From contig OZ024743.1 in NCBI GenBank assembly GCA_964016885.1, forward strand, positions 221,898,001 through 221,962,000: a DNA stretch of 64,000 nt, written 5' to 3'. The position numbers were made by a program, and so were the translations under genes. Under the pieces are notes generated by a model. It saw only the letters and a list, made by a program, of their open reading frames with translations, was not told the origin of the DNA and made no database searches. Below are positions 1-64,000 of this stretch, piece by piece (the stretch's first letter is position 1; each line of letters opens with the position of its first letter). The DNA is from Eledone cirrhosa. Lineage: Eukaryota.

Positions 1-69
1 TAAATGGATTTAGGTGATCATATTGACACCAGACACAAATGAATGTAAACCAATACACGGACTCACACA

Positions 70-163
<94 letters not shown>

Positions 164-226
164 TCAGTCGATCGACTTTCGTCAAATCGGACCGAGGAAA
201 CAATGCTTCCATGGGTATATTACTAT

Positions 227-833
227 CTACGGCTTAATCAGGCTGTTCGTTTGTTTACAAACACACCGAGCATTATAATAAATGTTCGGTGAATCCATAC
301 GTATATATATATATATATATATATATGTGCGTGTATGTATGTATATATATACATATTACTGTACGTCTGTATACATATATGTATGTACGTATACATACTT
401 GTATTTAAGTAACAGCCGTACTAAGAGTGGGAAATGAAATTTCGTTTCATTTTTTCCGTTTATCGTTTTCGGTGCACCCGGCCGATTAACCCACACGATA
501 TGCAAATTGGGCTACTCAGCCGTTAATATGCATAAGGAAAGTATATACTTTCGGACGTTCAACTATCTGGCTGGAAGGTATACGTTGCTGACGATAGCTA
601 ACAAGCTTGAAACTAGTACAGCGTTCCTTTGTCAGTGTAGAACAAACGAGCAACGGTGGTTGCTAGACACTACGGCTTAATACGGGATGTTTGTTTACAA
701 ACACACCGAGCATTATAATAAATGTTTGGTGAATCCATGCGTACATATATATATATATGTGTGCATGTATGTATATATATATATACATACTACTGTACGT
801 CTGTATACATATATGTATGTACGTATACATACT

Positions 834-835
<2 letters not shown>
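227..835 (+). mobile_element. Retrozyme-like element A: ~443-bp unit, ~1.4 tandem copies, one hammerhead
   Basis: ctacggcttaat...gtttgtttacaaacacaccgagcattataataaatg...atacttgt occurs at 227-~403 and again at 670-~835; an HHR lies between; no coding capacity. Confidence 0.65.
582..624 (+). ncRNA. Minimal type I hammerhead ribozyme (palindromic stem III)
   Basis: acgttg-CTGACGA-t agct aaca agct t-GAAA-ctag-TA-cagcgt; stem I acgttg/cagcgt, stem II agct/agct, ACTAGT palindrome; predicted cut after A618. Confidence 0.85.
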
Positions 836-876
<41 letters not shown>

Positions 877-896
877 ATGTATGTATGTATGTACGT

Positions 897-1465
897 ACAA
901 CCTGTCTCATGGTCGGGTCGTTGGCGACTAAACTGGCAACCCCACCAAGGTTTCTTGGTGAGGAGGGTGACTTTGGACATCCTGCAGGACTAAAAACAAA
1001 ACCTGTCAAAGGGCAAAGGAGCTCTTAAGAGTCAATGGCCATCCAAATCACCGGGAGAGATGACCCCTTACCCTTTGTCAAGGCAGAATTCTAGGAGAAG
1101 GAAAACTCTGATATAACACCTGCAACTCTGATGGTATCCAATGATGTTGACTTGTTCTTCTTTTTGATAAATATCACCTTGGTTAAGAGAGTGGGACTGG
1201 CTTTGTGCAGTGCCTTTGCTCACTATAAAAGCTTCACGGCACAGGCATTGCTTTGTATCTGGAGATCTCTCTGCACTTGTCGTCACATGGTACCATGGGC
1301 TTAGCACTATATGTCAATAATTGTCACAAGTGTAGTGTTTGTACCAGAGTCTTCAAGTCGCCAGCTGGACTAAAAAGTCACACTCGTTCAGCGCATCGGT
1401 AGGGGTTCTCCTACATGGATATAAAGTAGTGGTCGTACTCGAAAACGAGTTGGCAGCCACCACCA
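897..1465. mobile_element. Highly decayed LINE (possibly RTE-like) remnants
   Basis: Minus-strand translation pieces (GDI...IIG.H...LLLEFC) resemble an AP-endonuclease region; no intact ORF. Confidence 0.25.
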
Positions 1466-1486
1466 TGTATGTATGTATGTATATAC

Positions 1487-1679
1487 CAGACCTGTCAACT
1501 CTCCCCGTCGGATGGGGAGATCTCCCACCTACTTTGGGGTGGGTGAGAGATGTCTTCTCTTGTCAAAATGTGTATAGCTTTCATTATGTAAAATCTCCCC
1601 ATTTTGCCTCATTTCTCTCCGTTTGGGGCCACTTTTTCCTGGTACTCCCCGTTTGGATTTTTAGAGGTTGGCAGGTCTG
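1487..1679 (+). mobile_element. MITE, 193 bp, 13-bp TIR, ~6-bp TSD (hAT-like termini)
   Basis: cagacctgtcaac...gttggcaggtctg; flanks atatac/atatat; second copy inverted at 7271-7463. Confidence 0.8.
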
Positions 1680-1705
<26 letters not shown>

Positions 1706-1710
<5 letters not shown>

Positions 1711-1929
1711 GTACTGGAATTCTATAAGAATCCAACATTTATAATTTTCAACAGGCAAAGGGGAGTGCTAAGCTCTGAGGAATACCAACAGTATGAAACA
1801 GAGATCTGTCAGCTTATCTCCCTTTGTTTATTGAAAAAAGAAATAAGTGACATAGTCACTGCTTTAAAACAATAGCGTAAGGTCTTCAAAATGCTTTTAA
1901 TTAAGCATACAGTGTATTGCCAAATACAC

Positions 1930-1930
<1 letters not shown>
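1706..1930 (+). mobile_element. Retrozyme-like monomer, family B (relative of the 310-bp array), inserted in (TA)n
   Basis: Shares ggtcttcaaaatg...catacag block with the 310-bp array and with 39199-39367; carries an HHR. Confidence 0.7.
1769..1816 (+). ncRNA. Canonical type I hammerhead ribozyme
   Basis: taagct-CTGAGGA-atac caaca gtat-GAAA-cag agat ctg-TC-agctta; stem I extended by caggcaaagggg/ccctttgttt; GUC cut after 1810. Confidence 0.9.
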
Positions 1931-1989
<59 letters not shown>

Positions 1990-2161
1990 TCCTGAATTAG
2001 CCGTCGAAACGGCTTGAGCTCAGCCGTCGGGGTCCTACTCATTCCTATTACCCACTCTACTACCCTAAGTATTGAGTACTTTGGTGCGTTATGGTCCACC
2101 TGGTTCCTTACCACATTTCCTCCGTTATATATATATATATATATATTTGTGTGTGTGTGTG

Positions 2162-2214
<53 letters not shown>

Positions 2215-2474
2215 CAAATTACCCTCACAAGGCATTCGTCAACCAAAAGCTCTAGTAGAAGAGACTTGTCGAAGGTGCTACACAGTAGATGTGAACCCCT
2301 AACCATGTAGTTGCAAAGCGAACTTATTTTATCGAACAAGATTTAAACTACAGAACATAAAGGATATAAAGATTGCAAATATGCACTGCAAAGTATCAAA
2401 TCCAACACTTTACGATTCTGCCCTCCGCCACCTAACTTATCTATCTGTTTATTAACATAATATATACTAAATGT

Positions 2475-2928
2475 TGGTTTCTGATTTAGACACAAGGTCG
2501 AAAATTTGGGGTGGGGTAGTCGATTAAATCGACCAAGTGTGTTACTGGCGTTTTATTTTATTAACCCCTTAAGAATGAGAGGTAGAGACAACCTTGGCGG
2601 GATTTGAACTCAGAACGTAACGGGACGTAACTCTATGCCGCAAAGTATGTTGTCCGACGCTCTACCGATACTGCCAATCCACCCCTCTAATAAATAATAA
2701 ACATTGGTTTCTGATTTCGGCACAAGGCCAACAATCTTGGGGGGGGGGGCAGGTCGACCAAATCGACCCGAGTGCATCACTGGCGCTTTAATTTATCGAC
2801 CCCCATAAGGATGAAAAGCAAAGATAACCTCGGCGGGATACAAACTTAGAATGTAAAGAGACGTAACTCTGCGCCACAAAGCATATTTTCCGATGCTCTA
2901 CCGATACTGCTAGTCCACCGCCCTAATA
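2475..2928 (-). mobile_element. Two tandem copies of the tRNA-derived SINE (family S)
   Basis: Reverse complement of gagttcaaatcccgcc B-box, the tttcatcct..ggggtcgataaaataaagtaccagt core and the ccttgtgcc tail. Confidence 0.8.
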
Positions 2929-3599
2929 AACATTAAATATTAGGGCGGTGGACTAGCAGTAAATCAGAATAAATTTCATATTAATAAACATTAAATATTA
3001 ATATGAAATTTATTCTGATTTAGCCATGGCCATGTGCTTGGGCTTTTAGCTCCTTGTGGAGTCGTAGGAGCACTGCCGTGAGATATGCTGTTTCTTGGTC
3101 ATCTAAACCTGGCGGAACCCTTCATTCCTCTCCTGGTCAAAACAACCAAATTCTTCCAAAGAGAGAGAGTGTGGGGAGGGAAAGTCGACCTCAGTATTGT
3201 ACTGTTTTTTTATTGATGGACCACGAAAGAATGCAAACCAAAGTTGATTGCTGTGGGACTTGAACTCTGAGTGCAGAGAGAGCTGGAACGGATACTAGAA
3301 AGCATTCTATCCAGCGTTCTCATGCCTCGCCTCTGCCAATTGCTCGGCTTCTAGCTTAGCACATTGTATCAAATGTATCTCATCTCGGAATGGTTCTCCA
3401 TATAGGTTAGACGGATCGTTCCATTCTCTAGAGCATTGGCGATGCAGAATTCCAAGTGGTTGTTGAAATTGTATCTTGGGTGTGTTTCCATGTGAACATA
3501 TCATGATGATGACGACGACAGTGGTGGTGGTGATGGTGTTATTGATGGTTATCCTTGTCGTCGTTATTGTGGTGGCGGTTGTGATAGTAGTAATGGTGG

Positions 3600-4855
3600 T
3601 AGTAGTGGCCAGAGGAAAGGTGCTAGTGGTAGTTATGGTGGTGGGGGAGAGGTAGGGGAGAGGTGATGGTGGTAGTTATGGTGGTGGGGGAGAGGTAACT
3701 AGTGAGAGGTGCTGGTGGTAGTTATGGTGGTGGGGTGAGGAGTAGGGGAGAGGTGCTGGTGGTAGTTATGGTGGTGGGGTGAGGAGTAGGGGAGAGGTGG
3801 TGGTGGGGTGAGGAGTAGGGGAGAGGTGGTGGTGGTAGTTATGGTGGTGGGGTGAGAGGTAGGGGAGATGTGGTGGTGGTAGTTATGGTGGTGGGGTGAG
3901 GAGTAGGGGAGATGTGGTGGTGGTAGTTATGGTGGTGGTAGTTATGGTGGTGGGGTGAGGAGTAGAGGAGAGGTGGTGGTGGTAGTTATGGTGGTGGGGG
4001 GATGAGTAGGGGAGAGGTGCTGGTGGTAGTTATGGTGGTGGGGTGAGGAGTAGGGGAGAGGTGGTGGTGGGGTGAGGAGTAGGGGAGAGGTGGTGGTGGG
4101 GTGAGGAGTAGGGGAGAGGTGGTGGTGGTAGTTATGGTGGTGGGGTGAGAGGTAGGGGAGATGTGGTGGTGGTAGTTATGGTGGTGGGGTGAGGAGTAGG
4201 GGAGATGTGGTGGTGGTAGTTATGGTGGTGGTAGTTATGGTGGTGGGGTGAGGAGTAGAGGAGAGGTGCTGGTGGTAGTTATGGTGGCGGGGTGAGGAGT
4301 AGGGGAGAGGTGGTGGTGGGGTGAGGAGTAGGGGAGAGGTGGTGGTGGTAGTTATGGTGGTGGGGTGAGAGGTAGGGGAGATGTGGTGGTGGTAGTTATG
4401 GTGGTGGGGTGAGGAGTAGGGGAGATGTGGTGGTGGTAGTTATGGTGGTGGTAGTTATGGTGGTGGTAGTTATGGTGGTGGGGTGAGGAGTAGAGGAGAG
4501 GTGGTGGTGGTAGTTATGGTGGTGGGGGGAGGAGTAGGGGAGAGGTGCTGGTGGTAATTATGGTGGTGGTGTGAGAGGTAGGGGAGAGGTGGTGGTGGTA
4601 GTTATGGTGGTGGGGGGAGGAGTAGGGGAGAGGTGCTGGTGGTAGTTATGGTGTTGGGGTGAGGAGTAGGGGAGAGGTGGCGGTGGTAGTTATGGTGGTG
4701 GTAGTTATGGTGGTGGTGTGAGAGGTAGGGGAGAGGTGGTGGTGGTGGTAGTTATGGTGGTGGGGGGAGGAGTAGGGGAGAGGTGGTGGTGGTAGTTATG
4801 GTGGGGGGGGGAGTAGGGGAGAGGTGGTGGTGGTAGTTATGGTGGTGGTGTGAGG
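3600..4855 (+). repeat. G-rich minisatellite built from ggtggtggtagttat and ggtggtggggtgaggagtaggggagag modules
   Basis: Direct inspection; many G4 runs on the + strand. Confidence 0.9.
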
Positions 4856-4948
4856 GGTTTATTGTTGTTACTCTTATGGTAACAGTTGTGGTAGTGCTGA
4901 TGGCAGTGTTGGTAGTGGTTATTGTCGTTGCTAGGGTGGTGCTTTTCA

Positions 4949-5998
4949 GCATAGAGTTACGGCCCTTTTACCTTCTGCGTTCAAATCCTGCCGAGGTTAG
5001 CTTTACCTTTCATCCTTACGGGATCGATATAATAAAGTACCAGTAATGCACTGGGTCGATTTAATCGACTTTCCCCTCCCCAAAAATGGATGGCCTTGTG
5101 TCTATAGTAGAAATCGTTGTTGTTGCTGTTATGGGTAGCAACTGTGGTGGCGGTGGGTGAGTAGATGATGCTCTTTTAGTTGGTTCCTCTTGTGGTGGGG
5201 TTTCTGTGGCGTTTGTATTGGTGGCGCTGCTAGTCTTGTTGTTGCTGATGGTCGTGATTTCGTTTGTTGTAATGGTAGTGGTGGTGGTGGCAGAGATGAT
5301 GGTGGTGATGAGGAGTATCTAACGTCAGATGCTAAGCAGCCAGTTACAAACTAGGTTTACAATAACATCAAGGATATATACTGTTCAGTTACTACAGTAT
5401 ATCAGAAGACGGGGCGAGATTTCAGCGTAATTTAATCAAACTAAAATGGTAGAGAATTAAAAATAAAAGTACATTACTAGTGAAGCAGTACTAATGGTTT
5501 CTGATTTAGGCACAAGGTCAGCAATTTGGGGGGAGGAGAAAGGCGATTAAATCGACCCCAGTGCGTGACTGGTGCTATATTTTATCGACCCAGTAAGGAT
5601 GAAAAGCAAAGCTGACCTCGGCGGAATTTGAACTCAGAACCTAAAGGGACGTAACTTTATGCCGCAAAGTGTTTTGTCCGACGCTCCACCAATAATGGCA
5701 ACAAGAACGTTAAATGTATCTAATAGTTGGTATCTAGGAGAGTTATGCCATATATACCGAGATTACTTCATATAGGAGGGTCAGCTGAAAGGTTCATAGA
5801 CTGACCATGATACTCTCATGGAATGACTAAATTAGCATGTTATGAGTTCAAATCCCGCCGTGTTTAGTTTTGCCTTTCAGCCTTACTGGGTCGATAAAAT
5901 AGAGCACCAGTAATACACTGAAGTCGATTTAATCGAATTTCCCCTGCCCTTCAAATTGCTGGCCTTGTGCCAAAAGTAGAAGCAATTATTATTATTAT
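4949..5998. mobile_element. Three family-S SINE copies (~4949-5115 +, ~5495-5700 -, ~5840-5998 +)
   Basis: Same B-box/core/tail motifs as 22114-22309. Confidence 0.75.
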
Positions 5999-6259
5999 AG
6001 ATGATGTGTACAGTAAATATGATAATTACTGGAGCTGCCACTGTCGGTAGAGTACCAACAAAGACATTAGACAGACAGACTATTTTTCTGAGTATATGTA
6101 TAGTGCCCAGTAGGGAGGTCTTTTGTAGGAGACCAAGCTGTGTGCTGAGGTCTATTTGTCAAGAGGTGTCTCAAGTTTAATAGTATCGAACCGAAAGCTC
6201 CGATGGCAACTGGAAATGTTATGATGTTGTTTGGTAGTACTATTCTCCTACCACATTTT

Positions 6260-7128
6260 TGTAATGTTGATATGAAGTCAATATAATGTGTAATGTTGAT
6301 ATGAAGTCAATATAATGTGTAATGTTGATATGAAGTCAATATAATGTGTAATGTTGATATGAAGTCAGTATAATGTGTAATGTTGATATGAAGTCAATAT
6401 AATGTATAATGTTGATATGAAGTCAATATAATGTGTAATGTTGATATGAAGTCAATATAATGTGTAATGTTGATATGAAGTCAATATAATGTGTAATGTT
6501 GATATGAAGTGAATATAATTTGTAATGTTGATATAAAGTCAATATAATGTGTAATGTTGATATGAAGTGAATATAATGTGTAATGTTGATATAAAGTCAA
6601 TATAATGTGTAATGTTGATATGAAGTCAATATAATGTGTAATGTTGATATGAAGTCAATATAATGTGTAATGTTGATATAAAGTCAATATAATTTGTAAT
6701 GTTGATATGAAGTCAATATAATGTGTAATGTTGATATGAAGTCAATATAATGTGTAATGTTGATATAAAGTCAATATAATGTGTAATGTTGATATGAAGT
6801 CAATATAATGTGTAATGTTGATATGAAGTCAATATAATGTGTAATGTTGATATGAAGTCAATATAATGTGTAATATTGATATGAAGTCAATATAATTTGT
6901 AATGTTGATATAAAGTCAATATAATTTGTAATGTTGATATGAAGTCAATATAATTTGTAATGTTGATATGAAGTCAATATAATGTGTAATGTTGATATGA
7001 AGTCAATATAATGTGTAATGTTGATATAAAGTCAATATAATGTGTAATATTGATATGAAGTGAATATAATTTGTAATGTTGATATAAAGTCAATATAATT
7101 TGTAATGTTGATATGAAGTCAATATAAT
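6260..7128. repeat. 29-bp tandem satellite (gtaatgttgatatgaagtcaatataatgt), ~30 copies
   Basis: Period 29 (6261, 6290, ...). Confidence 0.95.
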
Positions 7129-7149
7129 TTGTTTTGTTTTGTTTTGTTT

Positions 7150-7630
7150 CCAATTTCGTTCACACCTACTTCTGTGCACAACTACATTATCATGCCTGTT
7201 GTGTTCAGGTCTGCGGTCCGTTTGGATCGGATAGGGAAATCTCAAAAGTATCTTGGGTTTGTCCTTGTCACAGACCCACCAACCTCTAAAAACCCAAACA
7301 GGAAGTACCATGAAAAAAGTGCTCAAAAACATGGAGAAATGAGGCAAAATGGGGAGATTTTACATAATGAAACCTATGCCCATTTTCACAAGAGAAGACA
7401 TCTCTCACCCACCCATAGAGGGTGGAAGATCTCCCTGTCGGACGGGGAGAGTTGACAGGTCTGTTGTCATTAAGGACACTTTTTGTGACATAGTAGTACC
7501 ACCTATTGGATACTTGATATCCATAATGTTTGCACATCGTGAAGATACATACAGAATTTACCATATCTTCTGTGACTGATACTTTCTGTATCAATTCCAC
7601 ATGAGCGGCACTACACACTTTTACCAAAAT
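7150..7630 (-). pseudogene. Decayed RLE-endonuclease non-LTR retrotransposon fragment (R4/Dong-like), interrupted by the MITE
   Basis: Pieces MCKHYGYQVSNRWY...VLND and KIL..PIQTDRRPEHNRHDNVVV match the R4/Dong-type WELC..Y...KWY...KILWDF.IQTD..I.HNRPDIVV region. Confidence 0.6.
7271..7463 (-). mobile_element. MITE, second copy, exact 6-bp TSD ttgtca
   Basis: cagacccaccaac...gttgacaggtctg flanked by ttgtca (7265-7270 and 7464-7469). Confidence 0.85.
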
Positions 7631-7789
7631 GATATATCTCTTTAGTCACCAATCCTGAGCTGATATCTACCTTGCTTCACTTTCCCTATTTTTAGACTAC
7701 AGCGAGAGAACCAATCACAAGACACCCCACCCCCACCCCGGGAAATTGCTGGCTGTCTATCTAAATCAAAAACCGGGTTTCTGTTCGAC

Positions 7790-7917
7790 GAGGTCAAATG
7801 TTCCTTCTATCAATTCCAGAGGTCAAGGGTATAAAATACCAGTCAAATACTGGGGTTGATTTAATCAACTTTGCCATCCCTCAAAATTGCTGGCCTTGTT
7901 TCTAAATCAGAAACTAT

Positions 7918-7961
<44 letters not shown>

Positions 7962-8388
7962 AGAAAAGTCATTAGAGTGTCGGCCACCCTGTTTCGCAGC
8001 ATATAATTATGCCCTTTATGTTCTGAGTTCAAATCCCACCGAAGTTAGCTATCGCTTTCATCCTTGCTGGATCGATGAAGTACCAGTAACGTACTGGGGT
8101 CGATTTAATCGACTTTCTCCTGCCCTTCAAATTGCTTGCCTTGCGCCTAATGTAGAAATCATTATTATTATTATTGGCAGTATTGGTAGAGGGTCTGACG
8201 CCATGCTTAGCAGCATAGAGTTATATCCCTTTATGATCTGAGTTCAAATCCCGCCGAGGTCAACTTTGCCTATCACCCTTACGGGGTCGATAAAATAAAG
8301 TACCAGTCACGCACTGGGGTTGATTTAATCGACTTTACCCTCCCCCCAAATTGCTGACCTTGTGCCTATATAAGAAACCATTATTATT
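7790..8388 (+). mobile_element. Head-to-tail chain of three family-S SINEs with (ATT)n/(AGT)n tails
   Basis: Cores near 7830, 8050 and 8270; each ends ccttg(t/c)g...agaaa..attatt. Confidence 0.8.
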
Positions 8389-9010
8389 GTCGAACAGCTA
8401 CTGTCGCGTGTGGAACGAATCCGGCTATCGGCCGAGTCCATAGTGAAGATCGACCCGCCGCCTTCCTTAGGTCAGGAAGAGCAGGAAATTTTCCTCTGTC
8501 TGGTGGCAGTTGCGAAAGAGGTTATATGGTGGACCAGGTTAAAAGTACTGAAGACAGACACTTTTCTCTTCGGCCAATCGCTCATCAACTTCTTCAAGTT
8601 TCACCTGGAAAGGAAGGTGAGGGTGGAGAGAGAAGTGCTGCCCCCCAGTACATTTGCTAAAAGGTGGATGAATGTGGCGAGAATGGCTCGTGTGAATGGG
8701 CCTACTCTGACCATGCACCTATAGGCTAGCTAACTTGAGGAGAGGGGTGCTCTCCCTGGGTGTCCTAGAAGCGCAGGGTGGTTCTGGATTGGTCGGGTAC
8801 CCGAGTCTCCCCAGGGTCGTCCACCCCCTATCGGGGAATTTATTTTGTTATATTTATGCATGGGTTATTTTATATTTTTATATCTTCATTGTTAAATTAG
8901 TCTTGCCATTGCGCACTTTTACTCGACCTTATTGTAAACCCCCACTGTCCCTGTCTTTGTATTGTCCCCTACATGTCGGCCCTTGTGGCTAATAAATGAA
9001 ATCATTATTA
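8389..9010 (+). mobile_element. 3' fragment of the L1/Tx1-type LINE
   Basis: ORF 8410-8724 is nearly identical to the 15530-15818 ORF2 C-terminus; same 3' end ggcccttgtggctaataaatgaaatcattatta. Confidence 0.9.
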
Positions 9011-9015
9011 TGTGA

Positions 9016-9209
9016 ATTGGCAGTATCGGTAGAGGGTTGGACGCCATGCTTTCTAGCATAGTTACGTCCCTTTACAGTCTGAGTTCAAATCCCGCCGAAG
9101 TTAACTTTGCCTTTCATCCTTACGGGGTCGATAAAATAAAGTACCAGTAATGTACTAGGTATTTGCTGACCTTGTGCCTAAAGTAGAAACAATTATTATT
9201 ATTATTATT
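9016..9209 (+). mobile_element. Family-S SINE
   Basis: tggcagtatcggtagag head, gagttcaaatcc B-box, core, (ATT)n tail. Confidence 0.85.
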
Positions 9210-10307
9210 GAGTCTGAACGGACGTCTTTTTGCTCGCCCCCGTAAGTTCACTTATTTACCTATCAAAATAGATTTTTTGAATTTTTGTTGTTGTGTAAAG
9301 CATACAATCCCTTGAACCTTGCCCTGTGAAGGAGAAATAATAATATTTGGGCCTTTTAGCCCAAATATTTCAACTTTTTTATATTTTAAAATATTTACGA
9401 AGAAAAGAAACAAAAAAAGCAAAAGAAACAAAAAAAAACATAGCTGAGCCACTTTAGCTTGTTTGGGTATTTTCCACGAATTGGCATAACTAGCTCCCTG
9501 CTAAAGGTGAAATAACATAGTTCTTATAATTCTTATAATTGATTTGTATACAAGTTAAAGTGAAATTGATTTTAAACTGAAATTATTCATTCGTTCGAAA
9601 ATATTCATAGAACACTGTACCAAAGACTGTTCTTTCATACTTATCCTCTTCAACTACACATGGATATTTGTCTTACTGTGGAGAAGGAATTAGAAACTTT
9701 GGGTGACATACCAACTTCTGTTGATAATATAAGGAAAGAAATCAGTGAAGGTATTATTACGTTTTGATTGCATTTTTATTACAACCACTAATACTTACTA
9801 TTATCGGTAGAGCGTCGGAGAGCAATGTTTGTGACATAAAAACAAAACAAAAACTAACAAAAACGTTAAAAATAAATAAATAAATCTATTAAAAAAAAAC
9901 CTGGCAAAAAACGCAAAAAAAAAGAAACTAAAAAAAAAACAAGAAACTAACAAAAATATCGCCAAAAAAACAAAACAAAGAAACTAACAAAAACGTTTCA
10001 AATAAATAAATAAATCTATATTTCTTTTAACGGCTAAAAAAAAGGGAATGTAAATTTGTTGGAATAGCCTCATTTTAGCAGCCAGCAGCCAGCAGCGAAG
10101 TTATTTAGCCTCATATCAGCAGCGAACAGCGAAGTTATTTAACCCTAGGCATGGGGGAGGTATTTTTGGATATCGCCGTAATTTGTTTTATTGGGCCACA
10201 GTTTAAAAATATTAAAGCATTAAAATTGTGTAAGCAACAAATAATTGGTAAGTTCCATTTATTATTTCCTATACCTAGTTTATATTTTGTTTGTAGACTG
10301 ACTCACA

Positions 10308-12947
10308 ATGAATAAGAAGTTTTCATCAGGTGCTGAGAAGCGTGCACTCAAAAGAAAAAAGGATTTGGAATCAGCAGGCAAAGCAAAAAGTCAAAGATTA
10401 TTGACTTTTTCTGCGCCCCATAGTGCAGATATTGAGGATGTTGCAGAAGAAAATATTCCTACAATATCTACAGGTGAAGCTGAAACTATTCCTGAAGGGG
10501 CTGAACCTGTGCTTCCTTCTCAAGTGACTGAACCTGCTGTAGAAAATATAAGTCTTTCTGCAGTTGAAAATGAACTTTCTGAAATTAGTCAGGCTTCAAT
10601 GCCATTTTTAAATGACAAAGCACGATTTGACACAGGAAAGAATAAAGTGAAAGATTACTTGAACATTTTAGTTGAAAGGGGTGCTTGTCAACCTTTGGAA
10701 AATGATGTGCCTACAGGAGACTATCCCATTATCCATTCTAGAAAATTCAAGAGCAGTTACTATAATTTAAAAAAAACCTTGAAGAACGAGTACACAGATA
10801 CTGGCTAGCTTATTCATACAAAGGTAATTATTGTTACTGCCATCATTGCTGGTTATTTGGTGATGAAGAGGTCAAAAACTCGCCATGGTCAAAGAGTATG
10901 AATGATTGGAAGCACATTTCCAAAAGCATTGAAAAACACTCTCAATCAAAAATTCATCACAGAGCAGTATATGCCTATAAACAGTTCGCCAAGAATATGT
11001 CCATTGGAGTTTCAGTGAAAAAACAAATGGATGCAGAAGTTCAAAAATGGAAATATGTTCTTAATCATCAGTTCGGACTTTTACGAGAACTTACATGTCT
11101 AGGATTGCCACTAAGAGGTCATAGAGAATCCTTGGATGCTGATAATCCAGGTGTGTACTTATCAATATTAAGGCACATAAGCACAATCGATCCTATTCTT
11201 AAACAACATTTTGAGGACAAGGGACAACTCAAATATCTGAGCAAAACTATCTTTGAGGAACAAGTCCAGATTCTTTCAAAAATGACACTTGACAAAATTG
11301 TTGATCTTTGCAAGGAAGCCAAATTTTTCACTGTGATTGCTGATTCTACAACTGATATAAGTCATAAGGACCAAATGGCGGTGCTATTGAGATTTATAAA
11401 AATTGACAGACTTGAAAAGTCAGTGGAAATTGTAGAACACTTTGTTGGATATTATCATGTCCTTGATGCTAGTGCAATTGGTATTACCAGTGTCATAGAA
11501 AAGGCATTGTTTGAAGAACTTGGCTTGCAGCGCAAACATCTTAAAGGACAGGCATATGATGGAGCATCTGTGATGAGTGGGGCATTAGGTGGTGTTCAAG
11601 CTTTACTAAAACAGAATATGGCACTGGACGGAAATACTTTTGTTCCATATGTTCACTGTCCTCCCCACCAACTCAATCTAGTTCTTGAACATGCAGCTCA
11701 AAGTGGTACTCCTCCACCTCTTGTTGAAATTAAATGCTTCTTTGATAACATTCAATCTATCTATGCTTTCTTTGTTAATTCAAATAGACGCTGGAGTCAA
11801 CTTCTTGATATGGCAAAAAGTCAGGAGAAGAATCTTTTAGAAGCTGTTGAGAAGGTTATTTCTAATTCAATTGACGAAGAAGTTGAATATGAGCATATAT
11901 GTGGCTCATCAAGATCCGGAACCTTGAAATCACTCTCTCAGACAAGGTGGTCAGCCAGACATAATGCAGTTTCTGCTCTCCTGGGAAACTTTCACAATGT
12001 CAGTGAATGTCTGGCAGATTTGATAGAAGAAAATCATGACTCAAATGAAGTAAAACAGGCAACTGATTTGCAAGGGAAAATGGACTGGACTTTTTTCCTA
12101 TCTCTACTTTGGTGGAACAAAATGTTAGAAAATATGAATTCAGCTAATCGTCTTCTACAAGCTAAGACAATTGATTTATTCCTTGTGACTGAGTGCTTTG
12201 AACGTTCAACAGATAAATTGGAAGAACTCAGATGCGATCACAAATTTGAACAATTTGTGGACCAGGCAAAAAAAGCCTGGAATGACGTGGGATTTGATGC
12301 ATCTGAAGCTGATTTTAAAATAACGCAAGTAAGGAGAAGAAAGATTATGGATGGTGAAGTTTGTGGTATTGAAAGACTAGCTACTGCTTCAGATAGATAT
12401 CGCACTGCAATTTATTTTCAATCACTGGATAGTATGATTGGGGAGATGAGAGCCCGAACTGAAGGAATAAAAAAAATATCTTCAATCTTTGGATTTTTGA
12501 GTCCAAATCGACTGGCTAAATGCTCAGATGATGAACTAAAAACACATGTAGCAACATTGGTAGATAACTTTCCAAATGAATTCACACTGGAACTCAGAAA
12601 TGAACTCTTTTCTTTCATTGGCCTCTACTTTTCACAGCCAAACGCAGCTTTAAAACAAAGTGGGGTTATGCCATATCTGAAATTTTTACTGAACAATGAC
12701 TTGTGTGATGTCTTTCCCGAGTTTGAAATTCTGGTAAGACTATTTCTCACTTTACCAATTGGCATAGCAAGTGCGGAACGCTCTTTCAGTGTTCTACGAA
12801 GAATTAAAAATTATCTTCGTTCAACGATGGGCCAGGAGAGGCTATCCAGTTTTGCCCTGCTGGCAATTGAAAACAAAATTACTAAACTTGGACCACGCTA
12901 TAACTCATTTTTCAACTGTTAAAGCTCGCAGAGGTCTGCGCATGTAA
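10308..12947 (+). pseudogene. hAT transposase (ZMYM1-like/TTF zinc finger, DUF4371, dimerization domain) with two frameshifts
   Basis: WLAYS..YCHHCWLF..W..H..S..H finger; IADSTTD, AYDGASVM, CPPH, TRWS, AERSFS; frameshifts at the A-run near 10770 and near 12888 (alternate frame ends FSTVKARRGLRM*). Confidence 0.9.
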
Positions 12948-13183
12948 AAGCAATTTGTGTAAAAGACTAACATATATACAACTTTATTATTTGTTTACAG
13001 TACAGCACATCTGTTTGTTTGTTTCAAATAAAGTGTGCTTGTAATTTAATTGTCTTCTTAATGATTATTGGTAGCTAAATGGGAAATAAAAAAAAAAAAC
13101 TTTTTCAATACTCGCTCGAAAAGAAGGTACTTTAATTTTCACTCTGGGGCCTCCTTACTGACCAATGCCGACTGGGCCCTATT

Positions 13184-13200
13184 CCTTAAATCCGCCACTG
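13184..13200 (-). mobile_element. Right terminal inverted repeat of the hAT element (cagtggcggatttaagg on - strand)
   Basis: Typical hAT CAGTGGCGGATT terminus just before the LINE begins; no matching left TIR found. Confidence 0.65.
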
Positions 13201-16104
13201 TTGACAGGGGGAGTCGTCAACAATAGATGGTGGGGGGCTCTCAAAAGAGAGATTAGAATAATTGTTTCTACTTTAGGCACAAGGCCAGCAATTACCCAGT
13301 GCATTACTGGTACTTTATTTTATCGACCCCGTAAGGATGAAAGGCAAAGTCAACCTCGGCGGGATTTGAACTCAGATCGTAAGAGAGATTAGAATAATGT
13401 CGATAGAGTTTAGCAAAGAAGTAGCGTTAGAGAAAAATAGAAAGGAGGGGGAGTTGGTAGATAAGTTAGACGAGGCTATTGGTAGTTGCATTGCAACAGA
13501 CGTGCTAGCGGCGAGAATGGCATTAGACAATTTCTTCAATGCGAAACACGAAGGTTGCATTGTCAGAGCTAAGGCGCGTGCTCTGAGAAACGAGGGAACC
13601 AAAACTGTTCGATGGGCCCGCATGGCAGAGGCGCAGCGTGGTAATAAAACCACGATTCGGTCTTTGACGGACCGAGACGGACACGAGCTGAACGATTCCA
13701 AGCGGATGTGTGAGGCCTTTCGCCAACATTTTGCTCGGTTGTTCGGGGAAAGTGGCGGGTCAGAGATGGTGGCGGACTTCAGTCCCTACCTCGAAGGCTT
13801 GCTGCAAATCTCGACGGCTGACGCTGGGCGCTGCGAAAGGCCAATTACTTCAGCCGAGATTCAGGATGCCCTTGTCGGCTGCATGAGGCGCAAGTCACCC
13901 GGTTTGGATGGTCTGCCCTACGAGCTTTACGTAAATATGCCAGACTTGTTCTCCAATCTCCTCGAAGCCCTCTACTGCAACTGGCAGCAAAACGGGAGTA
14001 TTCCCAGTTCTGTGAGCCGGGGCGTAGTGACGCTGATAAGGAAAGACGAGAACAAGAGGGACACATTAGACAATTTCAGGCTCATAACTCTGTTCAACAC
14101 AGAGTTTAAGATTTTGGCCAGGGTGTTAGCGAAGAGGTTGGCGCTTGTCGTCGGGGATTTGGTTGGGAGGCGCAAACTTGCGCAATCCCAACAAGGTCCA
14201 TACACGACAACCTCCACCTAATGCGATACATCATAGAGAGGGTAGGGTGTAAACCTGGCTTCGGTGGGGTTCTGATCAATTTAGATCAATCGAAAGCATT
14301 CGATAGGGTTGACCATCGGTATCTGGAGGCTGTCCTCAAGGCGGCTGGCTTCGGCCCCGTCTTCAGAAGCCGGATCGCTGCAATGCACAGCGGCACCTGC
14401 TCGATGGTCAAAATTAATGGCCACCTCTCGGAACCGTTTCAGGTCTTCCGATCGGTCCGTCAAGGGTGCCCTCTCTCCTCCCTTCTGTACATATTGACTC
14501 TCGAGCCTTTACTGCGGAAGCTGGAGCTGTTGCAGGGCATCCCGCTCGAACCGGGACGCGGAAAGGTTGTGTCGGCTTATGCGGACGACATCACCGTGAT
14601 GGTGTCGGACACCTCAGAAATCGAGGTGGTCGGCAACTTATTGCAGGAATATGAAAGGTTGACGGGAGCAAAACTTAACCCGGAAAAGTCGGTGGGCTTG
14701 CAACTCGGCACCTGGAGAGGCAGGTCCATGCCGTCCAACAGCGTCGTAAGGCGCTGGACGGACGGACCGGTAAAGTTGCTAGGGGTTTGGTTCGGGCCAG
14801 ACCTCCAGGTGGATAAGAATTGGGACGAGGTGACGGGCAGGGTAGCCAGTCTCACCCAGAAATGGGCTGGGATAAAGCTATCACTGAAAGGTCGGGCGGA
14901 AGTGGCGAACGCGTACATCACGTCCGTCATCTACTACCGTCTGTCATCTACTCCTCTACGTGGAGGGCTGGGCAGGCCGTGGCTAATGATGCGCAGGCAC
15001 GCGCTGAGGCTGCAGCATCTCCAGATATTCTGCCTAAACGGTGAACAGATGTGGTCGCCGTTTGTCAGACGGGCCTTCCCGCAGCTCGTTTCTTTGACTG
15101 AGCTTCAGTCCTGGGTCAAGAAGAGACCGAGACTGGGTGACTGGCATCTGGAATGTTGCCAGGCACTCACTGCCCTCTACCAGGTGGGCAATGCGGTCAG
15201 TGGAACTTCCACTCTCGAGTTCTATAGAGGATTAGTGGTGGGGAAGTGCGACGACGCACTCGGAGAGGCTCTGGGAGTCAACGAAGTCGAACTAACCAGT
15301 CTGTACCGGAGGACTTTCGAGCCGGGGACGATGGATAATTTCCAAAAATCCCTCGCTTGGCAGTGCTACCGAGGGGCACTGCCGGTTCGAGATAAACTCT
15401 ACAGGCACGGAAGTGCTGTCAGACGGACCTGCCCGAGATTCGCGCAGAGCGACGAAACCGTTCTGCACCCACTGGTCCAGTGTCCGTGCATTACTGACTT
15501 GTGGAGTTATGTTGAACAGCTGTTGTCGCGTGTGGAACGGATCCGGCTATCGGCCGAGTCCATGGTGAAGATCGACCCGCCGCCTTCTTTTGGCCAGGAA
15601 GGGCAGGCAATTTTCCTCTGTCTGGTGGCAGTAGCGAAAGAGGTTGTATGGTGGACGAGGTTGAAAGGACTGAAGACAGACACTTTTTCAAGCTTCACTT
15701 GAAAAGGAAGGTGAGGGTGGAGAGAGAAGAGCTGCCCTCCAGTACATTTGCTGAAAGGTGGGTGAATGTGGCGAGAATGGCTCGTGTGAGTGGGCCTACT
15801 CTGGTCATGCGGCTGTAGGTAGGTAAATTTGAGGAGGAGAGGGGTGCCCTTCCAGGGTGCTCTCGAAGCGTCGGGTCGTTCAGGATTGGTGGGGTACCTA
15901 AGCGAACCCTAGGTGGTCATCCCCCCTATTGGGGAATTTTTTCTTGTAATTTTCTTGTTACTTTATTGTTACTTTGTTATTGTTACTTTGTTATTGTTAT
16001 TCATATTGTTTACTCGATTTTTCTGTAAAACTCCACTGTCCCAGTCTTTTGTATTGTCCCCTATATGTCGGCCCTTGTGGCCAATAAATGAAATCATTAT
16101 TATT
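13201..16104 (+). mobile_element. L1/Tx1-clade LINE, 5'-truncated ORF2 (RT + zf-RVT), frameshifted
   Basis: KSPGLDGLPYELY, NFRLITLFNTEFKILA, LDQSKAFDRVDH, VRQGCPLS, AYADD, TCPR..DETVLH..VQCP; 3' aataaatgaaatc(att)n. Confidence 0.9.
13263..13380 (-). mobile_element. 5'-truncated family-S SINE inserted in LINE ORF2 with 18-bp TSD
   Basis: aagagagattagaataat at 13245-13262 and 13381-13398; removing the insert joins ...WWGALKREIRI to MSIEFSKE. Confidence 0.9.
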
Positions 16105-16145
16105 AGTAGTAGTATTAGTATTAGTAGTAATAACAGCAGCAGCAA

Positions 16146-16196
<51 letters not shown>

Positions 16197-17268
16197 CAGC
16201 AGCAACAGCAACAGCATTAATAGTAGTGGTTACTGTTGTCGTTTTGGCTGTGTCGTTCTAACCTTCATTATCGTCATCTTTCATCGCTTGCCACCAGACT
16301 TATTGTAACCAACAACATCATCATCATCATCGTCATCATCCACATCATCATCATCATCATCATCATCATCGTCATCATCCACATCATCATCATCATCACA
16401 GAAAACGTTCTTTGCGAGATAAAATGATTGATTGAGAAAAAACAACAAACAGAAAACAACAAATGTTCGATTACGATAATGTTTGAAAACAAATTACACA
16501 CACATGCATATGCACACATACACACACACACACGCATACACACACACACATGCATACACACACATGCATACACACACATACACATGCATAAGCACACATA
16601 AACGCAGATACACACTCACATACACACTCATAAACACAAATAAACACATACATTCACACACATACAGCCATGCATACACACACAAACAGATACACACACA
16701 TACACACACATCCTTGGTTTTCCATCCACATAAATAAATACAAACCCACGTACAGCCATACATACGAACATGTACACTATATCGATACACATACATATAT
16801 ACATAAATACATACATTCATACATACATACATACATCCACAACCACATACTCAACCACATACATGCACACACATACATACATACATACATACATACATAC
16901 ATACATACATACATACAGACATGCAGACAGAACCACATACTCAACCACATAGACACTCACACATACATGCATACATACATACATACATACATACATACAT
17001 ACATACATACATACATACATACATACATACATACATACATACATACATACATACATACATACATACATTCCTACGTACATATATACATATTGAAAAAATC
17101 ATGTGTAATTATCTGTAAACATTCATTTGTGATGTTTGATATAATGGATGAGAGAAATAAGTGTCGTTATTTAGTCATTACAAAATGTGGTTTGGGGCGC
17201 CTCGTTTTCAAACGAGCAGACGATAACGATGATCAAAATGTCGACAGCACTGATTGCGATTGGTGTAG

Positions 17269-17302
<34 letters not shown>

Positions 17303-17620
17303 CAACAAATATATTTCAATATTAGGATGTATGTATGTGTATGTATGTTTGTATATATATATATGTATGTATGTATGTGTATCTATGTGTATTTATGTGT
17401 GTGTTGGTGTATGTTTGTATGTACAGGCAGATAGATAGAGAGAGGTGGTTAGTTAGATAGATAGATAGAAAGAAAGGTGGATGTATGAATGGATAGATAC
17501 ATGGAGAGCGAGAGTGAGAGAGTTGGATAGTTAGGTAGATAGATACACGGAGAGCGATAGAGGAAGAGGTGGATAGTTAAGTAGATAGATAGACTGATAG
17601 ATAAAGAGAGAAGATGAGAG
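16105..17620. repeat. Compound microsatellite block (AGT, CAT, CA, TACA, TA, GATA)
   Basis: Direct inspection; source of spurious ORFs. Confidence 0.95.
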
Positions 17621-17949
17621 AGAAATTTGCTTATTTATATGTTTATTAAAAGGAGCCGATCGTCAGAACGGACCAAGGAAACAATATTTCCATTGGTCTT
17701 TCCATTACTGATTACTATCTGCCAGTCGCAACTCCTGTTTATTTATTTATTTAACTGCAGTAAGATAAAACTGTGGAATTCCTTTTTAATTGGTTCTCCA
17801 ATTTTGATTCTGTTTGTATTTTGCATACCAAAGACCTCAGCCCGATGATGCAAGCATCTTTCTTATTTGGACATTCGTTTCATTTATGCAGCGTCGTCGT
17901 CGTTGATGATGATACTGATAAGGAGGAGGATAACTGTGATGATCATACT

Positions 17950-19265
17950 GGTTTCTGATTTAGGCACAAGGCCTACAATTTGGGGGGGGGGGTCGATTAA
18001 ATCGACCCCAATGCATTACTGGTACTTCATTTTATCGACCCTGTAATGATGAAAGGCAACTCTAATCTCGACGGGATTAAAAATCAGAACGTAAAGAGCC
18101 GTAATTCTGTGCAAAGAAGCATTTGGTCCGACGCTCTACCGATTCTGCCACTCCGATACTGATAACAACTATACAGGGGGAGGGGGAGGGTAATAGGATC
18201 ATGAGGATAATCATGATGACCATGATCATCATAATGGTTTCTGATTTAGGCACAAGGCTAACAATTTAGGGGAGCGAGGAAAGTCGATTAAATCAACCCA
18301 GTGCGTTACTGGTACTTTATTTTATCGACCCTGTAAGAATGAAAGGCAACTCTATCTTCGACGGGGTTTGAACTCAGAAAGCAAAGGGCCGTAACTCTAT
18401 GCAGTAACATTATGATGATCATTCAACATAACTTTAATCAAAGGTTTTCCAATCCTGACCATTCTGTTATGGTTTCTCGAAGATTTGGTTGTCATTTCTC
18501 GCAACTCAAGCGATCACCAAGTAGATCGCTCGCTGGACAGTTTATATCATTTTCTAACTGTTGGTGTTGTTTAGCCAGAGGTCAGTTTGATAGGGCGGAC
18601 TCATAAGCAAAGGGTTCGTAGTTTGGTTTTAGGACCATCATATCAAATATATCCACTTTTTTTAAATAGTGAGAGTACGATTTCAGTGAGATCTGACTGC
18701 TGTTTCTAATAGTGGGGGATCCCCTCTTTCGTTCTATCTCTCATGTCAGCTCGTTTGTTTTGCAGTTGTCGGCTTTTGTATTTTGTTTAAATTTGTGGAT
18801 TCTATTGGAAATAACAATTGATGTAAACGATGAGGAACACAATCGCCTCATTACCTAATTCTTAGGAGATGTCGGTGGAGCACACAGTGTGTGACGAGGA
18901 TGACCCTCTGAATTACAGATAGTTAGAAAGTTAGAAAGTCAAGATGGGAATAAATAGAAGAACAGTGAGGAGAAACAGAGGAGCAAAAAGTCGTTGAGAA
19001 GGTCACAGAATGTGCGACGAAAGAGATTAGACAATTAAATATGACAATTCAATATCCATCCGCTTACTAATCTAACTAAAGAATGGATTGGTTACCTAAT
19101 TAATAATAATTTGAGGGGGAGGGGGAAGTCGATTAAATCCCCCCCCCCCCCCAGTGTGTTACTGGTATTTTACTTTATCGACCCTGTCAGGATGAATAGC
19201 AAAGCTAACCTCGGCGGGATTTGAACTCAGAACGTAAAAGGACGCAACTTCTGCCGAGAAGCATT
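17950..19265 (-). mobile_element. Three family-S SINE copies (~17950-18155, ~18235-18405, ~19110-19265)
   Basis: Reverse-complement core and tail motifs. Confidence 0.75.
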
Positions 19266-19439
19266 GTTACCTAATCTCCTTATAATATATAACCACCAAT
19301 TTCTCTGTCTGTCTGTCCGACAGTGGAAACACGTGCGCGCGTGCGAATGTTTTTTGCGCACGCGACGCGTAGAGAGAGAGTGAGAGTGAAAGAAAGAGAC
19401 AGACTACAAGAGGGGGATAGCGGGAGGGAGAGAAGGGGG

Positions 19440-19712
19440 AATTGAGAAGTGCTACAGAAACATATATACATTTCTGTGTGTGTGTAATATATATATATAT
19501 ATATATACACACAGAAATATATAAACATTTCTGTGTGTGTAATATATATATATATACACACAGAAATATATATACATTTCTGTGTGTGTTATATATATAT
19601 ATATATATACACACACAGAAATATATATACATTTCTGTGTGTGTAATATATATATATATATATACACACAGAAATATATATACATTTCTGTGTGTGTAAT
19701 ATATATATATAT
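19440..19712. repeat. Self-complementary minisatellite (cacacagaaat-atatatac-atttctgtgtg + (TA)n); also at 21695-21870 and 22425-22697
   Basis: Each ~50-55-bp unit is a hairpin. Confidence 0.85.
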
Positions 19713-21693
19713 AAATTGGAATAAATGCTCTGAAATAGCGATATATATGTGAATATAGACATAGAATATTCGAAAATATTCTGTATGTTTATAATAAACA
19801 TTTTGAAGACCTAATCGCTATAGAATAGAATACGTCACGTATTACAATTAGATTCTCGATAAAAGCAAGGGAAGTAATCTACGCGTTTCATTCTTGTTAG
19901 AAATCATCAGGACTACATATCCAGTGCTTTTATCGAGAATGACACAGCTAGAGACTTATAGAATACTTAGCTGTGTACAGGAACTGGTTTGAAAGAGCGG
20001 TTGCCGGTCCGGCAGAAATTAGAAATTGGAATAAATGCTCTGAAATAGCGATATATATGTGAATATAGACATAGAATATTCGAAAATATTCTGTATGTTT
20101 ATAATAAACATTTTGAAGACCTAATCGCTATAGAATAGAATACGTCACGTATTACAATTAGATTCTCGATAAAAGCAAGGGAAGTAATCTACGCGTTTCA
20201 TTCTTGTTAGAAATCATCAGGACTACATATCCAGTGCTTTTATCGAGAATGACACAGCTAGAGACTTATAGAATACTTAGCTGTGTACAGGAACTGGTTT
20301 GAAAGAGCGGTTGCCGGTCCGGCAGAAATTAGAAATTGGAATAAATGCTCTGAAATAGCGATATATATGTGAATATAGACATAGAATATTCGAAAATATT
20401 CTGTATGTTTATAATAAACATTTTGAAGACCTAATCGCTATAGAATAGAATACGTCACGTATTACAATTAGATTCTCGATAAAAGCAAGGGAAGTAATCT
20501 ACCGGACCGGCAACCGCTCTTTCAAACCAGTTCCTGTACACAGCTAAGTATTCTATAAGTCTCTAGCTGTGTCATTCTCGATAAAAGCACTGGATATGTA
20601 GTCCTGATGATTTCTAACAAGAATGAAACGCGTAGATTACTTCCCTTGCTTTTATCGAGAATCTAATTGTAATACGTGACGTATTCTATTCTATAGCGAT
20701 TAGGTCTTCAAAATGTTTATTATAAACATACAGAATATTTTCGAATATTCTATGTCTATATTCACATATATATCGCTATTTCAGAGCATTTATTCCAATT
20801 TCTAATTTCTGCCGGACCGGCAACCGCTCTTTCAAACCAGTTCCTGTACACAGCTAAGTATTCTATAAGTCTCTAGCTGTGTCATTCTCGATAAAAGCAC
20901 TGGATATGTAGTCCTGATGATTTCTAACAAGAATGAAACGCGTAGATTACTTCCCTTGCTTTTATCGAGAATCTAATTGTAATACGTGACGTATTCTATT
21001 CTATAGCGATTAGGTCTTCAAAATGTTTATTATAAACATACAGAATATTTTCGAATATTCTATGTCTATATTCACATATATATCGCTATTTCAGAGCATT
21101 TATTCCAATTTCTAATTTCTGCCGGACCGGCAACCGCTCTTTCAAACCAGTTCCTGTACACAGCTAAGTATTCTATAAGTCTCTAGCTGTGTCATTCTCG
21201 ATAAAAGCACTGGATATGTAGTCCTGATGATTTCTAACAAGAATGAAACGCGTAGATTACTTCCCTTGCTTTTATCGAGAATCTAATTGTAATACGTGAC
21301 GTATTCTATTCTATAGCGATTAGGTCTTCAAAATGTTTATTATAAACATACAGAATATTTTCGAATATTCTATGTCTATATTCACATATATATCGCTATT
21401 TCAGAGCATTTATTCCAATTTCTAATTTCTGCCGGACCGGCAACCGCTCTTTCAAACCAGTTCCTGTACACAGCTAAGTATTCTATAAGTCTCTAGCTGT
21501 GTCATTCTCGATAAAAGCACTGGATATGTAGTCCTGATGATTTCTAACAAGAATGAAACGCGTAGATTACTTCCCTTGCTTTTATCGAGAATCTAATTGT
21601 AATACGTGACGTATTCTATTCTATAGCGATTAGGTCTTCAAAATGTTTATTATAAACATACAGAATATTTTCGAATATTCTATGTCTATATTC

Positions 21694-21694
<1 letters not shown>
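19713..21694. mobile_element. 310-bp hammerhead tandem array (non-LTR retrozyme-like): ~2.5 units on -, then ~3.85 units on +
   Basis: Period 310 (19713/20023/20333; CTGATGA at 20604/20914/21224/21534); inversion at 20501/20502; both outer ends abut (TA)n. Confidence 0.9.
20598..20640 (+). ncRNA. Minimal type I hammerhead (copies at 20908, 21218, 21528 on +; 19874-19916 and 20184-20226 on -)
   Basis: gtagtc-CTGATGA-t ttct aaca agaa t-GAAA-cgcg-TA-gattac; ACGCGT palindrome; enclosed by a 16-bp helix attctcgataaaagca/tgcttttatcgagaat. Confidence 0.9.
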
Positions 21695-21724
<30 letters not shown>

Positions 21725-21740
21725 GAAATATATATTTTTT

Positions 21741-21771
<31 letters not shown>

Positions 21772-22113
21772 TACATACACAGAAATGTATATATATTTCT
21801 GTGTGTATATATATATATATTACACACACAGAAATGTATATATATATATACACACAGAAATATATATACATCCCTTAGCTACTGTACTGTATCTGTTGCT
21901 ATCTCTCTCTCTCTCTCCAGCTATCCCTCTCTTTTAGTCTGTCTGTTTCTCTCACTCTTACTCTTTCTCTTTGTAACACACTAACATTCCTCCCCTCTAT
22001 CGCTGTGATGAATGAGGAGATGGAGGAGGAGGAGGAGGAGGAGAGAGTCACTTCGTCACTTCACTTCTGCCTTTCTTTCTCTCCCCTCTCACTCCCTCAT
22101 TACGTACAGACAT

Positions 22114-22309
22114 TAGGGCGGTGGATTGGCAGAATCTGTAGAGAGTCGGACACCATGCTTCATAGCATGGAGTTACGTCCCTTTACGGTCTGAGTTCAAA
22201 TACCGCCGAGGTTAACTTTGCCTTTCATCCTCACGGGGTCGATAAAATAAAGTACCAGTAATGTACTGGGTAATTGCTGGCCTTGTGCCAAAAGTAGAAA
22301 CAATTATTA
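22114..22309 (+). mobile_element. Full-length family-S tRNA-derived SINE (reference copy)
   Basis: A-box-like tggcagaatc, B-box gagttcaaa, core ccgaggttaactttgcctttcatcc..ggggtcgataaaataaagtaccag (resembles the Meta-type SINE core), tail ggccttgtgccaaaagtagaaacaattatt. Confidence 0.85.
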
Positions 22310-22626
22310 GAAACATTGCTTCATTTTTACATATCTAAGCATTAGTAAAATAACTAATAATTTCAAAAGTAATTTTTCAATTCCAATTGTTATGAACAGC
22401 AAAACATTAATAATAATTTTGTTCTAAGAAATATATATACATTTCTGTGTGTATAATATATATATATATACACACACACAGAAATATATATACATTTCTG
22501 TGTGTGTAATATATATATATATACACACACAGAAATATATATATACACACAGAAATATATATACATTTCTCGGTGTGTAATATATATATATATACACACA
22601 GAAATATATATACATTTCTGTGTATG

Positions 22627-22689
<63 letters not shown>

Positions 22690-23230
22690 GAAATATATGG
22701 GCATTTCTCTGTTTGTCTGTCTGTCCTTCCCTAAAACTCAAATGTAGGTGCTACAGAAATATTACCTTCCCTTTCCTTTCTCCACTTTGGTACTACCAAG
22801 AGAAACACTGTCGCTATAGAAACATTACCTTCCCCTCTCCACTGACTTTGGTCACTGAGGCCGAGGGAATCGCTGGTTGCTATAGAGACACCTTGCACAA
22901 GTCAGAAGTAACTAGTTCGAGGCGGTTCTGACTTGACACCATGCCAAGGACCATTTGAAGATATATTTCCATCGTTATATCATAACGTTTATGTATCATA
23001 ACGTTTATATTTCCGTCACTAATCTCTTTTTCTCCTTTTTCGTTTTAACATATATTTATTTCAGAGATTTCACCGTATAGATAACATATATATTTATACA
23101 TGCATAAAAGATACACAGAGAGACGGTGAACATGTGGTGCCGAAAACATTTCTCATCCAAATCTCAACAATATCAGTATATACACTAGATTTGCTAGCAG
23201 AAAACCGCCCACCGGGTGGTTTTCTGCTAG

Positions 23231-24095
23231 TCTATATATCTAAAATAGAGAATGTCTGTCTGCCTGTCTGTCCCCCTAAAACTCGAGAACCACCCAACCG
23301 ATTTTTTTCAAACTTTACACATGTAATACTTATGGTCGTGTGATTGTTTTGAACAAAGAATATTTCAAATTGTTAACGCCCTAGGAACCGCATTAGGCGA
23401 AAAACCGCATAGTTTAGGCTTTAAAAGCTTTTTTGAGGCATAACGGAACAATAATCCAGGCGATTTCTTCAAAATTTGCATTACTTATGTCGTTTAAAGT
23501 GTTTTGAGCAAAAACGATTTTCTCATTTTTGGGCCCAGGGACCGCATTAGACGAAAAATCGATTTTTTGAAGCATTTTGGTTGCGTTAGGGCCTGTAACT
23601 CGAGAAGTACCCAACCGATCTTTTTAAAACTTTGCATATGCATTACTTATATTTCACAAATTTTCTTGACTGAAAAAGATTTTAAATGTTTGCCCGGGGT
23701 CCGCATTGTTTAGCATTTTGGTTGCGTTAGGGCCTGTATCCTTAAAAGTATCCAACTAAATTCCTTCATCCTCTACACCACTGCAGTCCCACATGCTTAC
23801 TGCTCTGTAACTATTGCTTTCATTGTACCATAGCACAACAAATACATGTTAGGTTTGTCGAATGCCTTTTTACTTGACCCTATCGTCTTGGCTTTCGTGA
23901 GTTGAACATTTTACTCTCAGGCACCAAATTAATTTAAACCCGTGGTAATCTACGACGATTTTTTTTATAAGCACAAAATGTAGACACCATCCCCAGGCCG
24001 AGGTATTCCGTACTTCTTTGTACTGTTTCAGAAAGGAGGGGTAAACATGCCAATCTATGTTTAGAATCCCGAGCAACGCCAGGCCATTCTGCTAG
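23231..24095 (+). mobile_element. Non-autonomous Helitron
   Basis: 5' TC(tatatatc...gtctgtctg); 3' cccgagcaacgccaggc...ctgCTAG, matching the 3' end of the Helitron at 34318-34343. Confidence 0.75.
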
Positions 24096-24374
24096 CTAAT
24101 GATAACACTGAAGTGAAACCAACTGGTACGTGTGTTTTTACTGTCAACATAACACTTCCAAATATAACAATATCTTACAAAACAAATACAAAAACGATCT
24201 ACATTTGAAATACTTTATTTTATGTTACTTTGCTTTCTCTAAATTCATATGCAGTCTATTTTATCAGCAATGAAAATCATTAATCATTTATTCTCGTTTT
24301 CTTTTTTCTGTCTGGAGTTAATATCATTTTTATGACGATTATTTTATCATCGAATCCACATTAATGTTTTAGGT

Positions 24375-24750
24375 GCATGCATTGCTTTGTGGTTAAGCAA
24401 TTCGCTTCGCGAATACTTAGTTCTGGCTTCAGTCCTGCTGCGTGGTGTCTTCTACTAGAGCCTCGGTTTGAGCAATGCCGTGTGAGTGGAATGTGGTAGA
24501 CGGATACGGCAGAAGACTGTCGTATATGTGGGTGGGATCGTCCGTCCGTCTCTCTGTCCGTCCGTATTTATGTTTACGTTTGTGTCTAGGCCTGAATTTT
24601 GTCCGGAGACATAGTAGATCGACAAAAATGAGATCGATAAAATAAGTACCAGGCTTGAAAATATCAATCCTGGGATTGATATGATCGACTAATCAAGGCC
24701 CTGCCCCAGTCACTATGGTCGCAGTCTAATAACTAGAACTAATAAAACAC
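24375..24750 (+). mobile_element. Old tRNA-derived SINE of a second family
   Basis: tgtggttaag head; gatcgataaaataagtaccaggctt core shared with family S. Confidence 0.45.
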
Positions 24751-25148
24751 TAAAAGTATCTCCATTTAACTGATTTATTTGACTACCATTGACCATTATT
24801 AATCAATTTATTGTCTACCTAAACAACTTTTCTTTTAAACATCATGAGACATTTAAATGTGAACCTATCATTAGAGAACAGCTTACCAACAACACCACAT
24901 TATTTTCTTTTGAAAAAAAAAGGTTCTAACTTCGAAATATAATTAAATATAAGGCTAAAATTCCTCATAACGGCCGATAGCAGCTTCTTTTCCCGTCTTT
25001 TCAGAGTCTTCACCCTATTTTATAAGGCATTTTATAGCATCGATGTGCTTGAGGACATCATCCTTTATACTTATATATATATATATATATATAGCGGCGA
25101 TGAATTAGTTTAGCGAGGTTTTTTATATGAAATCGTGTGTCGAAACAA

Positions 25149-27218
25149 ATATTGTTATACTTGGGGAGGGTCATATTTTTGTAATATTGCCAGAATTAAT
25201 AACAGAACACACTCACTGTTTGGTTGGTTTTCGCTTCTCGCTGTCTTTTATATCTGCGATCTAACTTAATCGGTCCTCAATGTTGCCATTGACTGACCGA
25301 CGGTCAAAAATAATACAGATACAATATAGACACAAACACATATATATAGTTTACATAATTTACAAAACTACCCTAAAGGGCCACATATTTAAGTTCAATG
25401 AGAAAATCTACACCCAAAATGAGGGAGCAGCCATCGGCGTCAGCATAGCTGGTGATGTTGCCAACCTTTTCATGGTATGGTGGGAAAGGAGACTTAAAGA
25501 TCTCCTTAATGAAAGCGCCATAGACCTCATCATGTACTCTCGTTATGTAGACGATATCAATATAGTTATAAGAACACCCCCACTAGAGAGCACTAACAAG
25601 TTTGATTTAGAACGTAGCACGATGGAAAGCATCCAGCAGATAGCTAATTCCATACACCAGAGTATAACTGTAACTATCGACTTCCCTTCCAAACACCCTA
25701 ACAATAGACTACCTGTATTAGACATAGAACTCTGGATTTGCACTATAGACGAGAGAGCCCAAATTCTCCACTCACACTATGCTAAACCCATGGCCTCCAA
25801 ATACCTGATACTCAAAAACTCAGCAATGTCCAGTAGTGCTAAGTTTAATATTCTGATCGCAGATTTGGTACGAGTGATGAAGAATGTGTCCAGCATGTGC
25901 GACCCAACAGAAATGTAAAGACACATCCAACACTTCATCAACCGCATGCAGTTCTCTAGCTACAACCAAAGAGACAGAGTCAGAGTATACGAAGGAGCCA
26001 TGGAAAAGTATAAGACCCTCATAGAACTGGACATGAAAGGAATTTTCCCATTATACAGGAGCAAATCATGGAATAGCTTAGATAGGGCTAGACATAAGAT
26101 AGGGAAGGCCACATCATGGTACGACAACCAAAGATATCAGAGTGTCATGTTTGTGGACGCCACCCCTGGAGGGAAATTAGCTAACCAGTGTAGAAAGGCC
26201 CTGAGAAAGACCCACTTAAACATAAAGGTGGTAGAAAAGCCAGGAACCACCATAAAATCCCTGATCAGCAAAACCTACCCTTTTAAGAAAACCCACTGTA
26301 ACAATAGGAAATGTATCATATGTAAGGTGAACCCCCGGATAAACTGTAAAACTAGAAACGTAGTCTATAGCATAAGATGTACAGAGGGTACTTGCAGAAA
26401 CATGACAACAACATACATAGGCGAAACAGCTCGTAGCATAGGTGAAAGGATAGACCAACACTGGGGGGAACTAAAAGGACGAAAAAACGGGTCAGTACTA
26501 TATGAACATGCTAGACAACAACATGACGGTAACATAGACAACATAGAAATTAGAATAATATCTAAACATAGGAATGACCCAGCAGATAGGCAAATCAGAG
26601 AGGCCAGTGAAATAGAAATTAGAAGACCAAAGCTAAACAGAAAGAATGAGTGGAATAACAACAACACCCAAACAAACAACACTGACCTAAGAGAAGTATA
26701 AATAAGTAAATAAAATTAAATAAAATAAGATAAATAAATACATACACAAGCACAATAACAACAAGCACATAAACACACACTAGTCACCCAGCAGACACAA
26801 CACTATACACACTAGTCACGCAGCAAACATAACGCTATACACACACGCAAACGCATGCGCAAAGAATACAAAATAAAATAAACAAACAAGCAAATAAATA
26901 AATAAATATATAGACAGACTGAATAAAAAATCGCGTAGACATACAACACAACAGGAGGAAAAAATATAACACCACTGACGATGTTGCAGATGTGCAACGA
27001 AAGATTTATGTAAATTATGTAAACTATATATATGTGTTTGTGTCTATATTGTATCTGTATTATTTTTGACCGTCGGTCAGTCAATGGCAACATTGAGGAC
27101 CGATTAAGTTAGATCGCAGATATAAAAGACAGCGAGAAGCGAAAACCAACCAAACAGTGAGTGTGTTCTGTTATTAATTCTGGCAATATTACAAAAATAT
27201 GACCCTCCCCAAGTATAA

Positions 27219-27224
<6 letters not shown>
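25149..27224 (+). mobile_element. Penelope-like element A, 5'-truncated, with an inverted 216-bp copy of its 3' end
   Basis: RT (EGAAIG, YSRYVDD) and GIY-YIG (NVVYSIRC...YIGETARSIGERIDQH) in ORFs 25280-26701; 25149-25364 is the reverse complement of 27009-27224. Confidence 0.92.
26971..27012 (+). ncRNA. Hammerhead-like core in the PLE A pseudo-LTR
   Basis: CTGACGA-t gttgca gatg tgcaac-GAAA; stem I/III pairing weak; homolog with CTGATGA at ~45027-45058 (-). Confidence 0.55.
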
Positions 27225-27255
<31 letters not shown>

Positions 27256-27417
27256 GGGAGAGAGAGAGATAAGTATAAAGGATGATGCATATGTATATAT
27301 ATATATAAAGAGTCGGAATCCGACGGCTGAGCTCTTTCCATTTCTACAGCTCTCTCTTTCTCTCTCTCTCTATCTATCTATCTCTATCTCTCTCTATCTC
27401 TCCCTCCCTCCCTCTCC

Positions 27418-27473
<56 letters not shown>

Positions 27474-27542
27474 ATCAAGCGTTAACCTAATATATCCCTT
27501 CCATATACTGTACCGATTGTGTTGTTATTTCTGTTTACCTTT

Positions 27543-27593
<51 letters not shown>

Positions 27594-27685
27594 AAAGTTA
27601 TATTTAAATTGCCAAATCAACCTCACAAATGCAAGGTGATTGAAAGGTATGTCGTATCTATCTATTTATAAGACTGTTTATATTG

Positions 27686-27751
27686 TATTTTGTCTGAAGA
27701 TGGCATAACATATTGTTAATATGATATCCCTGAAATATATATAACGAAATA
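27686..27751 (+). ncRNA. Minimal type I hammerhead in a ~200-bp (TA)n-embedded element
   Basis: tattttgt-CTGAAGA...GAAA-tatata-TA-acgaaata. Confidence 0.7.
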
Positions 27752-27788
27752 AATATGGTTTTATAAATATAGTTTCCATTTATTTAAT

Positions 27789-27833
<45 letters not shown>

Positions 27834-28343
27834 TCGGCGCTTAAAAGTCCGAGAATTCGGCTACATGCATTGTTTAAACTTGTTTCTTTTTCTAATTCTT
27901 ACCCTACCCTACTCCAGTTTTCACTCTTGTATTCTACCAGCTTTCCCAATGCAATCTTAACCACGTATTTCATAACATTCACTGTTTAAAAAAACATATG
28001 TTGTTTGTTTGTTGGTTGGTTTCTTTGTTTTTGTTTTGTTTGTTTGTTTGTTTGTTTGTTGTTTGTTTTTTTAACAAAGTAATATGATAGAAATAATTTT
28101 ATTTTTCCTTTGGGCAGAAATTAATGATTAGCAGTTACATTGTTATTGTTCCCAATCAAGAGATGCTGGAATGCACTCATTGCACTGAAACTACCCTGGC
28201 ATTGCTCAAATATTTGCACTATAGTTTATGCTCATGATTTATAAATACAATCAAAATTTGTACTTTTACAAGAAACTCGTTACTCTTTTAAGTCACTGCT
28301 CTACCTACGTGAATAAATATATGTTTGTATGTATGTATGTATG

Positions 28344-28395
<52 letters not shown>

Positions 28396-28546
28396 CGTGT
28401 GTATACATGTTATATAATACATTAATGTTATATACATGTTATATAATGTATTAATATATATACATGTTATATAATATATTAATATGCGTGTGTGCATTTG
28501 TGTATATTACATGCACCTATATATATTACAAATATGCGTGTATGTA

Positions 28547-28584
<38 letters not shown>

Positions 28585-28585
28585 A

Positions 28586-28664
<79 letters not shown>

Positions 28665-28805
28665 TATATATAAGCAAATAGATATTTAATTTGTTGGTTA
28701 TTCAACAAATTTATTCATAACAGATTCGAAGCACTCTACAGGATTCTTCTGGAGTATAATATAAATGACATTAATACATGGAAACTATCTTTATAAAACC
28801 ATATT

Positions 28806-28866
28806 TATTTTATTATATATATTTCAAGGGTACCAAAATGTTGGTACGTGCTCATCAGATAAAATA
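28806..28866 (-). ncRNA. Minimal type I hammerhead, homolog of 27686-27751
   Basis: tattttat-CTGATGA-..gtacc..ggtac..-GAAA-tatata-TA-ataaaata on - strand; shared downstream aaatatggttttataaa.atagtttccat. Confidence 0.75.
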
Positions 28867-28928
28867 CAAAAATTGTTTTATAAATATTGACATATCCAGA
28901 AACAAGATTTTCGTTTTAAGTTCATTTT

Positions 28929-28990
<62 letters not shown>

Positions 28991-29846
28991 GCTAGTTGTC
29001 TGCTCAATACAAAGCTTGACCACTCCAGTGTACATGATGCTCAGTTCTAGCATGAAATCTTATGTGGCTTTTTAGACTAGACATACTTTTAAAAAGCCGT
29101 CCACATAAATTACGTATTCTTATTTTTTTTTTTAGTTCTTTAACAATTATATGCAGTGTCTTCCGTTAGAAATATAGTAACTGTCTAAGCTAATGGCATG
29201 ACATGAACCCGTAACTCCTGATAGAGTCATAGGGCCACTGTATTGTTATACGGTGTTTCTTGGGCGTTTTTAGCCTGGTGGAGCCCATCTTCTCTCTAGG
29301 TCTAAATACATCAGATTTATTCCAGAGAAGGGATAGAAAGTGAGAGACAGGAAATGAGAAATAGATATATAAAAAAAGAATCGACCCCAGTACTAGACTG
29401 GTACTTTTTTGTCGACCCCGAAATGATGAAAGGCAAAGTTGAACTCAAAGAGCTGAAACGAATACCGCAAAGCATTTTATCTAGCGACTCTGCCAATTCA
29501 CCACCTTGTCTAAGCTAATATATTGATGCAAAAAGAAATACTTTAATTAGTTACTTAAAATAGCACTAGATAACCGATGTTTCCTGGATTAATAAAATAA
29601 CCTAAAGAAATGAGAGAAGTCATTAAAAATTATAATTATTTCAGTCTTTTCTATTCCACATCGAATAAAATGTTCCTTACACAAAGAGATGTATTTAGTC
29701 TGAGGGCATATTGAAGTTGAAACTGCATGTTGAAAAGCCTAGCGCCGGCGAAGCAAAAGAACGAATGCAAAGCATATATTTGTGTGTATGCGTGTATATT
29801 TGTGTGCGTGCGCGGCGCGTTTATGCGTTTATGTATGCACAGATGA

Positions 29847-29942
<96 letters not shown>

Positions 29943-29944
<2 letters not shown>

Positions 29945-30060
29945 TATTAAAATAACAGATTAAAGTTTAAGCAAAGAATCGCTGCATTAGTTTCAGAAGA
30001 TCCCGTTAAGGGTGAAAGCAGCGATTCTTTGCTTAAACTTTAGTCTGTTATTTTAATAAA
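29943..30060. repeat. 43-bp inverted repeat enclosing an HHR-like core (mini tail-out PLE-type insert)
   Basis: 29943-29985 vs 30018-30060; loop CAGAAGA-tccc gttaa gggt-GAAA; same tail at ~47335-47460 and ~54642-54770. Confidence 0.75.
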
Positions 30061-30145
30061 TATTTGCTCTACGGTTCTTATATATCTGATATATATTTAT
30101 CCTTATCGAGCCCTCTTTGGATTTTAGTCTTCAAATTTATTATTT

Positions 30146-30224
<79 letters not shown>

Positions 30225-30226
<2 letters not shown>

Positions 30227-33200
30227 ATATATAACGGTAGATGTCTGCCTGTGTGTGTGTGTATGATTTTTATGCATTTCGACATTTCTCTACCGATTTT
30301 GATGATTTTGTTCCCAATGTACTCCAAATTTATCAGGGCAGGTCAACACGTAATTATTTTTGCCAAATATTTCCTGCTTCCATAAAAAAAGTCGATAAAA
30401 CTAAATACATGCTGTAACCCTCTCCCTTACACGCTTCATTCTTCTCACTACTACTATCAAAAATATATAAAACTACATACATGCTGCAACTCTCTTTAAA
30501 AGGTTCATCCTTTCCTCTACTCCACTCTCAATCTCCTCTGCAACTCTCTTTAAAAGGTTACTGCCTCCGTCTACTACCCTACAATTTAAAACAACGACAA
30601 AACTTCTTTTGGAGGTAAGCAACACATCGATTTATACAACAACCATAGCTTTACTCTCTCCGTCGCTCTTCCCTCTCTCTACAATACATTATTCCCCCTC
30701 TCTATAATTTAACTGCTTTACTCTCTTTATGCTTCGAGGTTTAACACTAGCTTCACTCTCTCCGTCGCTCTTCTCTCTATATATAATAGATCATTCCTCC
30801 TCTTCGTTCGGGAACGCGAAAAAAACTTTGATAACTAAGCGACACTCATACATCAAATATCAAAATTTAAAAAGCCGATAACACTAAATACATACTGCTC
30901 TCTCAACGTTACATTTTACACACTTACATTTTACATCAAATAACAAATATTCACCCCCTCTCTATAATTTAACTGCTTTACTCTCTCTGTCGCTCTTCAC
31001 TCCCTATATGACAACACTGCAGTGGAGCGTTCCGTATTGAGCGTTCCGTATTGACATACGGCTTATCTGGGGCATTTTTAATCGGCTTATTGCAAATAAC
31101 AACCCGCAAAATAACACTTCATATAACAGATTAATGCTATAGACATATGAATCGGAATGTAACCCGTGAACTTTTTCCTGGGCAAAATTATTCGAACAGA
31201 CATGACCTCATTGCCACAGTATTCAGACTGAAACTGGCTAAACTCATGGGTTTAATAAAAAAAGGTCAGGTATTTGGGGCTGTAAAATGTGACATGTTCA
31301 CTGTCGAATGGCAAAAACGAGGGCTGCCACATGCTCACATTTTGATTTGGTTAGCTGATAAAATCAATTCAAATGCCATAGACATCTTCATTTCGGCTGA
31401 AATCCCTAACCCAGCAACTGACCAGGAATTACATGACATCGTCAAAGCTAACATGGTCCGTGTGCGTCGGGTCCTAATGAGCATCACACGTGTCTGAAGG
31501 GGGGTCGTGCAGTAAGGGATACCCCAAAAAATTTTTTGACCAGACTCAGACTGGTGGCGACGAGTACCCCCTGTACAGGCGGAGACGGCCCAAGAAAGGT
31601 GGCTTCACCACAACAGTAAGGGGAGGTCAAGTCGACAATAGATGGGTGGTCCCTTACTGCCCGCTTCTCTTGAAGATGTTCAACGCCCACATCAACGTTG
31701 AGTTTTGCATCTCCATCAAGTCGATAAAATACATATGCAAATATGTAAATAAGGGCTCTGATGCCGCAATGTTCGCATTTCAAGCTAAAAATAGCAGGGA
31801 CGAGGTCACAGAATACCTGGCGGGGCAATGAAACTTTTTGGTGCCTATCTAGTTTACCCCTACACCAACGTCACCCCGCCATCGTACAGCTTGAGGTACA
31901 TTTGGAAAATGGGCAAAGGGTTTACTTTACGGACCAAACCGCCGCCAAGTTGGCCGCCGATCCAAAAGAAACCACTCTGACGGGTTTCTTCAAACTTTGC
32001 CAGTTCGATACATTTGCGCAAACAATTGTGTACTTCCAGGTTCTATCCTACTTTATATAGTCGAAAAACACTTGGGTGCAAAGAAAGTCAGGTCAGGCTG
32101 CTGAAATACATCCTGGTGTAAAATTTGACAGCTGTCTTGGAAGGGTTTACACTGTGTCCCCAAGTCAGCATGAGTGCTTTCATCTCCGCCTTCTTCTGCA
32201 TGAAGTTGTAGGCTCACAAAGTTTTTAGGACCTCAAAACTGTTGATGGAGAAATATGTGATACGTACCGGGAAGCCTGCTTTAAGCGTGTCTTTTGGAAG
32301 ATGATTCGCAATGGGATTCCACTTTAGCAGAGGGTGCTTTGTTGAAATCACCTAAAGGTCTACGGGAACTCTTTGCCATTTTGCTTCAAAAGTGTGAATT
32401 GGTGATCCCAAATATTTATGGATCAAGTACAGAGACTTCATGTCTGAGGACTTCCTGCGCCTAGCTCATCTGCAGTATACTTCAGTGGAAGTTGGTTACA
32501 GCGACATTATCTACAACAGGACACTCATTGATATCGAGGACGCCCTCCTCGATATGGGTCAGAGTGAGTTGGCGACGTATGGCTTGCTGTCAACCGTCAG
32601 AGAGGAAGCTAACACGTTGGCCCCGGATTTGTTGCGGGAAACAGCATATGACATCGAATCTCTTTCCCAATACTTAGAGGAAAATGAGCCCAAACTTCTG
32701 TTGGCCTATTTAACTATCATTGACACGGTTCAAAATCAGACTGGGGTATTTACTTTCTCCATACTCCTGGGGGTACCGGAAAAACTTTTGTAACGAAATT
32801 GATTCTCGCTAAGATTCGTCAGGAGAAAAAAATTACGTCGGCCGTTGCATCGTCCGGGATCGCTGCTACTTTGCTGCCGGGAGGCAGGACAGCACATTCA
32901 ACCTTTAAACTCCCCTTAGATTTAGTAAAAACTGAAACACCAACATGCAATATCAGCAAGAGTTCGCACGAAGCTCTGGTTCTCAAAAAATGTTGCTTCA
33001 TTGTGTGCACAATGACACACAAGGGTGCCCTTGAGGCATTGGACGGGACCCTGAAAGACATTAGGGATTCTACAGCTCCTATGGGTGGCGTAACCCTTCT
33101 GCTATCAGGGGATTTTCGGCAAACGCTGCCTGTCATACCCAAAGGGACAAGAGCTGATGAAGTGCGTGCCTGCCTTAAGTCGTCCATGTTGTGGTTCTAG

Positions 33201-34343
33201 GTGAAGAGTTTGTACCTGAGCACAAATATACGTGCTCATTTGTATGGTGACAACATGTCTGCAGCATTTGCTCAGAATATTTTAGCACTTGGTGAGGGCA
33301 AGGTCCCTGCGGATGACAAGGGCGGCATAGCAATCGACTCCCTGTGCAACATTGTGAGCAGCTCTTCTTACCTTTGGGAAGCAGTTTTTCCTAATGTCTC
33401 ATCTACCTTTAAAAACCTCGATTGGCTCAGCGAAAGAGCCATCCTTGCTCCGAAAAATACCATGGTTAATTTTATTAACGAGCAGCTGATTGAGAAGTTT
33501 CCCGGTAAAGAACACATCTTCAAATCTATCGACCGGACGTCAGACTTCGACGATATCGTTAATTATCCGGTTGAGTTATTAAATTCCCTTGAGCCCCCAG
33601 GGCTCCCACCTCACATTCTTAAGCTTAGGGTTGGCTGTCCCATTATGCTAATAAGGAACTTGCGTCCACCAAAGCAGTGCAACGGTACTCGCATGGTCGT
33701 CAAGTCACTGACGCCCCATTTGATTGAGGCCACCATTGTAACGGAGTGCGGGAGAGGGGAGAATGTTTTCATTCCAAGGATGAACCTTTTCCCCTCGGCG
33801 TCAGATATCCAGTTCGATTTCCGGCGATCCCAATTCCCGGTGAGACCATGTTTTGCCATGTCCATTAACAAGTCACAAGGGCAAACATTGTCGGTGGCGG
33901 GCATCCATTTGGGGGAGCCATGCTTCTCCCATGGCCAACTTTATGTTGCCTGTTCCCGCGTAGGGAGCAGGAATGGACTTTTTGCTTACACTCCTCAAGG
34001 GATGACACGCAATATCGTCTACAAAGAGGTGCTATAGATGTTGGTGCAGGTGGTGGAGCTATACCGTCTGGAAAACTGGTAGGGTCACCCATAGCGGACA
34101 GATCTGACACCCAGCGGCATCAGGGCCACCATCTTGCAACTTTGGTCTACTAAATTCGCTATTGGAAGATTATTAACCTATCATTGATTGTCCAAAATGC
34201 TAATTGGTTCGTAACTATTAATAACCGGTTCAACTGCTTTATGCACTTAATTGATAAGCTTATGCGCTTTCAAGCTACGTTTACCTGCATGTAACTTTTC
34301 ATAGCAAATGAACAAACCCGAGCAACGCCGGGCTAAACTGCTA
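30225..34343 (+). mobile_element. Decayed, internally deleted Helitron (Rep + Pif1-like helicase)
   Basis: VEWQKRGLPHAHIL, KYICKYVNKG, GTGKTF (frameshifted), VASSGIAATLLPGGRTAHS, GDFRQTLPV, FAMSINKSQGQT, HGQLYVACSRV; 3' cccgagcaacgccggg hairpin. Confidence 0.92.
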
Positions 34344-34349
34344 AACTGC

Positions 34350-37300
34350 TTTTTTTTAATAAACGTGATTTGATTGGTTGTAAATGAAATTTAGCTGTCA
34401 CGTGAACAAGTTTTCATTACATTTTCGCGCCCTTATTTGGAAATCTATTCTGTAGCCTTTATAGAGAATGTTATGACAAGGAAAAGATAGTGGTCAAGAG
34501 AAATGGGATGGGAGAATTGTTCTGGTTCAGTGAATATGGTTAGTTCGCTGGGGTGTCAGAGTTCAGATTTTCTATTGAAGTAAAGATATGTATGTTTATT
34601 TGTGTGCTTGTGTGTGTGTGTGTGTATGTGTGTATTGGAAGATGATTCTATTAGTAGAAATGGGGGAGGGAGTTGTGTGTGTGTGTATATGGGTGTTATG
34701 TGTGTGTGTGCGAGTATGTTAAGATGGAGAGAATATATATTTTATGTGTGTGTATATATGTGTGTAGGAAAGTGGTTCTATTAGTAGAAATGGGGGAGGG
34801 AGTGTGGGTGTGAGGGTTGTTATGTGTGTGTATGGGTGTTATGTGTGTGGGAGTATGGTTAGCATGTGAAGATGAAGATAATATATATATATATATATTG
34901 TGTGTGTGTGTGTGTGTAGGAAAATGATTCCTTTAGTAGGAATATTTTTGAATGAACATATTTTCCTTACTTATTCGTATTTGTTCTGTTGTATTGTCAG
35001 TGCAAACGTATGTTAAGGTTTATTTAGTTCGGGTTTTTATTTTCTAAAGTATAAGGTGTTATGTGTGTGTGTGTATGTCATGTTATGGTGTTGACATAAT
35101 GTATATTAAACCATATTTAATGCTGGTCTATATTTTTGAATAAACATATTTTCCTTATTTATTCGTATTTGTTCTGTTGTATTGTTAGCGCAAAGGTAAA
35201 ATGGGAAGACTTGGAATTTGGGTGTCTTATTACTTGCGCATATGTCTAGATGTGCACTTAGTGGTATCTGTCTCGTGGTTGGATCTCGTAATTGTTGGCG
35301 ATAAACTGTCATTCTGTTTCTGAGTGTGAGTTTAGTTTGTCCTATATAATCTTCATTGCATCCTTTACATTTAATGGCATAAATTAGATTTTTTGATGAG
35401 CAAGTGAAGTGATTTTTTACAGTAAAATTTTGTCCTGATTTAAATGTATACGTATTGCCTTCAATGAGGTGAGTGCAGGTTCCACAATTAGAGCGACCAC
35501 ATATTTTGATACTTGGTTGTGGGTTTGTGGTAGGTAATTTGGCATTGGTGAGTAATGTTTTCAGTGATTTTGGTTGTCTTTTGCTTTTGATTATTTTGTG
35601 TGTTTCAAGGGCTTTTTTCATTCTTGGGTTTTATTTTAGTAGTGGGATGTTCTTGTGAATAGTGTTGTAAGCTTCCGCATTTCTTGGGTTGTGTGTTGAG
35701 ATATATGATAGAATATTGGACGTACCTTGAATTTGTTTCTGTTTTCGTAATTCATCAATGCCTATTGCTTTAGCCCTTTCTATTCCATTATTTATTAGTA
35801 ATAGTGGGTACTCTCTCTCGAATAGAATTTCCTTTAATTCTTGAAGTCTTTTATTTCGCGTTTCATAATTGGAGACAATTGTGCAAATTCTTCTTGCTAG
35901 GTTAAAAGGAATGTTCGTCTTCGTGTGCTTTGGATGGTTGGAGGTGAATAGCAGATATTGTTTGGAATCTGTTGGTTTGTAGTGTATGTCAGTTTCGATA
36001 TTTGCGTCTTTTTTTAAGATTAAGATATCCAGAAATGGGAGTTGATCTTGGCTGTATTCCATTGTGAATTGGATGTGGTTATTGATGCCGTTTATTAAGT
36101 TTTTGAAATCCTTCAGTTGGTCGAGTGTGTGGGAACAAAGAATGAGACAATCATCCAAGTAACGTTTCCAATTCTCTGATAAATATTTGTGGAAGTTCAA
36201 TCCGTATTTTGATTTGGACTGTTCATATATCTGGACTTCTAAGTATGCCATGACTAAGTTGGCATAAGTTGGAGCGGCTTTTGTACCCATCGCAGTCCCC
36301 GATATTTGCTTGTAAGTATTGCCATCGAAATCAAAAAAGTTGTTCTGTAAGATGAATTTTAATCCCTCGGTGATGAAGCTTTTTTCTATTCTGTCAGGTA
36401 TCTCATTGGGATATTTCTCTAGCCAGAATCCTATTGCTTCTAGTCCGTATTGGTGTGGGATCGTTGTGTAGAGATTCACTACATCGAAAGACACAATAAT
36501 AGTGTCGTTGTTGACATGTTTGGGGAGGTGGTTTAAGAGGTCCAGATCGTCTCTTACAAGGCTTGGTATGTGTTTGAGAATTGGTTTCAGTAGTATGCCT
36601 ATAAAGTTGCTCAGTCTGTGTGTTTCACATTGTGGGCCCGCTACAATTGGTCTTAATTTTAAGGTCTGTGGGGTATAGTGTGTTCACGCAGGCTGAGGTG
36701 GATTGTTTACAGGCATCGTTAATTATTTTACACTTGTGGATCTTCGGAAGTCCGTAAAGGTTGCTGGTTTTGTATTCAAAATTTGTTAAATAATCGCGTT
36801 CCTTTTTAGTTAGGTCTTCCTGGTATCGATAAACCAGTGTGTTTAATCTGGTCATTATTTTTGATTGCTGGTAGTTTTTTACTCTTTCATAGTAATTTGT
36901 ATTTTGTAAGAGAGAGAACATGGAATTTTTATATTTTTCAGCCTCCATAATGACAACAGTACTTCCCTTGTCCGCTTCCTTAATTATATTGTCCGTATTG
37001 TTTTTTAGTTCATGGATAATCTCCCATTCCCTTCGACTCGTGTTGGGTTTGGGTTTAAGTTGCGGTAGTTCATGGTATGGGAAGGTAGCTATGTGGTCAC
37101 AAAATTTGTCCAGAACTCTGTTTCTACCTTTTGTTGGGTTGTAGCTGCTTTTATTCCGTACAATTGATTCGTCGTTATTCTCCTTGTCAAAGAATTTCTC
37201 TGTGAGACGTAATTTTCTACAGAAGTGTGAGATATCGTCATTTATCTCATTGGGGTTAGAGTATTGTGGTGTTGTTGTGAATTTCAGTCCTTTGGAGAGA

Positions 37301-38870
37301 ATTTTTACTTGTTGGGCTGAGAGGTTTGTATTTGAAAGGTTGATTATTTTCGGTTTTTCAAAATCGGTTTGTGCCACCGGGTGTCGTGAGTCCTTGGTCT
37401 AAAAAATGATTTTTCTGGAATGTTTTTTCAATGGTATTATTATATCTAATGGTATTTCCCCTGTTGTTGTGTGGTCTTGTATAGAAGTTTCGGACGTATT
37501 GAGGTTCGGTTTGTTGATAGTCCGGTTTGTAGATGTTGTTCCTTTGTGTGGGTTGGGATCTACGGTTTTGGAACAGGCTCTGTGTGGGCAGGGGTCTACG
37601 GTTTTGGAATAGGTTTTGTGTGGGTTGTGATCTGCGGATCAGGTCCTGCCTTGTGTTCGGGGATCTTTGGTTTTTGTTAGTAGGGTTATAGTTTTGTCTA
37701 TGGTTTCTGGGATTATCGTTATAGTTTTGCTGGGGGGGTGTTGGACGTTTTGTTACTTTTTTTGTTATTTGTTGTGCATGTGGTGTGTGAGTTTTAGTTT
37801 GTTTTAAAAATGGGTTACCTGTATGTTGTTCATTTTTGAAGTCCATTTCGTAGTTGTTGAACCAGGTGGCGTTTTTTCCCATCGCTGGAGGGATGTTAGT
37901 TCTTCATCCTCACAGTTTTCTTTCCAAAGTTTTAAGGTTTTTTGTAGAGTAGGCCTTCAGAGTGCTTTGAGATTTCTGTGTCCATCTGTTGGTCGAGTGA
38001 CTTGAATTTTTCTTCGTTGGAGTTGGCTCTTAATCGCAACAATTCTATTTCTGTTTTAAATTTTTCCAACGCCATCTTTTCCCTAAGTTTTTGTTGGTTT
38101 TCTGGTTCATTCGGGATGGGTTTTATTTGGAGTTTTTTGGGGAGGATGATTGGGGTAGAGTTTAGCCACTTTTCATATATGTCTGCCTTGCCATTATTTT
38201 TCAGGAGATTCCAAAGGGCGAATTTGCGGGCTGTGAGCTTTTGAGTCCATATGTTGATTGGGATGTTTTTCACTGAGTGGACATCTCGTAGATTGGGTTC
38301 TAACGGTTGTTCCAGCTTTTGGAGCATTGCTGTTTCAATGGTTTCGATTAGCTTAGTTAATACTGGCGTAATATTCGTCTCTTGGGTATTTTCTGTTTCT
38401 TCGTGGGGTCCTTTTTTTATAGATGTGTATTTGGTCCACTTTGTTGGTCAAAATTGAGAGTTTAGAGGAAATCTCTTTGAGTTCATTTAAGATGTCCTGG
38501 TTCAGTGAGTTGTTGTTTTTGAGACTTTGGTGGCATTTTCGGTCTTCGTGTGGTGGGTATATATTAGAAAGTGAGGTTTTTTTTACAAATTGAAAAATAA
38601 CCGAAGTGTCCTACACGAGTGAAAGTATAAAGAAAAAGAGATGAAATCGAAAATGCAACTGGAGTCTTATTTTTTTTTTAAATATATATATTTATTTGGT
38701 TCCTTTACCGGTTTCGCAGTTCTTCTGCTTTTCAAAAGTAGAGTTGAGATGGAGGGTCTGTGATTTTTCTCACATCTGGTTGGTCTCTGAATGTTACTTG
38801 TTTTATATGGAAAAAGTTGCTCGAAATGCCAGGTTTTTCGAGAAGTAATTTGATTGGTTGGTCAATAATT
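34350..38870 (-). mobile_element. Near full-length Penelope-like element B (Neptune-like Cys linker) with 5' pseudo-LTR and long upstream ORF
   Basis: KIINLS, IIKEADKGS, LYGLPKIHK, SFDVVNLYT, GTAMGT, RYLDD, CGRSNCGTC, NLIYAIKC...YIGQT; ~38570-38870 matches ~59390-59700; several frameshifts. Confidence 0.92.
38701..38740 (-). ncRNA. Variant minimal hammerhead (UUGAAAA core); copy at 59523-59562 (+)
   Basis: ctt-TTGAAAA-gcag aagaa ctgc-GAAA-ccgg-TA-aag; ACCGGT palindrome. Confidence 0.6.
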
Positions 38871-39126
38871 ATATATATATATATATAAAGTTAACAATAT
38901 TTATATTTATATATATATTTAAAAAGTTAACAAAAATAGGAAAAGGCAACGAACGGAAACAAGGCAAAATGAAAAAACAATTTTTAAAGAGGAAACTTAA
39001 AAAAATTATTATATAACTGCTGATGTTCTTACATTGAGCTATTTATCTTACTGGTAATAAGGTAGCAATAAATTACTGACCTTCCCTATTTATGGTTTAA
39101 AATATACATAACTATAAATAGTATCC

Positions 39127-39198
<72 letters not shown>

Positions 39199-39200
<2 letters not shown>

Positions 39201-39367
39201 CTTCTCTCCCTTTCTTTGCTGAAAAAAAGAAGTAAATGACATAGTCACCACTTTAAAATAATACCGCAAGGTCTTCAAAATGTTTTTAATTAAACATACA
39301 GTATATTACCAAATATACTATACATACATTCATGTATACATCGTTATTTCAGAGCACCAATCCTAAT
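39199..39367 (+). mobile_element. Family-B retrozyme fragment between (TA)n tracts
   Basis: agcttctctccctt...gacatagtcac...ggtcttcaaaatg...ttatttcagagca aligns with 1811-1930 and with the 310-bp unit. Confidence 0.75.
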
Positions 39368-39374
39368 ATATGTA

Positions 39375-39441
<67 letters not shown>

Positions 39442-39514
39442 ATAAAAAGCAAGCAAACCAATCAAAAGGAGAAATAGGTGATTAGGTAGGCAGATTACGA
39501 TCCAGTAGAGAGAA

Positions 39515-40040
39515 GGTTAGTGTGCTCGATTGCTAGACAAGCAAACCAAGCGAGTAAATGGAAGGGAATATGTCTAACAATATATATATATTCGAGAGAT
39601 GTAGAGTTCGATTCCTTGCAGTGGCTTCTGTCCAGTTTCCAGTTTCGCCAACTATTATCTATAGTGATCGGCTGTTGTTACTGTCATATTATGCGTTTGG
39701 GACACTTAGATTCTCGATTTTTCACATTTCAAACACTACCAGAGCGATGTAAATTCATAAAGTTTTTTTTTTTTACATCCTAGACACAATCTCGCTCCAA
39801 GCTATACTACATAAAAAAAAAAAACGGAAGCAGCCGGGCATTGACACTTTAGCGTTGTGGCTAATGCGCCTGCACGATAATCGAGAAATAGAGGGTTCGA
39901 TTCCTAGTAAGTACGTCTGTCCTTTTTTTCCTTAGCTAAGGGTAGTTTACTGAATTTTGCCGATTATTATCAATAGTAATCGACTGTTACTGCAGTCATT
40001 TGTGCATTTGGGACGCTCAAATTTTCAAATTTTAAACATT
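39515..40040 (+). mobile_element. Two decayed tRNA-like/SINE units (~300-bp spacing)
   Basis: gttcgattcct B-boxes near 39606 and 39896; A-box-like tgtggctaatg; repeated tttgggac.ct..att block. Confidence 0.35.
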
Positions 40041-40298
40041 CCCAGATTTTCATTAAAATTATTTACCCACACACATATTTATATATGTGTGTGTGTGAGT
40101 GTGTGTGAGTGTGTATGTGTGTGTGGTACTTAATTTTCAATACGCTTTAATTAAAGAGATTATAAGTGAAAAGAAAAGTATTACAGTGAGTGAAATAGTA
40201 TCACAATATTATATATACACAAACACCAGACCAAAATATGTTTACTAAGTACAAAATAAGAAAACTGATATATAATGTTAGGAATGTAGAGAAAATAT

Positions 40299-40337
<39 letters not shown>

Positions 40338-40415
40338 ATATGTATGTATGTATGTATGTATGTATATATGTATGTATGTATATATGTATGTATATATATA
40401 TATATGTATGTATGT

Positions 40416-40453
<38 letters not shown>

Positions 40454-40655
40454 GTATGTATGTATATATGTATATATATATGTATGTATATATGTATATA
40501 TATATGTATATATACATGTATGTATATATGTATATATACATGTATATATATATATGTATATATGTATATATCTTTATATTATATATGTGTATATATGTAT
40601 ATATTATATATGTGTATATATGTATATATGCATATATTATGTGTATATATATATA

Positions 40656-40737
<82 letters not shown>

Positions 40738-41244
40738 AACAGTTTCGTTGCGTAATTTAGTTGACATCTCATATATTATTTAGACTCGGAATGTTTTCAG
40801 TTGTAAATAATAAGCCTTATATTTATGTTTAAAACAAGTATTAATTTACAAAGCCACAATAGTTCTGTTAATAGGTTGATGTTGTGATACTCAGTGTATG
40901 CTGTATTGTATATCTAATTAAATATTACTATGGGGTGAGGAAAAGGCAGCATTTATTTAATGAATTATGTTGTTTTAATTAATTCGGCAATTACGGAAGA
41001 TAACTCATGAAATAGCATTTCTAAAGGATTAACCTTGGTGGATTGGTATTTTTGTCGCAATACCGATGTAGGAAAATATTCAGTAGACATAACATTAATT
41101 CAGTTGCACTCAGTAACATAGCTAAAGGGGTGTGAGGATCCGCCCCGTGCGACACTTTTATGAGGGTGGCACTGATGGGTCTGCTGTAGGCTATAAGCAT
41201 TCTTTTAATGCTACAGCATAATATTATAATTGTACACAGACTAG

Positions 41245-41279
<35 letters not shown>

Positions 41280-41386
41280 TATTTTCCGTAGTGTTGTAAT
41301 ATAAATATTACACACAGTAGATGGACAGCTCACGTAGAGTTTGCTCGACGGTTCCAGTTGTAGTTCCAAAAGTAATCCGGAGAAAA

Positions 41387-43812
41387 ATAGAAGGATTTTA
41401 ATGGATACAGTTTAGTTAAAAGGAATTTATTGACACGTGTTTCTATAACAGTTACATAACCTGAAAACAGCTGCTATCTACAAAGTATTAGTTATGCAGA
41501 CATTCAATATTTCAATGTTATTATCAACTGTCATTTCATCGGAATAATTTTACTGAGGACCTGTTTGGTTTTTATAGAGAATATTAGGAGGGAGGGGTGA
41601 AGTTGTTAGAAGAATAGTTGAGGGAGTGGTTTTTTGATAGCAGTGAGAATTTTTGGTGGCAGTGAGTAATTAGATTCCCATCTGTTGTTTTGACATTTTT
41701 ATATAGTGAAAAATCTCGGGATCGAAGATAGGACAGGACCACTCTTACCGGCGGTACCCACCTTCAATCTTAAGGACCATAAGGTAAACTTTGATAATGA
41801 CCCTAAATTAGATTAATCTGCCCCTCTAAATCAGATATAGGTAAAATAAGCAAATATATCTTAGATAGAATCATCCCCCAAATTAAGGCTAAGGTTAACA
41901 TTAAACTCTGGGGGAAGACCCAAGAAGCAATAAGATGGTTTAATAGCATTAGCAATAAGAATAAATCTAAGTTTATCCAGTTTGATATCGACGAATATTA
42001 CTCATCGATATAACCTGAAACTTTGAATAGAGCCATTAAGTTTGCTAAGGATAACTCTGACCTTACAAACGATGAAATTAAGATTATATTAGAAGCTAGG
42101 AAAACTATAGTCAAATTTGAGAACAGTTATTGGGTACGTAAAGATTGACCCTCTAACTTTGACATAACAATGGGCTCTAACGATTCGGCGGAAATAACTG
42201 ATATTGTGGGGTTATTTATCGCCTTTAGACTCCAGGAAAAATTCAGCAATCTCCACGCCGGAATATACCGCGACGATGTTCTCCTCCTAGTTAAAAACCT
42301 AAATAACCAAAAACTAGAAAAACTACGCAAAGATATAAGAAAACTACTACTCGAAATAGGACTAACTATAACATATGAATACAACCTTAAAGTAGTTAAC
42401 TTCCTGGATGTCACACTCAATTTAAACTCTGGTCTGATTAAACCGTTTCATAAATTGAATGAAAATCTCAAGTACGTAAATGTTGGGTCTAACCACCCCA
42501 TCTCTATAATTAAATCTATCCCTAAAAATATTTCCCTTAGAATCTCGGGTCTATCTTCTAACATACAAGTATTTAAGGAACACGCCGAGTACTACGATAA
42601 CGCCCTTAGTAAAGCAGGCTACCTCAACAAAATAGAGTATATAGATGAGAACAATGAAAACACCCAAAATAAATCCCACATAGGTAGATATAATAACACA
42701 ACACCAAACCACACTTACTACCATAGTATACACACCAGTAAACCAACAAACAAAACTAATAGAAAGCGATGCAAAGAGTACTTATCGTATAACCCTGAAT
42801 ACAATAGTTCCATTAGTACAAATTTACCAGTACTCTTCTTTAAAATAATTAAGAGACATTTTCCTACATCACACAAATACCACAAAATCCTAAACCCTAC
42901 CACTATAAGACTGTCATACTCTACAGCGTTAAACCTTGAACAACACATACAAAAGATCAATACTAGAAGGTTAAACGAAAACACTAAAAACTTAAGTACA
43001 AAGAACACAAAAAAAACAATAGACAATAGACTACAGAACATAAATAAACCACACCTAAGTTCGTCCGCAATACTACTCCAGAGAAAACCCAACGTACACA
43101 ACTGTAACTGCACCTATCCTGACAACTGCCCCCTCGGCAATAACTGCCTGGAAAAAAATATTATTTATAAGTGTACCATTAAATCCGGAGGCAACGAGTG
43201 ATATTATGTGGGATCAACGACAACATCGTTTAAATCTCGATTATATAGGCATTCTTACTCAATAAAACACCAGAGCCAAAGAAATGTAACAACTTTAGCA
43301 GAAAAAGCTTGGACGCTCAGGGATAGCGATCAAAAGTTTACCCTAAAATGGGAGAAATTAGCTAAATAAAACCCAAAGCTTCTCCAGGAGCCAAAATTTC
43401 TGCAAATTGTGTAATCTTGAGATTTATTACATAATCACACACAAGAGGAAATTGCTGAATAACAGAATTGAACGAACATTATTCTGCCGTCACCGAACTA
43501 AACCCTTTTTTCCCACTACAAGCTGAATATTACATAAAAGAGGGACATCCCCCCAACTATATAAACCTCAATCTAATTAGAAAAATATAAAAACAATCTC
43601 TTCTCAACATATATATGTATATTAATAACCTTAAATTACCACACTAAGAATGGAAAGATATGCTGATGAGAATAGGTGCAAATATGCTATAATGAATGTG
43701 TCTAAAAGCGACCATAAGTATGTATATATATGTGAATATGTATATAAATAAGTAAATATATATATGTGTTTGATGTGTATAGTTAGATGTAAGTGCATTC
43801 ATGTATTAAAGT

Positions 43813-43877
<65 letters not shown>

Positions 43878-44550
43878 GACTGGAGTATGTGTGTATATAT
43901 GTGTGTGTCTATACGTGTGTATATAAAGATAAGTTGAGTATGAAAATGTATACACATGAACGCGTATGTATGTACATGTATATATGTGTATATATATATA
44001 TGTATGCTTGTGTATATGTATGTAAGTATGAGCATGTAAGTATGTGTATGTGAGTATATGTATTTTGTAGAGGTGTGCATATATGTTTGTGTGTGAATGC
44101 GTGGGCGAAAGGATACGTACATTTGAAAGAAAAATTTAAGTCTGAATGTTAATTAAGTGCAAACACAAAATCAACCACGCATATCTATACTATCTCTAAT
44201 CCTTCTATAGATTTAGAAAAATAACCAATAATATATTCTATAAAAATGTCAAAACAACAGATGGGAATCTAATTACTCACTGCCACCAAAAATTCTCACT
44301 GCTATCAAAAAACCACTCCCTCAACTATTCTTCTAACAACTTCACCCCTCCATCCTAATATTCTCTATAAAAACCAAACAGGTCCTCAGTAAAATTATTC
44401 CGATGAAATGACAGTTGATAATAACATTGAAATATTGAATGTCTGCATAACTAATACTTTGTAGATAGCAGCTGTTTTCAGGTTATGTAACTGTTATAGA
44501 AACACGTGTCAATAAATTCCTTTTAACTAAACTGTATCCATTAAAATCCA

Positions 44551-44555
<5 letters not shown>
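41387..44555 (+). mobile_element. Penelope-like element C (Naiad-type), 5'-truncated, with ~310-bp inverted terminal copy
   Basis: FIQFDI, FDITMGS, GIYRDD, FLDVTLNL, SNHP, CNC...CPLG..C, YYVGST, CKLC, CRH; 41393-41703 inverted vs 44239-44549; HHR-like CCGATGA-aatg..catt-GAAA at ~44400-44440. Confidence 0.9.
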
Positions 44556-44615
<60 letters not shown>

Positions 44616-44617
<2 letters not shown>

Positions 44618-45477
44618 TTATACTTGGGGAGGGTCATATTGTTATAATATTGCCAGAAACAATTGTTTCTACTTTAGGCACAAGGCCAGCAATTTTTTTT
44701 TTTTGGGGGGGGGGGTGTACTTTATTTTATCGACCTCGTAAGGATGAAAGGCAAAGTTAACCTCGGCGGGATTTGAACCCAGAACGTAAAGGGTCATAGC
44801 TATGTTGCAAAGCATGGCGTCCGACCCTCTACCGATACTGCCAATCCACCGCCCTTATATATTGCCAGAAATAATAACAGAACACACTCACTGTTTGGGT
44901 TGGTTTTCACTTCTGTATCTTTTATATCTCCATAGTTAATTTATTTTGCAATCAATGTTTATCATTGATTGACCAGCGGTTAAAAATACAGATATAAATA
45001 TATATATATATAGTCTATTAAAGTTATTTCGTCGCACATCTGCAACATCATCAGTGGTACTGTTGTATTGTAATGTCTACGCCATTTTTATTTTATTTAT
45101 TTATTTCTTCTTGTCTCTGTCTCTGCGCGTGCGTTTGCGTGTGTGTATAATGTTTGGTGTGTGTGTTCGCGTTTGAGTGTATGTGTTTTGGTTTTTGTAT
45201 TCTATCTTTGTTCACTAGTATGTGTTTTTGTGTTTGTTGTTATTGTACTTGTGTATATATTTATTTATTTATTTATTTATATTTCCCTGAAGTCAGTATT
45301 GTTTGTTTGGGTATGGTTGTTGTTCTTATTGCATTTGTTCTTTCTGTTCAACTTCGGTCTTCTTAGTTCTATCTCAGTTGCTTCTCTGATTTGCCTACCT
45401 GTTGAGTCATTTCTATGCTTAGATATTATTTTAATTTCTATGTTGTCTATATTACCCTCCTGACGTGTTCATATAGT

Positions 45478-45481
<4 letters not shown>
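44616..45481 (-). mobile_element. 3' fragment of a PLE-A-family element, interrupted by a family-S SINE (44664-44856, ~17-bp TSD)
   Basis: 45290-45481 matches the GIY-YIG end at 26490-26700; pLTR matches 25149-25364; atattgccagaaa(c/t)aat at 44647 and 44859. Confidence 0.85.
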
Positions 45482-46345
<864 letters not shown>

Positions 46346-46389
46346 GTTATTTTTAAGTCTTGATGTGGTAACTAAGTATATGTTATGTT

Positions 46390-47452
46390 TATACCATTAC
46401 TTATTTGTATAGGTAAGTATATATTACCTGTATGTTTTGTGAAGGTACGTATACTTTCTCGTACGTATATTTGATTGTATGCGTTATGGCGTATATATTA
46501 TATATTCTGGTACATATGCTTTTGGTTATGTGTATACGGGAGTTTTGCGTCTGTGTGAGTATGCGGGTTCGTACGTATGTAGGGTGTGTGTATATCTGTA
46601 CTTGGTGTTTTGGTTGACGTGCGTCTCCGAACATATGTGTATATACATGTAGGTATGTGTGTGCGCTTGTTATATACGTATTTATTTATTTATATTCGTT
46701 TATTTAATTATATGTATACACGAACACACACACACAGTTATATATATTAATATATATATTTTTATATATTTTTTATGTGTATTTGGTATCTACATTCGTA
46801 TGCGTGCGGGTACGGGCGTTGCGTGGGTTCTGTATGTGCGTGCGTTTTTGGGGGGGCGGGGTTGGGGGGGTTGTGTACGTGCGTGTATTTGAATACCTAT
46901 GGCGAGTGTTATCGCGTATGCTTGTGTATGTACGTATATGGATACGTGTATGTATTTATTTAATTTCAATTACCTCTGTATTTTATTTACTTTATTCTTA
47001 ACTCTGAAGCCGAGAATCATTCGGTTTCCTAGTTAGAATGTTAGTCTACGACTTCAGTTGTACTATTTACGTGGTTTTGTCTCTGCGTGCAATTGTTCAC
47101 CCCGCTCCACATATGACGTATTATCTTCGTTTTTTTCCGTTCATTGCCAGAGAACATCTCTATGACCCACCTAATAGAATATTAGTCTACGACTTCTTTT
47201 ATACCATAAACGTGGTTTTGTCTTTGCGTGTAATTGTTTTTCACCGCTCCAAATAATGACGTATTATATTCGTTTTTTCCCGTTCTTTGCCAGGGAACGT
47301 TCCCACGAACCAAAGTATCGTCTTCCCGTCTTCCTCCGGTTGCAACGTTTTTTGAAATATTCACTTCTGCGTTTACAGATTGACTTTGTTAGTTTCAGAA
47401 GATCCCGTTAAGGGTGAAAACAGCGATTCTTTGCTTAAACTTTAATCTGTTA

Positions 47453-47460
<8 letters not shown>
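46390..47460 (+). mobile_element. Non-coding PLE-type 3' region with ~140-bp internal duplication and HHR-like tail
   Basis: ~47035-47160 resembles ~47175-47300; the tail matches 30000-30060 and 54642-54770. Confidence 0.5.
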
Positions 47461-47522
<62 letters not shown>

Positions 47523-50514
47523 GATACATACATACATACATACATACATACATACATACATACATACATACATAAACATTTGAATTTGTAAAGCCGAACA
47601 ATGCAGGTATGGACATAGAATAAAAAATGCAGATGCAAAAGATATTGTTGACAATTAGTCTTTTACCTTAGAATTATTTAAATGTCCTTAATTTTCGAGA
47701 TAATATCTCTTCTTCGGAGGGAAGTAAAGCGGTTAAACCAGTGTTCTAAATAGCTTGCCAAGTCATGCTGACAGGAAACGATCACTTAGCTACATACAAA
47801 AATTCTGCCTAAGAAAACTCATACAACACCTACATCGCACGCTACAACAACACATACGGACTATTTCCAGCCTTGTACCACAACTCGCTGAAACCCCAGA
47901 ACCTCTGTCCAGAGTTATCTCCGCCGCTATAGAAAGGTCATACCACCATCGCCGAGACTACGAGAAAATACGCCTCACGCAAAAATTTCTCAAACTCAGC
48001 ACGGCTAACCGTCTTAACAACATCCCAACTCTAAGCACCAACAGAGGCGAACAAGACGGTACCAACACCGAACCTAGCGGCGCCCCGACCAACAACACCT
48101 GACGCAAAACACCTCGTCACAGACTTGACAGGATCCCTCTCCCGAGAGGAATTAGACCTCCTCAGCCTGGGTCCCAAGTTCATATTGAAGCAGCGACTGG
48201 ACGACAAATTATAGCTCGACATAGAAACGAATTTCTGTCGGGCTGCCTACCAACTAAAATGGATATCTACTCTCGGCAACAACACCACGGAATCTAACAA
48301 ACCCAGATTCCCGATGTACCAACTGGATCGCCCACTCTGTCCACCGCCTGCCAACCGCGAGCTTGAAGAAAAACCCCCGATTTAACATCTTACGGAAACA
48401 GAAGAAGATAGCCAAGAAACCTCTCCAGGACACAACAACTCGCCCTGAAGAACCTACGGAATAGGGAACTTATATACTTACCATCCGACAAAGGTAAAGA
48501 GTTTTGCGTCATCTCTCAAGCCACATACAACAATCTAGCCTTTGAACACCTATGCGACAATGAACTATATACAGAGATCCCGGACATGGCTGCAGCCCAG
48601 ATCGAAAAACAGACCAACTCCATCTGGTTCAACATCTGTAGGAGAAGACAACTCCCAAATAGAGTTAAGCTCAACTACACCACTAGAAATAGCAGACTGC
48701 CCACTTTCTACCACCTCATCAAGACCCACAAGAATAGTACTAAGACACAAATAAGACCCATCGTCTCTAACATAGAAGGACCTCTATACAAAATCTCCTG
48801 GCTCTTCTCCCAGGTCCTCAAGCCTCTACTCTCCACCTTTCCCGGGCATGTCAGTAGCTCCGACGAAGTTATACGTAGACTACACCAACTCCAGCCAGAA
48901 TAACTTAAACTAAATAGATACGCCTTTAGCCTCGACGTTGTCTCCCTCTACACTACAGTCTCCGCTCATCCAGCTGTCGATTTATTGATGGACTGCGTGG
49001 TCGCAGAGGACATCCACTGCTACGGCCTCCATCCGACGGACATACACCAGCTTTTGTCCTTCACAGTGGATAACACGTACTTCACCTTCCACCACCACAC
49101 ATACAGACAGACAACAGGATTACTCTTGGGATCCAGGCTATCGGGCCTGCTGGCCATCACCTATATGAACCAGCTAGAATGCCGAGCCCTCAACACCTGC
49201 CATTCCCATACCTTCTTCACCCGATATGTAGATGACATACTCATCCTCACATCATCCCGTGAGGAGGCGGATAAAATATACACAACAGTCTCCAGCATGG
49301 ACGCCAGTATAAAGTTCAGCATGGAACACCCCAATGACCGCGGATCCCTATCCCTACTGGACTTCCAACTCAGGGTAACAGAGGAAGGCAACATCCACAC
49401 CTGCTTCTATAAAAAAGCCGCCAGCAGGGACCTGTTCGTACATTTCAGATCGGCCCTCCCAGCCGGCGCTAACTTCGGATACATAAGGAAGGAACTAACA
49501 CGTATCCGGAACAAATGCACCGACGCTAGAGACCGAGACACACACACCACACATTTCCTGGAAGTACTCAAACTGAACGGATACACGGCATCCACCATAA
49601 ACCGTGCCAGAAAGAACAGAGGACACCATACCCGAGGCACTAACACTTGCTTCCTGATGCTCTCACACTTCTGTGACAATACAACAACAGCCATCCGCAG
49701 AGCTATCAGGCGAGAGGGACTAGATATCCAACTGGTCCACTCAGGACCTTCTCTACGCGGACAGCTAACCAAAAGACTCTCCACCAGATATGACAACCGC
49801 TGCAGGCTAGCCAACTTCCCCATCAACGACACAGACCTATGCCACCAGGCTTACGTTGTATACAGACTAGAGTGCGACAAATGCAGCAACTTCTTCGTAG
49901 GTAGCACCACCAGACCACTCCACATAAGAATAAAAGAACACCTCAATACTAACGCTTCCTCATTTAAGAAACACCTAGTGAAATGCAAAAACACTGTCAA
50001 AACCATGACAGTTAGGATAGAAACTAAGGAAAGAAACCTCGGCAATCTTAGAATTAAGGAAGCACTAATTATAGACAAAACACTACCACCAATCAATAAT
50101 AGACTAGAACTCAACACCCAATTTATAACTTGATAGAGCAACTAGCCCCATACTTACACCCCCTCCCACACACACGCACACACACACTCACACACACACG
50201 CTTACACCTCCACGTATTCTCTCTCACACACACACATACACACACAAAGACCAGTTCTAACACGAGATAACATCTATCTCCCATATGTACGTATAGACAT
50301 ATCTTTTCATATTCACATACACACACATACTTACACATTCACGCATTCTCCCACACACTTAAACAGACATGTACAAAAAAAACTTTTAAAGGGAGACTAC
50401 TCTTTATCTTAACCTTAACTCTTTGACATTAGAGATAGAACAGATACTCTATACTATTTCCTGTCAGCATGGCTTGGCAAGCTATTTAGAACACTGGTTT
50501 AACCGTTTTACTTC

Positions 50515-50549
50515 CCTCCGAAGAAGAGATATTATCTCGAAAATTAAGG
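50515..50549 (+). ncRNA. Minimal hammerhead with U4C core (CCGAAGA); inverted copy at ~47686-47720
   Basis: cct-CCGAAGA-a gagat att atctc-GAAA-at-TA-agg; AATT palindrome. Confidence 0.65.
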
Positions 50550-50787
50550 ATATTTAAATAAATTTAAGGTAAAAGACTAATTGTCAACAATATCTTTTGT
50601 ATTTGCATTTATATTCTATATCCATACCTGCATTGTCTTGGCCTTACAACCCAAACATTTATACCTCATTACACAGTGCTTCAAGTGAACTACAACTTCC
50701 TCCATATATATATATATATAATACATTATAAAGAAAGAAGAAACAGCAGATATAATAAGATATACCATACCCAAATTCCTTTATTAG

Positions 50788-50880
50788 TCCTCGACTACGT
50801 AGTTTCGTGGCATATTATGCAAAAACACTACATTACAGAGATACAGTATTTTTGTGATGTCTGCCAACTTATCAAGAGGA
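50788..50880 (-). ncRNA. Variant hammerhead (UUGAUAA core) with long stem II
   Basis: tcctc-TTGATAA-gttggca..caaaaatactg..tagtgtttttg..tgccac-GAAA-ctacgtag-TC-gagga; ACTACGTAGT palindrome. Confidence 0.6.
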
Positions 50881-51215
50881 TACCTCATTTAGAGTTTCAA
50901 AACACATCCGTAGGACGCGAGAGAGAATCCCGAAAGGTGGAGGGGAGTCAATCATGTGATACAGCGGTCAAGAAACGGAACTAAACCTCTTACAACCAAG
51001 AAAAAAGTACCACAAAGGCGGCGGAGGTACTTATATCAAAGATATTATCTCGATAATTAAGGACATTTAAATAAATCTAAGGTAAAAGACTAATTGTTAA
51101 CAATATCTTTTGCATTTGCATTTTTTATTCTATGTCCATACCTGCATTGTTTGGCTTTAGAAATTCAAACGTTTATACCTCATTACACAATGCTTCAAGT
51201 GAACTATAACTTCCT

Positions 51216-51253
<38 letters not shown>

Positions 51254-51255
<2 letters not shown>

Positions 51256-51414
51256 AGAAGGATTTAAATGGATACAGTTCAGTTAAAAGGAATTTATTGA
51301 CACGTGTTTCAATAACAGTTACATAACCTGAAAACAGCTGCTATCTACAAAGTATTAATTATGCAGACATTCAATATTTCAATGTTATTATCAACTGTCA
51401 TTTCATCAGAATAT
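51254..51414 (-). mobile_element. Solo 3' tail of PLE C, with CTGATGA version of its HHR-like core
   Basis: Matches 41387-41545. Confidence 0.85.
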
Positions 51415-51560
51415 ATATATATATATATATACATATATATACAGACATACATATATATATATACATACATATATATATACACTTATCTACATTTAGAATG
51501 ACGAGACGTAGTTGTTGTATCACACACACACACATATACATATATATGTATATATATATG

Positions 51561-51701
<141 letters not shown>

Positions 51702-53122
51702 ATGTGTGTGTGGTACAACAACTACGTCTCGTCATTCTAAATGTAGATAAGTGTATCTCCGTGGGTTTAGCGAACAACATATAGGCCTTAAAAGACATGA
51801 AATCTCACTGCAATAGTAAGTAGCGCGTGTTTGAGAAACGTAACGCCTACATTAATGGACCCAGTAGATGTAAGCTTTTCACCACTGGAACGGCCTTAAC
51901 TCTGTAAGGACTGAAAACTTCTAACGACTGTCTCAACTCAATGACCGAAATATATACAACTTGCCCTCATTTCCTGAAATACTTTCTTGCAAGTTGCTAA
52001 ACATTCCACAGATACGTAAACGCTAATGTAATTATCTGGCAGAATCATCTTGATACAGTGTGTGATAATGATAGCTCTATGATTTATATGTACAATCGAT
52101 CTGACTGGTTCTATCACATGTCTTGATTTGACCCGTGGCTATGGTAAATGACATTTTGCTGTGAGATCGAACCCGGCGCCTTCTGACTGAGATACAAATG
52201 TCTTAACCATTCGGCTATACAGCGTCCATACATGCATGCATACATACATGCATACATACATGCATACATACATACATACATACATACATACATACATACA
52301 TACATACATACATACATACATGCATGCATACATACATACATGCATGCATACATACATACATACATGCATACATACATATGACGATGATGATGGCTGCAAC
52401 TGGATTTCGAGTAATGCCATCGTTTGATACATAAGCATGAGCATCACGGGCGTGGCTTTTTAGTCATGTTAGGGGCTGGCCTATGGCCAGCAATGCCATG
52501 CATCGCAGAAAATGTCACATATCAAGCGATGCCTGTGCTTGAAGCTTTTTTACGTGAGGAAAGGCTTTGCAAGGGTCCAATCCCACTCTCTGAACATCGA
52601 ATGCATTTATCCAAAAAGAAGAACTGGTCTACATCAAATGAAGTTGTTGGTTTTATATCAGAATGACCTTCTCCTAGAGAGATGTCTTAATGAAGACTAG
52701 GAGTCTCTCGCTCCACATATATACATTCATACATACATACATACATACATACATACATACATACATACATACATACATACATACACATACACACACACAC
52801 ACTCATACATACATACGTACATACATACATACATACATACATACATACATACATACATACATACATACGTACATACATACATACATACATACATACATAC
52901 ATACATACGAGTGTCTGTGTGCGTGCGTGCATGCAAGCATACGTACTAATAATCATATTCATGTATGCAGAGATTCTTACTCATGGTTCAAAGATAATAG
53001 ACGGCGGTAATGCTACAGTGGTGATGGTGGGGGTGGTGGTTATGATAGATGAGATTAGTGTCGGCGATGGTGAATGATGAAATAAACTTTGGTAGTATCT
53101 ATTATCTCCCCCACTCCTCTCT

Positions 53123-53180
<58 letters not shown>

Positions 53181-53457
53181 ATACATATATATATGTATAT
53201 ATATATGTATATATGTATATATAAATATGCATATATATATATATATTATATATATATACATATAAATATATATGTATATATAAATATATATATATTATAT
53301 ACATATATAAATATATATATATTATATACATATATAAATATATACATGTATATATAAATATATATGTATGTATTATATACATATATATATATATGTATAT
53401 AAATATAATATATGTTTATATGCATATATATATATATATGTGTGTGTGTTTATATAC

Positions 53458-53489
<32 letters not shown>

Positions 53490-53501
53490 ATAAATATATA
53501 T

Positions 53502-53630
<129 letters not shown>

Positions 53631-54579
53631 TTGCAGCTATATCTCTCGGCGAGCAACGCTGAAAGCTAATACGTTTGTGTTAACTTCGTTAAATTACGAA
53701 CCGTTAGTTATTGCTTATTTGGCATTTGGAGACTAGAAAGCGGCGTCGAACGCTTCAACTAACATAATGCTACTGGCTTATTATTGTTCCAAAATTATCC
53801 ATCCCGAACCTGTAGATGGTATCCGATTCCGTCACGTTAATTTAGCATGTCGCCGCCAAGGAACTACTTTTTTTTATATATTCCTTTCTTACAATTGTTT
53901 TGATTAGCGAGATACGTCATCAGACATAATGGAAAATAGTTGTATTCATACACTTTAGTAAATAGTAGTCCGTGTATAAAAAATAGTTACGTTGATTAAG
54001 TCATTAAGAGAGACTGATAAATAACAAGGCGAATAATAAATTAGTGTAAGTTGGTCTGAATAAGTGAGGTGCAGGACTTATATTCTACGCCTTTTGGCAC
54101 GAACCCGGCTAAAATTGGCTCTGGTTCTTTGAAAGAAAACCACGTATATTAAAGGGTAAATATTAAAATTAAAATCATCAAACATAGTTTTATACAAAGA
54201 CTATTTGTTAAGTTATTCTCTTAGTAATGAAAGTATTAATAAGTCTAATAAATCCCTCAAAGTTCTACTCAAATTAATTGAAATAGAGAGTTTCCTTAGG
54301 AATATGGTCAGAGAGAGTTGTATATAAATCGTCTTTCTTGTTGGTCGTTTTCACATTTCCTCATTCCAGTGATCTTTGAGAAAAATACAAAAGCTCACTC
54401 TAAGCCATGTATCTTTTGTTCACCACTTAAAATATTGATCTATAAGTCTAGCAAATGGCTTTATTTGTAGGGCAAAGATACTATAGTAGAACTTCATATA
54501 TATATATATATAGGAAAATGTTTAACCCCGACGGCAGAGCTCAAGCCGTTTCGGCGCCTATTTCTGGACTATGTATATG

Positions 54580-54641
<62 letters not shown>

Positions 54642-54649
<8 letters not shown>

Positions 54650-55015
54650 TAACAGATTAAAGTTTAAGCAAAGAATCGCTGCTTTCACCCTTAACGGGAT
54701 CTTCTGAAACTAACAAAGTCAATCTGTAAACGCAGAAGTGGATATTTTAAAAAACGTTGCAACCGGAAGGGTAGCAATGCTGGGTTACACGGGGGGTTAT
54801 TATAGGTTTTAAATCCAAATTTATCCTGTTTGTTGTCTGCTTTTCGCGGATTATCGAAATAAAAGGCCCGCCAACGCAACCTTTTAATGAACGCGTCTGT
54901 TTTCTGTATCAGGAGTTTTAGGTATGTTTTCCTGCTTGGTACGGGTATGTTCTTTGTAGAAATATTCAGGTGTTGTTTCTGCATGATGAATATAAGTCAG
55001 TAGAGTGCTCAACCG
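54642..55015 (-). mobile_element. Internally deleted Naiad-type PLE: ORF N-terminus joined directly to 3' tail
   Basis: ISTKNIPVPSRKTYLKLLIQKTDAFIKRLRWRAFYF..KFGFKT..PP (54691-54984) runs into the tail seen at 47335-47460. Confidence 0.7.
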
Positions 55016-55016
55016 A

Positions 55017-55077
<61 letters not shown>

Positions 55078-55504
55078 TACATATACATATATATAATCCA
55101 AAATAGGCGGACGCACATGACAAAGACAATGGAAAAAACAACGGGAAAATGGATAGTACATTCTGTCTACCTCTGGAAATCAATAAAGTTTCAACGATTT
55201 CAGGGTTGATACTATTTATTCCAATGCACATTGGAATAAAACAGGGAGACTCAGGGCGAGCTGTGCCTTTCAGCGAATTATACTAATAAAGCTACAAACC
55301 AAAGTCCATCAACTGAAAAGGAGGAGAGAGATAGAAACGGTGCATGGTAGCTTACCAAAGGGATTTGAACTCAGAATGTAAAGGATGAAACTATATGCCG
55401 CACAGCATGTTGTCCGACGCTCTACCGATACTGCCAATCCACCATATAATAAACTCGTTTACTTAATGTTCTACTGCATATTGTTTTAATATATTTTTAA
55501 AACA

Positions 55505-55538
<34 letters not shown>

Positions 55539-55584
55539 ATATGTGTATTATGTATGTGTGTGTGTTTGTGTGTGTTTGTGTGTA

Positions 55585-55627
<43 letters not shown>

Positions 55628-56168
55628 CTCTAGTTAATATGAAGCTGCGTGGAAATGAAAGAAAAGATTAAAGTGTTAAAAGAAGAGAGAGAGAGAGAGG
55701 GGGATGGAGAGAAACAGAGAGATAATAAATGATAGAGTAACAGTATGAAGCCAACATGTACAAAATACATATCGTATCTAAAGTCAGTCTACATTTCACA
55801 AATTAGTTATTGATTGAATGTCTGTGAGACGTAACACATAGAGAAACATGTTATAGTTACATAACACCACAGTAATAGTTTGGTTTAAACTGAAAAAAAA
55901 TGGAAACATCTGTAAACAAAATACACGCCAGTGGATTGGCTGTGATGTTTGGCTGGTTGTTTGTTTTTGCTGTTGCTGTTATTTGTGGTGTTGTTGCTGT
56001 TGTTGTTGGTGGTGGTGAAGGTGAGATGATTTTGTTGGTGTTGGTGGTGGTGGTGGTGGTGGTTTTGGAGGAGATGGTTTTGTTGGTGGTTATGTTAGAA
56101 GTGGTGGCGGAAAAAGTATCTCCTTATTATATATATGGCATATAACATTCGATTAAATATATTGGTTT

Positions 56169-56205
<37 letters not shown>

Positions 56206-56365
56206 TTATTGGAGGAGGGTCATATTGTTATAATATTGCCAGAAATAAACAATAATAAAACACACTCACTGTTTGGTTTGGTCTGGATTGGTTTTCACAT
56301 CTGTATTTTTTATATTTTCTGTTATATATATATATACATGTGCGCTTGTGTGTGTATATATATAA

Positions 56366-57042
<677 letters not shown>

Positions 57043-57074
57043 ATATATATATAAATATAAATAGCTATCGTTGC

Positions 57075-57095
57075 CATTATTGTTGATGATGATGG

Positions 57096-57148
<53 letters not shown>

Positions 57149-57486
57149 AATGTTGATAGTGGTAACAGTGTTAGTAGTGCTGGTAGTGGTATTGGTGTTG
57201 TTGCTGATGGTAGTGGTCAAGGTGGAGGAGGTGGAGGTTGCAGTGTTGTTATTGATGGAATTACTGTTGTCGTTGTTAGTGGTGCTAGCCCTGGTTGTAG
57301 TGATGGTCGTTGTGGTGCTGGTGGTGTCTTTGATGTAGTTGATGATGATGTTGATGATTGTTGTAGTTATGTTTAATAATGATGATGATGATGATGACGA
57401 TAAATTAGTAATGGCGGTGTTAGATGATAATTTGACGCTGATCATGATGACGATGATAATATTGGTGGTGATGTTTATGATGATAT

Positions 57487-57543
<57 letters not shown>

Positions 57544-57584
57544 CGACGATGATAATAGTGGTGGTGATGATAATGATGACGATA

Positions 57585-57641
<57 letters not shown>

Positions 57642-57676
57642 GACGCCGATCATGATGACGATGATAATAGTAGTCG

Positions 57677-57718
<42 letters not shown>

Positions 57719-57763
57719 CGACGATGATGATGATGATGATGATGATGTTGATGATGATGATGT

Positions 57764-57817
<54 letters not shown>

Positions 57818-57836
57818 CGACGACGACGACGACGAC

Positions 57837-57885
<49 letters not shown>

Positions 57886-57886
57886 T

Positions 57887-57923
<37 letters not shown>

Positions 57924-57950
57924 CATCATCATCATCATCATCATCACAAT
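57075..57950. repeat. (GTT)n/(GAT)n trinucleotide tract flipping to (CAT)n at ~57922
   Basis: Direct inspection. Confidence 0.95.
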
Positions 57951-58142
57951 CATGAATAAAGAAAACATTAAGAGCTGAGATGGTGACGCCAGGAGCGCCC
58001 TCGACCACACCTGTTTGATCAAGCCTGATATACGTATGACCGAACAACAAAACAATATCCATAAAAACAACACCAATAACAACCATACTACAACTATAAA
58101 AAATGTGCCATACGACCAATAAGCAACAATAACATAAATAAT

Positions 58143-58490
58143 GATTTCTAGTATAGGCACCACAAGGCCAGTAATTTGGGGGGAGGGGAAAGTCGATTAA
58201 ATCGACAGGATTTGAACTCAAAGCGTAAAGGACAGTAACTCTATGCTGCAAAGCATGGCGTCCGACTCTCTACCGATACTGCCAAATCAGCAATAACATA
58301 AATAATTGTTTCTACTTTTGGCACAAGGCCAGCAATTACTCAGTAGATTACTGGTACTTTATTTTATCGACCCCATAAGGATGAAAGGCAAAGTTAACCT
58401 CGGCGGGATTTGAACTCAGAATGGCAAGGGCCGTAACTCTATACGTCAAAGCATGGCGTCCGACCCTCTACCGATACTGCCAATACACCT
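58143..58490 (-). mobile_element. Two tandem family-S SINEs; the first has a 16-bp TSD caataacataaataat
   Basis: TSD at 58127-58142 and 58291-58306. Confidence 0.85.
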
Positions 58491-58924
58491 ATAAATAATG
58501 ATATTTGTTTATTGAAAAAAACCAACAAAGATTTAATATAATAGGTCTGTTTGGGAACAGGTTTTGAATTGACCAATAGAAAAGTAGTAAGTGGTCAAGT
58601 TGATAGAATAGTAGTAGTAGGTAGAGGAATGCAGACTTAAGTTTTGAATGGAAAGAATACTTTGAATGAAGGAGAATAAAATGTTAGGGTAAATGTGTTA
58701 GTGAGAAATACCAATCTTATTTAAAACACAAGGAATTTAGATCTATAACAAATTAATTTAATTGATAGGTATACTTATAGGGATAAATTTATATTTATTC
58801 ATATAGATGTGATAAATAAGAGTTAGATGTTATTAAAGAATGTTGTTAAAAACGAAGGAAAAAATATTTTGGGGATAAATGTATTAGTGAGAAATAATAC
58901 ATTTACCCCCAAAATTTGTTTGAT

Positions 58925-59829
<905 letters not shown>

Positions 59830-59861
59830 AAAAGTAAATTGAAATATATTAGTCTAACGCT

Positions 59862-59915
<54 letters not shown>

Positions 59916-60031
59916 GAGTACTTCATTCAGAACTGCTGGACTGGCCACCTGACAGATACCTCAGGCACAGAAAGTGATTATCGCTAAATGCTGATGTTGG
60001 TTAGATTATCAATATTAGTATTATTGGGGCA

Positions 60032-60158
60032 CCCACTGATGAATTATAGGAGCCCACTTGAATATATATCTATTGATGGTATACAAGCTCCTACATAAAT
60101 TGGTATAATTTCACCCAAATTGTAGGAATCCTATAATGAAACGAGACGTCCGTCTGGG
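60032..60158 (+). ncRNA. Type I hammerhead with a ~77-nt structured insert in stem II, within a ~420-bp (TA)n-flanked element (~59912-60330)
   Basis: ccca-CTGATGA-attatagga[insert]tcctataat-GAAA-cg agacgtc cg-TC-tggg. Confidence 0.75.
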
Positions 60159-60329
60159 AAGAGATATATTAGATATGTCTCATTTGAAATAATACAGCCA
60201 ATTTTCCACGCAATACTTTTAGTTAGCACCCCGAACGCATAATTAGGAATATAATCACTTATTTCCTAATGTTTGTTGAGTGAGTTGGAATTTGGCCGGA
60301 GTATCGCTAAAAAGCTTTCTCCGATATTG

Positions 60330-60421
<92 letters not shown>

Positions 60422-60944
60422 TATTATTTCTGATTGTTAATAATCCGAGAGAGGCATATTGAAAATAAATTAAAAGATCTCCCTTGGGGGAGGACGCTGT
60501 AATCAAGAATACGTTTTGACTATTACTTGGGGGATTAGACTTGATTTGTAGATTTTAAAGAACCGTTTTGTGTACACTTAACTCTTTTGATACCAAACCA
60601 CCTGAAACCGATCTTGGTTCTATGATTTTAAAACGTTTGTCTTTATTTAAAGACCTTTCATCATAATTTCATATAAAGAAATTTTGTTAAGTTATACTAA
60701 CATCAACTAAATAACGAGACGGTGAGTTGTTTTAATAAATCCCCCAACAATCCTTGATTATTTCGAACATAATTTGAAAATCATAGCCAATGTTTTACTT
60801 TAGAAATATAGTAACAAAACTAAGTGAACTCAATATAAATGATTTGCTTTCGAAACTAGCATAATGATGCAAACCCTCAAGTTTAATTTATTTCGTTAAT
60901 ATAATATACTCTGTGTGTCTGTGTGTGTGTGTTCATATAATATA

Positions 60945-61118
60945 ATTGCTTCTACTTTTGGCACAAAGACAGCAATTACCTAGTGCATTACTTTATCGAC
61001 CCCGTAAGGATGAAAGGCAAAGTTAACCTCGGCGGGATTTGAACTCAGAATGGCAAGGGCCGTAACTCTATGCGTCAAAGCATGGTGTCCGACCCTCTAC
61101 TGATACTGCCAATCCGCC
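60945..61118 (-). mobile_element. Family-S SINE flanked by tataatataat
   Basis: Core/tail motifs; short duplicated flank. Confidence 0.8.
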
Positions 61119-61149
61119 TATATAATATAATATAATGTAATATAAAAGT

Positions 61150-62510
61150 TATTTGACTAAACGGCTGTTGCAAAATAGGGAGAATTTATGTACTAGAGTG
61201 GTGTGTAGTGTATTCCTGCTGGGGTTAAATGGTAGGGTATCTTGTAGTGTTATGGTTTCTAAATGGAGGAGAGATGATAGCATAACCTTTTCATTACGGG
61301 TGTTGAGGAGATGGCGCAGCTAGGGTAGCAGGAAGAAGAAAAGGACGAGATTGTGTTGCAGTATGCAAGAAAATGGAGGAATTCGATAGACTGTATGCTT
61401 TTGAAGAAAGAATATTTTATTGGGGCTTTGTTTTATGTACGAGCCGAGAGATTTGTTGAGATTTTGTGAGATCAACTTGACTAAGTTTGGTGTTTTCATA
61501 GACCATTTTTACAACTGCTTTATTAAGGAAACCTGAGATGAGGCCAGAAAGATTAAGGGGGAATATATTAGGATAGCTGTCGTTAGTAAATCCCTAGACA
61601 GTGCCTCCCTGAAGTAGTTAGGGATGATAGATTTGGGGCTGGTTATTACTATCAGTAAAATATAGAAAGTAGATTATTTAACTATAATTAGTTAGATATT
61701 AAAGAAAATCCTTTAACGGTCGTGGATTGTTGATATTCTAGGTTTGCGGATGGTTTAAATGTTATTAGGAACGAGAATTTCAGATGGTTGATGACGAAGG
61801 ATACTAGATATAAGGAGTCTGTTAGGATGAGGGAGTCTTTATGATAATTCTAAATTCAATCAGTGATATCATTGATAAAATTAGTAATAAATATGGTACT
61901 GCTAAGGAGGCTTTTGAGGGCTGAAAGGAAAGGTTCGGTAACATGGTTAAGTGTGGCATAAAGAGATTCGATTAGACTGGTGGTGAAGCGTGGGTTGTTA
62001 ATAAACCTGAGATTGAATGGTGCTTAATTAGATTCTGTGGTAAGTACATTAGAATAGCAACGGTTAGGGCTGCGAGTAATGTTTCGTGATAATTTGTAAA
62101 CGATACAATTTGATGGTTTTGGTTAGGGGGTTAGGGTTAGGGTTAGGGTTAGGGTTTTGGTTAGGGGGTTAGGAAGTGGTAGGGATTATAGCTTTAGTGG
62201 TGATGGTACTTATAGGTTAGTATCGAAGGAAATCAGTTCAGTGGTTACGAGGCTTATGCTTGAAGTGGAGGGTTTGAGTAGTTGTAGGGTGGAAGAGGAG
62301 AATAGGTGTATTGCATAAGGTACAGTATAAGAGTAGATTTTTAACAGGGAACGGAAGTAGCACGAAAGGGGAGGGTTATTAAGTCTTGGTTATTAAGGCT
62401 TTACATGTGATTAAAGAGGCCTTTGTTAAGTATTGTGATGGGATATATAACAATATTGGTATGGATATAAGTGGAAGTAAGGAATCGGGAGCTGACATTT
62501 TAGTTAAAGA
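61150..62510 (-). other. Possible very old retroelement remnant (strand-skewed, no ORF)
   Basis: C/A-rich minus strand like retroelement sense strands here; only faint RT-like pieces. Confidence 0.2.
62121..62173 (+). repeat. Short interstitial telomere-like (TTAGGG)n tract
   Basis: Four perfect TTAGGG plus degenerate flanks. Confidence 0.7.
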
Positions 62511-62618
62511 GAGGCATGGATAGATATGAAAGAGGGGAAGAGAGAAAGAGACTTAGAATTATCTTCACTGAAAGTTTAAAAGCCAACACACACACACGCA
62601 CACACACACACTCACACA

Positions 62619-62703
<85 letters not shown>

Positions 62704-62854
62704 GCGCAGACACACACATACACACACGTAAAATGAGTTAATACCTGTATGTATATCTTTTCAATTCCAATTACTTGCGCCAAGCCGGGTTTGCTGAGTA
62801 TTCTAATTTTTTGTTTATGAGCCATCACCCACCCACCCCCTGTCTAAATCCGGC

Positions 62855-62958
<104 letters not shown>

Positions 62959-63321
62959 TGGTGTGTGTGTGTACACCAATACAGAATCCTTCTCAGATGT
63001 TAGCTATACTTTCAGTATGTGTCACACTATATATATAACTAACATACACACTGTTATTTAAGCCATATATACCCACTAACAGTCTAGTCATCAAACATAT
63101 ATTTACTTCGTGTGTAGTCATAATATATATGTTGTCGAACATTGTGAATAAAGTTATAATTTATATACACTTTGACAAGCTAATCATCATCTCTATCCAC
63201 TATCTCTGATGAATCATAGTCTCTATATACATTGTCGATGTAAATATTATCTGCATACTCATTGTCAATTTGAACACGCAGTAACATTTTTTTATTAAGT
63301 CTACTAACATAATATGAAGTG

Positions 63322-64000
63322 TGTGTATCTGGTGTACAATAGGTACATCATATCTTTAACATAGTTGTGTATCTGGTGTACAATAGGTACATCATATCTT
63401 TAACATAGTTGTGTATCTGGTGTACAATAGGTACATCATAACTTTAACATAGTTGTGTATCTGGTGTACAATAGGTACATCATATATTTAACGTAGTTGT
63501 GTATATGGTGTACAATAGATACATCATATCTTTAACATAGTTGTGTATCTGGTGTACAATAGGTACATCATATCTTTAACATAACTGTGTATCTGGTGTA
63601 CAATAGGTACATCATATCTTTAACATAGTTGTGTATCTGGTGTACAATAGGTACATCATATCTTTAACATAGATGTGTATCTGGTGTACAATAGGTACAT
63701 CATATCTTTAACATAGTTGTGTATCTGGTGTACAATAGGTACATCATATCTTTAACATAACTGTGTATCTGGTGTACAATAGGTACATCATATATTTAAC
63801 ATAACTGTGTATCTGGTGTACAATAGGTACATCATATCTTTAACATAGTTGTGTATCTGGTGTACAATAGGTACATCATATCTTTAACATAGTTGTGTAT
63901 CTGGTGTACAATAGGTACATCATATATTTAACATAGTTGTGTATATGGTGTACAATAGGTACATCATATCTTTAACATAGTTGTGTATCTGGTGTACAAT
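63322..64000. repeat. 44-bp tandem satellite (gtgtatctggtgtacaataggtacatcatatctttaacatagtt), >15 copies, runs off the window
   Basis: Period 44 (63367, 63411, ...). Confidence 0.95.

Follow-up and report, generated by a model that had tools for sequence, protein, structure and literature searches.

The window analysed here is a stretch of 64,000 nt from Eledone cirrhosa (assembly GCA_964016885.1, contig OZ024743.1, positions 221,898,001-221,962,000, forward strand), and the genome searched is the 3.0 Gb assembly. The window is rich in (TA)n and contains several open reading frames (ORFs) of Penelope-like elements (PLEs). Other mobile elements are represented by a hAT transposase (10302-12922), a LINE-type reverse transcriptase (RT) with a zf-RVT match (13370-15702) and a Pif1 helicase (Helitron-like) remnant (32724-34037). 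Another PLE, on the minus strand (35106-38447), has RT and GIY-YIG matches, and core scans found no hammerhead within it. Well-formed type I hammerheads of further families are located at 582-624 and 45990-46035; an imperfect, MITE-like palindrome of 350 bp (45478-45829) adjoins the 45996 hammerhead. The features that bear on the insertion ends discussed below are listed in Table 1.

Table 1. Hammerhead motifs and inserted arms in the window (positions are those of the window; predicted cuts are given as the two flanking bases).
Feature	Position	Strand	Remarks
Type I hammerhead, older retrozyme family related to the array	1769-1816	+	predicted cut 1810/1811
Minus arm, 310-bp hammerhead retrozyme insertion	19713-20502	-	2.5 units long; (TA)n follows its outer 3' end, which is at priming site B; the head-to-head junction forms the 5' end
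Plus arm, 310-bp retrozyme	20502-21703	+	3.9 units long; 3' terminus is priming site A, which lies ~35 nt before site B
Type I hammerhead of the 310-bp unit	20598-20640	+	6-bp stem I, palindromic short stem III; predicted cut 20634/20635
PLE-A inverted arm	25094-25364	-	begins exactly at the predicted cut (27009 equivalent), ends with the tail; stub from cut to priming site
PLE-A 5'-truncated arm	25365-27220	+	RT, CX4CxxC linker and GIY-YIG-like end (from translation), then pLTR
PLE-A minimal hammerhead	26973-27010	+	2-bp stem I; 6-bp stem II preceded by an unpaired base; short self-complementary stem III; predicted cut 27008/27009, the genome-wide peak
Short inverted arm, 29943 family	29943-29985	-	starts right after GAAA, 17 nt upstream of the predicted cut; not a cut-site end
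Hammerhead-like motif, 29943 family	29989-30039	+	U4-to-A core variant, 5-bp stem III, 5-bp stem I; predicted cut 30034/30035
Solo fragment, 1775/39199 family	39199-39365	+	flanked by (TA)n runs; extends from the predicted cut as far as priming site B
PLE-C inverted arm	41390-41703	-	includes a hammerhead-like motif (direct copy 44400-44437) with G at position 17 in its best register
PLE-D inverted arm	47575-47778	-	whole ribozyme motif inside (counter-example)
PLE-D ORF remnants, RT and GIY-YIG	48412-50133	+	translation and profile matches
PLE-D minimal hammerhead	50515-50549	+	U4-to-C core variant, 3-bp stem I, no helix III loop; predicted cut 50546/50547, the genome-wide peak

One cleavage bond was predicted for each family by combining a hammerhead core scan with a pairing scan across every NUH register. 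The bond falls 6 nt after the GAAA box in the 310-bp array and in PLE-A, 12 nt after it in the 1775/39199 family, 4 nt in PLE-D and 17 nt in the 29943 family; those of PLE-A and PLE-D are each the best-pairing register close to the core. Among the Rfam matches listed (150 of 188) there was no hammerhead family, just microRNA matches driven by microsatellites. Hammerhead-like cores with a long stem II also occur at 27694-27735 (+) and 28822-28858 (-), in TA-rich pLTR fragments of another family. Below, +1 denotes the first base after the predicted cut.

The array at 19713-21703 consists of short non-coding tandem repeats with one type I hammerhead each, the organisation of a non-LTR retrozyme, and its ribozyme core is present in 14,645 exact copies genome-wide. 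In the computed fold of the cut-to-cut monomer the ends pair with each other (z -4.4), which would be compatible with a retrozyme that gives self-cleaved monomer RNA, both linear and circular. Retrozyme subfamilies of 311 bp carry a 1-base insertion in the 3' strand of stem I, yet form long arrays; the matches listed, from a total of 2,056, are mostly of this kind. Head-to-head retrozyme insertions have strictly complementary 3' ends (site A versus site B), and their junctions mostly share 1-5 nt. When 80 arms were chosen by site A, 73 partners ended at site B (unit positions 300-309) and none at site A, the others being solo (4) or running off the locus (3). These complementary ends are the PLE tail signature, here carried by a retrozyme.

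A sequence-only reading of the window had proposed that several insertions start at ribozyme cleavage sites, as a genomic record of cDNA synthesis that ran off self-cleaved RNA, and had cited the array first. The minus arm does end close to the bond: position 20502 corresponds to unit position 20632, 3 nt past the best-pairing bond at 20634/20635, and 1 of these 3 nt is common to the partner arm. Genome-wide, however, 5' ends of this family are not enriched at the bond. From 714 insertions marked by one 3'-end pattern, 80 were decomposed, with repeats and arms running off the locus removed; of the resulting 158 5' ends, 3 lie within 3 nt of the bond (3.6 expected) and none at +1. A filtered genome-wide search gave 91 events from the matches listed (100 of 119), tallied by eye after removal of edge rows and repeats, with 2 at +1 against 2.3 expected and 10 in +1..-2 against 6.8 expected. 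For (TA)n-joined ends near the ribozyme, all 82 rows reduced to 22 loci, and 6 of these are within 3 nt of the bond where about 5 are expected. Paired ends showed no phase correlation (9/72 within 15 nt, P = 0.29). An apparent hot spot at unit positions 1-5 (5/18 ends) arose because the query started there, and it was gone in the unbiased sample (2/158 in positions 1-7). Median arm length is 1.1 kb, and on the 790 occasions when an arm arrives at the cut position it stops there 3 times. For the 310-bp array, comparison of 5' breakpoints with a uniform null thus refutes the cut-site idea: there is no peak at the predicted bond, and therefore the proximity of the 20502 junction to it is a coincidence. 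The 310-bp retrozyme was likely copied from circles or long uncut multimers, and so no breakpoint record of cleavage was left.

The solo copy of the 1775/39199 family begins exactly where it had been said to begin, since 39199 is equivalent to 1811, the base following the GUC at 1808-1810. The family yields a thin sample, with 1 of 11 events at +1 (by eye; 14 rows, of which 3 deletions were removed); in a smaller search 2 of 4 loci were at the cut, one of them the window's own copy. The short arm at 29943 had also been cited, as starting right after GAAA. Its inner end, 29985, indeed pairs with 30018, immediately after GAAA, but the predicted cut at 30034/30035 is 17 nt off; the 5-bp stem III and 5-bp stem I of this ribozyme place the cut at that distance, so that the arm is not an example of a cut-site end. 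Tallied by eye among the matches listed (100 of 890), ends of the 29943 family number none at the position that had been proposed, 3 at +1, 3 at -1, 11 at -2, 9 at +5 and 8 at -11, and 6 of the 11 at -2 are palindrome snap-backs. The 17/100 in +1..-2 (P = 0.002 against uniform) were not taken as support, because just 3 are at +1 and similar peaks occur at +5 and -11. PLE-C and PLE-D had been named as counter-examples, and the left arms of both do span the whole motif. PLE-C has 4 matches genome-wide, too few to serve as a G17 negative control.

PLE-A and PLE-D each have a pLTR, an inverted 5'-truncated arm and a tail on one end. A single frame of PLE-D matches both RVT_1 (E 2.6e-10) and GIY-YIG (E 9.8e-5). 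The PLE-A protein gives a weak RVT_1 match only (E 0.0019) with no Pfam match in its C-terminal part, the GIY-YIG-like motif having been recognised by eye from the translation; its CX4CxxC linker suggests the Neptune or Nematis clade, judged by clade descriptions. The PLE-A ribozyme core is present in 10,170 exact copies genome-wide. Both ribozymes are minimal type I hammerheads with CUGANGA and GAAA boxes, stem II, an NUH cut and a palindromic 15.2-16.2 region; helix I, 4-5 bp in the consensus, has 2 (PLE-A) or 3 (PLE-D) contiguous base pairs. A stem I of 2-3 bp, a U at position 17 and a U4-to-C core are each unfavourable for catalysis. Hammerheads reportedly lie near the 3' ends of EN-minus PLEs, as the Terminon paper is said to describe. 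Internal deletions via short repeats are recurrent in PLE-A, PLE-D and the older retrozyme, with loss of stem II or of the entire ribozyme core, and one such deletion of PLE-D was found again at several loci.

In the window's own PLE-A the inner end of the inverted arm, 25364, pairs with 27009, the first base after the predicted cut, which agrees with the sequence-only reading; 2 nt at this junction are common to the ORF sequence of the partner. Genome-wide, ends of PLE arms were collected by searches anchored on the pLTR 3' of the bond, with four A/T bases required 20-30 nt upstream, where intact copies are G/C-rich. All PLE breakpoint counts rest on this one A/T filter, and only arms with a 5' end in the interval between anchor and filter were listed.

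In the first PLE-A search, 25 ends fell in six positions around the bond against 13 expected (88 events by eye; matches listed, 100 of 271). Two narrower searches, one per sequence subtype, listed every row genome-wide. The subtype without TA before the cut was scored by script; its 45 rows gave 42 distinct junctions once repeated junctions were merged and one internal deletion was removed, and 10 of these are at +1 among 24 positions (P = 6.8e-6). Counted by locus, the figure is 12 of 44, and among rows from the part of the genome beyond the first search's listing it is 6 of 26. A null that allows for microhomology gives P<=5e-6 for the by-eye count of 13/45 at +1, and a simulation with microhomology and (TA)n partners never placed more than 6.6% of ends there. 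This subtype has U at position 17. A secondary pile of 6 is found at -5. The other PLE-A subtype has TA directly ahead of the cut; by eye, 22 of its 55 unambiguous rows (91 rows in all, 12 of them ambiguous) are in +1..-2, a count that is confounded in part by TA microhomology. For a duplication variant the figure is 3/17.

The bond of PLE-D was read from stem I pairing before the breakpoint search and was written down only later. Its rows were scored by script, and 85 were left after 2 edge rows and 9 internal deletions had been taken out and 3 repeated junctions merged. Among the matches listed (100 of 139), 11 of the 85 are at +1 among 45 positions (P = 3e-6), or P = 2.7e-4 when this count is tested against the denser 3' side alone. 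Second to +1 comes +5, where an AT-rich run finishes, with 9 ends. The 5' ends are 2.8 times denser 3' of the cut (49 in 18 nt) than 5' of it (25 in 26 nt); this excess may represent trimmed run-off ends or an effect of the filter.

In PLE-A and PLE-D, short inserted copies start at one base 5-6 times more often than expected by chance, and this base is the predicted hammerhead cut. The comparison of 5' breakpoints with a uniform null, proposed along with the original idea, thus yields a one-base peak at the predicted bond in each of these two families. The idea of cDNA run-off has accordingly changed its ground: it is supported for PLE-A and for PLE-D, the latter cited earlier only as a counter-example, and refuted for the 310-bp array and for the position at 29943.

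The cut-ended copies are short stubs (about 115-265 nt) and not the 5' ends of full-length elements. Each starts at +1 and stops at one or the other of two priming sites, with (TA)n at the end; lengths are about 200 or 245-265 nt in PLE-A and about 115-125 or 160-165 nt in PLE-D. In the cut-ended arms examined the priming site is 87-264 nt downstream, and none of them continues into an ORF. For PLE-A, the share of arms that are cut-ended is roughly estimated at 1.3-3.9%, with the subtype share taken from 4/30 sampled cores and filter pass rates assumed to be 0.2-0.6. When a cut-ended PLE-D arm has an inverted partner, the partner ends at +1 to +11 (9/9), and when an arm passes the cut its partner passes also in 10/13 (both by eye; Fisher P = 5e-4). 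This agreement hints that both arms were copied from one RNA; symmetric junctions of this kind are, however, favoured by the filter, and the PLE-A copy in the window differs, its partner arm continuing 1.6 kb past the ribozyme.

From their position, we suggest that the +1 peaks of PLE-A and PLE-D probably result from RT run-off on RNA that was self-cleaved in vivo by the minimal hammerheads. It is very improbable that the A/T filter, microhomology or a handful of duplicated junctions produced them instead. The filter does favour (TA)n-joined and snap-back junctions, three PLE-D rows have one junction in common, and TA immediately precedes the cut in the second PLE-A subtype. However, repeats were merged and deletions removed before counting, the microhomology null yields no +1 peak, and the same kind of filter applied to the retrozyme gave a flat profile (matches listed, 100 of 119). 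Moreover, in both PLE families the peak is present in (TA)n-joined and in other events taken separately; without the (TA)n-joined events, 7/29 (PLE-A) and 7/71 (PLE-D) are at +1.

RT might also have stopped at +1 on intact or re-ligated RNA, at the ligation scar of a circle (a 2'-phosphate or 2'-5' link), at a folded core or where a protein is bound. Of these, the scar would itself point to earlier cleavage, while a purely structural stop would not. Such stops would fit the finding that just a few per cent of arms end at +1, and a barrier could give the higher density of PLE-D ends on the 3' side of the site; but a stem barrier should act at the 3' edge of stem I or II rather than at +1 in two geometries, and the retrozyme arms cross their cut site with hardly a stop. 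We regard this explanation as unlikely. It seems quite improbable that the +1 end was made by a transcription start inside the pLTR, or by a GIY-YIG endonuclease cut in the cDNA or donor DNA. Promoters are presumed to lie in pLTRs, AT-rich DNA close to the border of ORF and pLTR is cleaved by the endonuclease in vitro (PMC11167929), and both +1 sites are AT-rich. Against this, coincidence with the ribozyme-predicted bond would be needed twice, independently and at different offsets, and an ATT motif immediately ahead of +1 is absent from the tested PLE-A subtype. G precedes +1 in only 2/25 junction rows, which speaks against a capped start, and the base pair preceding +1 is not AG, which speaks against a splice acceptor. 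What speaks against RT run-off from self-cleaved RNA is that the 29943 family lacks a +1 peak (matches listed, 100 of 890) and that the retrozyme families, which have the best-formed ribozymes, show none or too few such ends. The secondary piles at +5 in PLE-D and at -5 in PLE-A, and the catalytically unfavourable stem I and core bases of both families, also count against it. In Anolis, moreover, RNA-seq gave no read with either end at the cut, and insertion was normal with mutant ribozymes (PMC11167929).

If run-off is responsible, a small share of PLE template RNAs (a few per cent) would have been self-cleaved in vivo. The PLE protein would nick (TA)n, and cDNA synthesis would be primed at the two internal RNA sites that closely follow the ribozyme, from which RT would reach the 5'-OH end after a short run. 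Joining of the cDNA end, either to the partner cDNA or to (TA)n, would follow, frequently with the gain of a few bases. Cleavage might need a dimer or the PLE protein, because stem I has only 2-3 bp. Its products would be dead-end stubs without ribozyme core or ORF, and most PLE templates would be uncut or circular.

PLE-A and PLE-D match published PLEs (PMC4209133, PMC8557442, PMC11167929) in having an ORF with RT and GIY-YIG, a pLTR with a minimal hammerhead, an inverted 5'-truncated arm, an optional tail on one end, (TA)n targets and two priming sites; the tails measure ~45 nt in PLE-D and up to ~60 nt in PLE-A, compared with 30-40 bp in the published elements. The Penelope ribozyme of D. 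virilis has a 2-bp helix I, a 6-bp helix II and a bulge, as in PLE-A (Cervera and de la Pena 2014, PMC4209133). Minimal PLE hammerheads, including the form with a 2-bp helix I, were already known, without in vivo evidence (PMC4209133, PMC8557442, PMC7761336). Their function has been called unclear, and the available texts contain no evidence of cleavage in vivo (PMC4209133; Craig et al. 2021, PMC8557442; PMC11167929). According to Frangieh et al. (2024, PMC11167929), a PLE ribozyme requires its protein for cleavage in vitro, although insertion does not depend on the ribozyme. The same work describes two internal RNA positions at which PLE RT initiates, and an endonuclease that cleaves AT-rich DNA (PMC11167929).

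The nearest parallel is R2 with HDV-like ribozymes, where the self-cleavage site is likewise reflected in genomic 5' junctions (Eickbush et al. 2013, PMC3774820) and variable junctions are ascribed to chance microhomology (PMC3774820). In R2, cleavage sets the 5' end of the full-length element (PMC3774820), which is not what is found in PLE-A and PLE-D. Unlike R2, these two families have a hammerhead whose cut closely precedes the priming sites, and the record consists of short stubs that make up a minority of copies. The literature searched (main texts, with few subscription papers among them) holds no report of PLE insertion ends at a hammerhead bond. Within that scope, the one-base pile-up of genomic PLE 5' ends at the hammerhead bond appears to be new, ribozyme-defined 5' junctions being known from R2 (PMC3774820).

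The 310-bp retrozyme resembles metazoan non-LTR retrozymes in its AT-rich, non-coding tandem unit with one type I hammerhead each (Cervera and de la Pena 2020, PMC7229834; Li et al. 2026, 10.64898/2026.07.22.740005). It differs in forming discrete head-to-head insertions in (TA)n with a PLE tail on one arm (73/73 scorable partners); the words "inverted" and "head-to-head" are absent from the available text of Cervera and de la Pena 2020 (PMC7229834). For tandem retrozyme arrays, local amplification has been proposed (Li et al. 2026, 10.64898/2026.07.22.740005). The PLE insertion signature on the arrays described here favours the view that PLE enzymes mobilised them, with circular or multimeric RNA as the source.

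A one-base peak in two families would be direct-looking evidence of cutting in vivo; it names the bond, and the outcome is short stubs. A wider interpretation, which we put forward tentatively, is that genomic 5' breakpoints might serve as a fossil assay. According to it, minimal PLE hammerheads with a 2-3-bp stem I and non-standard core bases would cut in the germ line, inside the transposition complex, and so abort the copy; the ribozyme would thereby restrain the element that carries it, and a single RNA molecule would prime both arms of an insertion. The breakpoint test needs only an assembly, and is therefore applicable to any PLE-rich genome. If the interpretation is true, peak height per family would rank ribozyme variants by their in vivo activity in any genome.
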